DNA of 64,000 bases from Candidatus Hydrogenedentota bacterium (GCA_963668025.2 CAXXTH010000017.1:1056001-1120000); one strand, 5' to 3'. Shown: positions 1 through 64,000, numbered from the stretch's first letter. Numbers and translations are program-made. Notes: generated by a model from the letters alone, not told the origin.

Positions 1-159
1 CGCATGCCGCGAGACTCGAGCCCGACGCGGCAGCGCAATCGGTGTGACCTTTCCGGACGGCCGCGGGGATACATGCGAAAATTCCGCTTATCGCGTATTG
101 CGTTTCGCGAGCTTGCCCTTGAAGGGCAGTTGCCCGGCGTGACGAAGTCGAGCTGGTAG
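1..159 (+). CDS. rpsN: 30S ribosomal protein S14, 3' part, long zinc-independent type
   Basis: Manual frame-1 translation [52 protein letters not shown]; lies directly before rpsH. Confidence 0.95.
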
Positions 160-198
160 GATAGAGCGGATCAACGAAGTGTTTGAGGAACCATCACC

Positions 199-597
199 AT
201 GACGATGAGCGACCCTATTGCGGACCTGCTGACACGCGTACGGAATGCGTTGTCCACGGGGAACACCCGAGTGGATATTCCCGCCTCCACGATCAAAGAA
301 GAGATCTGTAAAGTGTTGGAGCGGGAAGGGTATATTGAAGGCTATAAGAAGATCGAGACGGAACACCAAGGCGTCTTACAGGTGTCCTTGCGTTATACGT
401 CCGACCGCAAGCCTGTAATCCAAGAAATACGGCGCATCAGCAAGCCAAGCCTCCGCGTTTATGTGAAGAGCGATGACATTAAGCAGGTTCGCACCGGGCT
501 AGGTGTCTCCATTCTAAGCACTTCGCGCGGCCTTATGACCGGCAAGCAAGCCCGCCAAGAGAATATAGGCGGCGAGTTGTTGTGCGAGGTATGGTAG
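199..597 (+). CDS. rpsH: 30S ribosomal protein S8
   Basis: DPIADLLTRVRNA...SKPSLRVY...GGELLCEVW; spc operon position. Confidence 0.98.
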   Translation: MTMSDPIADLLTRVRNALSTGNTRVDIPASTIKEEICKVLEREGYIEGYKKIETEHQGVLQVSLRYTSDRKPVIQEIRRISKPSLRVYVKSDDIKQVRTGLGVSILSTSRGLMTGKQARQENIGGELLCEVW

Positions 598-708
598 GCG
601 GCATCCGCCAAGGCAAGCCCGCTGGGCGTTCCGTTCAGCAAGGAGCTTGATAGGAACAGTTACTGAAGACCCTTCTAAATAGGGCGTGTAACGAAAGGAA
701 CGAGAACC

Positions 709-1248
709 GTGTCACGTATAGGTAAACTTCCGGTGCCGGTGCCTGCCGGAGTAAAATGTGAACTTGCGGGCGCGCATATCACAGTGACGGGCCCAAAAGG
801 TACGCTCGAGCGGACCTTGCACCCCGCTGTACAGGTGGCTCTTGATGAAGGGGCGTTGACGGTCTCCCGGCCCAATGACGAGCCTAAGAATCGGGCTCTG
901 CATGGATTGACCCGCGCCTTGATCCAGAATATGGTGGCTGGCGTTACGCAAGGGTATGAGAAGACGCTCCAAATTGAAGGTGTTGGCTATCGCGCATCCA
1001 TGCAAGGCCAGACCCTTCAACTGTTGCTGGGATATAGCCATCCGGTGCTTGTAGAGCCTCCCGAGGGAATCACATTCGCCGTCGAAGGCACGCAGACCAT
1101 TAAAGTGGCTGGGATCAATAAAGAACTGGTTGGCCAGACCGCCGCAAATGTGCGGGCATGGCGTAAGCCGGAGCCGTATAAGGGCAAAGGCGTACGATAT
1201 AGTACGGAACGGGTCCGTCGTAAAGTGGGTAAAGCGGGTGTGAAATAA
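709..1248 (+). CDS. rplF: 50S ribosomal protein L6
   Basis: SRIGKLPV...RKPEPYKGKGVRY; GTG start. Confidence 0.98.
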   Translation: MSRIGKLPVPVPAGVKCELAGAHITVTGPKGTLERTLHPAVQVALDEGALTVSRPNDEPKNRALHGLTRALIQNMVAGVTQGYEKTLQIEGVGYRASMQGQTLQLLLGYSHPVLVEPPEGITFAVEGTQTIKVAGINKELVGQTAANVRAWRKPEPYKGKGVRYSTERVRRKVGKAGVK

Positions 1249-1308
1249 TCGTAGGCGGCTTCATCCGAAACTGGGATGCGGCAGACTATCGTGTGGAGAT
1301 ATAGGCGG

Positions 1309-1662
1309 ATGGCCAAGGGATTTACCAAACAAGAGCGGCTTGCCCGGCGGCATGAGCGGGTGCGAATACTCATTCAAGGAACGGCTGAACGCCCGCGCTT
1401 GACCGTGCGCCGTTCCAGTAAGCATATCTATGCCCAAATCATAGATGATTCCACGGGAACGACCCTTGCCGCGGCTTCATCCGTCGCGTTGAAGATCGTG
1501 GGTGGGAATGTGCAAGGGGCTAAGGCCGTTGGAAAAGCCATTGCGGAAAAAGCAGCAGCGGCGTCCATCGAATGTGTATGTTTTGATCGGGGCGGCCGTT
1601 TATATCACGGCCGCGTGAAAGCGCTGGCCGATGCAGCTCGAGAAGGCGGCCTGAAGTTCTAG
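1309..1662 (+). CDS. rplR: 50S ribosomal protein L18
   Basis: [18 protein letters not shown]...[26 protein letters not shown]; start placed at second ATG after GGAG. Confidence 0.97.
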
Positions 1663-1721
1663 TAGGAAGCAGCGTTCAGGAAACGAACCAGTATCGAGAT
1701 GGGAGAGCAAGGTTGAGTACC

Positions 1722-2255
1722 ATGCAAAGTAAACGCGAAGGACGGGGCGAAGGCGCCCCCCGCGAGCGTGATTCCGAAGAATCGGGCCTCATTGAACAGG
1801 TCGTAAAGATCTACCGCGTGGCGAAGGTCGTTAAAGGTGGTCGTAATTTCCGCTTTAGCGCCGTGGTCGTGGTGGGCGATGGCAAAGGCCATGTGGGCGC
1901 CGCTAAAGGCAAAGCCCGCGAAGTGCCCGAAGCCATCCGGAAAGCCATTGAACGCGCCAAACGCAACATGCACACGGTTCCGATTGTCCATACGACCGTG
2001 CCTCATGATGTTCTAGGCCGGGCGGATGCGGCGAGCGTGATGCTTAAACCGGCCTCGCTGGGTACAGGTGTCATCGCGGGCGGGCCGGTGCGCGCCGTCT
2101 TGGAGGCGGCTGGATATAAGAATATCCTGAGCAAATCCTTGGGTTCAAACAATGCCACTAACGTGGTATGGGCGACCATCGATGCGTTAGGCCAGTTGCA
2201 GACTTCGGGAGCCGTAGCGGTACGCCGGGGGCTGGCAGAGGAAGCGGTGCTTTAA
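1722..2255 (+). CDS. rpsE: 30S ribosomal protein S5
   Basis: [16 protein letters not shown]...GTGVIAGG. Confidence 0.98.
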
Positions 2256-2342
2256 GCCGCCTAATTGGCTGGTTTAAGGGCATTATGTTGAGTTAATATG
2301 AGTTCATTTGGGTTCTTATAGTTACGCAAAAAGGGATGAGTT

Positions 2343-2816
2343 ATGGATTTGAACACGCTCAGCAACGCGACCTGCGCTCGCAAGTCACGCAAGCGCGTCG
2401 GACGCGGCCCTGGCTCCGGCACCGGAAAGACCAGTGGGCGAGGACATAAAGGGCAGAAGGCCCGTTCAGGTTATTCGCGCAGGGGTGGTTTCGAAGGCGG
2501 GCAGATGCCCTTGAACCGGCGCTTGCCCAAACGGGGTTTCAATCACGATGACCGCTTCGCCATGTTTGTGGTGAATTTGGATGTGCTGGACAAGTTTTTT
2601 GCGGATGGCACGGAGGTGACCCCGTTAGCGCTTGTGGCGGCGGGTTTGGCCAAGGAAACCAAAGGCGGTGTCAAGATTTTAGGGCGCGGCGAACTGACGA
2701 AGAAGCTGGCCATACAGGCCCATGCCGTCAGTGATGGCGCTCGGGCGAAGATAGAAGCGGCGGGAGGCTCTGTCACGCTTGTCGCAGTATTAGCCCCGGC
2801 TGTCAATGAAGCTTAG
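2343..2816 (+). CDS. rplO: 50S ribosomal protein L15
   Basis: RVGRGPGSGTGKTSGRGHKGQKARSG...FEGGQMPL. Confidence 0.98.
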   Translation: MDLNTLSNATCARKSRKRVGRGPGSGTGKTSGRGHKGQKARSGYSRRGGFEGGQMPLNRRLPKRGFNHDDRFAMFVVNLDVLDKFFADGTEVTPLALVAAGLAKETKGGVKILGRGELTKKLAIQAHAVSDGARAKIEAAGGSVTLVAVLAPAVNEA

Positions 2817-2829
2817 GAAGGAGTGAGCG

Positions 2830-4170
<1,341 letters not shown>

Positions 4171-4183
4171 TTGAAAGGATGAT

Positions 4184-4858
4184 ATGGGTTTGCGAATTGT
4201 GATGTTAGGTGCGCCTGGCGCCGGTAAAGGCACTCAGGCGGAGACCATAGCCGCTAACTATGGGCTGCCCCATATCTCGACAGGCGATATTTTTCGTAAA
4301 CACTTAAAAGAAGGCACGGACCTCGGCAAGCAAGTGCAAGGGTATTTGAATTCGGGCGCTTTGGTGCCGGATGACTTAACCTGCTCTATCGTCGCCGACC
4401 GGCTTACCCAAGCGGACTGCGCCGCGGGATATATTTTAGATGGGTTTCCCCGCTCCCAAGTGCAAGCGGAGGCGTTGACAAGCCTGTTGGATAAAAAAGG
4501 CGAACAAATTACATTGGCGATTGATGTCGATGTGCCCGATGCGGAAATTATCGTTCGACTGAGCGCGCGCAGGTCGTGTGCAGTGTGTGGGGCCATCTAT
4601 AACTTAAAATTCAAGGCTCCCAAGGGCGAAGCAGGAAAATGTGACCGGCCTGGATGCGCGGGCGATTTGATACAGCGGGAAGACGACAAGCCCGATACGA
4701 TTTGCCAGCGGTTGAATGTATATCATGAGACGACGGAGCCGATCATCGCCTACTATAAGGAAAAAGGTTTATTACATTCGGTTCCCGCTTCGGGGTTAAC
4801 GCCTGATCAAGTATATGGTGAAATCGAGACTATCCTGAAGGCCTCGAAGACGGTTTAA
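4184..4858 (+). CDS. adk: Adenylate kinase with Cys-rich LID domain
   Basis: GAPGAGKGTQ P-loop, LDGFPR, CxxC...C...C LID. Confidence 0.97.
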   Translation: MGLRIVMLGAPGAGKGTQAETIAANYGLPHISTGDIFRKHLKEGTDLGKQVQGYLNSGALVPDDLTCSIVADRLTQADCAAGYILDGFPRSQVQAEALTSLLDKKGEQITLAIDVDVPDAEIIVRLSARRSCAVCGAIYNLKFKAPKGEAGKCDRPGCAGDLIQREDDKPDTICQRLNVYHETTEPIIAYYKEKGLLHSVPASGLTPDQVYGEIETILKASKTV

Positions 4859-4863
4859 AAGCA

Positions 4864-5640
4864 TTGATTGCAATACGTTCGGAAAAAGAAATTGGCTTTC
4901 TTCGGGAAGCGAATCATTTAGTGGCCGATATATTGGCGGCCATGGCGGAAATGGTGGAGCCGGGCATCACCACGGCTGATTTGGAAGCAGTCGCGGCGAA
5001 CATGATTCGGCTGGCTGGCGCGGAGCCGGTATTTTTAGGATATCATGGGTATCCGGCGTGTACGTGCATATCCGTGGATGAAGTGATCGTACATGGGATA
5101 CCCGGCCGCCAACGCCTGAAAGCGGGCCAGATAGTCAGTATGGATGTCGGAGTCCGGTGGAAGGGATATGTAGGCGACGCGGCGTTGAGCGTGCCATGCG
5201 GCGAGGTGGATGATACGCGCCGCCGCTTGATGGACGTAACGGAGCGCGCGTTAGCGCGGGGAATAGCCGCCGCATGCGCCGGGAATCACTTGCGGGATAT
5301 ATCCCGGGCGGTGCAACAGACTTGTGAAGCGGCGGGATTCTCGGTTGTGCGCTCTTTTGTAGGGCATGGCGTGGGCGTCCGGATGCATGAAGAGCCGCAG
5401 ATCCCGAATTTCGATACCGGTGAGCGCGGGCCTCTTTTGCGGGAAGGCATGGTGCTTGCGATTGAGCCCATGGTGAATGCGGGCGTCTACGACGTAAAGA
5501 TATTGCCTGATGGCTGGACGGCGGTTACGGCGGATAAAAAGCCGAGTGCGCATTTTGAACACAGTGTGGTCGTGCGGAATCGGGCGGCGGAAGTGCTTTC
5601 GACAACTCCGCGGCGCGTGTGGGGCATGGGTGCCGTTTAA
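4864..5640 (+). CDS. map: Methionine aminopeptidase type I
   Basis: HGIP, GHGVGVRMHEEP, AIEPMVN, SAHFEHS motifs; TTG start. Confidence 0.96.
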   Translation: MIAIRSEKEIGFLREANHLVADILAAMAEMVEPGITTADLEAVAANMIRLAGAEPVFLGYHGYPACTCISVDEVIVHGIPGRQRLKAGQIVSMDVGVRWKGYVGDAALSVPCGEVDDTRRRLMDVTERALARGIAAACAGNHLRDISRAVQQTCEAAGFSVVRSFVGHGVGVRMHEEPQIPNFDTGERGPLLREGMVLAIEPMVNAGVYDVKILPDGWTAVTADKKPSAHFEHSVVVRNRAAEVLSTTPRRVWGMGAV

Positions 5641-5703
5641 CTGGCAAGTAGCCGTCGCATGAGCTAGGCGCTTGTTCGGCTAAGGACGCAAATACGAATG
5701 GGA

Positions 5704-5922
5704 ATGCAAAAGGAAGAAGCAATCGAGGTGGAAGGCACGGTCGTAGAGCCGTTGCCGAATGCCATGTTCCGAGTCAAGCTGGACAGTGGCCATATGGTGT
5801 TAGCCCATGTATCGGGGAAGATGCGGATGAATTTTATTCGGATTTTGCCGGGTGATCGGGTCAGGCTCGCGATGTCGCCTTATGATTTGACTCGAGGGCG
5901 CATCACGTATCGATATAAGTGA
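5704..5922 (+). CDS. infA: Translation initiation factor IF-1
   Basis: [20 protein letters not shown]...[13 protein letters not shown]. Confidence 0.97.
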
Positions 5923-6027
5923 AGTGGCGCGCACGCCGCTGCATAGGCGGAGCTCGCGGAGAGGCAGAGATAAGGCCCATCGGAAGCGCTTGAGGGCGAT
6001 ACGGCTGGAGCCGCTTGGAGTTAGGCA

Positions 6028-6141
6028 ATGAAAGTACGCAGTTCGGTAAAGAAGATTTGCGAGAAGTGCAAGATTATCCGGCGGCACGGCAGCGTGCGGG
6101 TGATCTGCGAGAATCCCCGGCACAAGCAGCGCCAGGGATAG
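6028..6141 (+). CDS. rpmJ: 50S ribosomal protein L36, zinc-ribbon type
   Basis: Not in ORF track; manual translation [44 protein letters not shown]. Confidence 0.97.
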
Positions 6142-6206
6142 GTGATACCGGCTGGGCGGAGCATTTAGCTCCGAAACACTAGCAGGCAACGTGGAGAACG
6201 AAGCGC

Positions 6207-6572
6207 ATGGCACGTGTAGTTGGTGTGGATCTCCCCCGCGATAAGCGGGTGGAAGTGGCCCTAACGTACATTTATGGCATTGGCCCAAACAGATCGAGGG
6301 AGATCCTTCGAGAGACGGCGGTGAGCCCAGACACTCGAGTCCGTGATTTAACGGACGAAGAGGTGAGCAAGATCACTGGCGTAGTGACGAATAATTATAA
6401 GACGGAGGGTGACCTCCGGCGCGAGGTGGCCGCGAATATTAAGCGGCTCATGGACATCAACTGCTATCGCGGGTTGCGGCATAAACGCGGCCTTCCAGTG
6501 CGGGGACAGCGGACGCATACTAATGCGCGCACCCGTAAGGGACCGCGTGGCGCGACGATCAAGAAGAAATAA
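6207..6572 (+). CDS. rpsM: 30S ribosomal protein S13
   Basis: ALTYIYGIG...[19 protein letters not shown]. Confidence 0.98.
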
Positions 6573-6589
6573 CGAGGAGGATCCGGTCA

Positions 6590-6988
6590 TTGGCCAAGGA
6601 GAAGCGCAAAGGTAAAGCGAAGAAGCGTCGCACCACGCTCAGCGTTACCTCCGGCGTCGCCCATATTCAGGCGACCTTTAATAACACGATCGTATCGATC
6701 ACGGACGCCCAAGGCAATGTAGTGGCGTGGTCGAGCGCAGGCCAGGTGGGTTTCATAGGCTCTCGAAAGAGCACGGCCTTTGCGGCGCAGGTTGCCGCAG
6801 AAGCAGCAGCCCAAAAGGCCAAGGAAGTTGGGCTTAAAGATGTACGCGTCCACGTGAACGGTCCGGGAGCGGGCCGTGAGTCCGCCATTCGCGCGATTCA
6901 AGCGGCTGGATTGGACATCACCTTAATTCGAGACGTAACGGCGATCCCGCATAATGGATGCCGTCCGCCGAAGCGCCGGCGTGTATGA
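6590..6988 (+). CDS. rpsK: 30S ribosomal protein S11
   Basis: [12 protein letters not shown]...[13 protein letters not shown]; TTG start after GAGGAGG. Confidence 0.98.
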
Positions 6989-7093
6989 GAGCATAAGGCG
7001 GCCTAAGGGCCGTGGCGGTGACTCCATGAGAATCAAGCGCCTAAGAATTGAAAACGGGCGGTTATTGAGCCCTACTGCCGGAGGCGAGAAGGC

Positions 7094-8149
7094 ATGATAT
7101 CGAAGGAATTTGTGATCCCAAAGACGGTCAAAGTCGAGGACGGTGCGACGGACCGGTATGCGCGTTTTGTCGTAGAGCCGTTTGAGCGCGGTTATGGCAC
7201 TACCGTAGGCAATTCATTGCGGCGGGTGCTGCTGGCTTCGTTGCAGGGCTCCGCAGTGACGGCTATCCGCATCGAGGGGGTTCAGCACGAATTCTCCGCG
7301 ATTCCTGGCGTGCAAGAAGATGTGACGGACATCGTACTAAACTTTAAAAAATGCCAGATAAAGTTAAACCGTGAAGAGTCCGTTATTTTCACCTTTAAGA
7401 CAAAGGCGGATGGAGCGGTGACCGCAGGCGATATTTTTAGAGAACACGATGTGGAAGTGTTTAATCCCGAGTTGCTTATATTCACATGCACGGCGCCAGG
7501 GACCGAGGTCGAGATGGAGATCAAGGTCGCGCGAGGGCGGGGATATGTCACGGCGGATCAGTTCGAGCTCGAGCACGCTCCGATTGGAACGATATATTTA
7601 GATGCGAGTTTTTCGCCCGTCACCAAGGTGAATTTCTTGGTGGAGGATGCTCGAGTGGGCCAGCAGACCGACTATGACCGTTTGCTGCTGGATGTGTGGA
7701 CGAATGGGTCCATTTCGCCGGAAAAAGCAGTGGAGAGTGCAGCCAACTTGCTGATCGATCATCTGCGGATACTGGCGACGCAGACCAGGGAAGATGAAAT
7801 CAATTATGCCGATGGCATGCCGGAAGACCCGGAATTGACGAGGAAAATGTCGAGGCCGGTGGAAGAACTGGAATTGAGCGTACGTGCGGCCAATTGCCTT
7901 AAATCCGCTAACATCAAGACGATAGGCGATTTGGTCACACGAAGCGAACCGGAGATGCTTCAGTTCCATAATTTCGGCAAGAAATCGCTTGATGAGATTA
8001 AGGTGATTCTCGAAACGCTAGGCCTTTCGCTGGGCATGAACCGCGACAAGTCCAAAGATGCGTTTATGGCGGCGTCGCAAGAAAGCAATCCAACGCCGAT
8101 GGATGATTCCGCCGAAGAGATAGACGACGAAGAAGACATAGAAGAGTAA
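7094..8149 (+). CDS. rpoA: RNA polymerase subunit alpha
   Basis: EPFERGYGTTVGNSLRRVLL, ELSVRAANCL, NFGKKSL; acidic C-terminal tail. Confidence 0.98.
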   Translation: MISKEFVIPKTVKVEDGATDRYARFVVEPFERGYGTTVGNSLRRVLLASLQGSAVTAIRIEGVQHEFSAIPGVQEDVTDIVLNFKKCQIKLNREESVIFTFKTKADGAVTAGDIFREHDVEVFNPELLIFTCTAPGTEVEMEIKVARGRGYVTADQFELEHAPIGTIYLDASFSPVTKVNFLVEDARVGQQTDYDRLLLDVWTNGSISPEKAVESAANLLIDHLRILATQTREDEINYADGMPEDPELTRKMSRPVEELELSVRAANCLKSANIKTIGDLVTRSEPEMLQFHNFGKKSLDEIKVILETLGLSLGMNRDKSKDAFMAASQESNPTPMDDSAEEIDDEEDIEE

Positions 8150-8173
8150 CAACGAGGATAGAGGTAAGAATCC

Positions 8174-8548
8174 ATGAGGCATCGTAATGCAGGCCGCCGC
8201 TTAGGGCGGACCACGTCTCATCGCAAGGCTACCATGAAGAATCTGGCGCTGGCCTTGTTCACCCATAACGCCATCGAAACGACGGTGGCGAAATCCAAAG
8301 AGCTGAAGATATTCGCGGAGCCCCTGATTACTTTGGCGAAGACGGATTCCGTGGCCAATCGCCGGAGGGCCTTTGCAGCGCTTCGTAGCGACAGTGTGGT
8401 TAAGAAGCTGTTCACGGAAATCGCGCCTTCGTTTGCCACGCGTCCGGGTGGGTATACCCGTATGCTGCGAACGGGCGTCCGGCTGGGAGACGCCTCACAG
8501 ATGGCGCGTCTGGAACTGGTCGGCATGGGAGAGCATTCGCAAGACTGA
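8174..8548 (+). CDS. rplQ: 50S ribosomal protein L17
   Basis: MRHRNAGRRLGRTTSHR...RPGGYTR. Confidence 0.98.
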   Translation: MRHRNAGRRLGRTTSHRKATMKNLALALFTHNAIETTVAKSKELKIFAEPLITLAKTDSVANRRRAFAALRSDSVVKKLFTEIAPSFATRPGGYTRMLRTGVRLGDASQMARLELVGMGEHSQD

Positions 8549-8591
8549 GTGTAGATTCAGTTTTTGGCGCTGCTTATATTCACGAATCATT

Positions 8592-8636
8592 CATGCGGGA
8601 GAATCCCCTCGAAGGGCTTCTCTCGCATGTGTTTTA
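8592..8636 (+). terminator. Probable intrinsic terminator of the ribosomal operon
   Basis: CATGCGGGAGAA...TTCTCTCGCATG stem followed by TGTTTTA. Confidence 0.6.
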
Positions 8637-8695
8637 TGGGAAGCATGAAAAAAGGGCCCGCGAGCGAGCCCTTGCGCGTGGACAGGGAGTACGCC

Positions 8696-9493
8696 TCAGT
8701 GCATTTCCTGGCCGCCGGTGACGTTGATGGCTTGGCCGGTCATGTAGCTGGCGGCGTCGGAAGCGAGAAACACGACCACATTGGTGACATCGCGCAATTC
8801 GCAAGGCCGCTTCATGGGGACCTGGTTAATGTATTTCTGCCGTACTTCTTCCTCGGTGATTCCTTGATTACGGGCATACTGCTTGAGCAGGCTATTTGGC
8901 CCTTGGGTCCAGAGGGTGGAATTGAGCAGATTGCCCGGGCATACCGCATTGACGCGAACACCGCGTTCGGCGAATTCGAGCGCTAGGCTTTGGGTGACGC
9001 CGATGCCGCCAAATTTTGACGCCGCATAGGCGCTGTTGCGGAAGCTGCCCTTTTTGCCGGATTTCGAGTTGATCTCGATGATGGAGCCGCCGCCGGACGC
9101 CAGCATGGCGCGGGCGGCTTCCCGAGCGCAAATGAAATAACCCACGAGATTGACATCAATCACTTTGCGCCATTTCGCCACATCGAACTCCAACGAGTCG
9201 CCGGAGAAAAGAATGCCGGCGTTGGCGACGAAGATATCAAGGCCGCCGAGCCATTTCACGGATTCTTCGACGCCTTGGCGGACGGCGTCCGCATCCGTCA
9301 CATCGACTTTCCGGGCGAGGAGGCGCTGGCCGGTTTGGGTGGAAACGGATTGTGCGGTATTTTCCATGGCTTCGAGATTGATATCCCAGCCGACGATGTC
9401 ACAGCCTTCTTCCGCAAGATGGGAAACGATGGCTTGGCCCAGGCCTTGGGCTCCGCCGGTGACGATGGCTTTCTTACCTTTTAAAATGCTCAT
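8696..9493 (-). CDS. srlD: Sorbitol-6-phosphate 2-dehydrogenase-like SDR
   Basis: TGGAQGLG, INSKSGKKGS, YAASKFGGIG, GNLLNS, YMTGQAINVTGG are typical of SrlD; GGAG RBS before ATG at 9493. Confidence 0.8.
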   Translation of the reverse strand: MSILKGKKAIVTGGAQGLGQAIVSHLAEEGCDIVGWDINLEAMENTAQSVSTQTGQRLLARKVDVTDADAVRQGVEESVKWLGGLDIFVANAGILFSGDSLEFDVAKWRKVIDVNLVGYFICAREAARAMLASGGGSIIEINSKSGKKGSFRNSAYAASKFGGIGVTQSLALEFAERGVRVNAVCPGNLLNSTLWTQGPNSLLKQYARNQGITEEEVRQKYINQVPMKRPCELRDVTNVVVFLASDAASYMTGQAINVTGGQEMH

Positions 9494-9614
9494 AATTAAC
9501 TCCACGCAATAGATTGGTTTCGATTAAGGATTCTGCAAGAAGACGGCGGCTTGTCTGAAGCCGCCGCCTTGTGTGGATTTTGTCCAAGAAGCTGTTCGCG
9601 AGTCTAGCAGCTTC

Positions 9615-11228
9615 TTACAGATTCATGGAGATCAAGGCTTCTTCCGCTTTTTTGGTCCAAGCGCCAGCTTCGCCGAGCAGGTCTTTGAGTTCGGGAAGGC
9701 GTTCGGGGACTTCCTCGAGGGCCATCAACGGCAGATCGGGGATTTGCGGATAGATGACCGTTTTACCAGGGAAGCGGGCATTCTTTACGCCTTCCAGGCC
9801 TTCGCGAGCGGCGTTAAGGCCGCCGATGGCGGCGACGCTGAGGTCGGTGTTCAGATCACCGGCTTCGACCATCTCGAGGATACGGCGCAGATCGCTGATC
9901 CGTGAGCCGCTCGAACCGATAATTTTGACGCCGCGGCATAGATCGTCGAGTTCGATGGGGGCCGGGCTTCCGATAGGAATACCGGCAAAGGCGTTAAGGA
10001 GGGCGTTATCCGCCGCAAGGCTCACCGCAAAAGCGACGAGCGCCGGAACCGGGGCGAGGACGCAGACATCGTTATAGCCGTTGGGGGCGAGCTCGCGTAT
10101 GCGGGCATTCATCGCGTCTTGCGATTCGAATTCGGATGGGCTCAGTGTGAACAGCTCGATTCCTTTGCGTTTGGCCATCTCGCCGAAGCGGTTCACAATG
10201 TGGTCCAGGCGGGAGCGGTCGAGATCGGTGACGACGACGCGTTTGGAGCCGCAGGGGATCTCGATGGCGCGCTGGACGTGCATTTGGCCCATGGGGCCGC
10301 CCGCGCCGATGAAGATGGATGCGCCTTGAGGCATGAGGTCAATGCGGCTGTTTGCGTCCTTGATGGAAGCCACGTCGTCCGCGCCGCCGTAGAACCGGAT
10401 ATTCTCGTAGTGGATGCGGCCGATATCCAGAATAACGGGGCCGGACTCAACGGGCTTGCCTACGAGATACATGTTGCCGTTTTTGTCGAGGCGGTCTGCA
10501 AGCGCCGCCACTAGATCGGGAGTAGGCTCCGGCACGATGATATCGGTGTATTTCTCTTCGCCCAAGCCATCCAGGCTGCGGGAAATCACGGTGGCGTCCG
10601 GATGTTCGGAACACCATTTCGCGTCGAGATCATCGGTAATGATAAGCGTGCCGCCTTCGCCTGGCTCGAACCGGTCCTGGAGGTTATACGACATTTCCAC
10701 GCAAGCCCAAGGTTCGGCGAGTGCGGATTGGCTGTAGCCGGTCTCATCTTTCACTGGGAGGAGGTAACAGCCCTCGTCGCCATCCAGCACCCGTTCATCC
10801 ACATAGCAAAATTGTTCAAGGCCGCCTGGAATAAGGTAGCCGAAGGCGAAACCTATGCCGTTGACATAGATGTCGGCCTGAATGATGAATCGTTGGCCGG
10901 GCGTGAATTTGTGCGCCCAGTTTTTGCCCACTTTCATGACAGTCGCGGAGCATTCATGGCCCAATACGGTGGGATCCGTGGCCAGGTCGCGCCCGCGAAG
11001 GCGGGGATGCTTGCTGCCTTGGTTAATGATTTTGATATCCGATAGGCACAAGCCCAGGGCATCCACGCGCAACAGCAATTCGTTGTCGCTGGGCTCGCGC
11101 AGTTCGAGGGTGACGGGTTTGCCGTCTTTGCCAATGTTTTCGAATCCCGCTCCGAAAATCTGCCATGCGTCATAAGACGCGGGCAGCGGAAGCTGGGCCT
11201 TGCGGTATTGTTCCATCTTGCCGTTCAC
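9615..11228 (-). CDS. Extended zinc-dependent MDR dehydrogenase, L-sorbose-1-phosphate reductase-like
   Basis: GLCLSDIK, LGHE, LAEPWACV, GAGGPMG motifs; 537 aa. Confidence 0.75.
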   Translation of the reverse strand: MNGKMEQYRKAQLPLPASYDAWQIFGAGFENIGKDGKPVTLELREPSDNELLLRVDALGLCLSDIKIINQGSKHPRLRGRDLATDPTVLGHECSATVMKVGKNWAHKFTPGQRFIIQADIYVNGIGFAFGYLIPGGLEQFCYVDERVLDGDEGCYLLPVKDETGYSQSALAEPWACVEMSYNLQDRFEPGEGGTLIITDDLDAKWCSEHPDATVISRSLDGLGEEKYTDIIVPEPTPDLVAALADRLDKNGNMYLVGKPVESGPVILDIGRIHYENIRFYGGADDVASIKDANSRIDLMPQGASIFIGAGGPMGQMHVQRAIEIPCGSKRVVVTDLDRSRLDHIVNRFGEMAKRKGIELFTLSPSEFESQDAMNARIRELAPNGYNDVCVLAPVPALVAFAVSLAADNALLNAFAGIPIGSPAPIELDDLCRGVKIIGSSGSRISDLRRILEMVEAGDLNTDLSVAAIGGLNAAREGLEGVKNARFPGKTVIYPQIPDLPLMALEEVPERLPELKDLLGEAGAWTKKAEEALISMNL

Positions 11229-11564
11229 CGTGGGCTCCTTCCTGCTCCAGTTTTGAGGTGGTTTAGTATGTGTTTAGCTCCGAATGCTCAACATTATTCG
11301 GGGCGATGCTTGTTTCTGTCATATACTGGCTACTATTCACATAAAGTAAAAAGCGGCGTATCTGTAGCGGTAATTTTTGCCTGCTCATTCCTCGGCGGCA
11401 TCCATCCGGTTCTATTTTATACAATATTCCGCATAGGCTCCAAGCCGACAATTACTCTAGTGTAGCATGCCCAGGGATTCTAGCCAAATTGGCCCGCACC
11501 ATTTTTCTGAAATCGCCGAAATAGAAATGGGAAAGAGCACGATGAAATGCATAGCCAGCTTCTT

Positions 11565-11587
11565 GTAGCATGGGCGTCCCGGCCATG
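11565..11587. repeat. GTAG-type REP-like palindrome
   Basis: GTAGCATGGGCGTCCCGGCCATG; related copies at 13704, 13752, 16499, 16525, 26346 and 57176. Confidence 0.75.
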
Positions 11588-11615
11588 TGCGTTTGTAACA
11601 CTTTAACCAATGTCT

Positions 11616-11766
11616 TTTTTTCACCACGGGGACACGGGGAGCCACGGGGAACGCATACCGCGCCCCATGGTGTTCAGCATTATGGTCGTTGTTTTTACCC
11701 AGAGAGTTAAGTTCTATTTCTGGGGGATTTATTTCATGAACGCCCTTCGTTCCCCGTGGTCAAAAA
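11616..11766. repeat. Small inverted-repeat element with tandem CACGGGGA units
   Basis: ACCACGGGGACACGGGGAGCCACGGGGAACG at left and CGTTCCCCGTGGTCAAAAA at right (12-bp perfect inverted match). Confidence 0.65.
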
Positions 11767-11982
11767 GGCTTCTTTGAACAGGATTGCCACTACCTGCATG
11801 TTATTCCTAGTTCTCAAACGCTCATGAATTCTCCCGACAACTCGTTTTTCATAGATCGAACCTATGGGTTCATGATATGGTCCATCTGTTATTGCGCTCG
11901 GATATGAAGCTGCCGTTTATATGTGAAAGGCAGCCTCTTGCTTAAACGGGGCAGCCGCCCCATACTTAAGGAGAAGCGCCGT

Positions 11983-12312
11983 ATGTCCAGCCGTGTGCCT
12001 GAGTGTTTTGAGCAAGTCACTGCCGTGGTGAAGGCCAATCTTTTTTTTGAAGGAAAAGTGGCCAGCCACACGTTGTTGTTCCCGGATGGAACCAAGAAAA
12101 CGTTGGGCCTCATCTATCCGGGCGTGTATACCTTCAATACTGGCGCGCCTGAGCGCATGGAAATAACTTCCGGTTCCTCCAAAGCCAAGGTTGCTGGCGC
12201 ATCGGACTGGACGGGCTACAGTGCAGGCGCGGCGTTTGATGTGCCGGGCAATTCCTCTTTTGAGATTTCTGTTGAAGAAGGCGTCTTGGAGTATGTGTGC
12301 TCGTTTAGGTAG
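11983..12312 (+). CDS. ppnP: Pyrimidine/purine nucleoside phosphorylase (YaiE/DUF1255 cupin)
   Basis: KANLFFEGKVASH...KKTLG...YTFNTGAPERMEI...EYVCSF; AAGGAG RBS before ATG at 11983. Confidence 0.88.
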   Translation: MSSRVPECFEQVTAVVKANLFFEGKVASHTLLFPDGTKKTLGLIYPGVYTFNTGAPERMEITSGSSKAKVAGASDWTGYSAGAAFDVPGNSSFEISVEEGVLEYVCSFR

Positions 12313-12402
12313 GGGATAAGCGGACGCGCAGGAGATCAATCCTAAGTTTGCTGCGTTTTTTTAGCCTTGGACAAAATATCAATATAGGTGTGTATTTTAA
12401 TC

Positions 12403-13674
12403 ATGAAAGCTGAATATATTTCCTTATCTGTGTTTATAGTGGCGTATATCCTTTTTGTGGCGTTGCCAGAGCGGCGCAGTTTGACGGCAATCTGCGCCGC
12501 GCTATTGCTTGCATTGTCCCCGGTGCTCACATTTCGCGAGGCGTTGGGGGCGATCAATTGGAATGTGATGGGCATATTCGTAGGCACGCTTATCGCGGCG
12601 GATGTGTTTATTGAAAGCCGGTTTCCCGCCTTTTTCGCGGAGGCGATCATCAATCGTGCGAAAAGCGTGACGTGGGCTATCTTGTTCATCTGCGCGATGA
12701 CGGGATTCGTCTCGGCGTTTGTGGAGAATGTCGCTACAGTGCTGATCGTCGCGCCTATTGCGCTATCCTTGTCAAAGAAATTGAATATCAAGCCAGTGAA
12801 AGTGATGATCGCCATTGCGATCACGAGCAACTTGCAGGGGGCCGCCACGCTTATTGGCGATCCCCCTAGTATGCTGCTTGGCGGGTACGCCAAAATGACG
12901 TTCATGGATTTCTTCTTCTACCAAGGGAAGCCCAGCATCTTTTTTGCCGTGGAGCTTGGCGCAGTACTTTCGATGATCGTACTGTATTTTGTGTTCCGCA
13001 AGCATCATGAAAAACCGGTCTTCATTGGTGTTGAAACAGTGAAATCGTGGGTGCCCACGATCATGCTGGTGCTGCTGGTGGCGGCTCTGGCGTGCAGTTC
13101 GTTTTTCGACAAGGATTTCTCCATTCTGGCGGGCGTGTTGTGCATGGTGTTCGGCGTGGCGATGCTCATTTTCGAAACGCGGTTTAACCGAGGCCACATC
13201 GTTAGCAGTTTACGCAAACTCGACTGGGACACCACGTTTTTCTTGATGGGCATCTTCATTTTGGTCGAGAGCCTCACGTTAACGGGCTGGATTGATGCGG
13301 CGTCCACGTGGCTGTCGCATATGGTGGGCAGCAATGTATTGCTGGGATATGTGATTCTGGTGGTGTTCGCGGTGATGTTTTCGGCGGTTGTGGATAATGT
13401 GCCTTTTTTGGCGGCGTCGCTGCCGATTGCGCAATCCATGGCGGCGAAGATGGGCGTTCCGCCCTCGCTGCTGCTTTTTGGGCTGCTCATTGGGGCGAGT
13501 TTAGGGGGGAACATTACTCCCATAGGCGCATCCGCCAATATCGTGGCCTGCGGGCTTCTGCGGAAAGAGGGATATACGGTCTCGTTCCGGCAGTTTGGCG
13601 CGATATCGATACCGTTCACGCTGGCGGCAGTGATCCCGGCGTCTGTTTTTATTTGGTGGATATGGGCTCCGTGA
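12403..13674 (+). CDS. ArsB/NhaD (IT superfamily) ion permease
   Basis: SAFVENVATVL, GAATLIGDPPS, SAVVDNVP, LGGNITPIGASANIV; about 11-12 hydrophobic segments. Confidence 0.85.
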   Translation: MKAEYISLSVFIVAYILFVALPERRSLTAICAALLLALSPVLTFREALGAINWNVMGIFVGTLIAADVFIESRFPAFFAEAIINRAKSVTWAILFICAMTGFVSAFVENVATVLIVAPIALSLSKKLNIKPVKVMIAIAITSNLQGAATLIGDPPSMLLGGYAKMTFMDFFFYQGKPSIFFAVELGAVLSMIVLYFVFRKHHEKPVFIGVETVKSWVPTIMLVLLVAALACSSFFDKDFSILAGVLCMVFGVAMLIFETRFNRGHIVSSLRKLDWDTTFFLMGIFILVESLTLTGWIDAASTWLSHMVGSNVLLGYVILVVFAVMFSAVVDNVPFLAASLPIAQSMAAKMGVPPSLLLFGLLIGASLGGNITPIGASANIVACGLLRKEGYTVSFRQFGAISIPFTLAAVIPASVFIWWIWAP

Positions 13675-13703
13675 AGGGCTTAGTGTTTGCTTCGTAATCG
13701 AAC

Positions 13704-13774
13704 GTGGCATGGGCGTCTTCCCCATGGAGTGATGGCGTATCGCACTTGCTTCATGGGGGAGACGCCCATGCCGT
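13704..13774. repeat. Inverted REP-like pair forming a long hairpin
   Basis: GGCATGGGCGTCTTCCCCATG ... CATGGGGGAGACGCCCATGCC, 21-bp stem with one G-U pair. Confidence 0.8.
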
Positions 13775-14004
13775 GATCAAGCCTAGCAAAATGCCGCGCT
13801 ATATAACCGGCCACCTTTTTCGCCGTGTTTTTCGGGTAAAGTGGAAACTCTCATCGTGTTGTGGGCATTGTATTACGGTAGGGATGGCATGGCGGCCGTG
13901 GCATATAGATTGCAGCGCGTCGGGGGATTAGGATACGATAGAGGGCTTGAAGGAGAAAGGCGCTGTCCAAGAAAAGGTGAAAGCCGCGCCGATGAAAGCC
14001 ACAG

Positions 14005-15009
14005 ATGAATACCGGAACACCGCATGGCCCACTCAAACGCCGCGAGAGCAGGGCGATTCCATACACGCGGCAGCAGCCTAAGCCTTCCCCTGGACGGGCA
14101 TATGAAAAGGCGTTGTATAGTTGGTATCGAGATTTGTGGGAACACGCGGAAAATAGCCGGCGGCTCAAATATGCATTAATTATATCATTGGTGCTGCACG
14201 GACTTGTTTTTTTGGTGCTATTTTTTGGAATGCAGTATCGCCCACCCATCAAACCGGCTGGAGTGTACCACGTATCTTTCGTGACGGATGCCGCTTCGCC
14301 TAATTCGCTGGCGACGGCAGTGAAGCCGCCTACGCCAGAGGTTAAAAAACCGGAGCCTCCGAAGCCGGTCGAGAAGAAAGAGCCACCCAAACCGGTGGTC
14401 AAAAAAGATCCTCCAAAACCGGTTGAAAAGAAGGAGCCTCCGAAACCCGAGGTGAAAAAAGAAACTCCCAAACCGGTGGAGAAAAAGACAGAAACTCCGA
14501 AACCGCCAGAAAAGAAAGAGCCGCCGAAAAAAGAGACGAAAAAAGTGCCGGATATGAAGCCGCTGGCGCCGCCGGATGAACCTCAGCCCGATATAGAGCC
14601 GCTGGCGCCGCCGGATGAGCCGGTACCCGATATGAAGCCTATTGCTCCGCCAGATGAGGCCCTTCCGACAGATCCGAAGAGCCTAGACACGGTGATCGGC
14701 ATGCAGAGCAATTTGCCGAGCGAGTTGAGCGGATGGAGCCGCCTGGTGCAGCGCCAGGTGTTTAATTCTTGGCAAATGCCAATTGGCGTGCGTGCGGACC
14801 CCGAGGAGAATCAGGCGGAGATATCCGTATGGGTGAACCGGAATGGAGAATTGGTTGGGGAGCCGGTGGTGTTGAGCCAGGGACTAGACCCGGAGCTCGC
14901 GCAAACGGGTATCGAGGCGGTCAAAAACGCCGCGCCATTTCCGCCATTTCCAGACAATTTTTCGGATCCGGAGCAGCAGGTGGTTTTTACATTTACGCCT
15001 ATGCTGTAA
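14005..15009 (+). CDS. TolA/TonB-like protein (start uncertain)
   Basis: Transmembrane segment with SxxxH (ISLVLHGL), Pro/Lys-rich linker, TonB_C-like C-terminus (AVKNAAPFPPFP); directly upstream of tolB. Confidence 0.8.
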   Translation: MNTGTPHGPLKRRESRAIPYTRQQPKPSPGRAYEKALYSWYRDLWEHAENSRRLKYALIISLVLHGLVFLVLFFGMQYRPPIKPAGVYHVSFVTDAASPNSLATAVKPPTPEVKKPEPPKPVEKKEPPKPVVKKDPPKPVEKKEPPKPEVKKETPKPVEKKTETPKPPEKKEPPKKETKKVPDMKPLAPPDEPQPDIEPLAPPDEPVPDMKPIAPPDEALPTDPKSLDTVIGMQSNLPSELSGWSRLVQRQVFNSWQMPIGVRADPEENQAEISVWVNRNGELVGEPVVLSQGLDPELAQTGIEAVKNAAPFPPFPDNFSDPEQQVVFTFTPML

Positions 15010-15059
15010 TATGATGGACTTAAAAGAAGCCGCCCTGTGGGGGGGCAAAAGGATAACGA

Positions 15060-16367
15060 TTGAAGGAGATTGCTGACGTGAGATGTTTATCACTATCGTT
15101 GATGGTTGTTTTAGCCTGTGCATGCGCTGGTGCGGAATCGGGCATTAGCATTAATATTCAGAAATCGCTGGGCCGCACACCTATCGCGGTGCCGGATTTT
15201 GGAACTGCGCCAGGCCAGGAGGCGCTCGGCGTCGAATTGGCCAACATCATGCGCTACGATTTGGAATTCACGGGCATGTTCCAGATTGCATCCCGTGCGC
15301 AATATCCCCCCTCGTTCACCGGCTTTACAGCGGACGCCACTAAGATTAATTTCCAAGACTGGAAAAACGCGGGCGTGGAATATTTGGTGTACAGCTATGT
15401 ACGCCAAGAGGGGGAGAACCTTGTCATCGAATGCCGTTTATTTGATGTGCTGGCGGGCAATCCCGTGGTGGGCCAAGCGCCAACCGCCAAGATGGAATGG
15501 AAGCGATTCGCGGTGCATTTACTTTCCGATGACATTGTGAAATATACTTCGGGTGTCCCAGGCATCGCGACTTCACAGATCGTTTTCAGTGGCGGCGCAA
15601 CGGGTAAAAAAGAGATTTATGCGGTTGATTATGACGGTGCAAATTTGAAAAAAGCGACGAGCCATCAATCTATTTCGATCATGCCACGTTTAGCGCCTGA
15701 TGGCAATCGAGTTGCCTATCTATCCTATAAAGACCGGTATCCGTTCCTCTATGTGTTGAATCTCCGCACCGGCGTATCGACGCCCTTGTCCAAGGATGTG
15801 GGAATGAACGTGTCTCCCGCATGGTCTCCTGGCGGCAATCAACTGGCCATCGCGCTCAGCAAAGATGCCAACGGGGAGATTTACATGGTGAACCCGGACG
15901 GCTCAGGCAAGCGCCGCATCACGAATGATAAATCACTAGATACATCGCCGTGTTTTTCTCCTAGCGGCAGCGAGATTTGCTTTGTCAGCGACCGGCAAGG
16001 GCGGCCGCAAGTATTCGCCATGGGCGCGGATGGAAGCAATGCGCACCGGCTTTCGTTCCAAGGCGGGAATTCCTACAGCCCCGTATGGTCGCCCGATGGC
16101 AAGTCGATTGGCTATGTGTGCGATATGGGCGGCCTCAATATATGGGTAATGGGCTCGGATGGTTCGAATCCCCACCAGCTCACCTCTTCGGGTGGCGAAG
16201 CGCCAAGCTGGTCGGCGGATTCGAGGCATCTCGTTTTCGCTTCGACACGCGGGGGCCGTTCAGAACTTTGGGCGGTGAATGTGGCGACGGGTGAGGAGCG
16301 CCGGATTCCGATCCCCGAGTTGAGCTGCCAAGGCCCTTCGTGGGGCCCGCGCCGCGCGGCGGGATGA
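15060..16367 (+). CDS. tolB: Tol-Pal beta-propeller protein TolB
   Basis: Signal peptide, PIAVPDF TolB_N motif, several PD40 repeats (PAWSPGG, PVWSPDG). Confidence 0.9.
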   Translation: MKEIADVRCLSLSLMVVLACACAGAESGISINIQKSLGRTPIAVPDFGTAPGQEALGVELANIMRYDLEFTGMFQIASRAQYPPSFTGFTADATKINFQDWKNAGVEYLVYSYVRQEGENLVIECRLFDVLAGNPVVGQAPTAKMEWKRFAVHLLSDDIVKYTSGVPGIATSQIVFSGGATGKKEIYAVDYDGANLKKATSHQSISIMPRLAPDGNRVAYLSYKDRYPFLYVLNLRTGVSTPLSKDVGMNVSPAWSPGGNQLAIALSKDANGEIYMVNPDGSGKRRITNDKSLDTSPCFSPSGSEICFVSDRQGRPQVFAMGADGSNAHRLSFQGGNSYSPVWSPDGKSIGYVCDMGGLNIWVMGSDGSNPHQLTSSGGEAPSWSADSRHLVFASTRGGRSELWAVNVATGEERRIPIPELSCQGPSWGPRRAAG

Positions 16368-16391
16368 AGTAGCAACTAATCAAGGAATCAG

Positions 16392-16426
16392 AAAGGCCTT
16401 GCTCATTGCGAGCAAGGCCTTTTTTT
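16392..16426. terminator. Intrinsic terminator after tolB, possibly bidirectional
   Basis: AAAGGCCTTGCTC-ATTGC-GAGCAAGGCCTTT perfect stem followed by a T run. Confidence 0.85.
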
Positions 16427-16498
16427 AAGTAGAACAAGATTGTATACACCGATGCGGCGCTCATCGAACCGTGTAGATCCAGGTCGATTTTGAATGCC

Positions 16499-16547
16499 GT
16501 GGCATGGGCGTCGCCATCCATGTGCATGGCCGGGACGGCCATACTAC
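16499..16547. repeat. Inverted REP-like pair
   Basis: GTGGCATGGGCGTCGCC.. plus reverse copy GTAGTATGGCCGTCCCGGCCATG. Confidence 0.7.
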
Positions 16548-16654
16548 GGGAGAGGTGAAATCATCTGCTTTGTTGTATCCAATCTTGAATCGATCCAATG
16601 GCGCATTATTTTCCGAGAAAAGAAAAATGCGGCATTATTGGCCTTGCTACTTAA

Positions 16655-18097
16655 TCACTCCCAATCCATGCCGTATTTTTGAAGGCGGTAGCGGAGCGAA
16701 CGGGGGGTGAGGCCGAGCAATTGGGCGGCCTTTTTTTGGGAATAGCGGGCGCGTTCGAGCGCTTGCTTGATCAGGTTGATCTCGATATCAGCCACATGGG
16801 TTTCTAGATCGAGCCCTTCCATGGGGAGCTGGCCCGGGGGGCGAATCGCGGAAACCGCCGTGGGCGCGGCGTTGTCGCTTGCATATTGCTGGACATTTGC
16901 CGGCAGATCATTCACGTCGATGCATGCGCCGCGGCACAGTGCAACGGCCCTTTCCATGATATTCTCGAGTTCCCGGACATTTCCCGGCCATTTGAAACCG
17001 CAGAGGCGCTCTTCCGCTTCGGGGGTGATATCAAGGGGCTTGCGTCCCATTTTGGCCGCGTGGGCGGCGGCGAAATGGCGGGCAAGCAGACGTATGTCGT
17101 CTCCCCGGGTGCGCAGTGGGGGCACAGTGATAGGGATGACATTGAGGCGGTAGTAGAGATCCTCGCGGAACTTGCCTTCCTTGGCCATTTGTTCGAGGTT
17201 CCGGTTGGTGGCGGATATGATGCGGACATCCACGGGGATGGCTTTTGTGCCGCCTACAGGCGTCACAATGCTGATATCGAGGACGCGCAGGAGTTTGACC
17301 TGGAGCGGCAAGGGCATTTCGCCAATCTCGTCCAGGAAAAGCGTGCCGCCGTTGGCGACGACAAACAGCCCTTCCTTGCGCTCGACAGCGCCCGTGAAAG
17401 CGCCCTTTTCATGGCCGAACAGTTCGCTTTCGAGTAGGTTTTCCGGGAATGCGCCGCAATTGATGGCTACGAAGGATACGGATGCGCGCTGGCTGAGCTG
17501 GTGGATGCCCCGGGCGACCAGTTCTTTGCCGGTGCCGCTTTCGCCATGGATGGCGATGGTGCTCGATAAGGTGGCCACGCGGCGGATCATGGTGCGCACT
17601 TCTTCGATGACGGGGCTGTTGCCCACGATGTTATCGAGCTGGCCGCGCAGGGCCTGGTCTTTGCGCAAGGCGGTGTTTTCGCGTACGAGGTCGCGCTGTT
17701 CGATGGCGCGGCGGATGATGATGCGCATTTCATCGTTTTTGAAGGGCTTCATGATGTAATCGGCGGCCCCCCGCTTCATGGCCTCGATGGCCACCTCGAC
17801 GGAGCCGTGGGCCGTCATCATGATGGCGGGGGTATTGGAGGCGTGTTCGGCGATCCAATTCAGCAGCGCCATGCCCGCATCGCGCTGGGTGCCCATGCGA
17901 AGGTCCGTGACGACGCAGTCAAACGTGGAAGCTTCTAAGCGGGCTTGGGCCTGGGACACATTGGCGGCGGATTCGACTTCATACCCATCGTTCTGCAAAA
18001 CGATCTCGAGCAGCTCACGCATGCCGCTTTCATCATCGACCACGAGAATGCGCGCTTTTGCGGGCTTATTTACTCGTTCCACCCCATGTGCCGCCAT
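16655..18097 (-). CDS. pilR: Sigma-54-dependent response regulator, PilR-like
   Basis: REC domain (VVDDE, TDLRM), GESGTGKE, GAFTGA, WPGNVRELEN, Fis HTH; next to pilS/pilT. Confidence 0.85.
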   Translation of the reverse strand: MAAHGVERVNKPAKARILVVDDESGMRELLEIVLQNDGYEVESAANVSQAQARLEASTFDCVVTDLRMGTQRDAGMALLNWIAEHASNTPAIMMTAHGSVEVAIEAMKRGAADYIMKPFKNDEMRIIIRRAIEQRDLVRENTALRKDQALRGQLDNIVGNSPVIEEVRTMIRRVATLSSTIAIHGESGTGKELVARGIHQLSQRASVSFVAINCGAFPENLLESELFGHEKGAFTGAVERKEGLFVVANGGTLFLDEIGEMPLPLQVKLLRVLDISIVTPVGGTKAIPVDVRIISATNRNLEQMAKEGKFREDLYYRLNVIPITVPPLRTRGDDIRLLARHFAAAHAAKMGRKPLDITPEAEERLCGFKWPGNVRELENIMERAVALCRGACIDVNDLPANVQQYASDNAAPTAVSAIRPPGQLPMEGLDLETHVADIEINLIKQALERARYSQKKAAQLLGLTPRSLRYRLQKYGMDWE

Positions 18098-18103
18098 AAT
18101 CCG

Positions 18104-19738
18104 TTATTCTCCGAAGCGGGCCGCGGGCAGCCGCACGATGAGCGACGCTCCGTGTTCCCGGCGTGATGTGACATGAATAGTGCCATCATGAGCCGAGATA
18201 ATCCGCATGCACACGGCAAGGCCCATGCCGACCCCCGATTCTTTGGTAGTATAGAAAGGCTCGAAGATCCGCGCAACCTCATCCGGTGGAATGCCCGGGC
18301 CTTCATCCTCGAATACGACCGCCACCGATACCTGATCCCGCGAAGCGGAAATGGTGAGGGTTCCGTTTTCATTCATGGCTTCGACCGCGTTTTTGCCGAT
18401 ATTGATGAACACTTGCTTGAGCTGGGCGCGGTCGCCTGAGATAGGGCAATGCTCCGCGCCATGCTTGAGTTCCATATGGAGGCCGTTTCCGTTCACGCTG
18501 CGCTGGAGCAAGCCAGCCACTTCATCGAGGAGTTCCCATAAATCAAACGGATGGCGCTCCATGCGGGGCTCCCGGGCGAAATCGAGGAACTCGCTGACAA
18601 TATAGTTCAATTGGTCGCATTCGCGCATGGCGATGCTAGTGAGGCGGCGCGCCAAGACTGGTTCTTCCATCGAGCGTTCTAGTTCCTCGATAGCGCCGCG
18701 GATGGCGGCCACCGGATTTCGGATTTCATGGGCAAGGCCCGTGGACAATTCGCCCACTGCCGCGAGGCAGTCTTGGCGTTTGAGTTCATCGCGCATGATG
18801 GCCAGCTCGGTGAGGTCGCTGAAGGCGACGATGCTGCCGTTCAGGATGCCTTTCGAGTCATACATGCAACTGGTGCTTAAACCGAGCAAGCGGACATCAT
18901 CTTCGCCGATAATCGCCTCGAACTCATACCGGGTATAGTCGCGCCGGGTGCGAATCGAAGTAAGCACCGGGCATTCGCCGCTGGCGGCGGTGCGAAGCAC
19001 TTCTTGGACGGGCAGGCCGACCCCTCCGCCTTCTTCGAGCGCCAAGATGCGGCAGGCGGCTTTATTGAGAACCATCACGGCGCCTTCGGCGTTGGTGATG
19101 ATGAATCCGTTATTCATGTTGTCCAGGATTTCGCGCTGGAACTGGTTCAAGCGGCGCACCCGTTGGTTCCAATAGCCGCTAATCGCGGCGGTGAGGTAAT
19201 ACGCCAGGCCTTGTACGGCGAATTTGTAGGCCATGTCGGGAATGGCCTCGATTTGCCAAGCATCCCATCCCACCACATGCCCGCCGAGTGGCGATGAAGT
19301 CATGACTTGAATCGCCATGAACACGGTGGCCAGCGATGCGAAAACAAATCCTTGCGCGGGGCTTAACAGCAGGCTGGCTTCCAACACCACCACGACGAAC
19401 AGGAAAGTGGCGAAACTGTTCGAGCCGCCCGTGAAACTGATGGTGGCGGCCACGACGCAGAAGTCCACCAGCATTTGCGCCCAGGTGAGCAAGGTGGCCT
19501 TGACCAGCGGCCCGCGCACGAGCGACGCCAGATACCAGCAGCAACTGATGAATCCGAACAGATAGAAGCCGCTGAGGAGCCCGAGGCGGAAGCTGCTGGC
19601 GTCGTCCATGAGGATATAGGCGCCCAAGGCCATGAACAACAGCACGCCCACGCGGATGGCTCCGACATACCACAGCCAAACGGCGGGGCCTTCAATGGAA
19701 ACCCGGAAAAGGTCGGCGGAGTTGGGCCGTTTCTTCAC
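18104..19738 (-). CDS. pilS: Membrane sensor histidine kinase, PilS-like
   Basis: About 6 TM segments, PAS-like region, LAHEIRNP H-box, DEGPGI and GVGMGL ATPase boxes. Confidence 0.85.
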   Translation of the reverse strand: MKKRPNSADLFRVSIEGPAVWLWYVGAIRVGVLLFMALGAYILMDDASSFRLGLLSGFYLFGFISCCWYLASLVRGPLVKATLLTWAQMLVDFCVVAATISFTGGSNSFATFLFVVVVLEASLLLSPAQGFVFASLATVFMAIQVMTSSPLGGHVVGWDAWQIEAIPDMAYKFAVQGLAYYLTAAISGYWNQRVRRLNQFQREILDNMNNGFIITNAEGAVMVLNKAACRILALEEGGGVGLPVQEVLRTAASGECPVLTSIRTRRDYTRYEFEAIIGEDDVRLLGLSTSCMYDSKGILNGSIVAFSDLTELAIMRDELKRQDCLAAVGELSTGLAHEIRNPVAAIRGAIEELERSMEEPVLARRLTSIAMRECDQLNYIVSEFLDFAREPRMERHPFDLWELLDEVAGLLQRSVNGNGLHMELKHGAEHCPISGDRAQLKQVFINIGKNAVEAMNENGTLTISASRDQVSVAVVFEDEGPGIPPDEVARIFEPFYTTKESGVGMGLAVCMRIISAHDGTIHVTSRREHGASLIVRLPAARFGE

Positions 19739-20808
19739 GCGCCTCCTCGTTCGATGAGGCGCTGAAGGCCTTCTGGATCGTGGCTGCTCTTGAAGGCGGT
19801 TTCCATGGTGATGAGGTTGCGCCGGAGCAGGCGGAAGAGGGATTGGTTCATGGTGATCATGCCTTCGCCAGCGCCGATTTCGATCATGGATGGGATTTGT
19901 TCGAGTTTTTCTTCGCGCATGAGCGAGCGAATGGCCGTGTTGGGTATCATGATCTCGAGGGCGATGACCCGCCCGCGGCCGTCGGCCCGGGGGAGAAGTT
20001 GCTGCACGACCACGCCCTCGAGCACAAAGGACAACTGCGTGCGGATCTGGGCTTGCTGCGCGGCGGGAAACACGTCCACGATGCGGTTGATCGTTTGGAG
20101 AGCGTCGTTGGTGTGCAAGGTGGCGAACGCGAGATGGCCCGTTTCCGCCGTGGTGATGGCCGCCGAGATGGTCTCGGGATCGCGCATTTCACCGATGAGG
20201 ATCACGTCGGGGTCTTGGCGGAGCACATGGCGCAATGCGGCGGCGAACGACTTGGTGTCCGCATGCACTTCCCGCTGATTGATGACGGAATGGTTATGCC
20301 GGTGCAGGTATTCGATGGGATCCTCGATGGTGACGATATGTACGCTGCGTTCGCGGTTGATGCGGTCGATAATCGAGGCCAGGGTCGTGGATTTACCGCT
20401 GCCGGTGGGGCCGCAGACGAGGATCAATCCGATAGGGCGGTGGGCGAAATCGGCCACCACGCGCGGCAGGCCTAATTCATCGAATGAGCGAATCTCGAAT
20501 GGAATCGCGCGGAACGCCGCCGATATGGAACCCCGGTCGCGGTAGACATTTAAGCGGAAGCGGCTTAGCCCCGTGATGCCAAAGGAGAGGTCGCATTCCT
20601 TGTCGGCTTCGAACGAGGCCACTTGTTCTTCATTCATGACGGAGTACGCCAATTCTTGTGTATTTTCCGGGCGCAAGAGCGGATATCCTTCCAGGGCTTG
20701 AAGCGCGCCATGGACACGGACAATAGGGGGCACGCCGACGGAGATGTGCAGGTCGCTTGCACCCATTTCGATGGTCTTGGTGAGTAGTTCCTTGATGCTC
20801 AGTTCCAT
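19735..20808 (-). CDS. pilT: Type IV pilus retraction ATPase PilT
   Basis: ASDLH, GPTGSGKSTT, TIEDPIE, LRQDPDVILIGEMRD, AIRSLMRE (AIRNLIRE motif). Confidence 0.95.
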   Translation of the reverse strand: MELSIKELLTKTIEMGASDLHISVGVPPIVRVHGALQALEGYPLLRPENTQELAYSVMNEEQVASFEADKECDLSFGITGLSRFRLNVYRDRGSISAAFRAIPFEIRSFDELGLPRVVADFAHRPIGLILVCGPTGSGKSTTLASIIDRINRERSVHIVTIEDPIEYLHRHNHSVINQREVHADTKSFAAALRHVLRQDPDVILIGEMRDPETISAAITTAETGHLAFATLHTNDALQTINRIVDVFPAAQQAQIRTQLSFVLEGVVVQQLLPRADGRGRVIALEIMIPNTAIRSLMREEKLEQIPSMIEIGAGEGMITMNQSLFRLLRRNLITMETAFKSSHDPEGLQRLIERGGA

Positions 20809-20960
20809 ACCGCCTCCTCCAGTTCCCCCGCTGGTTAGTATTCTAGCAATCGACCAAGACTTTTCAGCTTTGTTCAGTCATCATAGACATCTCCATCATG
20901 TCTATCCGAAAATATCATTCGACTGGCCTTATCTTGTTTTCAACTGAAGATGTCGAATCG

Positions 20961-21251
20961 CTACTTTCGAGTTCCCGATACGGCTTGTGTATGCATGCAG
21001 GTTGTTTGTGTATTTTCGATTTCTTCGTAAATGGTCTCTGGGGCGATATCCGCGCCATTTGGCCAAGTGATAGCGCCACCTTCAATAGCAGTCATTTTGA
21101 AAAAAGCTATTTTCCGAAGCGGCTCAAATACGGCGCCTCTATTCACCCATTTAGAAAAATCGACTTCTCCCATTAATCCATTATCGAATTCGATTTCGTA
21201 GGTGTATTGTGATTTATAGCTAATCCTGACAATATCGTTGAGATTCCACAT
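20961..21251 (-). CDS. DUF2442 family protein, putative antitoxin
   Basis: IEFDNG...GAVFEPL...ITWPNGADIAPETIY; low GC; paired with DUF4160 remnant. Confidence 0.8.
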   Translation of the reverse strand: MWNLNDIVRISYKSQYTYEIEFDNGLMGEVDFSKWVNRGAVFEPLRKIAFFKMTAIEGGAITWPNGADIAPETIYEEIENTQTTCMHTQAVSGTRK

Positions 21252-21257
21252 CAATCT

Positions 21258-21731
21258 TTACTCCAAAGGCGCTATCTGATTTATTAGCGTGCATTGGCTG
21301 GCTCGTTCCCAGTTCTCCTGTACTTCAATTGCATGCAGATCGATCCATTCTCGAACGAGTTTAGTTGCCGTTTTCGATTGTAGATCACCGGCTAAAATAT
21401 TACCTCGAAAGTCAAACAATGCTTTTACTCCATACTAATATCTGGCAAAACGTTATTTTCTTGAGAAGATTCTCTTGGGAAACCAATATGTATTAACTGG
21501 TTAGAACTTACGATTTATATATTATCATGGCAGATGTATCCTTTGAACGGTGGGGCAAGCCCCACCCTACCTTTAAAATTTTAGTGTAATTAGTGTATTT
21601 CGTGGTTTAAATATCCGAATCTTTGGTTGCGGCTGCGCCGCGCTATGATATTCTATGTGGAGATTTGGGGGATTATGATCTTCATAAAACAATCGGACGA
21701 CAATCCCGAAAAACATAGAAATCACAGGTAT
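21258..21731 (-). pseudogene. DUF4160 family gene, interrupted
   Basis: 5' half (I)PVISMFFGIVVRLFYEDHNPPNLHIEYH at 21731-21645 and 3' half GVKALFDFRGNILAG...VREWIDLH...ENWERA...IAPLE* at 21431-21258, split by ~213 bp; start codon reads ATA. Confidence 0.85.
21432..21644. repeat. Composite insertion of REP/MITE-like elements
   Basis: On the minus strand it contains AGCGCGGCGCAGCCGCAACC and the GTAG-GGTGGGG-CTTG-CCCCACC hairpin; lies between the DUF4160 halves. Confidence 0.65.
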
Positions 21732-21765
21732 TACTGAATTTTCGCTCCGTGTCACCAATCTTTCA

Positions 21766-23505
21766 TTAATCCGCCGCAGACACGCGCAGCACTTCTTCGA
21801 TGGTGGTCATGCCATGAGCGGCCTTGGACAGGGCGTTCTGGCGCAAGGTGCTCATGCCGCATTCGATGGCGCGCCGTTTGATGTCGCTCGAGGTCGCGCG
21901 TTTCATGACCAATTCCTGGAGTTGCGGATAATTGGGCATGGCTTCAATGACCGCGAGGCGGCCGCTGTATCCGGTGTCTTTGCATTTGGCGCAGCCGCGC
22001 CCGCGCACGAATTGCGGGGGCGGAGCGCCTTCAGGATGGCGGTATTGGATGCGCTGGAGCACTTCGTCCGGCACTTTGATGGTCTGTTTACAGTTTGAAC
22101 AGACCTTGCGCATCAGGCGCTGCGCCGCCGCGAGGCCCACGGAAGATTGCACGAGGAAAGGCTCGACGCCCATATCGGTGAGGCGGGTGAATACGCTTGC
22201 GGCGTCATTGGTGTGCAGGGTGCTCAGCACCAGGTGGCCGGTAAGGGCGGCCTTGACCGCGATATCGGCGGTTTCTTCGTCGCGGATCTCACCCACCATC
22301 ACGATGTCGGGGTCTTGGCGCAGAATACTGCGCAATGAGGCCGCGAAGGAGAGGCCGATTTCGGAATGCACCTGCACTTGGTTGATGCCGAACAAGTCAT
22401 ATTCGACGGGGTCTTCGACCGTCACGATATTGCAGTCGGGTTTGTTGAGCTTGTGGAGTGCGCTGTAGAGCGTGGTGGTTTTGCCGCTTCCCGTGGGGCC
22501 TGTCATCAAGATCATCCCAAAAGGGAGCTTCAAGGCGTCATTAAACGCTTCCATAGGCTGTCTTTCGAAACCTAGGGCGTCCAGGTCAAGGGTCAGATTG
22601 CCCTTGTCTAGAATACGCGCCACGATCTTTTCGCCATGGGAGCAGGGCAAAAACGAAATACGGAAGTCGACTTCGCGGCCCTTATATTTAATGCGGAACC
22701 GGCCGTCTTGAGGAACGCGGTGTTCCGCGATATCGAGGTCGCTGAGGATTTTGAACCGGGAAGTCAAGGCGGCTTGGACGCTCTTCGGGGGGTTTTTGGT
22801 TTCCTCGAGCATGCCGTCGATACGGTAGCGGACGCGTAGTGTGCGCTCGAAGGGCTCGATGTGAATATCGCTCGCGCCGGAATCGAGGGCACTGGCGATA
22901 ATAAGGTTTACGAGCCGGATGACCGGGCCTTCTTCCGCCTCGAGTTTGAGTGTGCCGATATCGCCAATGTCATCTTTTTCCTCGATGACATCCAATGTGT
23001 CGCTGACGCCGTCATCCGCTAAAAGCTCGTTATAGAGTTCCGAGTTTTGTTTGCCGCTGTAATGGCGGTTGATGGCGGCGCTCAACTCGGACGCCACGGC
23101 GACAACAGGCTCGATCTCATAGCTGGTGAGCATGCGGAGATCGTCGAGCGCCATGATGTTGAGCGGGTCCGACATGGCAAGGGTGAGCACGTCGCCGGTC
23201 ACGGAGACGGGAAGCATTTGGTATTGGCGGGCCAGGGATTCGGGCACTTCATTGAGCACTTCCTGGGCGATTTTATAATTGGCCACCCGGATATGGGGTA
23301 TGCCGAGCTGGTCGCTGAGCGTCACGACCAAGTCTTCCTCGCTGAGGTAGTTTTTGCTGAGTAAAATGCTGGCGAGGCTCTGGCCGGTGGCGCGTTGTAT
23401 GCTGACGCATTCGCGCAGTTGTTCGTCGGTGATAAGCCCCTGTTCGAGAAGGACATCACCCAGCCTGCGCTTGGCTGTTTTTGTCAATTTTCGGTCTCCT
23501 GCCAT
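21766..23505 (-). CDS. pilB: Type IV pilus assembly ATPase PilB with N-terminal MshEN
   Basis: RLGDVLLEQGLI MshEN, ASDIHIEP, PQDGR, GPTGSGKTTT, LRQDPD, CxxC...CxxC; start at ATG 23505 after a G-rich RBS. Confidence 0.93.
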   Translation of the reverse strand: MAGDRKLTKTAKRRLGDVLLEQGLITDEQLRECVSIQRATGQSLASILLSKNYLSEEDLVVTLSDQLGIPHIRVANYKIAQEVLNEVPESLARQYQMLPVSVTGDVLTLAMSDPLNIMALDDLRMLTSYEIEPVVAVASELSAAINRHYSGKQNSELYNELLADDGVSDTLDVIEEKDDIGDIGTLKLEAEEGPVIRLVNLIIASALDSGASDIHIEPFERTLRVRYRIDGMLEETKNPPKSVQAALTSRFKILSDLDIAEHRVPQDGRFRIKYKGREVDFRISFLPCSHGEKIVARILDKGNLTLDLDALGFERQPMEAFNDALKLPFGMILMTGPTGSGKTTTLYSALHKLNKPDCNIVTVEDPVEYDLFGINQVQVHSEIGLSFAASLRSILRQDPDIVMVGEIRDEETADIAVKAALTGHLVLSTLHTNDAASVFTRLTDMGVEPFLVQSSVGLAAAQRLMRKVCSNCKQTIKVPDEVLQRIQYRHPEGAPPPQFVRGRGCAKCKDTGYSGRLAVIEAMPNYPQLQELVMKRATSSDIKRRAIECGMSTLRQNALSKAAHGMTTIEEVLRVSAAD

Positions 23506-23825
23506 ATGGCGTCCCCCCAGGTGCGCCCAATATCCGAACGCACTGGGCATAGCCCAGGCGGCTTACTTGGGCAACGAAGCTATTATCTCATATTCCAGCG
23601 TAAAACGTGTAGTGGCGGATTACTCCCCAAATCACCCGATACGGTTTTTTGTATCATACTTGATAGCGTTACAACTCAATCTAGGCAATCACTTTTAACG
23701 CAAAGGCGCGGAGAACGCGGAGGTCCGCAAAGTAGAAAAATCATTTTCAAACAGTTTTTCGCACCTTCGAGAGTGAACTCCGTAAGCGGCAATGGAGAAG
23801 AGCGGATTCTCGGCGGCGCTTCGGA

Positions 23826-26144
23826 TTATTCCGTAACGTCTTCGCCGATATGTCCGAGTATTTCGCCCACGAGGTCCGCCGTGACGGTTTGCCCCATGAG
23901 ATCGGCATACGCGATGATTTTGCGGAGTGCGCCGGTCATTTTGCGCACGTCGCTCGAGACGCGGGTGGCGATGAGCACCAGCAGTTCTTCGGGCACATTC
24001 GCGCTGGCCTGTTTGACTTGGTGGCGCAAGATGCTGAGGCGGGTTTCCCATTCGGGAGGGACGAGGCAGGTGACGATACCGCTGCCGAAACGGGAGACGA
24101 GTCGTTTTTCGAGCTGGCCGAGCCGGTCGGGGGCTTTATCGCCGGCGATAATGATTTGGCGGCCTTCTTCGTGGAGGGTGTTGAAGATGTGGAAGAATTC
24201 TTCTTGCGCTTCGATGCGGCCGCCCAGGAATTGGATGTCATCGAAAATGAGGACATCCCATTGGCAATAGTTTTCGCGGAATTCATCCAGGGTGCGTTCT
24301 TGAAGGGCGTCCATGAGCTTGCGTGCGAAGCGGCTTGATGAAACAAACCCGACGCTGGCATCCGGCTCGGATTGGAGGATGGCGTTGCCGATCGCGTTGA
24401 TCAAGTGGGTTTTTCCGAGGCCTACGTCGCCATGAACAAAGAACGGATTGTAGCTTTCTCCGGGATTTGCGGCCACGGCGGTACTGAGGCGGAGGGCGAA
24501 TGCATTGGCTTTTCCGCAGAAAAACGTATCGAAGGTATAACCGGCGAGGGGGGATTCCGACTCGAGGGCCATTTGGATGCGGTCGTCAATATGAAGCTTG
24601 ACGCCGGGGCCTTCCATGGCTTCGAGGATATCTTGTTCAGTTTTTCCGAGCAGGGCGGCGGCTTGGCGGCGTTTGCGCTGGGCTAATCCGCCATGTTGGA
24701 GCGAGCGGCGGGTGAGGGTGCTGACGGAAGCGATTTCAACTTGGTCGGCGGCGCGCTGGGCTTCTTTTTCCGCGCGGGAGGCGGCCTCTTGTGCGGCTTG
24801 GGTGGCGGCGAGAAGCTGGGCGGTTTGGTTTTCCTGGCTGGCCATGGCGGTCTGAATGGCGGCTTGCGCGGCCTGTGCGGCCTGCATGGCGGCTTCCGTG
24901 AGCTGGGCCATGCGCGCTTCCTGCGCCGCTTGGCTGAGCTGAATGGTTTCGAGTGCTTCGATGGCGGCGCCGCCCAACGGTTCGCGGTTCAATTCTGTTT
25001 CAGGCTGGCCGGCTGTTTCGGCTTTGGAGAGAAGCGACTGAGCGCGCAGCATCTGGGCCATGTCGCCCAGGGCTTCCCGCATTGCGTCGCGCAGGCTGCC
25101 ATGCATCACCTGCGCAAGCTCCTTTGGCGACGGCCCGGCGGGCGGGGCGCTTTTCACCACGGTGCTCATGGCTTCTTTCATGGCGTCTTGCAGGGTGGCG
25201 CGCATCTCGCTCACGACGGCGCGCATGGTGGCTTCCGGCGCGTCGGACGCCCGGGGCGTGATGCTGGATAGGGAGTCGCGCATGGCTTCCCGGACGCTTT
25301 CGCGCATGATGGCCGCGATATCGGCCGCGCTGGGCGTAGTGGAAGCAGGCGCTCGTTCGGCTGCACGGCGCACTTGCTCGGCAATGGCGAGGGCGGCGTC
25401 TTGCATGGCCCCGTGGACGCTTGCGCCCACGGCGCGGGCTAATTCCTGCGTGTCAATCGCAGGGCCTTGCGTAAAGTAAGCGTGGCGTGGCGGCGCTGTT
25501 TCCAGCGCTGTTTCGATTGCTTCGTTTTCCTCTTCCTCCTGCGGAAGAATTGGCTCGGGCGGTGGGGCGGGCGCTTCCTCTTGGGGAGGGAGATGCCGCA
25601 AGGCGGCCAATCCGAAACTGGCCATGCTGGTTTCTTCCGCGGATTCTTGGGAGCGCTTGAATAGGCGGCTGGCCACCTGAATGAAGTGGTTGTATTCGCA
25701 TAAAATGGGCTTTATTTTCAGATCGGGGCATGCCGTACGCACTAATTCGAGCGCCCGATCATCCAGGGGATCCACCATGGCGACGGTGAGGATCTTCCCG
25801 AGTCTATCAATGGGCAGCACGCCATGCTCGAAGCAGGTTTCGGCGGGCATGAGGGAGAGAATGTCTTCGGCAATGTGGTAATCGAGCAGGTTAATGTGCG
25901 GGATGCGGCATTGTTTGACGAGAAAGGTGAGCAGCACGTCTTGCTGGATATGCCCCAGTTCGACCAATGTTTGGCCTAGAAACGCGCCGGTTTCTTTTTG
26001 GCGTTCGAGGGCCTCCTCGAGCTGCTTGGGGGTGATGATCCCTTCCTCGAGCAGAATATCGCCTAACCGGCGGCGATTGGGGGTTAGGCTGTCCACACCC
26101 GGCGCGGAGTCGTCCGCGTCGTTTCTTTTCATTCGTCTAAACAT
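23826..26144 (-). CDS. MshEN/T2SSE_N + helical-repeat linker + DnaA-type AAA+ domain fusion, no domain IV (start 26144 or 26195)
   Basis: N-terminal RLGDILLEEGIITPKQLEEALERQ; C-terminal YTFDTF..GKAN, YNPFFVHGDVGLGKTHL, DDIQFL, QEEFFHIFNTL, RLVSRF, PPEWETR, SDVRKMTGAL. Confidence 0.88.
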   Translation of the reverse strand: MFRRMKRNDADDSAPGVDSLTPNRRRLGDILLEEGIITPKQLEEALERQKETGAFLGQTLVELGHIQQDVLLTFLVKQCRIPHINLLDYHIAEDILSLMPAETCFEHGVLPIDRLGKILTVAMVDPLDDRALELVRTACPDLKIKPILCEYNHFIQVASRLFKRSQESAEETSMASFGLAALRHLPPQEEAPAPPPEPILPQEEEENEAIETALETAPPRHAYFTQGPAIDTQELARAVGASVHGAMQDAALAIAEQVRRAAERAPASTTPSAADIAAIMRESVREAMRDSLSSITPRASDAPEATMRAVVSEMRATLQDAMKEAMSTVVKSAPPAGPSPKELAQVMHGSLRDAMREALGDMAQMLRAQSLLSKAETAGQPETELNREPLGGAAIEALETIQLSQAAQEARMAQLTEAAMQAAQAAQAAIQTAMASQENQTAQLLAATQAAQEAASRAEKEAQRAADQVEIASVSTLTRRSLQHGGLAQRKRRQAAALLGKTEQDILEAMEGPGVKLHIDDRIQMALESESPLAGYTFDTFFCGKANAFALRLSTAVAANPGESYNPFFVHGDVGLGKTHLINAIGNAILQSEPDASVGFVSSSRFARKLMDALQERTLDEFRENYCQWDVLIFDDIQFLGGRIEAQEEFFHIFNTLHEEGRQIIIAGDKAPDRLGQLEKRLVSRFGSGIVTCLVPPEWETRLSILRHQVKQASANVPEELLVLIATRVSSDVRKMTGALRKIIAYADLMGQTVTADLVGEILGHIGEDVTE

Positions 26145-26345
26145 GCCGTCTCGCGGCTCCCTGCTGCACCTATTGCTCTGGATGAATGGTATCATTCAGG
26201 AACATGGCGGTCAAGCGATTTTCTTGCGTAACCCTTTAATCATCAATTAGTTGTCAAATGAAGCTAGCTTGAACGAGCTTGGATGTGTGATGTATGGCCG
26301 TGCATACCTGCCGCATCTGTTTGTTGTATGAAGGAATAAAATCCC

Positions 26346-26368
26346 GTGGCATAGGCATCCCGCCCATG
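26346..26368. repeat. REP-like palindrome
   Basis: GTGGCATAGGCATCCCGCCCATG. Confidence 0.65.
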
Positions 26369-26480
26369 GAGCGTTTGGATATTTTGAGGCGCTGTAGTGG
26401 GTTACTTCAAAAATAGGGCTGGCCAGCCGCAGGTAGAAAGAGGGGCGTGTAGGATTCGCGCTTTTTTGAAAAGGAGGTTT

Positions 26481-29400
26481 TCAGGAAAAGAGCCTTTCGC
26501 GCATCAGGCAGGCGAAGCCCGCCATCAGTACGGGAAGAATGGCGGCGCGCATGGGCGCTTGGGGGACACTGTCCGCATTATATGGGTCCGTGCCGAGGGC
26601 TATTTCCACCGCGTCTGGAACGCCATCGCCATCCGCGTCGTGTGTGGGATTATAGGTGATGGTTATATCGGCGCTTCCTATTTCAGCGCCGCTGGCGTCC
26701 AGGGCGGTGATATGCAGCATATTCTGGCCAAGAATCAAGGGGAGCTCGATGCGCCATTCGGTTTCGTTTGGGGGGTGGGCGTAACGGACGCCATTCACGT
26801 CTAGTTCCGCCATGCCGGTTTCGCATGCGCCCTCCAAGGTAAAAGGGGAGATGCCAGTGGTGAAATCCTGCCCATAATTCGTGGAGATGAGCAGGGGTGG
26901 CCCGGGGCCTTCGCCGCCGGTGAGTTTGAAAATCCGCTGTTCGTTTTGCTCGAAGTCTGCACTCCAACTGGTGATGGCCGTTCCGATGAGGGCATTTGCG
27001 GTTACGTCAACGACATCCACGGGCGAGGCTCCGTCTTCGAGAATGGAAATGTCGTCGAAGGCGATATTTGTGGCGGCATACGTTCCATACACCTTCAACA
27101 ACACCCGCAGTTCGTTTGTGTAGTCGGCGGCGGTGTTCGAGAAGGTGAAATCGCCGGAAAAGGAAGTCCAGGATTTATCTTGCAGCGGCGAAGCCGTTCC
27201 CGTGGCGAGCACCGCCGTGTAGGACGCCGTACTCCATTCATGGGGTTGAAACACCAGATAGATGTAATCCGATGCGCCTGCGGCGCTGGCGTCCAGGCCA
27301 TCTATGTATACGCTGCCGGAAACGTGATAGGTTTTGCCTTGTTCCGCCTGGAGGGTGATGCCAAGCGGTTCCGAATACTGGCCGGGCGTGCTCGTGAACG
27401 GCCCTGTTTGCAGGGCGTTCGCGCCCGTATGGGCGAGCGCGCTGGTGGCGGTGCAGACAGGCAACGCGCCATACGAGGGGCTTATCCAGCAGCCGAATCC
27501 GCTTGTGGGCAGCGCGCCGGTGAATTTCTCGAAGCCGCCGTTGGGCGCTTTTTCGCCTGGAATCTGGAAGCAGCGCCTGCCGCCGCGCTCCCGCGCATAC
27601 ACATATAAATAGCGGCCATTGTAGTTAGCGGCGTCCGCCGTGCTGAGCGTGCCGGCATCCACCAGCAAGTTGATTCCGGCATACCGCGCCAGGCTCCGCA
27701 CGAGCGGAGCAGACAGGCTGGGAGCGCCGCAGAAGACGCTGTTCCATTCATTATTTTCTTGTAGCAGCAACGCGGGCAGCCCGTTGCCGCTATAGGTTCC
27801 CAGTGTGGTGAAGCCGCCTTTGGTGGAATCGCCATAAAACGAGGGGGCGATTGTGGAGGCGGACCCGAAGGCATGCCCAGCGAGGCCCTGTGCAATAGGT
27901 GATACGCCCGCCGCCATGGTGATAGTGGTATTGGCGGGCGCCGCGTTTTTCAGGAGTGGGAAGCCTGTGATGTCCTGCATATCCGCCAGCGAAAGGCCGG
28001 TTTCATTCACGTAGCCTGGCGCATACAGCCACACGAGGGTATGGCCGTTGTTTTTAGCGCCTTCCACGAGCGCCCGTTCATTCGCGGCCATGCGGAACGT
28101 ATTGACGAAAACATACAGTTTCACGCTGGATGGGATATTCGGAAGGTCTTGGATATGGTAATACCCCACGGGAACGCCGGATTCCTGGAAAACGCTCCGC
28201 TGCGCATAGGCGTTGGGCTGGGTGAGTGCGTTGCAGCCGGATTTGAGCCAGTAATAGGTTTCTTCGTCATAGATAAGGGCAACGCTTGGTTTGTAGGCCA
28301 TCGCGGCGTCAATGGAATCCTTGTAGGTTTCAGAAACCACGGCGTTGTTGCTCCAGATCGAAGGGGAGTTGAACCGCCCATCGGCCCATAGGTCCATCCA
28401 CCATAGTGCTTGATTGTGAGCGATGACATTGCCGTAATCGCGGCGCAGGCATTGCATGGTGTCCCATTCCGTCGAATACCAGGGATTAAAATTGTCCGGA
28501 TTTCCGCTGGGGTTCACCACATAGGTGTTCGAGTCGTTCTCCTGCAAGTACATTTTGCCCGAGAGCGCCACGGAATCCACCATGGACATCATGTTGCATG
28601 GCCCGCCTATTTGCCGGTCAAAATACGATACGGGGCTGCATAGGATATCGATGTCCGGCGATTCGAGGAGCCGCCGCAGGGCCAAGTGGCCCGAATGGGC
28701 GATGCCCCGGGTATAGCCGTTATTGATCAATTCGGTTTGATAGCCGTAGAAGGCGGCCACCAGGGATTTATGGCTGGTGAGCTGTTTGACGAAGGCCGCC
28801 AGCTCCGCGATGCGGTCCGCCACGAGGTTGTTATGGTATTCACAATAGTCTGGCACGGCGCGCTGTTTGGCGGGATCGCGAAAAAAGCCGTCATCGCCTT
28901 TTTGCCATTCGGCGGCGGAGGGGATGGAGATGGCGTTGAACGCGGCGTAGCTGGTTCTCCATGCGGTGTTCAGGTTCTCGATGGAGCCGTACCGTTTTTC
29001 GAGCCAGGCCACATACCGCAAGCGGTTCACTTCGCTATAGTCCCAAAAGCTAGATGCGATCTCGGGGTAGAACCACTCACCTCCGGATAGATAGGTGAGA
29101 TGATAGCCGATGATGCGGTCTTTGTAGGGCGTGTTGTGGAAAAAGCGCACCAGGCTCTCGATTTGAGCTTTCGCGTCGGTAATGAATATATCCGAGGCGA
29201 GTGAAGGCCCGGCGGCATAGGAGGTTTGCCCGCCGTTTTCGTCCACGAAGAGCTGATCGGCGTGGTTGGTTTTCCATACCGCGGAGGGGAAGATGGAAAT
29301 GCGCGGCAGAATCCATGCGTTGGGATTCGCCTGGAGCAGGAGGTCCGCCATGCCCGTGCTCATGCCCTCCCAGGGCAGATTGATGGGGATTTGCACCAGG

Positions 29401-30146
29401 TTGACGCCCGCCGACGCCGCCAGGGCGGCTTCTTCGTAGACAGCCGGATTGCCCGAATTGCCGAAGAAAAAATCGGGCGTTTGCACATTGCCGTTGATGT
29501 ACAAGCGTGGCGAGCCGTTGCGATCCCGTTTGATTTCCGCATGGGGAATGTCTGCAGAAAGCTCCCCTGGTGTGTCCATGATCTCCATGGATACGCTATC
29601 CAGGCAGGCCGCGCCCGAGACAATGCCCGTATTGAGCACCATCTGGATGTCCGCGCGGGTTGCGCCTTGCGGCAATGCACTCACGATTTCGACCGGCATA
29701 TACTCGTGGGTTCCCGCATAATCACCATTGGCGTAATGGTAGGCGAGTACTTGGCTCGAAGCGTTCCAGATGGCCACCACAAAGCGGAGGCCTTGATTGG
29801 GATTTGCCAATTGGAGGTTTTCCGTCTTGATGCAGAGCCGCACTTTCAAGAGCGAGCCTGCGGGCTGTGTGGCCACGCTTACGCCATTATGGAGAATCAA
29901 CAGGCTCTCCGTCCCGCCGAAGGCGGTTAGCGCCGCGGCATACGAGCCTTCATATATGTGGTCCGCATTGTTGGTTGTATTCCAACTCAGGGCTTGGCTG
30001 TCTGGATTGTATACGGTCCAACCGCTGGTGTTGCCTTGCTCGAAACCGCCATTGGGGAGGTTGAGCATGGCGCTCGAAGCTTCTGGAGCGCCAATCAGCG
30101 TTATGAGGCATAGAATTGCGATGGGGATGTGTGCCAGAACAAGCAT
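26481..30146 (-). CDS. Secreted multidomain glycoside hydrolase (GH42/beta-galactosidase-like) with CBM-like modules and C-terminal membrane anchor
   Basis: Signal peptide after AAGGAG RBS; two NGGFE jelly-roll modules; GGEWFY, YGSIENLNTAWRTSY, SPVSY core; C-terminal DxDGDG, TM segment and basic tail. Confidence 0.7.
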   Translation of the reverse strand: MLVLAHIPIAILCLITLIGAPEASSAMLNLPNGGFEQGNTSGWTVYNPDSQALSWNTTNNADHIYEGSYAAALTAFGGTESLLILHNGVSVATQPAGSLLKVRLCIKTENLQLANPNQGLRFVVAIWNASSQVLAYHYANGDYAGTHEYMPVEIVSALPQGATRADIQMVLNTGIVSGAACLDSVSMEIMDTPGELSADIPHAEIKRDRNGSPRLYINGNVQTPDFFFGNSGNPAVYEEAALAASAGVNLVQIPINLPWEGMSTGMADLLLQANPNAWILPRISIFPSAVWKTNHADQLFVDENGGQTSYAAGPSLASDIFITDAKAQIESLVRFFHNTPYKDRIIGYHLTYLSGGEWFYPEIASSFWDYSEVNRLRYVAWLEKRYGSIENLNTAWRTSYAAFNAISIPSAAEWQKGDDGFFRDPAKQRAVPDYCEYHNNLVADRIAELAAFVKQLTSHKSLVAAFYGYQTELINNGYTRGIAHSGHLALRRLLESPDIDILCSPVSYFDRQIGGPCNMMSMVDSVALSGKMYLQENDSNTYVVNPSGNPDNFNPWYSTEWDTMQCLRRDYGNVIAHNQALWWMDLWADGRFNSPSIWSNNAVVSETYKDSIDAAMAYKPSVALIYDEETYYWLKSGCNALTQPNAYAQRSVFQESGVPVGYYHIQDLPNIPSSVKLYVFVNTFRMAANERALVEGAKNNGHTLVWLYAPGYVNETGLSLADMQDITGFPLLKNAAPANTTITMAAGVSPIAQGLAGHAFGSASTIAPSFYGDSTKGGFTTLGTYSGNGLPALLLQENNEWNSVFCGAPSLSAPLVRSLARYAGINLLVDAGTLSTADAANYNGRYLYVYARERGGRRCFQIPGEKAPNGGFEKFTGALPTSGFGCWISPSYGALPVCTATSALAHTGANALQTGPFTSTPGQYSEPLGITLQAEQGKTYHVSGSVYIDGLDASAAGASDYIYLVFQPHEWSTASYTAVLATGTASPLQDKSWTSFSGDFTFSNTAADYTNELRVLLKVYGTYAATNIAFDDISILEDGASPVDVVDVTANALIGTAITSWSADFEQNEQRIFKLTGGEGPGPPLLISTNYGQDFTTGISPFTLEGACETGMAELDVNGVRYAHPPNETEWRIELPLILGQNMLHITALDASGAEIGSADITITYNPTHDADGDGVPDAVEIALGTDPYNADSVPQAPMRAAILPVLMAGFACLMRERLFS

Positions 30147-30334
30147 GAGAACAAGCTCCTTTTCCTGAGGCGGTATGTACAGATTCATGCTACTGATTTT
30201 GGCGGTATTGCGCCTTCACAATCTCAAAAGCGAATAGGACAATCTAGCGTATCTGTGTTGCGGAAGATATTGGAATGCGTGATTTGTTTACTGGAATAGA
30301 GGGGCTAGGCCCGGCGGGAAAAACGGAAGGCTGC

Positions 30335-30364
30335 TTGACAACAGAGGGGGAGGCAGGATATACT
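30335..30364 (+). promoter_or_regulatory. Near-consensus sigma-70 promoter
   Basis: TTGACA-N18-TATACT, about 50 nt before ORF 30414. Confidence 0.7.
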
Positions 30365-30413
30365 GAATATATTAACAGGTATATGATGGCGAAGGCCTTC
30401 AAGGAGGTCCATT

Positions 30414-30635
30414 ATGGCGACCGCACCGTATCTGTTCGAGATGGAGCCGTTCAAGGTCCGGCGCGCCATGCGTTTTCGGAGGACATCCGCGCCGCTGCCC
30501 AGCGGGGTGCGAAATGCGCTTGATCATTTAAAGCAAGTGCTGGACGCCTTGCCGCCGGAGGAAATAGAACGGCGCCGGCAACGGTATGAGCGGGTTTGCG
30601 GGATAACTGGGCCGCGCTTGCCAAGATCGAGTTGA
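30414..30635 (+). CDS. Small hypothetical protein, 73 aa
   Basis: AAGGAGG RBS and upstream sigma-70 promoter; no family recognised. Confidence 0.6.
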   Translation: MATAPYLFEMEPFKVRRAMRFRRTSAPLPSGVRNALDHLKQVLDALPPEEIERRRQRYERVCGITGPRLPRSS

Positions 30636-30713
30636 TAGGTTCGAGAAAAGGCGGTTTGTTTGCGCTTTCTATGTGGAGCGCTGGCGTTGAAGCAGCGCCT
30701 AATCTTGTTTTAT

Positions 30714-30926
30714 TCAGGCAACGGAAGCGCTAGGTGATTTGCTGATGGCCAGATAGCGCCTGATTTCCGCGAATGCTTCCGCTGCGCATTCGGGGCAATA
30801 TCCATGGCTGACATCTTCCGGGCTGCACGGAAGCTCCCTATCGAGCCATGTCCCGTTGAGGCGGATTTTTTGGCACACGCAACACTGCACCACCATTGCA
30901 CTTCCTGTTTCCGTGTATGTCTGCAT
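30714..30926 (-). CDS. Small putative zinc-binding protein, 70 aa
   Basis: CCVCQKIR...W...SHGYCPEC; GGGAG RBS. Confidence 0.7.
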   Translation of the reverse strand: MQTYTETGSAMVVQCCVCQKIRLNGTWLDRELPCSPEDVSHGYCPECAAEAFAEIRRYLAISKSPSASVA

Positions 30927-30982
30927 TTTGTAACTCCCGAGTTAGTTTTTGTTTGAAGCGGAATACGCAACCAAGAGGAGGG

Positions 30983-31000
30983 AAGCATTTCTTGTGCCTA
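30983..31000 (-). promoter_or_regulatory. Putative sigma-54 (-24/-12) promoter
   Basis: Minus strand TAGGCACAAGAAATGCTT, i.e. GG-N10-GC with GGCAC core, ~60 nt upstream of ATG 30926. Confidence 0.6.
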
Positions 31001-31217
31001 TCCTTGCGTATGGGAGTATTTTCTTTTCAAGCCATTGAAGACGTGTGAGTTGCGTAAATCGGGCGAAACGGGTTTTCCCGGATGGATTGACGTGGGGTGT
31101 CCTAGAGCGGAAGAATATGCCGCCTATTGTCAAAAAACGAGCAGTTTGAAGTCTCTGGGGAAGAAGAAGGGGCCTGCGTTTGAAAAATCCCGAGGGGTGT
31201 GCGTCCCAATTGTGCTT

Positions 31218-32531
31218 TCATGCGGCATCTTTCCTAGCTCTGTCGGCCCAGAAGTCTTCGAAGTCTCTGTTCAAGAAGGCGCATCGTAGCGTAATGATCT
31301 TGTTTGCACCGTTGACCGTCCATCTCATTCCGGACTGCTTGAGCCGTTTTCCTACAACATTTTTGCAGCCGGCCTCTATGACGCCGGAGCCGACGAACAG
31401 TTTTTGTTCCCGGAATTCGGCATAGCGCATCATGTGGGCGCGGCTGCCCAGATACAGAAAATGTTCCCAGGCCGCCTTGCCGTCATCGTCGTGGCTGGGC
31501 ATGTGTGGCCGCAGTAGCTCCAGGGCCTGCGCGGCCTCTCCCTGCCGCACGAGTTCGCTGAGGCTTTGGCGCATCCGCATCCCCAGCTCAGTGGTCTTCC
31601 CAAAGAGCAGCGCGCACAACAGCGCCAGGTGTTCCAGTGCGTGATACAGGTCGAGGATGTGAACGGCCCCGGGGAAGTAGTCGGCGGCGATGTTCGCTAT
31701 CCATTGCGCGCCGTCGGAAAGGACCACCACCTTTTGCGCGCGTTCCAGTCCACGGCGCTGGGCTTCGGCGAAGATGCGGCCTGCAAAGGCTTCGGCGTTT
31801 TCCACGGCGCCGGAAAAGGTGGTGCTGCCGGGGTCGCGCACCGGCTCCCCCTTCTCGTCCGTGCTGGTTTGTGTGAAGACGCATCCGATTTTGGCCTCAC
31901 GGGTTTTGGCGGATCCGTCTTGCGCCTTTCCCTTGCGCCCGTCCGTTTCGGACTTGACGACGGGAACCCCCGTGCCGTCCATTTCGATGTACAGGACGGG
32001 AATCTCATCGCCGGTGCTGGGCTGCGCGGGGTTTGACGGATGCCCGCGCCGCTGCTTTTCCCACGCGGCCACGTCCGCTCCCGTCTGCTCGCTGGACCGC
32101 TCGCAGTCCTTGGCGCTCACGCTGATGCCCGCCAGTTCTTTTAGATCCCCGGCGGCGTCCGCGAAGCTTTCCCGCGCGCCAAGGCGCGCCGTCATTCGCC
32201 TGACGCCGGGCGAACGCGAAGTGCCCGCGACATCCAGCAGTTCGTCCGCTGGATAGGCGGTGGCCCCGCATGGGCAGCGGTACATCGCGCGCTCCTGCGT
32301 GACGTTCCCCAGAATGGTCGTGATGCGCCTGGCCCGCATGCCCGCGCGGCGCATGGGATGGCCGCACAGCGGGCACGCATGCTCCTGGCCCTGGACAATG
32401 GCGTTTGCCTTGTCGAACAGGACGGCCAGCGTCTTTCCCGCGCCTTCCAGGGCGGCGGTGCGGATGAGTTTCTCCGTTGCTTCAAAGTCCACGCCGCGGT
32501 CCCGGCGGACTAGCGCCAGCGCCCGCGACAT
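31218..32531 (-). CDS. ISKra4/UPF0236-type DDE transposase
   Basis: CPxCG and CPCG motifs, YIEMDGTGVP, LSDGAQWI, ILDLYHALEHL, GSGVIEAGCK..RLKQSGMRW. Confidence 0.9.
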   Translation of the reverse strand: MSRALALVRRDRGVDFEATEKLIRTAALEGAGKTLAVLFDKANAIVQGQEHACPLCGHPMRRAGMRARRITTILGNVTQERAMYRCPCGATAYPADELLDVAGTSRSPGVRRMTARLGARESFADAAGDLKELAGISVSAKDCERSSEQTGADVAAWEKQRRGHPSNPAQPSTGDEIPVLYIEMDGTGVPVVKSETDGRKGKAQDGSAKTREAKIGCVFTQTSTDEKGEPVRDPGSTTFSGAVENAEAFAGRIFAEAQRRGLERAQKVVVLSDGAQWIANIAADYFPGAVHILDLYHALEHLALLCALLFGKTTELGMRMRQSLSELVRQGEAAQALELLRPHMPSHDDDGKAAWEHFLYLGSRAHMMRYAEFREQKLFVGSGVIEAGCKNVVGKRLKQSGMRWTVNGANKIITLRCAFLNRDFEDFWADRARKDAA

Positions 32532-32554
32532 TTCCGCGGACCTTTCCAGTTCGA

Positions 32555-32917
32555 CTAGAGCCCTTTTTTTTGCCGCTCGTGGGCGGCCTCCTTGTCGCGC
32601 TCAAGCTCTCCGAGCTGTTGTGTCAGCTCGCAAAAGCGTTCGGCGAGTTCGTGAATACGCTTGCTGTTGTCCGTCTGTTCACGGGCGCGCCGCACGTCCT
32701 CGGGACTTCGCAGCCGCTGCCGCCGGGGCTTTCCCTGCTCGTACCACTGCAGGGAGTAATAAGGTCCCCGTTCCACGGCCTCCGGCATGTCCTTGCGTGT
32801 GCCCTTGACCATTTGCTCCGACACGCCGCCCGGGTGGGCGCTTCGAATGGCGCGCATCTGCCCCAAAATACATTCCCGTTGCGCTTCAATCGTCTCAATG
32901 TTCATGGCGGCCTCCAT
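32555..32917 (-). CDS. IS-associated upstream ORF, DUF6788-like
   Basis: Inside the IS inverted repeats; GPYYSLQWYEQGK motif; ends at an A8 run. Confidence 0.7.
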   Translation of the reverse strand: MEAAMNIETIEAQRECILGQMRAIRSAHPGGVSEQMVKGTRKDMPEAVERGPYYSLQWYEQGKPRRQRLRSPEDVRRAREQTDNSKRIHELAERFCELTQQLGELERDKEAAHERQKKGL

Positions 32918-33125
32918 TTGTGTCTATACAGACACAAAATTATACCGCAAAAAACATCTGGACGCAACGAAACACAATCATGGCGCACACCCAATCCCGA
33001 GGAGGGAGTTCCCATTTGTCAACGAATCCTGCTATCATACGCGTTCATAAAAAGATGCACTACGGTTCGAGCCATGCTTTTTGAATGATTTTAGTTGGCG
33101 CGGAGGACGCCCGCGAGGGTTAAAG

Positions 33126-34073
33126 ATGATCCAAGTCGAAGGTTTGACTAAATACTATGGGGCCGCCCCCGCCATTGATGGCGTTTCTTTTCGAGTCGAG
33201 GCGGGGGAAATCGTTGGATTTCTAGGTCCGAATGCGGCAGGGAAGACGACGACGATGCGTATATTGGCGGGATATATGCCCGCCACGCGGGGCAAAGCGG
33301 TCGTTGCGGGATTTGATTTGGCGCAGGCTCCGCTGGAAGTGAAGCGCCGTGTCGGGTATATGCCTGAAAACGTGCCGCTCTATCTCGAAATGGTCGTCGG
33401 CGCGTTTTTACGGTATGTGGCGGAAATCAAGAATGTGCCGCGCGCGCAGGTGCGGGGGGAAGTGGGGCGGGTGATGGAGCGGTGCGGGCTTGGCCATATG
33501 CAAAACCGCATCATCCGCAATCTCTCGAAAGGATACCGCCAGCGCGTGGGCCTCGCACAGGCGCTTATTGGAAGCCCGCCGGTGCTGATTCTTGATGAGC
33601 CAACGGTAGGGCTGGACCCGTCGCAGATCATCGAGATTCGGGAAATGATCCGTGGATTGGCTGGCGAACACACGTTGCTGCTGAGTTCCCACATTCTTCC
33701 CGAAGTGGCCATGGTCTGCAAGCGGGTCATTATCATCCATCAAGGCCATATCGTGGCGGAAGACACCATGGATAACTTGGCGGGCAAGGCCACGGGGCAG
33801 CAAATAGATATTGAAGCGGAAGGTTTGGGGGCAACGATTCGAGAAATCGCGGAAAGCGTTCCCGGTGTGCGTTTTGCTTCACCGGAAGGCGCGATGCGCT
33901 ACCGCATCACGGCGGAAGAAAACGCCGACCCCCGGGCGGCGCTGGTATCGGCGCTTGTCGAACGAGGCATATGCGTGCGCGGGCTTTCGGTGCGCCGCCG
34001 CACGCTCGAGGATGTTTTTGTGGAAGCCATATCGCACGATCATGCGGCTGGAAAAGGAGGGCCGCGGCGGTGA
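33126..34073 (+). CDS. ABC transporter ATP-binding protein, GldA-like
   Basis: GFLGPNAAGKTT, LSKGYRQRVGLAQA, ILDEPTVGLDP. Confidence 0.9.
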   Translation: MIQVEGLTKYYGAAPAIDGVSFRVEAGEIVGFLGPNAAGKTTTMRILAGYMPATRGKAVVAGFDLAQAPLEVKRRVGYMPENVPLYLEMVVGAFLRYVAEIKNVPRAQVRGEVGRVMERCGLGHMQNRIIRNLSKGYRQRVGLAQALIGSPPVLILDEPTVGLDPSQIIEIREMIRGLAGEHTLLLSSHILPEVAMVCKRVIIIHQGHIVAEDTMDNLAGKATGQQIDIEAEGLGATIREIAESVPGVRFASPEGAMRYRITAEENADPRAALVSALVERGICVRGLSVRRRTLEDVFVEAISHDHAAGKGGPRR

Positions 34074-34906
34074 GAAGCATCTGGGCCGTCTGCAAGCGGG
34101 AATTCGCGAGTTATTTCACCACGCCCATCGGATATGTGGTCATGGGCACGTATGCCATGATCACCGGGCTGGGCTTTGTGGCGAGCTTCATTTATTACGC
34201 CCGCATTTCCCAGTCGCCAGGGACATTTGACTATCCCGGCGTGCCGGACTTGGAAGAGACCATGCTGAGTCCTTTCCTGGTGTTTTGCGGCCAAGTCATC
34301 TTGTTCATGGGGCCGCTCATCACGATGCGGCTGCTGGCCGAGGAGAAAAACCGGGGCACGATGGAATTGCTGCTCACGTATCCCTTGCGCGACCGTGATG
34401 TCATTTTCGGCAAGTATCTCGCCGCGCTTGGCATGACGCTGTCGTTGCTGGTGGTGGTGGGCGCGCATCTGGGCCTGATTGCGTGGTTCACGGCGGTCGA
34501 ACCCGCCGTGCTGGTTTTTGGCTTGCTGACGGTGTTCCTCATGGGGGCCGCGTTCATGAGCATGGGCCTGTTCATTTCGGCGCTCACGAACAACCAAGTC
34601 ACGGCAGCCACCTTGTCCTTTGGCGTGTTTTTCGTGTCGTATGTGCTGGGGGCGCTTGGCAAAGACCTGAAGACCATGAATCCGGCCCCGGCGCAATGGA
34701 GTGAGAACATCCGGGACGCGGTGGGATTCTTCTACTCGATATTCCGCCGTATGGTGCTCGAATTGCCCATGGATGCGCACGCCAAGCAAATGGCCCAGGG
34801 CATCGTGGCCCCGGCCGATATCGCCTACTATGTGTTGTTCGCCGTCTTTTTCCTGTTCCTCACTTTCCGCGTACTAGAGTCTCGTAAATGGAGGGCCGTT
34901 GCTTGA
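34070..34906 (+). CDS. ABC-2 permease, GldF-like
   Basis: KREFASYFTTPIGY, ITMRLLAEEK..GTMELLLT, GKYLA; GTGA overlap with the upstream gene. Confidence 0.88.
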   Translation: MRSIWAVCKREFASYFTTPIGYVVMGTYAMITGLGFVASFIYYARISQSPGTFDYPGVPDLEETMLSPFLVFCGQVILFMGPLITMRLLAEEKNRGTMELLLTYPLRDRDVIFGKYLAALGMTLSLLVVVGAHLGLIAWFTAVEPAVLVFGLLTVFLMGAAFMSMGLFISALTNNQVTAATLSFGVFFVSYVLGALGKDLKTMNPAPAQWSENIRDAVGFFYSIFRRMVLELPMDAHAKQMAQGIVAPADIAYYVLFAVFFLFLTFRVLESRKWRAVA

Positions 34907-36573
34907 GCCCTGAATCGACTACGCCCAAGAATCGCGCCATGGTAGTGATTGGCGTTTCATCACTATTGTTTCTCGATATTGCGTTCAATGTCTTGCTGCT
35001 CAAACAGAGTTTGTTCCAAATGTGGGTGGTGCTGCCATTCGCCATTGGAGCGTTTCTGGGTGTTATATGGCTGGCGTTGCGCATCACGCGATTGGCGGGC
35101 CAAGCGGTCCATGAAACCCAAGGCACGGCCGCGCGCAGCCTGAATATGGTTGTCGCTTCGGTGGTGTTCTTTGCCATATGCGCCACCGTGTACGCTTTCG
35201 CCCATCATTTCAAGTCCTCATGGGATCTCACGCAGGAAGGCCGCCAGGAATTGGCCCCGCAAACGGTCCAGATTCTCGAGAGCTTGACCAAAGAAGTGGA
35301 AGTGCATGGCCTTTTCGTCACCGCCGCCGACAATCTGGCGTCGGTCACCCAGGACAAAACGGAGCGTTTCTTGGAGCGTTGCCAGGAGCATACGCCATTT
35401 TTAAAAGTCTCATTCCATGATCCGGAACAGGATCCGCTCATTCGCAAGCAGCTCAATCTGGCGCGGTTGTCCTTGGAAGGCACGGTAGTGATTAAATGCG
35501 GAGCGCTGCAGAAAGTGATTCCGCTTCAAGGAGTATCGCCCCGGCTCGAGGAGCGCGACTTTGTGAACGCCCTCATCAATGTGGTGCGCGGCTCCGCCCC
35601 GAAAGTCTATTTTCTTTCGGGCCATGGCGAAATCGCGCCGAGTGATCAAGATCCGGAACAAGGCGCTACTATCTTGAGCCAGCTTCTCGGCGCGGAATCG
35701 TATGCCGTCGCGCCTCTGGAACTCTCCGTCCAAGAGGCGGTGATTCCAGCGGATTGCAGTGTTTTGGTCTTGAATGGCGGCACATCCGACCTCAATCCGC
35801 GCGATCTTGCGGCGGTTCAGGGGTATATGCAAAATGGCGGGCGCTTGCTGGTGCTGACAGAGATTTTTAAGGGGGAATCCCAACTATTCAATTGGCTCAA
35901 AGCGGCGTATGGCATCAGCATCGGACAAGATTTGGTGGTGTCGCATCGGGATTCGCCCGCGGAGATAGTCTTAGTGCCTAATTACGGGAAGGCCCCCGAG
36001 GAAATCAAGCACCGCGGCTCTTTCAATGACAACCACCCCATTACGAACGGCCTTGACCGCACCATGCTGTTGACGGGCGTGCGGAGCGTCCGCTTGGATG
36101 AAAAACTTCCTGCCGGCGTCGCCGGGGATGTGTTGTTGTGGAGCATGCCGGATTGCTGGGCGGAGACGGACCTTGACAAGCTGATGCAGACCCGGCAGGC
36201 CATTCCGGAACCGGGTGAAGAGCAAGGGGCCATCCCGCTGGCCGTGGCGGTAACGGCGAAGACAGATAGGCCCATGAGCGGCTCGGAACAGAATTTAGAT
36301 GCGCGGGTGGTGGTGTTTGGCAACCGCGAGTTCGCTTCCAACGGCAAAGTGCAGCAATTCCCGGTGCATGTCAATCTCATCATGAATGCTTTTGCGTGGC
36401 TGACGGAGGAAAAAGAGCTGATCGGTTTGCGCGCCGCCCATGCGGAGGACGCGGCAATTGTGTTGACACCGCTCGAAGAGCAGGTTGCAGCATGGATTGC
36501 GAGCCTTGGCATGCTTCATTTGGTGGCTCTTGCGGGGCTGATTATGTATCTCATGAGAAGGAAATACCAGTGA
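34903..36573 (+). CDS. GldG-like ABC auxiliary protein
   Basis: WDLTQEG..LAPQT, VYFLSGHGE, YMQNGGRLLV; N- and C-terminal TM segments. Confidence 0.85.
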   Translation: MSPESTTPKNRAMVVIGVSSLLFLDIAFNVLLLKQSLFQMWVVLPFAIGAFLGVIWLALRITRLAGQAVHETQGTAARSLNMVVASVVFFAICATVYAFAHHFKSSWDLTQEGRQELAPQTVQILESLTKEVEVHGLFVTAADNLASVTQDKTERFLERCQEHTPFLKVSFHDPEQDPLIRKQLNLARLSLEGTVVIKCGALQKVIPLQGVSPRLEERDFVNALINVVRGSAPKVYFLSGHGEIAPSDQDPEQGATILSQLLGAESYAVAPLELSVQEAVIPADCSVLVLNGGTSDLNPRDLAAVQGYMQNGGRLLVLTEIFKGESQLFNWLKAAYGISIGQDLVVSHRDSPAEIVLVPNYGKAPEEIKHRGSFNDNHPITNGLDRTMLLTGVRSVRLDEKLPAGVAGDVLLWSMPDCWAETDLDKLMQTRQAIPEPGEEQGAIPLAVAVTAKTDRPMSGSEQNLDARVVVFGNREFASNGKVQQFPVHVNLIMNAFAWLTEEKELIGLRAAHAEDAAIVLTPLEEQVAAWIASLGMLHLVALAGLIMYLMRRKYQ

Positions 36574-38366
36574 AGTTCCGAAGCACCATTTTGCTCCTCA
36601 TTGTCCTGTGCGCCTTATGCGCGGGCTATTACGGCATGCTCAAATACCAGGAGCGCGGCCGGCGGCAAACGGAAGAAGCCAAGCGGCTCTTCACGTTCGC
36701 ACCCGAGGATGTCCGCATGCTAACCATCAAGCAAAAAGGAAGCCTGGCCGTGACGGGCGAGCTTGGGGAAGGCGGCGTTTGGCGCATCACGCAGCCGTAT
36801 GAATTGAAAGCGTACCAGCCGATCTGGGCGCGCGTCGCTAAAAGCCTCGCGGAACTCACGAAAGAGCGCACCATCGATTCAGCCGATTTGACGGCGTTTG
36901 ATCTGGATGAGCCCCAGCTCACGGTAACCGCCAGCCTCGCCAGCGGAGAAACGGTGGATGCTGCTTTTGGAGCCGTCGCCGCTATTCCCACTAACCATTA
37001 TGCCCGCATCGGAGACGGCCCGGTGATCCTCGCGCCGGAGAATAGTTTCTTTGAATTAAACCGAGCGCTGGATGTGTTGCGGGAGTTCAATTTGTTTGAC
37101 ACCGGCAACGGCCCGGTGGCGCGCATTGAATTCGCATGGATCCGCCCGAATAAGGAGACGGGCGCTCCTGAAGAATCCATTCCAGTTACGGTTGAATTGC
37201 AAGACAACGGCCGGTATCAGATGACCCAGCCCATGGCGTGCCCGGTCAATATGGACCGTGTTGGCCGGTTTATTGTCGAATTGGGAACAGAGGCTTGCAA
37301 GGGTTTCGTGGATGCGCCGGAGAGCCTGGCGGATTACGGCCTTGAACCGGCGAATGCGCGTGTCTCGTTATGGACGCAGAAAGATGGCTCGGCGCAGGTT
37401 GTTTATTTTGGCGGTATGGAGGGCAAAGGTGAAGAGGCGCGTATGTTCGCTAAAAAAGCGAATGAAACACCTGTATTCACCGTGCGCGCGGAGTTAAGGT
37501 CGCTGTTTCCGGAATCACCCAGTTCCTTCCGTGAGCGCAGGCTCTTTACGCGCGACGCCAAGAAGTTGAAACAGTTCCAATACCAATCGCCCAGCGCCAG
37601 TTTCTCGCTGGAGCGGGATGACACCGGGCGCTGGCGTTTCACGACGGAAACGGATGCGGAAGCGGACCAGGCCGCGGTAGCGCAATTCCTTAACGGTTTC
37701 ACCCGGCAGCAAGCGCGTGATTTTGCAACCGAAGCATCCATCGCCCCCGGTAGTGAACTGGCCACGCTCACGTTCACCACACAGGATTCGGAACAGCCTT
37801 CGGTGATCCGTATCGGAGCGAGAACGGCGGATGGACAGGCCTATTATGCCGTGCAGGATATCGGCGTTACGGTGTTTCTCGATGAGAAGAGCGCGGAAGG
37901 CTTAATCCATTTGACGCCATTTGATTTTCAAGCGCGTGATTTGCTGGCCTTCCAGGCGGATGAAGCAAAGAAGGTTGAACTTCATTTTGACGGTGTTGAC
38001 TATGTATTCGAGCGGCCCTCGACCCTGTGGCGGATATCGCTGCCCGAGGGAAAAGCGTGGACCAGCCAGGACGACATGCGGGCCCTTTTGGAGGCGCTGA
38101 ACTCGATTAAGGCCGTCGGGAAAGCGGCTGAAACGTCCGCCGATAAGGCGCTGTATGGCCTGGAAGCGCCTCTTCTCACGGCTCGGGTCACGGTGCAAGA
38201 TGGGGAATCAGAGCGCGCTTCGTCCCTCCTCCAGGTAGGAGGCGTGCTGCCTACGGACGAACATCAGCGCTACGCCATGCTGGAAGGCCGGACCGAGGTT
38301 TTCCGCGTGCGCCAATCGGCCATAGATGATATGCGCAAGGCGCTGGCGGGCGTCCGGGACCAATGA
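36570..38366 (+). CDS. DUF4340 repeat protein
   Basis: N-terminal TM segment; three repeated modules with YGLE-P-like motifs; usual partner of GldG-like genes. Confidence 0.75.
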   Translation: MKFRSTILLLIVLCALCAGYYGMLKYQERGRRQTEEAKRLFTFAPEDVRMLTIKQKGSLAVTGELGEGGVWRITQPYELKAYQPIWARVAKSLAELTKERTIDSADLTAFDLDEPQLTVTASLASGETVDAAFGAVAAIPTNHYARIGDGPVILAPENSFFELNRALDVLREFNLFDTGNGPVARIEFAWIRPNKETGAPEESIPVTVELQDNGRYQMTQPMACPVNMDRVGRFIVELGTEACKGFVDAPESLADYGLEPANARVSLWTQKDGSAQVVYFGGMEGKGEEARMFAKKANETPVFTVRAELRSLFPESPSSFRERRLFTRDAKKLKQFQYQSPSASFSLERDDTGRWRFTTETDAEADQAAVAQFLNGFTRQQARDFATEASIAPGSELATLTFTTQDSEQPSVIRIGARTADGQAYYAVQDIGVTVFLDEKSAEGLIHLTPFDFQARDLLAFQADEAKKVELHFDGVDYVFERPSTLWRISLPEGKAWTSQDDMRALLEALNSIKAVGKAAETSADKALYGLEAPLLTARVTVQDGESERASSLLQVGGVLPTDEHQRYAMLEGRTEVFRVRQSAIDDMRKALAGVRDQ

Positions 38367-38657
38367 CCAGAGGCGTTATACCTACGCGGATGTGAAGGTT
38401 TTTTTCGGACGGGATTTGCGGGATGTGGCAAGAATTCCGTTTTTAATGACACTTCAGTCCGAAAAATCTGGTCTAAACCAAGTTGCCTTTATATGGAAGG
38501 CGCTGGCTTAGAAAAACGGCGTTATTTGTTTTGGCGGGTAAAATGAACCCGAAGCAAGTAGAATTTCCATGTCTTATTTGCTAGAATGCGCTGTTATTGG
38601 CTCTACCCGCCATGGGGCGGGTAAACTACATTATTTGAGGAAAGGGAGGTATACGGA

Positions 38658-38894
38658 ATGCCGGATATTGATGTGGCAGAGGCCGTAAAAAAGATCGTCG
38701 TCGAGCAGCTTGATCGCAAACCGGAAGAAGTCACCATGGACGCCAAATTTATTGATGACCTTGGTGCGGACTCCTTAGACCTGACGGAATTGCTGATGAA
38801 GCTCGAAGAAGAGTACAACGTGGATATCGACGACGAAGCAAATGAGATTCAAACCGTCGGCGACGCAGTTCGGTACATCGAATCCAAGCTCTAG
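38658..38894 (+). CDS. acpP: Acyl carrier protein
   Basis: [11 protein letters not shown] phosphopantetheine site. Confidence 0.96.
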
Positions 38895-39028
38895 GCCGCG
38901 ATTCGCGGAGTTGCTGAACCATACACATTCGCCAGGGGGCATCGCGCGCCCAGCCCGTAAAGAACAGCATGTGACGGGCTGGGTGTTGAACTGTGAGGAG
39001 AGCAACTAAAAACCATGGTGGAGCGCTC

Positions 39029-40258
39029 ATGAACCGGAGAGTTGTGGTGACGGGTTTGGGCGTCGTTTCGCCCGTAGGGAACGATGTCGATACCTTTTGG
39101 AAATCGTTATGCGCTGGCCAGACAGGCGTGCGGCGCATTACGAATTTTGATCCTACGGGCATGCCTGTCCAAATCGGCGCGGAGTGCCCGCCTTGTGTTC
39201 CTGCAGGGATGGGTCCGAAGGATTTGCGCCGCCGGGATCGGTATTGCCTGTTTGCGTTGTGCGCCGCGGATGAGGCATGGGCCAGCAGCGGGCTTGACAT
39301 CGCTAAAGAGAACCCCGAGCGTTGCGGCGTCGTGCTTGGCAGCGGTATTGGCGGATTGCAGACCATCGAGGATGAACACCTGGTCTATTTGCAAAAAGGG
39401 CCAGGAAAAGTGTCGCCCATGATGTTGCCGAAGATTTTATCCAATATGGCGGCGGGCGAAGTTGCGATTCGCCTTGGCCTGCGCGGGCCTAACAAAGCGG
39501 TGGTTACGGCATGCGCGTCGGGCTCCCAGAGTATCGCGGAAGCGGCGAATAATATTCGTTGCAACCATGCGGATGTCATGATTGCGGGTGGTTCGGAAGC
39601 CAGCGTTGTGCCTTTTGGCGTGGCGGGATTCGCGGCGATTCGCGCCCTCTCGACCCGCAATGATGAGCCGGAGAAGGCCAGCAGGCCGTTTGATCTGGAC
39701 CGGGACGGCTTTGTGATCGGTGAAGGCGCGGGCATTTTGGTGCTCGAGTCGGAAGAGCACGCCAAAGGGCGCGGGGCGAATATTTTATGTGAATTTGCCG
39801 GCTATGGTGAAACCTGTGACGCATATCATGTGACCGCGCCACGGCCGGATGGTTCTGGCGCGGCGGCGGCCATGAAGATCGCGCTCCAGGATGCAAAGAT
39901 AAACCGTGAAGAGGTGGATTATTTTAACGCCCACGGTACGAGCACGAAGCTTAATGATATGGGCGAAGCCCTCGCGTTGCGCACGGTGTTCGGTGATAAC
40001 ATGCCGCCTGTGAACTCGACGAAATCCATGATTGGGCATTTGTTGGGCGCGGCGGGCGCGGTGGAAGCGGTGGTATGCGTGATGACCATACGTTCGGGCA
40101 TCATTCATCCGTCGGTTAATTATGATACGCCGGATCCGGAATGCCCGGTGAATATTGTCGCGAATGTGTCCCGGGAAGCTACGGTTCAAGTAGCCATGTC
40201 AAATTCACTCGGATTCGGCGGACATAACGCATCCATAATAATCAGGAAGTATGATTGA
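39029..40258 (+). CDS. fabF: Beta-ketoacyl-ACP synthase II
   Basis: RRVVVTGLG, TACASG, NAHGTST, KSMIGHLLGAAG, SNSLGFGGHN. Confidence 0.96.
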   Translation: MNRRVVVTGLGVVSPVGNDVDTFWKSLCAGQTGVRRITNFDPTGMPVQIGAECPPCVPAGMGPKDLRRRDRYCLFALCAADEAWASSGLDIAKENPERCGVVLGSGIGGLQTIEDEHLVYLQKGPGKVSPMMLPKILSNMAAGEVAIRLGLRGPNKAVVTACASGSQSIAEAANNIRCNHADVMIAGGSEASVVPFGVAGFAAIRALSTRNDEPEKASRPFDLDRDGFVIGEGAGILVLESEEHAKGRGANILCEFAGYGETCDAYHVTAPRPDGSGAAAAMKIALQDAKINREEVDYFNAHGTSTKLNDMGEALALRTVFGDNMPPVNSTKSMIGHLLGAAGAVEAVVCVMTIRSGIIHPSVNYDTPDPECPVNIVANVSREATVQVAMSNSLGFGGHNASIIIRKYD

Positions 40259-41000
40259 AGAAGAAGAACGGGCGCACACCCTGGCTACGTTTGCGGAGCA
40301 TTTGGGAGTCGCCTTCCATGATATGGATTTACTGGACCGCGCCTTGACGCATGCCTCGACCGCAAGTGAGGGGGGCGGGCCAGGGTATAACTATGAGTCA
40401 CTCGAGTTTTTGGGTGATGCTGCATTGAGTTTAGCGGTTGCCCATGATCTTTTTGAGCGCGCGCCGGACCGCACTCCTGGTGAATATAGCCGGATGCGGG
40501 CGGCGGTGGTGAATCGCAGAAGCCTTGCCCGGATGGCCAAGCAGATTGGGGTGGCGCATGCCATCCGCCTCGGCAAAGGCGAGGAGATGTCTGGCGGGCG
40601 GCAGCGGGATGCGTTGCTCGAGGATTGCGTCGAGTCGGTGATAGGCGCTTTATATCTGGACCAAGGGTGGGCCGCCGTGCGGGAGTTCATCACCCGGGTG
40701 TTTGGAGAGGAACTCACGCGGGCGCATACGCTTGACCGGGTGTGGGATTTTAAGTCGCGTTTGCAGCATCACTGCCAAGCCCTTCATATCCCCTTGCCAA
40801 CGTTCCGGCTGGTGAGGACGGAGGGGCCTGACCATAAAAAAGAATTTGAAATAGAAGTTCTGCTCCGGGGCGAGTCTGTAGGGCGCGGCTCCGGATCGAG
40901 TAAGAAAGAAGCGGAACAAAACGCCGCCAAGGCAGCCCTCGAACACGAACGGTTGTCTGGCGGAAAAGCAACACCAACCAAGGGCGGGCCGAATGAATAA
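40251..41000 (+). CDS. rnc: Ribonuclease III
   Basis: ALTHAS, YESLEFLGDA, dsRBD with GSSKKEAEQNAA. Confidence 0.95.
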   Translation: MIEEEERAHTLATFAEHLGVAFHDMDLLDRALTHASTASEGGGPGYNYESLEFLGDAALSLAVAHDLFERAPDRTPGEYSRMRAAVVNRRSLARMAKQIGVAHAIRLGKGEEMSGGRQRDALLEDCVESVIGALYLDQGWAAVREFITRVFGEELTRAHTLDRVWDFKSRLQHHCQALHIPLPTFRLVRTEGPDHKKEFEIEVLLRGESVGRGSGSSKKEAEQNAAKAALEHERLSGGKATPTKGGPNE

Positions 41001-41036
41001 TGCCGTCCGAAACGAAAGGCTACAGGAGAACGCATC

Positions 41037-43091
41037 ATGGGGACTTACTTAATTCCATCAGGCGCGGCCAGCATATTGGCATTGCTGTTCGTTGTATACC
41101 TGATAAAGCACGTACTAGCCCAGCCGCAAGGCAACGAAACGATGGCCCATATTTCGCTGATGGTGCAGCGGGGCGCCCGGGCCTTCCTATACCGTGAATA
41201 TCGGTATGTATCGGTCACGGTGATTTTAATCGCCATCGCCATCGCCATTCTCGGCGCCATGCGCCCTGATCTGCCTCTTGGCTGGAAAACCTCGATTGCC
41301 TTCCTTGCGGGGGCTCTCGCCAGCACACTGGCGGGTTTCCTGGGCATGAATATCGCCACACGCGCCAACGCCCGCACCACGGCGGCGGCGGAGACCGGCG
41401 GCGTTAAGGGCGCGCTCGATGTGGCGATCAGCGGCGGCGCGGTCATGGGCATGGGCGTGGTCGGAATCGCGTTACTGGGCCTGGTGATTGTGTATTACAT
41501 TTTCGGTGGCGACTCCAACATCGTGAATGGATATGCCATGGGCGCTTCACTCGTAGCCTTGTTCGCACGCTCTGGCGGCGGCATCTACACCAAAGGCGCG
41601 GACATGGGCGCGGACCTGGTGGGTAAAGTCGAAGCCGGCATCCCGGAAGACGACCCCCGCAATCCCGCCGTGATCGCCGATAACGTGGGCGACAATGTGG
41701 GCGACGTGGCTGGTTTGGGCGCGGACCTACTGGAATCGTACGTTGAATCCATTATCGCTGCGCTGGCGATAGCAGCGATCATTTCCACTACGCCGGAAAT
41801 GACAGCGGGCCGTGATTATGCCACCGCATTCCCCTTCATAGTGGCTTCCATAGGCATTGTGGCTTCGATTTTGGGCGTGCTGTATGTCAAAATGTTTGCG
41901 AAGAGCAATCCCCAGGGCGCGCTCATGAATGGCACCTATATTAGCGCCATTCTGACCATCGCTGGCATAGCGGTCTATTCGGCCATGAAGGGCCAGCCTT
42001 TCGAGCTTCAGGGTGCTCAATACGGCGCATGGGGCCCCTTCTGGGCGTGCGTGCTGGGTATTATCTCGGGTTCTGTCGTGGGCTTCGTGAGTGAATTCTT
42101 CACATCGGGCAAATACAAACCTGTGCAGAAGCTTGCCGAGCGCTGCCAGACTGGCCCTGCTATCGCTGTGACGGAAGGCTCTGCCATCGGCATGGAAAGC
42201 ACGGCGCTGCCCGTGATTGTGTTAGCGATTTCAGTCATTCTCGCCTACCATTTCTGCGGCGTGTATGGTGTGGCCATCGCGGCGTTGGGCATGCTTGCCA
42301 CGACGGGCATGGTAGTGGCCGTGGACTCGTATGGTCCTATCGCGGATAACGCGGGCGGCATCGCGGAAATGGCGGGCTTGGATCCGAAAGTCCGCAAGAT
42401 TACGGATAATTTGGATGCCGTGGGTAATACCACTGCTGCCATCGGCAAAGGTTTCGCCATCGGCAGTGCGGCGTATGCGGCTATCGGACTGTTGAGCGCC
42501 TTCATGCTGGCGACGCACATTGATCCCCTGAAATTGACTTTGAGCAGTCCGTATATTCTTGCGGGCATGCTTATTGGCGGCATGATGCCGTTCCTGTTCT
42601 CTTCGATGTTGTTCCGCGCGGTAAGCAAATGTGCGGACACGATGATTCAGGAAGTGCGCCGCCAGTTCCGCGAAATCCCGGGGCTGAAAGAAGGCAAAGC
42701 GGGAGTTCATCCCGATAGCTCGACCTGTGTGGACATTGCCACCAAAGGCGCGATTAATGGCATGATGCTTCCTGGCATTATGGCGATAGTTTTCCCGGTC
42801 ATCATTGGCGTATGTATGGGTGCGGCGGGCCTCGCGGGCATGCTCGTGGGCGCTATCACCACCGGCGTCATGCTGGGCATCCAGACAGCCAACAGCGGCG
42901 GCGCGATGGATAATGCGAAGAAGTACATTGAAGAAGGCCACTTTGGCGGTAAAGGTTCGGAAGCCCATAAAGCGGCTGTCGTAGGCGACACCGTCGGCGA
43001 TCCGCTGAAAGACACCGTCGGCCCCTCGATCAACATCTTGATCAAGCTCATGTGCGTAATTTCGCTGGTGCTGGCTCCTTTGTTTCACTAG
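41037..43091 (+). CDS. hppA: Membrane-bound pyrophosphatase, K+-dependent type, probably Na+-translocating
   Basis: DMGADLVGKVE, EDDPRNPAVIADNVGDNVGD, GADLLESY, GNTTAA (Ala marks K+-dependence), GDTVGDPLKDT. Confidence 0.95.
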   Translation: MGTYLIPSGAASILALLFVVYLIKHVLAQPQGNETMAHISLMVQRGARAFLYREYRYVSVTVILIAIAIAILGAMRPDLPLGWKTSIAFLAGALASTLAGFLGMNIATRANARTTAAAETGGVKGALDVAISGGAVMGMGVVGIALLGLVIVYYIFGGDSNIVNGYAMGASLVALFARSGGGIYTKGADMGADLVGKVEAGIPEDDPRNPAVIADNVGDNVGDVAGLGADLLESYVESIIAALAIAAIISTTPEMTAGRDYATAFPFIVASIGIVASILGVLYVKMFAKSNPQGALMNGTYISAILTIAGIAVYSAMKGQPFELQGAQYGAWGPFWACVLGIISGSVVGFVSEFFTSGKYKPVQKLAERCQTGPAIAVTEGSAIGMESTALPVIVLAISVILAYHFCGVYGVAIAALGMLATTGMVVAVDSYGPIADNAGGIAEMAGLDPKVRKITDNLDAVGNTTAAIGKGFAIGSAAYAAIGLLSAFMLATHIDPLKLTLSSPYILAGMLIGGMMPFLFSSMLFRAVSKCADTMIQEVRRQFREIPGLKEGKAGVHPDSSTCVDIATKGAINGMMLPGIMAIVFPVIIGVCMGAAGLAGMLVGAITTGVMLGIQTANSGGAMDNAKKYIEEGHFGGKGSEAHKAAVVGDTVGDPLKDTVGPSINILIKLMCVISLVLAPLFH

Positions 43092-43115
43092 TCATACCGC
43101 ATAAGTACATGCTTG

Positions 43116-43150
43116 AGGCCCGTTTCCGGATGGAGGCGGGCCTTTTTCTT
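43116..43150 (+). terminator. Intrinsic terminator after hppA
   Basis: AGGCCCGTTTCC-GGAT-GGAGGCGGGCCT followed by TTTTCTT. Confidence 0.8.
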
Positions 43151-43252
43151 GTTAAAAAGGATATCAGGGGATATAGTTGGGGTGGGACGTTGATTGCCAT
43201 CACGTGATCTTCTAGAAGCTCTAGGGAAAGTTGATTATGGGAGGATGGGGAT

Positions 43253-45031
43253 ATGAGCAGGAGCAATTCAGGACACAAAACGCTGATGCATATGGTTTTC
43301 TTGGCAGGCCTTTCCGTTGTATGGCCTTTATTGGCGGTGGCGGAAGATGAGCTCGCATGGGTGCGGACCGCACCCGGGGGAACATCACAAGTGCAGGATA
43401 TCGCCACGGACACGGATGGAAATGTCTATACGGCGGGCCGGTTTGTTGGAACCGTCGACCTTGATAATGGGCCAGGCGAGTATGTGTTGGTTTCAGGGGA
43501 GCTAGACGATGGCCTTATTGTAAAATATGATTCCACTGGCCACCTGCTCTGGGCGGCGAAGTTGACGGGCCCCGAGCAGATCATTTGTTACGGAATTGAT
43601 GTGGATAGTCTTGGAAACGTCTATGCGACCGGTTCATTTTGGAATTCAATCGATTTAGATCCAGGCGCAGGCGTCGATTCGCATACATCGCATGGGGGAA
43701 CAGACCTATTCATTGTCAAGCTATCCTCTTCAGGCAATTTGGTCTGGGGATATACGATGGGCGGCGCGTCTGGTGATGAAGGACGGGATGTATCCGTCTA
43801 TGGCCGTGGCCTTTCCGAGAACCTCACGTTTGCGGGCTCGTTTGGGGGAAGTGTGGATTTTGATCCCAGCAAAACAGAGCATACTCTAGTCAGCGCGGGA
43901 AGCAGCGACATTTTTACATGCCGATGGTCTTTGGATGCGGCTTGGGCCTGGTCGTATCGGGGGGGAGCGGCGCTGGCGGACACGGCCATGGACATCGCCG
44001 TGGATGCCTCGGGGGTGTATGTGGCGGGCGCGTTTTCAAGTAGTGTAAGTTTTGGCGGAAGCACGCATACCTCGTTAGGCGGTACGGATGCATTTTTGCT
44101 GGGCCTCAATTCCTCTGGCGTGTATGTATGGGATTATGCCATTGGAGGGAGCGGCCAAGATGAAATAAGCGCCATTTCGCTAAGCACGGATTCGGTATTT
44201 GTGGCGGGCAATTTCCGAGAACAAATGGACCTCAATCCAACCAAGGCAGCCTATGTCATCACCTCACAGGGCGAGGCGGATGCGTTTGTAGCCAAACTCG
44301 ACAAGAGTGGCGGTTTCGCATGGGGGCGCGGTTTTGGCGGAACGGAGAGCGACGCCGCAACCTCCGTCTTGGCAGGCGAGGATGGCGGCGTGTCGTGGGC
44401 AGGATATTATCAAAATGAAATGGATGCGGACCCCAGTGGCGCAGTATATGAACTCACTTCAGCGGGAGAAACCGATATTGTCTTTTCCCGCCTGGATGTG
44501 AGCGGTGGTTTGCTATCCGCGTCCTCGATTGGCAATACGTCATGGGATAGCGCACAAGCACTAGGTGGAAATACCGCAGGCGAGCATTTTGTTGGTGGTT
44601 CATTTTATGGCTCCGTGGATTTTAATCCTGGGCCTGTCTCGAACATCGTGGAATCCGGCCCAAGCAGTTCCTCGTTTCTCATGAAGCTCTTCGGCCCCGA
44701 TCCGGATGGGGACGGTTTGCCGAGTGAATGGGAAGGTGATTGGGATGCGGACGGTGATGGTCTAATGAACTGTATCGACAAGGATAGCGACGGGGACGGC
44801 ATACTGGATGTCGATGATTTGTCAGATAATGGTGATGATGTGGATGGCGACGGGGTCTATAATCCGTATGACACGGATAGTGATGGAGATGGCATTCCTG
44901 ATGGCGCGGAGATGAAGCAAGGCTCGGATCCGTATGATTTCGCGAGTTCCGAACCTATGCCGTTAGGTTCATGGGTGATGGGTGGGATTTTGGCGTTAAT
45001 CGCGATACGCAAGGCGAGAAAATATTCGTGA
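43253..45031 (+). CDS. Secreted SBBP-type beta-propeller protein with DxDGDG Ca-binding repeats and C-terminal membrane anchor
   Basis: Repeats of D..GNVY.G.F / D.F..K....G...W; TSP3-like DSDGDG repeats; hydrophobic tail plus RKARK. Confidence 0.8.
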   Translation: MSRSNSGHKTLMHMVFLAGLSVVWPLLAVAEDELAWVRTAPGGTSQVQDIATDTDGNVYTAGRFVGTVDLDNGPGEYVLVSGELDDGLIVKYDSTGHLLWAAKLTGPEQIICYGIDVDSLGNVYATGSFWNSIDLDPGAGVDSHTSHGGTDLFIVKLSSSGNLVWGYTMGGASGDEGRDVSVYGRGLSENLTFAGSFGGSVDFDPSKTEHTLVSAGSSDIFTCRWSLDAAWAWSYRGGAALADTAMDIAVDASGVYVAGAFSSSVSFGGSTHTSLGGTDAFLLGLNSSGVYVWDYAIGGSGQDEISAISLSTDSVFVAGNFREQMDLNPTKAAYVITSQGEADAFVAKLDKSGGFAWGRGFGGTESDAATSVLAGEDGGVSWAGYYQNEMDADPSGAVYELTSAGETDIVFSRLDVSGGLLSASSIGNTSWDSAQALGGNTAGEHFVGGSFYGSVDFNPGPVSNIVESGPSSSSFLMKLFGPDPDGDGLPSEWEGDWDADGDGLMNCIDKDSDGDGILDVDDLSDNGDDVDGDGVYNPYDTDSDGDGIPDGAEMKQGSDPYDFASSEPMPLGSWVMGGILALIAIRKARKYS

Positions 45032-46086
45032 GGAAGCAGATTAAGGTAGCGATTATTGGCCTGGGCAAAATGGGCCGTATCCGCGCCACTGAACTCGAGC
45101 ATCAACGGGATGCCGTTTTATGGTGCGGATGCGACCCGGACTCGATGCGGTATTCGGATTTTCCAGGGCTTCGTTGTTTTCCAGACTGGCGCGAGGCGCT
45201 GGCCGAGGATATCGATGCGGTTTTCGTAGCGACGCCCAACCGGGTTGCGCCAAAGGCGGTATGCGAGGCGCTCGATGCGGGCAAGCATGTTTTCTGTGAG
45301 AAGCCGCCGGGATGCGCTGTTTCGGATATCGAGGCCATTCGCGAAGCGGAACGGCGGAATCCGGGCCTTGCGCTCCAGTTTGGATTTAACCATCGGTATC
45401 ATGGTTCGGTTCAAGATGCGTATCGTATCGTATCGAGTGGCGTGCTGGGGCGCATTCTTTGGATGCGGGGCGTATATGGCAAAGCGGGCGGCGCAGGCTT
45501 TGAGCATTCCTGGCGGAACGATAAGGCCCAGGCGGGCGCGGGCATACTGCTCGACCAGGGCATCCACATGCTCGATCTGTTCCGGTTCTTCGGCGGGGAA
45601 TTCACGGAAGTGAAAAGCATGGCTGGTACGTTGTGCTGGCCGGTTGAGGTCGAGGACAACGTTTTTGCCCTGTTGCGCGGTGCAAGTGGATGCATGGCTA
45701 TGCTGCATTCTTCGAGTGTGATGTGGCGGCATCGTTTCCAGCTCGAGATCATGGGCATGGAGGGATATGTGCGCCTGGATGGGATTCTGTCGGCCTCGGG
45801 GGCATATGCCCCCGAGGCCTTGGTGCTGGGGCGGCGTACGGCGGATGGGACGGATCGGACAGATCGGTCGGATCGGTCGGATGAGACTATCACCACCTAT
45901 GACGCGGATTGTTCCTGGCGGCTTGAAATAGAGGATTTTCTGGGCCATGTGCGGAATGGCGCGCCGGTGGTTTCGGGTTCTTCGGAGGATGCGCTTCAAG
46001 CAATGCGGCTGGTTCAGGCCATCTACGAAAATGATCGTGTGTTCATGAATGGCCAGAGCCGTCCTATGGAGGGTGGCGTCCTATGA
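45028..46086 (+). CDS. Gfo/Idh/MocA family oxidoreductase
   Basis: IIGLGKMG, GKHVFCEKP, GFNHRY, GILLDQGIHMLD. Confidence 0.9.
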   Translation: MRKQIKVAIIGLGKMGRIRATELEHQRDAVLWCGCDPDSMRYSDFPGLRCFPDWREALAEDIDAVFVATPNRVAPKAVCEALDAGKHVFCEKPPGCAVSDIEAIREAERRNPGLALQFGFNHRYHGSVQDAYRIVSSGVLGRILWMRGVYGKAGGAGFEHSWRNDKAQAGAGILLDQGIHMLDLFRFFGGEFTEVKSMAGTLCWPVEVEDNVFALLRGASGCMAMLHSSSVMWRHRFQLEIMGMEGYVRLDGILSASGAYAPEALVLGRRTADGTDRTDRSDRSDETITTYDADCSWRLEIEDFLGHVRNGAPVVSGSSEDALQAMRLVQAIYENDRVFMNGQSRPMEGGVL

Positions 46087-47003
46087 GTATATGTGTGGCC
46101 ATTGGGCCATCTTCGTTTGGGGAAGCCGATGATGCGCCGTTGCGCATGCTGCATGAACGCGGTGTTGAAGTGAAGCCGAATCCGTTTGGGCGGCGTATGA
46201 CGGAAGCGGAGGCCATTGCGCATGTGGCGGGGGTGGATGGCCTTCTTGCCGGGCTCGAGCCGCTTACGCGGGCGGTGTTTGCCGTATCGCCTCAGCTTCG
46301 CGTAGTGTCGCGGGTGGGGATTGGCGTCACGAATGTGGATTTTGCGGCAGCTAGGGAATTTGGAGTCCAGGTGTCGAATACGCCGGAGCCGCCTGCGCAC
46401 GCCGTGGCCGAAATGACCCTTGCGGCGTTGCTGGCGTTGTGCCGGGGCCTATTGCCTGCGAATGCGGCGCTCCATGCTGGGCGTTGGGAAAAGCGTATTG
46501 GAACGGGCTTGGCTGGGTCGAAGGTGCTGTTGATCGGTTGCGGGCGGATTGGCAAGCGGGTGGCTGGGTTGTTGCAAGCATTCGGCGCTATTGTTTGGGC
46601 GTATGATCCCCAGGTCGAGTCGAATGAATTGCCAGCGGGCGTTGCTAAAGCAACTTCTTTGACGGATGGCCTGGTGTGGGCCGATGTCATTTCGCTGCAC
46701 GCCAGTGGAACCGGCTGCATTCTGGATGCGCCCGCGTTTGACGCCATGCGCGAAGGGGTGCTGCTGCTTAACTCCGCCCGGGGCGAGCTGGTGGATGAGG
46801 ACGCGCTGGCTGCCGCGCTTGAATCGGGGAAAGCAGGCGGGGCATGGTTTGACGCATTCGCGCAAGAGCCGTATACAGGCCCATTGGCCCGGTTCGAGCA
46901 CATGCTGCTGACGCCCCATATCGCCACCTACACCCGGCAATGCCGGCTGGCCATGGAAGTGGAAGCCGTGGAAAACTTGTTGCGCGATTTGGGCGCAGTC
47001 TGA
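46083..47003 (+). CDS. D-2-hydroxyacid (phosphoglycerate dehydrogenase-like) dehydrogenase
   Basis: SRVGIG, GCGRIG, NSARGELVDE, LTPHIA. Confidence 0.9.
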   Translation: MSICVAIGPSSFGEADDAPLRMLHERGVEVKPNPFGRRMTEAEAIAHVAGVDGLLAGLEPLTRAVFAVSPQLRVVSRVGIGVTNVDFAAAREFGVQVSNTPEPPAHAVAEMTLAALLALCRGLLPANAALHAGRWEKRIGTGLAGSKVLLIGCGRIGKRVAGLLQAFGAIVWAYDPQVESNELPAGVAKATSLTDGLVWADVISLHASGTGCILDAPAFDAMREGVLLLNSARGELVDEDALAAALESGKAGGAWFDAFAQEPYTGPLARFEHMLLTPHIATYTRQCRLAMEVEAVENLLRDLGAV

Positions 47004-47021
47004 GTATTTTCTTCAAAAACA

Positions 47022-47058
47022 AAACCGCCGCAGGGCCTCTTGGCTCCTGCGGCGGTTT
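47022..47058. terminator. Bidirectional terminator between convergent genes
   Basis: AAACCGCCGCAGG ... CCTGCGGCGGTTT perfect 13-bp stem flanked by A and T runs. Confidence 0.85.
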
Positions 47059-47085
47059 CTGTGTTAGCTTGGTTTTTCTTATTGG

Positions 47086-47751
47086 TTATTGGCCTAGTGT
47101 AACTTCAAAGACCACCCGGCGATTCAACGAACGGTTGGCTTTCGAGGTGTTCGGGACCGCAGGCTGCGATTCGCCGAAGCTCTTCGTCGAGATGCGGGCT
47201 TCAGGAACGCCGCTCTCGAGCAAGTACTTCTTAACCGAATCCGCGCGGCGCTGGCCGAGGCCCATATTGTAGGCGTCGGTGCCGATGTCGCACGTATGGC
47301 CTTGAAGAAGGACGGTGCTCTTCGGATCGGTATTCTTCATGAAGTCGACGACCTTATCGGTCTCGGCTTTGCCTTCGGGCTTCAGAACGGACTTGTCGAA
47401 GTCAAACAACACATTATTCAGTACAGGCTTCTGAATGACCTGCGCCGGGGGAGGCGTTACTGCGGGCGTGGGAGGCACGACAGCGGGTTTTTCCGCAGCC
47501 GGCTGCCAAATGTGATACACCACGCCGCGGTTGCCCCATGCTTCGGAATCATCCGCATTCGAGGCTGGTTCGGTCGGCCACCACCAATAGCCAGAACGCA
47601 CCGCATCCTTTACTGGATCCGGTTGCGCGCCACTGGTCGCCCACCATGAATAGTCATCCCACACTTTTGGTTCGTACGCTAATGCTGTCCCGCATGCCAG
47701 GAGGAGAGTCAGCACCAGCGTGCAAGCAAGCACGTGTTTCATCTTGGTCAT
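47086..47751 (-). CDS. OmpA C-terminal (peptidoglycan-binding) domain protein
   Basis: Signal peptide; LFDFDKS, GHTCDIGTDAYNMGLGQRRA, NRRV. Confidence 0.92.
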   Translation of the reverse strand: MTKMKHVLACTLVLTLLLACGTALAYEPKVWDDYSWWATSGAQPDPVKDAVRSGYWWWPTEPASNADDSEAWGNRGVVYHIWQPAAEKPAVVPPTPAVTPPPAQVIQKPVLNNVLFDFDKSVLKPEGKAETDKVVDFMKNTDPKSTVLLQGHTCDIGTDAYNMGLGQRRADSVKKYLLESGVPEARISTKSFGESQPAVPNTSKANRSLNRRVVFEVTLGQ

Positions 47752-48066
47752 CTCCTTTTTCCGCTTGTTCCGCTTGATAAAGCTAACACCAATTGTTATT
47801 TAACCATAATCTACGGGGGCTGTCAAGTGATATGAATGCGTTATCGCACTATTCCAGTTTTTTTAATGCTGATTTTTTTGAAAAAGAACTTGTTTTGAAT
47901 GTGTATAGTGGGAACAGGGCGGCTCCATACACTGGGCATATGGATACGGTTTAAAGGAAAATTGCGTTGCGCAAGCCTGGCGGCCATGGTACAATCTTGC
48001 CTCAAACTGGGTAAAGTATGAGATTTGTCGCGGAGCCATGGCTTCCCCCATAGCGAAGGAGCTTAT

Positions 48067-49374
48067 ATGAAAATCGCCATTATTGGAACAGGATATGTGG
48101 GCCTTGTTGTGGGCACGGGGCTGGCCGAAAACGGCCATTCGGTCACCTGCATCGACCGGGATCCCGAGCGGATTGACATGCTTCGGAATGGGAAGATACC
48201 CATTTACGAGCCGGGCCTTGAAGAGCTTCTCATGCGCAATATCGAGGAAGAGCGCATGTCCTTCACCACGGATACGGCGGAAGGCGTGGCGGATAAGCTG
48301 TTGATCTTTTTCTGCGTGGACACGCCGACGGGAGAGGATGGCGTGCCGGACCGCTCGAATGTGGTGGCGGCCGCGGAGGCCGTGGGCCGCGCGCTCACGA
48401 AATACGCCATCATGGTGGTCAAGAGCACATGCCCCGTGGGCACGGCGGAGAAGATTCGGGAGACGATTTCGGGGCTGACCTCGATTCCGTTTGATGTGGT
48501 GTCGAATCCGGAGTTCTTGAAAGAGGGCGCGGCGGTAGACGATTTCATGCGTCCGGACCGGGTGGTGATTGGCAGCGACGATGTGCGCGTGCTCGAGATC
48601 ATGCGGGAGCTGTACAGCCCCTTCCTGCGCACGGGCAAGCCGTTGATAGCCATGGGGATCCGCAGTGCGGAAATGGCCAAGTACGCCATGAACACCATGC
48701 TTGCGGCGCGCATTTCGCTGATGAATGAGCTGGCGAGCATCGCTGAAGCGCAAGGGGCCGACATCACGCAAGTCCGCGAAGCAGTGATGGCGGATTCGCG
48801 CGTAGGCTCCTCGTATCTATTCCCGGGACTGGGTTTTGGCGGCTCCTGCCTTCCCAAAGACACGAAGGCCGCATTATGGATGGGCAAGTCGAAAGGCGTT
48901 GCAACGCCGATGCTCGAGGGGGTCATCGAGACCAATGACCGGCAGCAATCGAATTTCGTACAGAAGATGCTAGATCATTACGGCGAGCGCATCAAGGGCG
49001 CCCGCATCGTGCTATGGGGTGTGAGCTTCAAGCCGCGCACGGATGATATCCGTTTTGCGCCAGCGCTGCGCGTGATGGATGGCCTTTTGGAAGCAGGCGC
49101 GGAGGTGACGGTATTTGATCCCGTGGCGGGGCCGAAGGTCGCGGAACAATATGGCGAGCGCGTGACGGTCGCGAAGAAGATGTATTCTTCCATTGAAGGT
49201 GCGGACGGGCTTGCGATCATCACGGAATGGCGTGAATTCCATTTCCCTGATTTCGAGCGGATGGGCACGCTGATGAAGGAAAAAGTCATATTCGACGGGC
49301 GCAATCTGTATTCGCTGCAAACCATGCGCGAGCAGGGATTCCGTTATATCAGCATCGGCCGCCCGAGTGTGTAA
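48067..49374 (+). CDS. ugd: UDP-glucose 6-dehydrogenase
   Basis: GTGYVGL, KST, NPEFLKEG, GFGGSCLPKD, FKPRTDD. Confidence 0.93.
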   Translation: MKIAIIGTGYVGLVVGTGLAENGHSVTCIDRDPERIDMLRNGKIPIYEPGLEELLMRNIEEERMSFTTDTAEGVADKLLIFFCVDTPTGEDGVPDRSNVVAAAEAVGRALTKYAIMVVKSTCPVGTAEKIRETISGLTSIPFDVVSNPEFLKEGAAVDDFMRPDRVVIGSDDVRVLEIMRELYSPFLRTGKPLIAMGIRSAEMAKYAMNTMLAARISLMNELASIAEAQGADITQVREAVMADSRVGSSYLFPGLGFGGSCLPKDTKAALWMGKSKGVATPMLEGVIETNDRQQSNFVQKMLDHYGERIKGARIVLWGVSFKPRTDDIRFAPALRVMDGLLEAGAEVTVFDPVAGPKVAEQYGERVTVAKKMYSSIEGADGLAIITEWREFHFPDFERMGTLMKEKVIFDGRNLYSLQTMREQGFRYISIGRPSV

Positions 49375-49439
49375 GCAGTGGGGGTAAGGCTTCGCACTGA
49401 AGCGAAGGGCTTGGTTTACCCAAAGGAGGGAGTCGTTTT

Positions 49440-50378
49440 TTGGCTATCACGAATCTGGTAACCGGTGGAGCGGGCTTCATCGGCTCGCATTTGTGTGAAC
49501 GGCTTCTCGAACGGGGCGAAGACGTAGTCTGCTTGGACAACTTTTTCACGGGTGATAAAAACAACATCACCCATTTGTTTGCGAATCCTCGATTCGAGCT
49601 GATCCGGCATGATGTGACGCAGCCGATTCTGATTGAAGTGGACCGCATCTATAATTTGGCGTGTCCTGCTTCGCCCGTGCATTACCAATATAACGCCATA
49701 AAAACGATCAAGACCAACGTGATGGGCGCGTTGAACATGCTGGGCCTTGCCCGGCGCGTGAAGGCGCGGATTTTGCAGGCGTCGACCTCGGAAGTGTATG
49801 GCGATCCGGCGGTGCATCCGCAGGTCGAGACCTACTGGGGCAATGTCAATCCCATAGGCATCCGTAGTTGCTACGATGAAGGCAAGCGCGTCGCGGAGAC
49901 GCTGTTTTTTGATTACCACCGGCAAAACGGCGTGGATATCCGCGTGGTGCGCATATTCAACACGTATGGCCCCCGCATGTCGATTGCCGATGGGCGCGTC
50001 GTGAGCAATTTCATCGTGCAGGCGCTGCGCCATGATCCCATCACGATATATGGCGAGGGACAGCAGACGCGCTCGTTCTGCTATGTGAGCGACCTCGTTG
50101 ATGGGATGATCCGTATGATGGACTGCGAGGGCTTCACGGGCCCAGTGAATTTAGGCAACCCCGGCGAGTTCACGATTCGTGAACTCGCCGAGGCTGTCAT
50201 GGAATTGACTGGCAGCGATTCCCGGCTGGATTACCAGCCGCTGCCTTCCGATGATCCGACCCGCCGCAAGCCCGATATCAGCCTGGCCCGCCAGAAACTG
50301 GGGTGGGAGCCCGCCGTGCCCTTGCGCCAAGGGCTGAAATGGACCGTTGACTATTTTAAGGCGATTTTAGGGGCTTAA
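49440..50378 (+). CDS. UDP-glucuronate decarboxylase (UXS)
   Basis: [38 protein letters not shown]. Confidence 0.93.
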
Positions 50379-50428
50379 TGGCGGCATACGGATGCGGCCA
50401 ATCGAGGGCGTTCATTCAAAATCACATA

Positions 50429-53146
50429 TCAGCCCGCGCGGGGTGGAAGCGTTTCGGCGTGTTTAGCGGCTTCAGCTCCCTGCCGGAGGTATTTGCGGCC
50501 TTCATCGGCGAATCCCGCATCGAGCAGGGCGTTGCCCAGTGTGTTGGCGCGGCTGCTGTATTGGCTCCATACTTCCTGTGATGTGGGATAGAGCCGGGCG
50601 GCTTCCTGGTATTCGGCGGCGCTGCGTTTCAAAAGCTCCGCCTTTTCATCAGCTTGTGCGATTCCTCCTTTGAGCCAAAGTGCGCCCGCGTATTGAACGC
50701 GGTGCGACGCCTGGAATGGCCCCCGGCGCACGGCTTTTTCCCCCCAGTTCACGCAGGAGTCCACGAACCGTTCCAATTGCTTGGGGTCATTTTGCTTGGG
50801 GTCATTCTCGAAAGACGCGAGGAGCTGATAGAACTGGCAAAGGCGGGAGGCCAGGCTTGGGCTGTGGGGATACCGCGCATCGGTCTGCTCCATGGCGGCA
50901 ATATGCGCAAGAACGGCTTCGTGCGCCGCCCGCCATCCTGCCGCGCGATTGGATATCACGAAAGATTCCGCGCCCGACAGCGGGGTATCCGGCGCTATGT
51001 CCGCCCACGCTTCCGCTCCCGCGTTGCGGGTTTGGAACACGCCGAACGCTTCGAGTTCGCTCCGTTCGCTGATCAGCGGCTGAAGCATTTTTAGGGTGAT
51101 ACGCGGCGCTTCAGCGGGTTCGGGCGCATCTGGCGCGCATGAAGTGAACAGGTAGCGTGCCGCCTCCATGCGGGCGTTCGATGCGGCCCGGTCGCCCACC
51201 AGGGCATCCACACTGGGTAAAGGCCATGCCGATGCGCCCAGGACAAGCGCGGCCAGGGCCAGCCCGCCGAGAGCGGCGCGCCCGCGCGGTTTTAGCGCAC
51301 GCCAGGAATCTGGCGTTTGCATCATGGCAATGAAGACGCCCGCCAGCATAAATTCCAGGCTGGCCAGGCTGGGATTATTGAAATCGAAGTCCATGGCGGC
51401 ATGCATCAAGAAGGCGAGCAGCCCCGCGAATAGGCCTGCCATTAGCCAGCGTTCACTGGCGTTTTCCTCGAGCCGAATGCGTCGCGCGCCATGCGCCAGT
51501 AGCCATGCCCAAAATCCGATGAATGCGGCGAAGCCCAGGAGTCCCGTCTCGCATAACGCTTGGAGGTAGTCATTGTGCGCCACGGTCACGTCTCCCGCGC
51601 CTGGGTATTGATAGGCTGGATACGCCGCGCCGAAATTGCCAAGGCCCACCCCGGCCAGGGGCCGGTCCGCCGCCATGCGCAAGCCGGTGCGCCAATAGGT
51701 CATGCGGAGCGCCGCCGTACTGAGGTTGGCCAGCTCTTCCATACCGGGGGCGTGTCCAGGAGCGGCTTCTTCGATGCCGCCCGCTTGGCCTTCCGGTGTG
51801 GGAGGCGTGTCCGCACCCATGGACACGATGGCTGTGCATGCTATAAGCACGATGGCTGGCGCGGGCAGGCGGCCATGCAGGCCTCGGCGCATGAACAGCA
51901 ATAGGCTCATGCACGCCAGCGCCGCCAGGAAAGCCAGCAACCCGCCCCGGGAATAGGTCAGGATTAATCCCACGACGGAAAGTGTGAAGGCCGCCAGGCA
52001 TGCCGCCGTTTGCAGCGCCATGCCGTAGAAATGCGCGCCACGCCGGTGGACGGTGTCATAGGCTAGATAGGCCATTGCCAGAGGAACCAATCCGGTATAA
52101 AAAATCCATGGCCAGGGGTGGGCGGTCCACGGGCCGGCATGGAACAAAATGCGGTAGTAACACGCGCTGTAGGCGGCAAACGTGATGGCGGAGGAGACGG
52201 CCCAAACGGCCACGGCGGCGAACCAGGGGATCTCTAGATAATTGTTCGCGTTTTCCTGCACATCGTTTTTGGGGCGTTTCGCCAGCTCCCACAGTTTTAT
52301 TATCCGTGACGCCGCTGCTCCCATCGAAAACAGTGCGGCGGGCAAAAAGAAGGCTGCCAGCGCATTGGCGTATACGAAAGAGCCATAGGCGCGGTTCGAG
52401 TAGAGCCGTTGTTCGAAGGGAGAGCCGCCTGTTTTGCCCGCGTGATAGGCGAGCAGCTCGGGATGGTCTTGCAAGACCGCCCGGGTCAGGGGAAGCAGGT
52501 ACTTGAGATGCAGCACGGCATAGACGGCTTCGCCGATGGCCACGCACGCCAAGGCGCTGAGCACAATGCCTTGTCCTAAACGGCTCCGTAAACCGCACGC
52601 CGCCACGGTGCATATCATGACGTAAGAGGCCCATTGCAGCAGGGCGCGGAACGTTCCGTCGAACTGGATGGACCAGGGTGACACGAGCAGTGCGGCGGCG
52701 AGAAAGGCGGCGGGCATGCATAGGAGGAGCCGTTCTTTTGGACATGCGCCGCCACGCAGCGCCGCATGCCCGGCCCATACGGCGAAAATCGCGCAAGCGG
52801 CCCAAAAAAAGTAGAGGTTTGCTTCCCGGTGGACCACGCCGTCGACAAGGACGCGCAGGATGAGAAAGACGGCGAGGGCGTTGGCCAGAAACAGTTCATG
52901 CTGTTTATCCGGCTCGTGCGGGAACACGAATCGCGCGCCCGCATACAATGACGCCGCCCATAATACGCACAGCGATATCATGGAGACGGAATTGCTGGCC
53001 ACGAGGATAAGCCCCGCCACGGCCGCCACGACGGCGAGTTCGTAGGCCGCCAGGCGATGGCCCGCGGGTGCGGCGGAAGGGTGCGGCGTTTCAGTCGCAG
53101 GCTCTTGTATACGTACAGGCGGTTTATGGCGGGATTTATTAGCCAC
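50429..53146 (-). CDS. O-antigen ligase (Wzy_C) family membrane protein with helical C-terminal extension
   Basis: Many TM segments; RAYGSFVYANALA, TYSRGG, GVGLGNF, AHNDYLQ. Confidence 0.85.
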   Translation of the reverse strand: MANKSRHKPPVRIQEPATETPHPSAAPAGHRLAAYELAVVAAVAGLILVASNSVSMISLCVLWAASLYAGARFVFPHEPDKQHELFLANALAVFLILRVLVDGVVHREANLYFFWAACAIFAVWAGHAALRGGACPKERLLLCMPAAFLAAALLVSPWSIQFDGTFRALLQWASYVMICTVAACGLRSRLGQGIVLSALACVAIGEAVYAVLHLKYLLPLTRAVLQDHPELLAYHAGKTGGSPFEQRLYSNRAYGSFVYANALAAFFLPAALFSMGAAASRIIKLWELAKRPKNDVQENANNYLEIPWFAAVAVWAVSSAITFAAYSACYYRILFHAGPWTAHPWPWIFYTGLVPLAMAYLAYDTVHRRGAHFYGMALQTAACLAAFTLSVVGLILTYSRGGLLAFLAALACMSLLLFMRRGLHGRLPAPAIVLIACTAIVSMGADTPPTPEGQAGGIEEAAPGHAPGMEELANLSTAALRMTYWRTGLRMAADRPLAGVGLGNFGAAYPAYQYPGAGDVTVAHNDYLQALCETGLLGFAAFIGFWAWLLAHGARRIRLEENASERWLMAGLFAGLLAFLMHAAMDFDFNNPSLASLEFMLAGVFIAMMQTPDSWRALKPRGRAALGGLALAALVLGASAWPLPSVDALVGDRAASNARMEAARYLFTSCAPDAPEPAEAPRITLKMLQPLISERSELEAFGVFQTRNAGAEAWADIAPDTPLSGAESFVISNRAAGWRAAHEAVLAHIAAMEQTDARYPHSPSLASRLCQFYQLLASFENDPKQNDPKQLERFVDSCVNWGEKAVRRGPFQASHRVQYAGALWLKGGIAQADEKAELLKRSAAEYQEAARLYPTSQEVWSQYSSRANTLGNALLDAGFADEGRKYLRQGAEAAKHAETLPPRAG

Positions 53147-54263
53147 GGTGCTTATCCGAGCGCCCGTTCATGCCTACGCGGATGAGCAACGCGATGAGGC
53201 CATATAAGCCGATGGCTTGGGCGATGAGGATCACGGTGCCCCATCGATCCACCTGGCGAAGCAGAATCGCCCCGAGGCCCGCCAGCACGGCCACCAATAA
53301 AATGAACGCGACTGCTTGAAACTGTGTCATGCCCAGCGCCACGAGGCGGTGCGAGAAGTGGCGTTTGTCGCCTTTCATGATCGATTCGCCCCGGCTCCAG
53401 CGGATATAGACGACGCTGAGCGTGTCGAACAAGGGGACGCTCAAGGCCAGCAAAGGCGCGATGACGGCCACCCTCGAGGGCGTGGTGGAGGTGTAGAATG
53501 TGCCTAATACCGCGCCCACCGACAGCACATAGCCGCAGAACATCGAGCCAGCGTCACCCATGTAGATGCGTGCGGGATTCACGTTGTGGACGAGGAATCC
53601 CGTCACGGCTCCCGCGAACACCACCAGCAACACGCAGACAAAGGTGTCGTGGGGCGAGACGCATAAAAACATCGAGAACGCGGCGATGGCTGATACACCC
53701 GCGGACAGGCCGTCCATGTTGTCCAGGAAATTGAGGGCGTTCATCATGAAGATGATCCAGAACATGGTGATCCCGCTCGCGATGAGCACGGCGAGCCAGG
53801 AATTATCAAGCAAGGAAGGCATAAACAATTCGAGGCGTGTGCCGCTGAGGACGACCACCAGCGCCGCCAAGATTTGGCCCGCGAGCTTTTTCTCCGGTGA
53901 AAGTGCTTTCAGGTCGTCCACGACGCCTAGGATAAACACAATAAGCCCGCCCAGCGCCAGCGCTCCGAGCTTCCAATACAGGCTGCCGCCGAAAAACGAC
54001 AAGATATTAGTTTCCAGCCATTCGAGCCCGAAATGGCGGACAGGTTCGAGGAGCAGCAGATTGCCGAGAATCACTAGGTAAAAGGTGGCGAAGATGGCCA
54101 CGCCGCCCAGGAGCGGCACAGGCTCTTTCTGCATTTTACGTTCGCCGGGGTGGTCGTACACGCCCCAGCGTATGGCCAGCGAACGGACAACAGACGTGAG
54201 CGCCACCGAGATCCCGAATGATACGGCGAATGCATACGTGTAAATGAGATACCAGTTAGTCAT
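53139..54263 (-). CDS. WecA/TagO-like polyprenyl-phosphate sugar-1-phosphate transferase (MraY superfamily)
   Basis: PLLGG, GVVDD, NALNFLDNMDGL, YMGDAGS, DKRHFSHRL. Confidence 0.9.
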   Translation of the reverse strand: MTNWYLIYTYAFAVSFGISVALTSVVRSLAIRWGVYDHPGERKMQKEPVPLLGGVAIFATFYLVILGNLLLLEPVRHFGLEWLETNILSFFGGSLYWKLGALALGGLIVFILGVVDDLKALSPEKKLAGQILAALVVVLSGTRLELFMPSLLDNSWLAVLIASGITMFWIIFMMNALNFLDNMDGLSAGVSAIAAFSMFLCVSPHDTFVCVLLVVFAGAVTGFLVHNVNPARIYMGDAGSMFCGYVLSVGAVLGTFYTSTTPSRVAVIAPLLALSVPLFDTLSVVYIRWSRGESIMKGDKRHFSHRLVALGMTQFQAVAFILLVAVLAGLGAILLRQVDRWGTVILIAQAIGLYGLIALLIRVGMNGRSDKHRG

Positions 54264-54287
54264 GGTCTTTCCGTTCGGCCAAGCGCG

Positions 54288-55382
54288 CTATAGGAGCGAC
54301 GCATAACACTCGAATTCCTGGCGCGCAATCACAGCCGCATCGAATTCGCGCGACACGCGCAGCCGGGCCGTTTCACCCATGCGCCGCCGCAGTGCGCCAT
54401 CGGCGAGGAGGCTGTTCACGGCCTCCGCCAGCGCATCCGCGTCGCGGGGCGGCACATTCCATCCGGTCTCGCCGTCGCGGTTGACGAACTCGACCCCCGT
54501 GCCCAGCCGGGTCGCCACCACGGGCTTCCCGCAGGCATGGGCTTCGAGCATGCTGATGCCGTAGGCCTCGCTGCGCGCCACGGAGGGAAACGCGAACACC
54601 TCACACCCGTGGAGATGCGCCACTAATTCCTCGTGCGGCAATTCCCCTGGAAACGCGATCTGGACGCCGAGTTCCTTTGCAAGCGCTTCACAGCGCGGCC
54701 GTTCGGGGCCATCGCCCGCGATTACTACCGGCGCTTGGATATGCACAGCGGCCCGTACCAGATATTCGATGCCCTTGTAATACCGGTGTTTTCCGGAGAA
54801 GAGCACATATCCCCCGCCATACCGCTCGCGCAACTCCTTTATGCGCGCTGCGCCTGGAGCCGCAAAGGCCGCCGGTTCGATTCCTAATGGAATCACCTTG
54901 CACCGCGCCCGCACATCGAGTAGCGTAGGCGACGTGGCCGCATACTGCTCCGAGGCGGCTAAAATCATATCAGCTTTCTTCAGGAAATTCATTTGCAGCG
55001 GCCCATAAAAACGCATGGCGGAGGCCTGCCGCACCACATCACTCTGATAACGCACCACGAGCCTGCCGTTGGGACGCGCCAGCAGCCAGCCCAGTTCCGC
55101 CGTGGGATTCGGGACATGGACCACATAGATATCCGCGCGGATGCGACGAATATGCCAAGGAAACAGGGGAGAAACCGGCGCGCTTTGGAAACGGCCAAAT
55201 TCAGCCACCTCGGTCACGCGCACGCCTTCGCGTACGACGGTGCGCGTGCGCATGGTTCGGCTGCACGTGAGGGCTTCCACCTCCGCCCACGCTTGCTGGT
55301 AGCGGCACATGAGGGCCATGTGCCGTTCCATGCCTCCATGGACGGGCGGGTCAAAATCTTTATAGATATGCAGGATCTTCAT
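54288..55382 (-). CDS. GT4 family glycosyltransferase
   Basis: GGMERH, YYKGIEYL, FPS..RSEAYGISMLEA. Confidence 0.9.
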   Translation of the reverse strand: MKILHIYKDFDPPVHGGMERHMALMCRYQQAWAEVEALTCSRTMRTRTVVREGVRVTEVAEFGRFQSAPVSPLFPWHIRRIRADIYVVHVPNPTAELGWLLARPNGRLVVRYQSDVVRQASAMRFYGPLQMNFLKKADMILAASEQYAATSPTLLDVRARCKVIPLGIEPAAFAAPGAARIKELRERYGGGYVLFSGKHRYYKGIEYLVRAAVHIQAPVVIAGDGPERPRCEALAKELGVQIAFPGELPHEELVAHLHGCEVFAFPSVARSEAYGISMLEAHACGKPVVATRLGTGVEFVNRDGETGWNVPPRDADALAEAVNSLLADGALRRRMGETARLRVSREFDAAVIARQEFECYASLL

Positions 55383-55680
55383 CTGAAATGGGCATATTTC
55401 CGCCAGAGCCGGCCTTGGCGCTAAGCGTACATCTTACACCAGAAGCCGGGGGCGAGATCGAGGAGAACAACCATCTAGGGCATTGGCTTCAAATGTGCTG
55501 GCTCTTTGCGTGGCGTTTTGCTTGGCCTTATTCATCATCGGACGGATTGGGGGGATCGGACGGATCGGTTTTACATGGGCTGGACGGCCATGCTTTATAT
55601 TCGATTTCTTTTTTCCTTGTTCGTATAATGATGCGGCAATAACTGATGTGGGATACGGCGTCTCCGATTGGAAACAGCAT

Positions 55681-57102
55681 ATGGCGAATCTTTACCATCC
55701 CGAAAAGGCCACTAAGCGCATAGGCGCGCTGCTCATCGAGAGTGATCTGATCACCGAAAAGCAGTTGCAGGAGGCCCTGGCTCTTCAGCAGAAGCAAGGG
55801 GGGAAAATTGTCGAGACGCTGATTTCGCTGGGATATCTTAACACCGCCGAATTCACCCGTTTTTTAGCGAGGCAAGGGCTTCCCGCAGTCGATTTGTCGC
55901 AATATGAGATTCCGCGTGATCTCCTGGAATTGGTGCCCAAATCCCTCGCCAATAAACACAAGATTGTTCCCATTGATAAGCTGGGCTCACATTTAACTAT
56001 TGCCATGGAATGCCCGCTCGACTCGCATGCTATTGAGGAAATCCGTGAGGCCACCGGGCTCAAGGTGCGGCCTGTTTTGTGTTCCGCGAAGGATGTCGAG
56101 GCGGTTCTTGCCCGGTATTATAGAGAGCCAGTGGATGAGGAAGCCGCGCATTTAGAGAAACTGCATGCGGTCGCTGGGCTTAAGACATTCCCGCTCCCCC
56201 CCGCGGCGCCTGTCTCGATGCCGGCATTGGCCTCCACAGCCGAACTGCCGGAAGCAGGCGGGCCGGTGTCGATGCTCAGTGCGCCATTGAAGCTAAAAGG
56301 GATTTCGACGCTTATCCGCAACCTCGAGTCGCTTCCGACATTGCCCGACACGGTCATGAAGGTGCGGCAGGCGTTGAACTCGCCTTATAAAGGCGCGCGG
56401 GATGTGTCGCAGATCATCCTTTCGGATCCGCCCATCGCCGCGAAACTGTTGAGCATCGTGAATTCACCGGCATATGGCCTCCCCCAGAAAGTGAAAGATA
56501 TCGGCCTTGCCGTTTCGCTTCTCGGGATTGATGAGACCTGCTCGATAGTCTTTTCCGTGGCGGTGATTCAGGCCATGGGCGGGAGCAAACAAGAGGCCTA
56601 TCGCCGTTTTTGGAACTCCGCGCTGCGTTGCGCCCGCATTTCCAATATCATCGCTTTGGCGCGCGGCGAAAAGCTGAGCGGAGCCGTGTTCTCCGCAGGG
56701 CTATTGCATGATATTGGCAAGCTTGCCCTGATCCAAGTAGTTCCGCAGCGGTATGAAAGCATACCTTCAGAGCTGTTTGGAATGGACCTGCTGGCTGCTG
56801 AAGAGGAAATGATTGGCCTCACCCACGCCGAGGCGGGCTATATTTTAGCGGATTACTGGAATTTGCCCGAGGAGATTGTGGAGGCCATTCGGCATCATCA
56901 CCACCCTGAGCGCGCGGAAAAAGCGCCCGGACTCGTGGCCACGGTGACTGTTGCTGATGTGCTCACCCAGGCGGATCGCGTCCTGGTGCGTGAATGCGGG
57001 GGCGCTTTTACTGTGCTCAAATCCAGCCCAGATATCGTTGTCGAGATCATGCGCGCGGGACTCGGCCTGTTCGACGAATCCATCCGTATTCCGTCAATGT
57101 GA
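55681..57102 (+). CDS. MshEN/T2SSE_N + HDOD domain protein
   Basis: RIGALLIESDLITEKQLQEALALQ; LPTLP, DPPIAAKLL..NSPAY, GLLHDIGKL, HAEAG...WNLP, HHHP; start placed at ATG 55681. Confidence 0.85.
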   Translation: MANLYHPEKATKRIGALLIESDLITEKQLQEALALQQKQGGKIVETLISLGYLNTAEFTRFLARQGLPAVDLSQYEIPRDLLELVPKSLANKHKIVPIDKLGSHLTIAMECPLDSHAIEEIREATGLKVRPVLCSAKDVEAVLARYYREPVDEEAAHLEKLHAVAGLKTFPLPPAAPVSMPALASTAELPEAGGPVSMLSAPLKLKGISTLIRNLESLPTLPDTVMKVRQALNSPYKGARDVSQIILSDPPIAAKLLSIVNSPAYGLPQKVKDIGLAVSLLGIDETCSIVFSVAVIQAMGGSKQEAYRRFWNSALRCARISNIIALARGEKLSGAVFSAGLLHDIGKLALIQVVPQRYESIPSELFGMDLLAAEEEMIGLTHAEAGYILADYWNLPEEIVEAIRHHHHPERAEKAPGLVATVTVADVLTQADRVLVRECGGAFTVLKSSPDIVVEIMRAGLGLFDESIRIPSM

Positions 57103-57175
57103 ACTTTCGGGCTAGGATAGAATCAGTACACCGCAGTCGATGGAATGGCTTTTGCGAGTTTTTGTTGAGTTGAAC

Positions 57176-57194
57176 GTAGCATGGGCGTCTCGCC
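57176..57194. repeat. Truncated REP-like copy
   Basis: GTAGCATGGGCGTCTCGCC. Confidence 0.6.
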
Positions 57195-57295
57195 GCAAAA
57201 AACCGTTTCATTGATTGAATAGAAGGCGGTTTAAATTTGTTTGTCTTATGTGCGGAATATGCTGGACGTTTGGGCTGCAAGTGTTCATAATATAG

Positions 57296-58177
57296 GTGGA
57301 TTCGGAGAAACGCGAATCGAGCTTGCTGATGATGGCGCCGAAGGTGTTTCGTTCAGATATCGCACAAGGCCTTCGGGATTTGGGCGTGAAACGGGGAGAT
57401 GCTGTGCTGCTGCATAGCTCGCTGCGCAGTTTTGGCGAGGTGGAGCAGGGCGCGGATGGGGTCATTGACGGTTTTCTCGACGCCGTGGGCGCGGAAGGCT
57501 TGGTGATGGCTCCTACGCTGACGGGCGGGCCGCAATTCTCGCCGGAGAATCCGCCGCAACTGGATTTACGCACCGCGCCATGCTGGACAGGCCTGATCGC
57601 CGAGACGCTTCGCAAACGGCCGGGCGCTATCCGCAGTGTCCATCCAACCCATTCCTGCGCCGTATTAGGCGGCCGCGCCGGGGAGTTGACACACCGCCAT
57701 TTCTTGTCCCCGACGCCATGCGGTGCTTTCTCCCCCTATTTCCGCTTGGCCCAGGCGGGCGGATACATCGCCATGGCGGGCTGCGGACTAGAATGCTGCA
57801 CCACCTTCCATACCGTTGAAGAATTGGCCAATGCGCCCTACCATTTGCAGATGGGCGTTTCGTTCGGCGCGTGCATCGGCCCAGACGGCCAGCAGGTGGA
57901 TACGCCGTGCCGCTTGCATTCTTATCATGGCCCCGAGCGCGATTTCCCCGTGATGGAATCCGTGCTTTTAGCGAAAGGCTCCATGCGGAAAGGCCGGATC
58001 GGCGCGAGTATGCTCCGGCTTATCAGCGCGATGGAATTGATAGAATTGGCATTGGACAGGGTCCGATTCGACCCCTTCTACCTCACCGTGTACCGGGGAC
58101 GAGGAGCTGATTGGATGGCTGCGCGCGCCCGGGCGCAAGACACAAGGCTTGCAGGAAAGCTGGCGGAGCCTGGTTGA
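57296..58177 (+). CDS. AAC(3)/YokD family N-acetyltransferase (start uncertain)
   Basis: LGVKRGDAVLLHSSLRSFG, MAPT, RSVHPTHS, TTFHTVEE. Confidence 0.85.
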   Translation: MDSEKRESSLLMMAPKVFRSDIAQGLRDLGVKRGDAVLLHSSLRSFGEVEQGADGVIDGFLDAVGAEGLVMAPTLTGGPQFSPENPPQLDLRTAPCWTGLIAETLRKRPGAIRSVHPTHSCAVLGGRAGELTHRHFLSPTPCGAFSPYFRLAQAGGYIAMAGCGLECCTTFHTVEELANAPYHLQMGVSFGACIGPDGQQVDTPCRLHSYHGPERDFPVMESVLLAKGSMRKGRIGASMLRLISAMELIELALDRVRFDPFYLTVYRGRGADWMAARARAQDTRLAGKLAEPG

Positions 58178-58203
58178 CAGGCTTTCATAGTGAGTGGTAT
58201 GAT
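58174..58203 (+). promoter_or_regulatory. Sigma-70 promoter of hpf
   Basis: TTGACA-N18-TATGAT with an extended -10 TG. Confidence 0.65.
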
Positions 58204-58249
58204 CCGCGCTTGCGTCACGCGGACCTAAGTATAGGAGGGACAATAGATT

Positions 58250-58807
58250 ATGCGCATTGCAATCGCCGGACGCCATATGGAAGTCACAGACGCGTTGAAA
58301 TTGCACGTCGAAAGTGGCTTGCAAAAAATACGAACGCACTTTGATCGCGTGATGGATGCGGATGTTGTGCTGGACGTGGAAAAGCACCGGCACATCGCGG
58401 AAATCACCCTGCATGCGAATGGCATCCGCATCCATGGCAGAGAAACCTCTGATGACATGTATGCATCACTCGATGCGGTGATCAGCAAGCTCGAGAAACA
58501 GGTCCAGAAATTCAAGGATCGTATAAACCGCTATCAGCCGCGCAAGGGCGTGGAGATGCGCGATTATATGCACAATATCATCGCGTATGAGCCCATGGAA
58601 GGCGAGGGGGGCATTCAGGAGACCTCTCATCGCGTAGTCAAACGGGAACAGTTGCCGATGAAGCCGATGTCGGTGGAAGAAGCGGGCATGCAGTTGGAGC
58701 TTTCGGGCGAGCATTTCTTGGTGTTCTCGAATGCGGACACCCAGCAGGTGAATGTGATTTATGCGCGTGAAGATGGCACGTTTGGGCTAATCGAGCCTCA
58801 ATTCTAA
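58250..58807 (+). CDS. hpf: Ribosome hibernation promoting factor, long HPF
   Basis: GRHMEVTDAL, DMYASLD..KLEKQ, KPMSVEEA..L, VIYAREDG.FGLIEP. Confidence 0.95.
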   Translation: MRIAIAGRHMEVTDALKLHVESGLQKIRTHFDRVMDADVVLDVEKHRHIAEITLHANGIRIHGRETSDDMYASLDAVISKLEKQVQKFKDRINRYQPRKGVEMRDYMHNIIAYEPMEGEGGIQETSHRVVKREQLPMKPMSVEEAGMQLELSGEHFLVFSNADTQQVNVIYAREDGTFGLIEPQF

Positions 58808-58818
58808 ACGCCAGCCCC

Positions 58819-58854
58819 AGGGGAAATCCGTTTCGAGAAGCGGATTTCCCCTTT
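58819..58854 (+). terminator. Hairpin/terminator after hpf
   Basis: AGGGGAAATCCG...CGGATTTCCCCT perfect 12-bp stem followed by TT. Confidence 0.7.
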
Positions 58855-58928
58855 ATCATGCGCATCGTTGCCAGCCTATACAGTTGAGTTGGCTTTCCTC
58901 TGTGCGGTTGTGATAGGGTGCAAACTCG

Positions 58929-59897
58929 ATGGACACGGAAAATCTTCCCATCAACCGAAAAAGCAGCATCGCGGTAGCCCGTCTCATCGAGGAAATGGCG
59001 GACGACCTGGATATCCGTGTCATTGCGGGATTCCAGGGCTCGGGCCGCCCGATGTATACTTCCGATGTCAACCGCCCCGGGCTCGCGTTGAGCGGGTATC
59101 TGGATTATTTCGCCAGCGACCGCATTCAGATCCTGGGCAATACGGAAATTCATTTCATGGAGAGGCTGTCCGCCGCGGAATTGCAGGGGCGGCTGAACCT
59201 GATGTTCTCTTTCGAGATACCCGCATTCCTTCTTTCGCGCAATCTCGAGCCGCGCAAGGTCTTCCTCGATATGTGCAACCGGCGGGGCTTGCCCGTGCTT
59301 CAATCGAGCAAAAGCACCGATGAAGTCATCAGCCGGGTCATTTTATTCCTGGCCGATGAATTTTCGCCGGAGACGATGGTGCATGGCTCGGCGGTGGAAT
59401 GCTTTGGCGTGGGCTGCTTGATTGTGGGCGTGCCGGGCATTGGTAAGAGCGAGACGGCCGTCGAGCTGGTCGAGCGGGGCCACCGGCTTGTCGCCGATGA
59501 CATGGTCACGTTGCGCCGGCGCCGCGAGGATTCCTTGTATGCGGAATCCACGCCAGTCATCGAGCACCACATGGAAATTCGCGGCCTCGGTATTATTGAT
59601 ATCAAGAGCGTATTCGGCGTTGGGCGGGTCCGCAATGTCAAACGCATCGGCCTTGTCATAGAACTCGAGGAATGGAAGCAAGACGCCCAATATGATCGCA
59701 CGGGTCTGACGGATGAGTATGTGACGATATTAGGCGTCAAGATTCCGTATTTGTTGATTCCGGTGCGTCCTGGCCGTAATATTGCGGTGATACTCGAAGT
59801 AGCCGCGCTGAACCACCGCTTGAAGGAGCTGGGCGTTCATCCGGCGCAGCGGCTGAACCAGCGGTTAATCAGCATGATGAATGCGAGCGATGCCTGA
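58929..59897 (+). CDS. hprK: HPr(Ser) kinase/phosphorylase
   Basis: NRPGLAL.GY, GIGKSE, GHRLVADD, HMEIRGLGII, PVRPGRN. Confidence 0.96.
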   Translation: MDTENLPINRKSSIAVARLIEEMADDLDIRVIAGFQGSGRPMYTSDVNRPGLALSGYLDYFASDRIQILGNTEIHFMERLSAAELQGRLNLMFSFEIPAFLLSRNLEPRKVFLDMCNRRGLPVLQSSKSTDEVISRVILFLADEFSPETMVHGSAVECFGVGCLIVGVPGIGKSETAVELVERGHRLVADDMVTLRRRREDSLYAESTPVIEHHMEIRGLGIIDIKSVFGVGRVRNVKRIGLVIELEEWKQDAQYDRTGLTDEYVTILGVKIPYLLIPVRPGRNIAVILEVAALNHRLKELGVHPAQRLNQRLISMMNASDA

Positions 59898-60756
59898 TTC
59901 CCCCCGATTCGTGCTTGTAACCGGCCTCTCGGGCGCTGGAAAAAGCCAAGCCCTCCGCTTCTTGGAAGACCTGGGTTTTTACTGCGTGGACAATCTTCCC
60001 GCGGAGTTGATCCCGACGCTCGGCGAGGTGGCGCTGGCTCCTGGCCATCCGCGAAGGCGCATGGCGGTTTGCGTGGACGCCCGCGCGGGCGATGAGCTTA
60101 TCAAGCTTCCGGCCTATATCGAGGCCGTGGCGGAAAGCGGCGTCCGCCCGGACACGCTATTTCTTGATACGTCGAATGAAGTGCTTTTGCAGCGGTATAG
60201 CGAATCGCGCCGCCGCCATCCGAATGCGCCGGATGGCGATGTGGAGGCGGGCATCACGCGCGAGCGGAAGCTCCTGGGGCCCATTCGTGAACGGGCCGAT
60301 CTGGTCATCGACACCAGTACGACTTCCGTGTCGGAATTGCGCGAGCGCATTGCCGAGGCGTTTCACGGCAAACGCGAGAACCAGGAATTGATCGCTACGG
60401 TGATGTCGTTTGGTTTCAAGTACGGCCTTCCTCAGGAAGCCGATGTCGTATTTGATGTTCGTTTCTTGCCTAATCCCCATTACGACAAGGATTTGCGGCC
60501 CTGGACCGGGAATGAGCCCGATGTGCGGGATTTCGTGTTACATAACAAGGTGGCGGAAGAATTTCTCGACCGCACGCAAGGCCTGTTGAAGTTTTTGCTG
60601 CCGCATTATGCGGCGGAGCCGAAGTCTTATTTGACCATTGCCGTGGGGTGTACTGGAGGCAGGCATCGTTCGGTGGCCGTAGCCCATCATCTCGCCTTGT
60701 TTTTGCGGGAGTTGAAATATAATACCCGGCTTCGGCACCGGGATATTGAGAGATAA
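59890..60756 (+). CDS. rapZ: RNase adapter RapZ/YvcJ
   Basis: TGLSGAGKS, CVDNLP, SFGFKYG, DVRFLPNP, GCTGGRHRSV. Confidence 0.95.
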   Translation: MPDSPRFVLVTGLSGAGKSQALRFLEDLGFYCVDNLPAELIPTLGEVALAPGHPRRRMAVCVDARAGDELIKLPAYIEAVAESGVRPDTLFLDTSNEVLLQRYSESRRRHPNAPDGDVEAGITRERKLLGPIRERADLVIDTSTTSVSELRERIAEAFHGKRENQELIATVMSFGFKYGLPQEADVVFDVRFLPNPHYDKDLRPWTGNEPDVRDFVLHNKVAEEFLDRTQGLLKFLLPHYAAEPKSYLTIAVGCTGGRHRSVAVAHHLALFLRELKYNTRLRHRDIER

Positions 60757-60973
60757 GGCGGGATATGGAAGGCATGGAGCGAAACGGGGCGGACGGCTTG
60801 CGTAAAAAACGGCATGTTTTCCATATGAAACGGGATGTATTGCTCTGCCCGGCCGCTTTTCTTGCGTCATGCGTGAATCCGCCATTTGGTTTGAGTATCA
60901 TAGGCCATATTCGTACAAAGCCAGGTTATTCTCGGACGCACTAATAGGGGCTGTGAAGCCACGGGAAAGCATT

Positions 60974-61246
60974 ATGCTAGAGATTAGTGAGGAGCTTACT
61001 ATTCAGAACGCATTGGGGCTGCATGCCCGGCCAGCGGCTTCGCTGGTTCAAACGGTGCTGCAATACCGATGCGATGTTCAAATTGGGTCGGGCAATCACC
61101 GGGTGAACGCGAAAAGCATCATGGGATTGCTTACTCTCGCCGCTGCCCATGGGGCCCGCCTCATTATCACGTGCCGGGGCGAGGACGCCCAGGAAGCCAT
61201 GGACGCCGTACGGACGCTTATTGAATCGGGATTTGGAGAAGAGTAG
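60974..61246 (+). CDS. ptsH: Phosphocarrier protein HPr
   Basis: GLHARPA (His15) and NAKSIMGLL (Ser46). Confidence 0.95.
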   Translation: MLEISEELTIQNALGLHARPAASLVQTVLQYRCDVQIGSGNHRVNAKSIMGLLTLAAAHGARLIITCRGEDAQEAMDAVRTLIESGFGEE

Positions 61247-63027
61247 TGGAAATCTCCATCAACGGTATCGGTGTGTCGCCGGGCATTGCTATCGGCCCTG
61301 CGCTGACATTTGGAGTGCAAACACTAGATATTGCACGCTATGAAGTGGCCGACCGGGATGCCGAACTCGTGCGGTTTCATGAAGCGCTCAAGGATGCGCG
61401 CAACGCGATCCAGCGCCTGCGCGAGCAAACCGCCGAGCAGCTTGGCGACAAGCACGCGGAGATTTTTGACGCCCACCTCATGATCTTGGACGACCCGTTA
61501 TTCCGCGAGGAAATCGAGAACCGAGTCCGGGATGAAGGGATTAATGTCGAATACCTCGTGGATGACTTCATTGCGCGGATGTCTAAAGCCATCGAGTCCG
61601 TGGATGATACGCGGTTCCGCGAGCGGGCGCGTGACCTCATGGATGTGGGTACGCGCATTCTGGGCAAGCTGTTAAACGCGCCCATGCTCTGCTTGAACCG
61701 CCTCGAGCGGCCAAGTGTTATTGTCGCGCATGATTTATCGCCTTCCGACACGGCGAATTTGGATCTCACCAACACCCTGGGCCTGGCGACTGATCTGAGC
61801 GGACCCACGTCGCATACGGCCATTTTGGCGCGCGCTCTCGAAATCCCCGCCGTGGTTGGCCTCAAATATGTGGGCCAGCATGCACTTTCCGGCGATACCA
61901 TCATCATTGACGGCTCGCAAGGCCGCGTGATCATCCGGCCCAATGAACAAACGCTGGCGGTGATGCGCGCGAAAAAAAAGCAGGAAGAAGAACAGCGCAG
62001 CGCTCTTATCCGCACGGAAGTCAATCGCAGCGTCACCCAGGACGGCCACGATGTGCCGATTCTCGCCAATATCGAGCTTCCGGTCGAGGTGGCGCATGGC
62101 TTGCGCAACCGCGCCCAAGGCGTCGGGTTGTACCGTACGGAATATTTGTTCTTGAACCGCCCCTCGCTGCCTTCGGAAGAAGAGCAATATGAGGCCTACT
62201 GTGAAGTGGCCCAAGCCCTTAAGCCCAGCCCAGTGGTCTTGCGCACCCTTGATTTGGGGGGGGATAAATTTGTTTCTCATATCAATTACGCCGAGGAGCT
62301 GAATCCCCAGCTTGGCTGGCGCGCCATACGTTTTTGCCTGGAGCGCCCCGATATTTTCAAGGCCCAGCTCCGCGCCATTTTCCGCGCCAGCGTCCTGGGC
62401 AATGTGGAAGTCATGTTCCCTTTGATCAGCGGCGTGGACGAGTTTGACCGGGTCATGGTTGTCGTGCGGGAAGTGTTCGCCGATCTGGAACGGCGCTCGG
62501 AGCCTTTTGATAAAAATATCCGGATAGGCACGATGATCGAGGTGCCATCCGCGGTGGCGGTGGCCGATGTATTGGCGAAGCGGTGTGATTTCTTCAGTAT
62601 AGGCACCAACGATCTGATTCAATATTCGCTGGCGGTAGACCGTGTGAACGAGAAAATCGCCCATATGTATGAACCGGCGCATCCCGCCGTGATCCGCATG
62701 ATTCATCATACGGTCAGCGCCGCTAAAGCCGCGGGCATTCCGTGCAGCATATGCGGCGAAATGGCTGGCGATCCGCTTTTTACGGAGTTGTTGGTAGGCC
62801 TCGGGATTTCCTCCTTGAGCATGTCTTCGGTGGCCATACCGATGGTGCGCGCGGAAGTGGCCAGCATCCGCCTTTCATCCGCCAAACGTTTTGCGCGCAA
62901 GGTGCTCGATATGGGCTCCGGCAATGAGATCAAAGCCCTCATGATGAAACGCTACAAGACCCGCCAAAGCACGGAGCGATTGCTCGATCCCAAAACAGAT
63001 GGCGCACCTGCGCCGCAGGCGGAATGA
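61246..63027 (+). CDS. ptsI: PEP-protein phosphotransferase (PTS enzyme I)
   Basis: GPTSHTAILAR, GLYRTE, RTLDLGGDK, SIGTNDL, CGEMAG. Confidence 0.96.
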   Translation: MEISINGIGVSPGIAIGPALTFGVQTLDIARYEVADRDAELVRFHEALKDARNAIQRLREQTAEQLGDKHAEIFDAHLMILDDPLFREEIENRVRDEGINVEYLVDDFIARMSKAIESVDDTRFRERARDLMDVGTRILGKLLNAPMLCLNRLERPSVIVAHDLSPSDTANLDLTNTLGLATDLSGPTSHTAILARALEIPAVVGLKYVGQHALSGDTIIIDGSQGRVIIRPNEQTLAVMRAKKKQEEEQRSALIRTEVNRSVTQDGHDVPILANIELPVEVAHGLRNRAQGVGLYRTEYLFLNRPSLPSEEEQYEAYCEVAQALKPSPVVLRTLDLGGDKFVSHINYAEELNPQLGWRAIRFCLERPDIFKAQLRAIFRASVLGNVEVMFPLISGVDEFDRVMVVVREVFADLERRSEPFDKNIRIGTMIEVPSAVAVADVLAKRCDFFSIGTNDLIQYSLAVDRVNEKIAHMYEPAHPAVIRMIHHTVSAAKAAGIPCSICGEMAGDPLFTELLVGLGISSLSMSSVAIPMVRAEVASIRLSSAKRFARKVLDMGSGNEIKALMMKRYKTRQSTERLLDPKTDGAPAPQAE

Positions 63028-64000
63028 GGCGGGCTTCCTTGAAACGGCAAATTTGCATATTAGGTTCAACCGGCTCCATTGGCCGCAGCGCGCTGGATGT
63101 GGTGCGCCGCCATCCGGATCGCTTTGAAGTATCCGGGCTCGCCGCCCACTCGAACCATGCGCTGCTGGCGGAGCAAATTGCCGAATTCCATCCCGCTACA
63201 GCGGTCTTGGCGGATGAAGAAGCGGCGGCGCGCTTGAGGCGGGACTGCCCAAATACCACGGTGTTGAGCGGGCCGGGCGGGCTCGAAGAACTGGCTTCGA
63301 AGCCGGTGGATGTAGTGCTGTGCGCCGTAGTGGGCGCGGTGGGGCTCAAGCCGATACTCCGCGCTATCGAAGCAGGCAGCCGTATCGCGCTGGCCAATAA
63401 AGAGCCGCTGGTCATGGCGGGCGCGCTCATTCTCGAACACGCCCGCGCCCATGGCGTCGCTATTACGCCAGTGGACAGCGAACACAGTGCGATCTTCCAA
63501 TGCCTGCATGGCCACCGGCCCGAAGATGTGGCGTGCATTTTTCTGACGGCGTCGGGCGGGCCGTTCTACGGGCGCAAGCGGGAAAGCCTCGCGCAGGTGT
63601 CGCCCGAAGAAGCCGCCAGCCATCCCACCTGGAATATGGGCAAAAAGATCAGCGTGGATTCGGCCACCCTCATGAATAAAGGGCTTGAAGTGGTCGAAGC
63701 GATGTGGCTCTTTGGATTGTCCGTGGACCGCATCCATGTGGTGATCCATCCGCAAAGCATTGTGCATGGCCTGGTCGAGTTCAACGACGGGAGCATTCTG
63801 GCGCATCTGGGCTTGACGGATATGAAGTTTCCCATCGAGTTCGCACTGGCGTGGCCTGAACGCATGGCGTCGCCCATGGGCCGCCTCGACTTGGCCCGTG
63901 CGCGGCAGCTTACGTTTGCAGCGCCGGATTTTTCGGAATTCCCCTGCCTGGGTTATGCCCTCGATGCGGCGCGCCAGGGCGGCACGGCCACTTCGATCTT
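63024..64000 (+). CDS. dxr: 1-deoxy-D-xylulose-5-phosphate reductoisomerase, 3' end beyond the window
   Basis: Manual translation ILGSTGSIG, LANKE, PVDSEHSAIFQ, HPTWNMGKKISVDSATLMNKGLE; ATGA overlap with ptsI. Confidence 0.95.
   Translation, partial: MRRASLKRQICILGSTGSIGRSALDVVRRHPDRFEVSGLAAHSNHALLAEQIAEFHPATAVLADEEAAARLRRDCPNTTVLSGPGGLEELASKPVDVVLCAVVGAVGLKPILRAIEAGSRIALANKEPLVMAGALILEHARAHGVAITPVDSEHSAIFQCLHGHRPEDVACIFLTASGGPFYGRKRESLAQVSPEEAASHPTWNMGKKISVDSATLMNKGLEVVEAMWLFGLSVDRIHVVIHPQSIVHGLVEFNDGSILAHLGLTDMKFPIEFALAWPERMASPMGRLDLARARQLTFAAPDFSEFPCLGYALDAARQGGTATSI

Follow-up and report, generated by a model that had tools for sequence, protein, structure and literature searches.

Analysis of a 64,000-nucleotide stretch of DNA (here called the window) from a bacterium that database names place in the phylum Hydrogenedentota revealed a gene for a fusion protein in three parts: a PilB-type MshEN domain with a c-di-GMP motif pair, a helical spacer and a DnaA-derived AAA+ module. 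DnaA domain III is usually regarded as an initiator-specific engine. Here, a complete domain III has been freed from the DNA-binding domains, joined to a second-messenger sensor and long kept before pilus motor genes in two phyla. Since the gene always lies directly before pilB, its product most likely tunes the type IV pilus and not the start of replication. With moderate confidence, we take it to assist or regulate the type IVa pilus motor, responding to c-di-GMP and using a repurposed DnaA-type ATP switch, and not to act as a replication initiator.

The initial annotation had described one continuous open reading frame, and this was found:

23826..26195, minus strand: MshEN-DnaA-III fusion, whole open frame, 789 amino acids with an ATG start; stop codon at 23826-23828

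The true start is likely M18, at 26144, because this residue is nearly invariant in the family alignment and the called product has 772 amino acids; the gene would then extend from 23826 to 26144 and encode 772 residues. All motif strings reported earlier (RLGDILLEEGIITPKQLEEALERQ-KETGA-FLGQTLVELGHI, GDVGLGKT, IFDDIQFL, QEEFF, RLVSRF and SDVRK) are present in the translation. Pfam searches placed MshEN (PF05157) at residues 97-182 with 55.5 bits (cut-off 23.1) and Bac_DnaA (PF00308) at residues 553-709 with 196 bits (cut-off 23). Bac_DnaA_C (PF08299) and DnaA_N were absent from the five Pfam families matched at E<=0.01, and in an alignment the C terminus falls at about residue 372 of E. coli DnaA, the border of domains III and IV. 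The proposed layout, an MshEN domain and a complete DnaA domain III ending where domain IV would begin, with no domain I, was thereby confirmed. The T2SSE ATPase domain (PF00437) was not matched in Pfam, and the score of 54.2 bits against TIGR02538, for which the cut-off is 675, places the protein outside the PilB-type secretion ATPases. None of the PADLOC anti-phage models matched it at E<=0.001.

The middle of the protein had been described as a long Ala/Met/Glu-rich linker. This holds insofar as the sequence is in part of low complexity, but part of it is predicted to be helical:

24696..25451, minus strand: central Ala/Gln/Glu-rich helical region, residues 249-500; long helices in the AF2 model, pLDDT about 80

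Weak repeats of ~33 residues were detected in this region (score 55 versus a shuffled maximum of 46), and disordered stretches at residues 181-246 and 502-536 border it. Its length is very variable, with family members of 553 to 1202 amino acids and short forms of 454 to 541. Matches in structure searches cover residues 37-184 and 519-789 only.

The N-terminal domain comprises two elements:

25911..26069, minus strand: tandem 24-residue c-di-GMP motifs with a 5-residue spacer, residues 43-95 (NF053729)
25650..25907, minus strand: second MshEN subdomain (T2SSE_N type), residues 97-182 (Pfam PF05157; model pLDDT about 96)

The c-di-GMP motif pair claimed initially is intact, as judged from per-column counts and from the NCBIfam model NF053729 (c-di-GMP_motif), which scored 65.9 bits at residues 43-95 (cut-off 38) and was matched at E<=5e-10 by 50 of 52 family members. 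We used the MshEN motif definitions of PMC5013675 and further definitions from PMC11731258. Motif I of the window protein is a strict match to the published pattern, and motif II has Phe72 at position 1 (not R/K/L) and H at position 11. Phe heads motif II in 81/85 family members and is a family hallmark. Regular expressions fit the family poorly (strict motif I in 9/85, relaxed in 36/85, Arg43 in 62/85). A hydrophobic residue also heads motif II of Thermus PilF GSPII-B, where, according to PMC11731258, a replacement of this kind gave very tight c-di-GMP binding. The second subdomain is the most conserved portion of the N-domain.

Tandem 24-residue motifs followed by a T2SSE_N subdomain are shared with the MshEN (GSPII) domains of MshE, PilB and PilF. 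The N-domain matches residues 1-145 of V. cholerae MshE at E 1.9e-22, and its model superposes on MshE 5htl with Z 16.8 over 139 residues (VIA). In those proteins, however, MshEN precedes a T2SSE (PilT-class) ATPase, whereas here it precedes a DnaA-type AAA+ module. The N-domain is likely a c-di-GMP-sensing domain derived from PilB. The same genome gives 11 GGDEF matches.

The C-terminal module contains the following elements:

23829..24578, minus strand: DnaA domain III (AAA+ core and lid), residues 540-789; PF00308 at 196 bits, no domain IV after it
24408..24431, minus strand: Walker A GDVGLGKT, residues 589-596; K595 corresponds to E. coli K178, with K in 84/85 family members
24225..24248, minus strand: Walker B IFDDIQFL, residues 650-657; D652/D653 correspond to D235/D236, 84/85
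24087..24104, minus strand: box VII RLVSRF, residues 698-703; R698 corresponds to R281 (72/85) and R702 to the arginine finger R285 (85/85)
23940..23954, minus strand: sensor II box SDVRK, residues 748-752; R751 corresponds to R334, 85/85

The positions of K178, D235/D236, D269, R285 and R334 are retained in 77 to 85 of the 85 family members. The module keeps all residues for ATP binding and for arginine-finger contact with a neighboring protomer, sensor I included, and both faces of the DnaA-DnaA contact. It is about 45% identical to canonical DnaA; a PDB sequence search matched it to DnaA 8bv3 at E 3.1e-68, and its model superposes on domain III of T. maritima DnaA (2z4r) with Z 29.4 and an rmsd of 1.5 over 239 residues (VIA). 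Against the DnaA model TIGR00362, in contrast, the fusion scored 302.7 bits, below the cut-off of 343.9. It differs from DnaA by the absence of domains I, II and IV, by the N-terminal MshEN domain and by its place in a pilus operon.

Two near-invariant residues of DnaA are also lost. The E204 position holds S or G in 80/85 family members (S621 in the window protein), and the R227 position holds C in 71/85 (C644). Both residues are missing from 30/30 pilB-linked fusions (21/21 and 9/9), while canonical DnaAs have E204 in 29/30 (Asp in one) and R227 in 30/30. According to PMC5716108 and PMC5319796, E204Q DnaA has reduced ATPase activity, R227 (AID-1) is needed for unwinding-competent complexes, and in B. 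subtilis the equivalent of E204Q, DnaA E183Q, has a dominant-negative effect (PMC5319796). The initial annotation had offered two roles, a DnaA modulator or a repurposed DnaA-type ATPase. Loss of E204 and R227 fits a repurposed ATPase, but would also fit a subunit that poisons DnaA oligomers.

A c-di-GMP-gated modulator of DnaA is an alternative to be weighed, although we consider it unlikely. The domain III module would join DnaA oligomers at oriC or contact DnaA-ATP by its arginine finger. Without domain IV, E204 and the AID-1 arginine, it would cap or poison the complex, or it would stimulate hydrolysis as Hda does, coupling the surface or pilus state to initiation. The close likeness of the ATPase to DnaA speaks for this, as do the arginine finger and sensor II in 85/85 members and R281 in 72/85. 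Loss of R227 and E204 is the expected look of a non-unwinding, slowly hydrolyzing "poison" protomer, and the dominant-negative E183Q protein, as described in PMC5319796, is a precedent. Against it, no link of the fusion to dnaA, dnaN or oriC was found, and a separate canonical dnaA, whose presence had been proposed as a check, lies on another contig of the genome. In Caulobacter, pili and c-di-GMP feed into the start of the cell cycle, which counts in favor of such a modulator.

The comparison with Hda weakens the modulator further. Hda has an N-terminal beta-clamp motif of the QL[SP]LPL type. None of three patterns for this motif matched any of the 85 family members, in line with the earlier remark that no Hda-type clamp motif is evident. 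Hda/HdaA, DnaA paralogues that inactivate DnaA-ATP, and the fusion are alike in having only domain III of DnaA and in retaining the arginine finger. The fusion is, however, about three times the size of Hda, and its Walker A lysine is intact, whereas E. coli Hda carries Arg at this position. It scored 91.7 bits against the Hda model TIGR03420 (cut-off 194.8); Hda 3sc3 was matched at only E 8.3e-9, versus 3.1e-68 for DnaA, and Hda 3bos superposed with Z 19.6 and an rmsd of 5.0 (VIA). An "Hda-like" protein in the sense of family membership thus had to be given up, because the score lies below the cut-off and the clamp motif is missing; the protein is far closer to DnaA. Family members are named "chromosomal replication initiator protein DnaA" or "DnaA/Hda family protein" in databases, and both names are misleading.

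Domain III of the initiator binds single-stranded DNA (ssDNA), as stated in PMC5716108, and Thermus PilF MshEN-type domains affect pili as well as DNA uptake, according to PMC11731258. These observations would agree with a DNA-handling partner of the pilus, an ssDNA-binding filament that serves DNA uptake (competence) under c-di-GMP control. We regard this as highly unlikely, for the ssDNA-binding positions are not kept and no competence gene is conserved beside the fusion. The V211 position is variable (the top residues are A in 21 and K in 12 of 85), and the R245 position, noted at the outset to be Glu, is indeed Glu in the window protein and in 69/85 members. This Glu carries little weight, because canonical DnaAs of the phylum have Ala (13/13, the genome's own included) and only 6 of 16 others have Arg.

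The architecture of MshEN with Bac_DnaA but without Bac_DnaA_C was followed through databases as had been suggested, and it was found in two phyla. Of 204 homologues, the best 120 all have PF05157 and PF00308, and both domains occur in 100% of the members of two Atlas clusters (72 and 56 members). In the phylum of the window, 135/135 genomes gave a match, and in 107 the best E value was below 1e-67, which is stronger than any canonical-DnaA-type match among those listed. In the other 28 of 135, fusion and DnaA cannot be told apart by the full-length search; among them, the fusion is clear in G082, G094-G096, G117 and G035, where the N-domain lies in frames of 642 to 865 amino acids. The second phylum has the fusion in 10 of 11 genomes. 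A species-genome scan retained 80 loci, of which 79 cover the ATPase part only and are mostly canonical DnaA; the exception is L085.

In phylogenetic trees (quick trees, with SH-aLRT supports only), the fusions from the two phyla group together in a single clade (99) that is separate from the canonical DnaAs of these phyla (95) and from the genome's own DnaA. The phylogeny against DnaA called for earlier thus yields a clade of its own. The nearest relatives are non-canonical DnaA-III proteins fused to TPR, to other MshEN domains or to unknown regions (SH-aLRT 96). These varied fusions indicate a general-purpose module, which argues against a modulator of DnaA. Tandem DnaA-III forms and fusions to TPR or DUF835 were met in passing among the relatives. 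Searching for homologues of the short outlier P0237 gave mostly tandem DnaA-III proteins of Gemmatimonadota, with one further MshEN-bearing match, P0271, among the 120 listed.

Independent genomes of two phyla, as well as hundreds of metagenome proteins, show the same stop-free single frame. These homologues refute both a chimeric assembly, which had been named as a possible refutation, and the reading of two genes as one; such an artefact is vanishingly improbable. Nothing speaks for it but the general chance of such errors: the public Logan contigs of two DNA runs on the region are short identical pieces, none of which spans the whole gene, and they say no more about chimerism than the genome comparison does. 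The fusion gene is real and ancient. A literature search found nothing on the protein, although the architecture lists in the supplements of PMC5013675 may mention it; it appears to be uncharacterized, as the initial annotation had held.

We then turned to the gene neighborhood. Downstream of the fusion lie four pilus genes on the same strand:

21766..23550, minus strand: pilB, next gene after the fusion; a T2SSE ATPase that has an MshEN N-domain of its own; Pfam T2SSE 462 bits, MshEN 81.9 bits
19735..20808, minus strand: pilT (retraction-type T2SSE ATPase; Pfam), in 18/21 loci
18104..19738, minus strand: pilS (histidine kinase with a PilS-type 6TM domain; Pfam), in 18/21 loci
16655..18097, minus strand: pilR (sigma-54-dependent response regulator; Pfam), in 18/21 loci

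The fusion is directly upstream of pilB and co-oriented with it in 21/21 loci (20 fetched loci and the window), which represent 14 of the phylum's 15 families; the adjacency was also seen in G033, from the remaining family. After pilB, pilT-pilS-pilR follow in 18/21 loci; they do not in two, and a contig end intervenes in the third. L085, from the second phylum, has the same gene order, so the block fusion-pilB-pilT-pilS-pilR, with the fusion first, is conserved in two phyla. No other neighbor of the fusion is conserved across loci.

The order and strand described initially are correct, but the genes do not follow each other directly throughout: a gap of 275 nt separates the fusion from pilB in the window, and pilB is followed by a low-GC insert of 957 nt, carrying remnants of DUF2442/DUF4160, before pilT. 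In 20 loci, the distance from the fusion's stop to the first conserved PilB residue, determined by hand from coordinates, is 14 to 201 nt. A scan for promoters and terminators, too weak to serve as evidence, gave no terminator-like site between the fusion and pilB on the minus strand and showed one promoter-like site, at 26214-26186. Likewise, the fusion does head the pilB-pilT-pilS-pilR block, but a full type IV pilus locus is not present: pilin, pilC and pilMNOPQ are missing from the window's cluster and lie elsewhere. Which machine the fusion serves is something we infer, because these genes are elsewhere and the genome holds six PilC/GspF-type genes.

Among the loci examined, the fusion was never seen without pilB, a dependence that a pure replication regulator would not need. 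The reverse does not hold. Two genomes of one genus (G037 and G038) retain pilB-pilT-pilS but have no copy of the fusion, either in the 5 kb or so upstream or anywhere else in the genome, so the fusion is dispensable for the motor there. Of 12 genomes without a clear fusion, 6 also have no orthologous PilB (best match 42 to 52% identity); as these six are 71 to 93% complete, some absences may be assembly gaps.

A complex of the fusion with PilB had been proposed for modeling, and a contact was predicted. Models of the two N-domains gave ipSAE values of 0.65, 0.70 and 0.69, versus 0.00 in three controls; the ipSAE mark is reached by 58/80 solved complexes and 2/110 mismatched pairs, a calibration that holds only roughly for a complex model built on alignments made for this analysis. 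Runs agreed in at least 88% of contacts, with a partner pLDDT of at least 81. The modeled interface consists of residues 86-165 of the fusion, that is, the second MshEN subdomain plus residues 86-94, the last helix of motif II. In this model, the N-domain of the fusion pairs with that of PilB. The two homologous domains are paired pseudo-symmetrically, and the model may simply recall the T2SSE_N/MshEN homodimer mode of solved structures.

Given the dependence of the gene on pilB and the modeled contact, the target is more likely the pilus motor. In the mechanism that we propose, the four-helix bundle of MshEN would bind c-di-GMP, Phe72 being of the kind that gives tight binding in PilF GSPII-B. 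The second subdomain would pair with its PilB equivalent or occupy the site at which PilB docks on the pilus base. The AAA+ module could act as a slow ATP-dependent assembly switch and gather several N-domains, as hexameric PilB does, and the c-di-GMP and ATP states would thereby decide between engagement of the machine by PilB (extension) and by PilT (retraction).

FimX-PilZ-PilB and similar systems provide c-di-GMP-binding accessory regulators that are proposed to act on PilB through its N-terminal region. The fusion is proposed to act on the same region, its binding to PilB being a modeled one. Those regulators have GGDEF/EAL and PilZ domains, whereas the fusion has a copy of the PilB N-domain and an oligomerizing ATPase. 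If it regulates PilB/PilT, the fusion would represent a new type of pilus regulator and plainly exemplify reuse of DnaA's ATP switch outside replication; such reuse is supported by the tandem forms and TPR/DUF835 fusions that exist among its relatives. If it also touches DnaA, it would offer a testable route from surface and c-di-GMP signaling to replication control. Both contacts might even be combined: the AAA+ module would pair with DnaA and the N-domain with PilB, so that c-di-GMP and the motor state gate replication initiation. We find this quite doubtful; if true, it would be a link from surface sensing to the cell cycle in one polypeptide, conserved across two phyla.

It is also rather improbable that the fusion is a general c-di-GMP receptor or buffer without a tie to PilB, in which case its synteny with pilB would be inherited from a duplication of the 5' end of pilB and the ATPase would self-assemble for another purpose. 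MshEN is used modularly in the phylum, in fusions with cNMP_binding, PAS-GGDEF and HDOD, and the genus that lost the fusion but kept pilB-pilT-pilS would agree with this. Yet adjacency to pilB is held across two phyla with nothing else around it conserved, the other MshEN fusions are not beside pilB in the five loci inspected, and the modeled PilB contact passes its controls. A regulator of the pilus motor remains our preferred reading. The idea of combined contacts with DnaA and PilB also has a wider form, likewise doubtful, in which MshEN would be a plug-in handle that docks DnaA-type ATPase, cNMP-binding, PAS-GGDEF and HDOD modules onto the N-domain of PilB. The fusions to cNMP_binding and PAS-GGDEF were observed in other genomes and that to HDOD in the window.

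Translation of window positions 23826-26195 (minus strand) gives a single open frame of 789 amino acids, the MshEN-DnaA fusion, which contains all the strings quoted in the initial annotation. Since M18 is the start conserved in the family and the gene caller's product has 772 amino acids, the gene probably starts at 26144. Pfam finds MshEN and Bac_DnaA in the protein and no match to DnaA_N or Bac_DnaA_C, which bears out the proposed joining of MshEN to a DnaA domain III without domain IV. In NCBIfam, the fusion stays under the cut-offs of the models for DnaA (302.7 versus 343.9 bits), Hda (91.7 versus 194.8 bits) and PilB (54.2 versus 675.65 bits). Its family matches and the parts of an AlphaFold2 model built from 85 family sequences (mean pLDDT 78.7) are as follows.

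Residues 40-180: confident N-domain (AlphaFold2, pLDDT about 96)
Residues 43-95: c-di-GMP motif model, 53 residues (NCBIfam, 65.9 bits, cut-off 38)
Residues 97-182: MshEN (Pfam)
Residues 181-246: first disordered stretch (AlphaFold2)
Residues 249-500: long helices (AlphaFold2, pLDDT about 80)
Residues 502-536: second disordered stretch (AlphaFold2)
Residues 540-785: confident AAA+ domain (AlphaFold2, pLDDT about 97)
Residues 553-709: Bac_DnaA (Pfam)

The helical region at 249-500 contains weak repeats with a period of about 33 residues (score 55, shuffled maximum 46). The modelled AAA+ domain superposes on T. maritima DnaA domain III (Z 29.4, rmsd 1.5, 239 residues) and on Shewanella Hda (Z 19.6, rmsd 5.0), and the N-domain on c-di-GMP-bound MshE of V. 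cholerae (Z 16.8, 139 residues). A PDB sequence search gave the same picture (DnaA, E = 3.1e-68; Hda, 8.3e-9; MshE, 1.9e-22).

Bac_DnaA matches three proteins of the host genome (6.15 Mb, 24 contigs): the fusion, a canonical DnaA of 473 amino acids on a different contig, which confirms that a separate dnaA exists, and a third DnaA-like protein. This last one, in the C17:485276 region (L003:1489 to beyond 3435, plus strand), has an open frame of 717 amino acids, in which a weak N-terminal Bac_DnaA ATPase (49 bits) precedes over 450 residues of predicted coiled coil rich in Glu, Ala and Gln.

Among 5.8 billion proteins, 204 matched as homologues of the fusion. The best 120 of the 204 all carry both Pfam domains, are 553-1202 amino acids long and, where a source is named, come mostly from Candidatus Hydrogenedentes/-ota genomes; database names of the homologues are "DnaA/Hda family protein", "ATP-binding protein", "hypothetical protein" and "chromosomal replication initiator protein DnaA". 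Both domains are likewise present in every member of two clusters of the ESM Atlas, which comprise 72 and 56 proteins and are mostly from Hydrogenedentota. The full-length query found a match in 135/135 genomes of the window's GTDB phylum; the best E value was <1e-67 in 107 of them, beyond any match in a DnaA-sized frame, and several of the other 28 have the N-domain within frames of 642-865 amino acids. A scan of species genomes revealed one full-length relative outside this phylum (locus L085), and in the second phylum, that of L085, a short-spacer fusion of 442-510 amino acids occurs in 10 of 11 genomes. The taxonomic spread left for checking takes in at least two phyla, and the fusion is real and old. 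Our literature search found no paper on this architecture, which the supplementary architecture tables of PMC5013675 may list.

In the window, pilB, pilT, pilS and pilR follow the fusion in this order on the same strand. Comparison with 20 loci, which represent 14 of the phylum's 15 families, showed pilB immediately 3' of the fusion and co-oriented in all 20, so that the suggested synteny with pilB holds in every locus compared and in the window. The genes pilT-pilS-pilR come after pilB in 17 of the 20 and are absent there in L046 and L047; in L051 the contig ends. The order of the five genes is identical in L085, and in two further genomes of the second phylum a PilB-like N-domain begins 37-49 nt past the fusion. 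Clustering of all frames of at least 100 amino acids in 21 loci revealed no other conserved neighbor on either side of the fusion. By arithmetic on coordinates, 14-201 nt lie between the fusion stop codon and the first conserved PilB residue in the 20 loci, and 345 nt in the window. A 37-nt stretch of this gap (23704-23740), also present with one mismatch inside unrelated public contigs, may be a small dispersed repeat; if so, it could explain why the gap is longer than in other genomes. In the 17 other pilT-bearing loci pilT directly follows pilB; only the window has an insert there (20809-21765, 957 nt, low GC of about 40%), with the following contents.

20961-21254, minus strand: DUF2442 gene
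21258-21419: DUF4160 remnants, seemingly broken up
21573-21758: possible further DUF4160 remnant, seen by eye only, without Pfam match

Upstream of the fusion, a probable secreted glycoside-hydrolase-like protein of 1235 amino acids (26481-30188, minus strand) has weak GH42/GH14 and CBM_4_9 matches, a TSP3 repeat and, by eye, hydrophobic stretches at both ends; its gene is not conserved beside the fusion in other genomes. A frame of 437 amino acids at 31218-32531 (minus strand), weakly matching the transposase-like family UPF0236, may be a mobile element near the pilus cluster.

We also inspected 12 genomes of the phylum without a clear N-domain match. Six of them lack the orthologous PilB too (best match 42-52% identity; orthologues elsewhere 59-81%), two have the fusion adjoining pilB, and in two the contig ends at pilB. 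The last two, of one genus, carry pilB-pilT-pilS, and neither the nearest 5 kb or so nor the rest of the genome contains a fusion. The fusion was never seen without pilB, whereas pilB can lack the fusion, which is the pattern of an accessory factor. Related genomes do not count as independent cases, however, and assembly gaps may account for some of the absences.

The N-domain was compared with the published c-di-GMP motif patterns of MshEN (PMC5013675). Motif I (residues 43-66) fits the strict pattern; motif II (72-95) retains LG, the hydrophobic pair, Gly, both Leu and the final Gln, with Phe first and His at position 11. Among 85 family members, conservation is high at L44 (82), G45 (78), L48 (85), G74 (77), L77 (79) and Q95 (73), while R43 occurs in just 62 and Q66 in 51 (19 have K and 10 R instead). 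Read literally, the motif I pattern is matched by 9/85 members in its strict and 36/85 in its relaxed form; the NF053729 profile is more forgiving, with 50 of 52 members matching at E ≤ 5e-10. Phe72, present in 81/85, is a family hallmark. In the Thermus PilF domain GSPII-B, the two leading arginines are replaced by Lys and Leu, c-di-GMP is bound 83-fold more tightly than by MshEN, and it was proposed that a hydrophobic residue at this place predicts very tight binding (PMC11731258). Because Phe is not part of the extended consensus of that paper, we only infer c-di-GMP binding by the fusion. The host genome has 11 GGDEF matches, and therefore c-di-GMP signaling is present.

MshEN is a module on several signaling proteins here, as seen from a protein with MshEN then HDOD, whose N-domain is closer to that of the fusion than any other in the host genome (38% identity). 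Elsewhere in the phylum, domains sharing about 50% identity with the fusion N-domain are joined to cNMP_binding or PAS-GGDEF, forms absent from the host genome.

Window 55483-57102, plus strand: MshEN then HDOD, 539 amino acids
L080:1887-3128, L081:1950-3389, L082:1568-2977 and L084:1791-3212: MshEN and cNMP_binding
L083:2000-3577: MshEN, PAS and GGDEF

The highest conservation in the fusion N-domain lies in the second subdomain, not in the motif pair. A complex model of fusion residues 38-185 (82 aligned sequences) and PilB (19 aligned sequences) gave ipSAE values of 0.65, 0.70 and 0.69, and 0.00 in all three controls; of 80 solved complexes 58 reach the mark used, as do 2 among 110 mismatched pairs. 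Runs share at least 88% of their contacts, and the pLDDT of the partner is no lower than 81. PilB residues 72-152 face fusion residues 86-165, and equivalent residues are opposed (PilB n, fusion n+14), therefore a pseudo-symmetric pairing of two MshEN second subdomains is modeled. This supports binding of the fusion N-domain to PilB; the pass may also be a remembered homodimer mode, because the family of both chains has solved structures, some of them multi-chain.

The ATPase alignment, in E. coli numbering, took in 85 family members and E. coli Hda together with DnaAs, 13 from the phylum and 16 others. Retained are K178 (84/85), D235 and D236 (84/85), D269 (77/85), R281 (72/85), R285 and R334 (both 85/85). 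E204 is replaced by S in 65 and G in 15 members, R227 by C in 71 and L290 by I or V in 83; the V211 position varies. The Glu noticed at the R245 position recurs in 69/85. In a second alignment, E204 and R227 are both gone in the pilB-linked clades (21/21 and 9/9), both are present in 3/3 other MshEN-DnaA-III proteins, and DnaAs have E204 in 29/30 and R227 in 30/30. In DnaA, the AID-1 residue R227 is required for complexes competent in unwinding, R281 stabilizes oligomers, and binding of the single-stranded unwinding element involves V211 and R245 (PMC5716108); E204Q "leads to reduced ATPase activity" (PMC5319796). From the residues kept and lost and these published roles, the AAA+ module should bind ATP and assemble via its arginine finger, and should hydrolyze slowly and not open DNA. 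We regard the DnaA modulator first envisaged as rather unlikely; losses of the E204/R227 type would also suit a protomer that poisons DnaA oligomers. We give roughly an even chance to the fusion serving the PilB/PilT motor as an accessory that responds to c-di-GMP and puts a DnaA-type ATP switch to a new purpose, because it heads a conserved five-gene block, depends on pilB, has a PilB-derived N-domain modeled to pair with PilB, and retains the assembly residues of the ATPase without the initiator-specific ones.

The phylogeny against DnaA and Hda set the fusions apart from canonical DnaAs. A tree of 70 rows places the fusion ATPases in a single clade (SH-aLRT 98) separate from the DnaAs of the phylum (100). 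In a quick 81-row tree, rooted on the very long branch of E. coli Hda, a single clade (99) unites the fusions from the two phyla, and the canonical DnaAs of these phyla group together (95). The fusion clade is nested, with a support of 96, among further DnaA-III proteins of non-canonical type, which are fused to TPR arrays or other MshEN domains or have the ATPase N-terminal. These trees suggest that the fusion predates the separation of the two phyla; because the Hda root branch is very long, we claim no further order of events.

Reuse of the DnaA ATPase is far wider than its name implies. Many proteins of about 640 amino acids, mostly named from Gemmatimonadota, carry a tandem double DnaA domain III (among them P0126, P0128, P0150 and P0170). 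In others, DnaA domain III is fused to long TPR arrays (P0219, P0236 and P0253), DUF835 (P0230, P0235 and P0247) or zinc ribbons (P0220 and P0227). A DnaA of 352 amino acids with domains III and IV and without I or II (L179:5173-6231, minus strand; genome G135 of the second phylum) directly follows two T2SSE ATPase genes in a T2SS-like cluster (T2SSJ, K, PilM/N-L, M), and such a pairing, about 4 kb apart, occurs in at least six genomes of that phylum.
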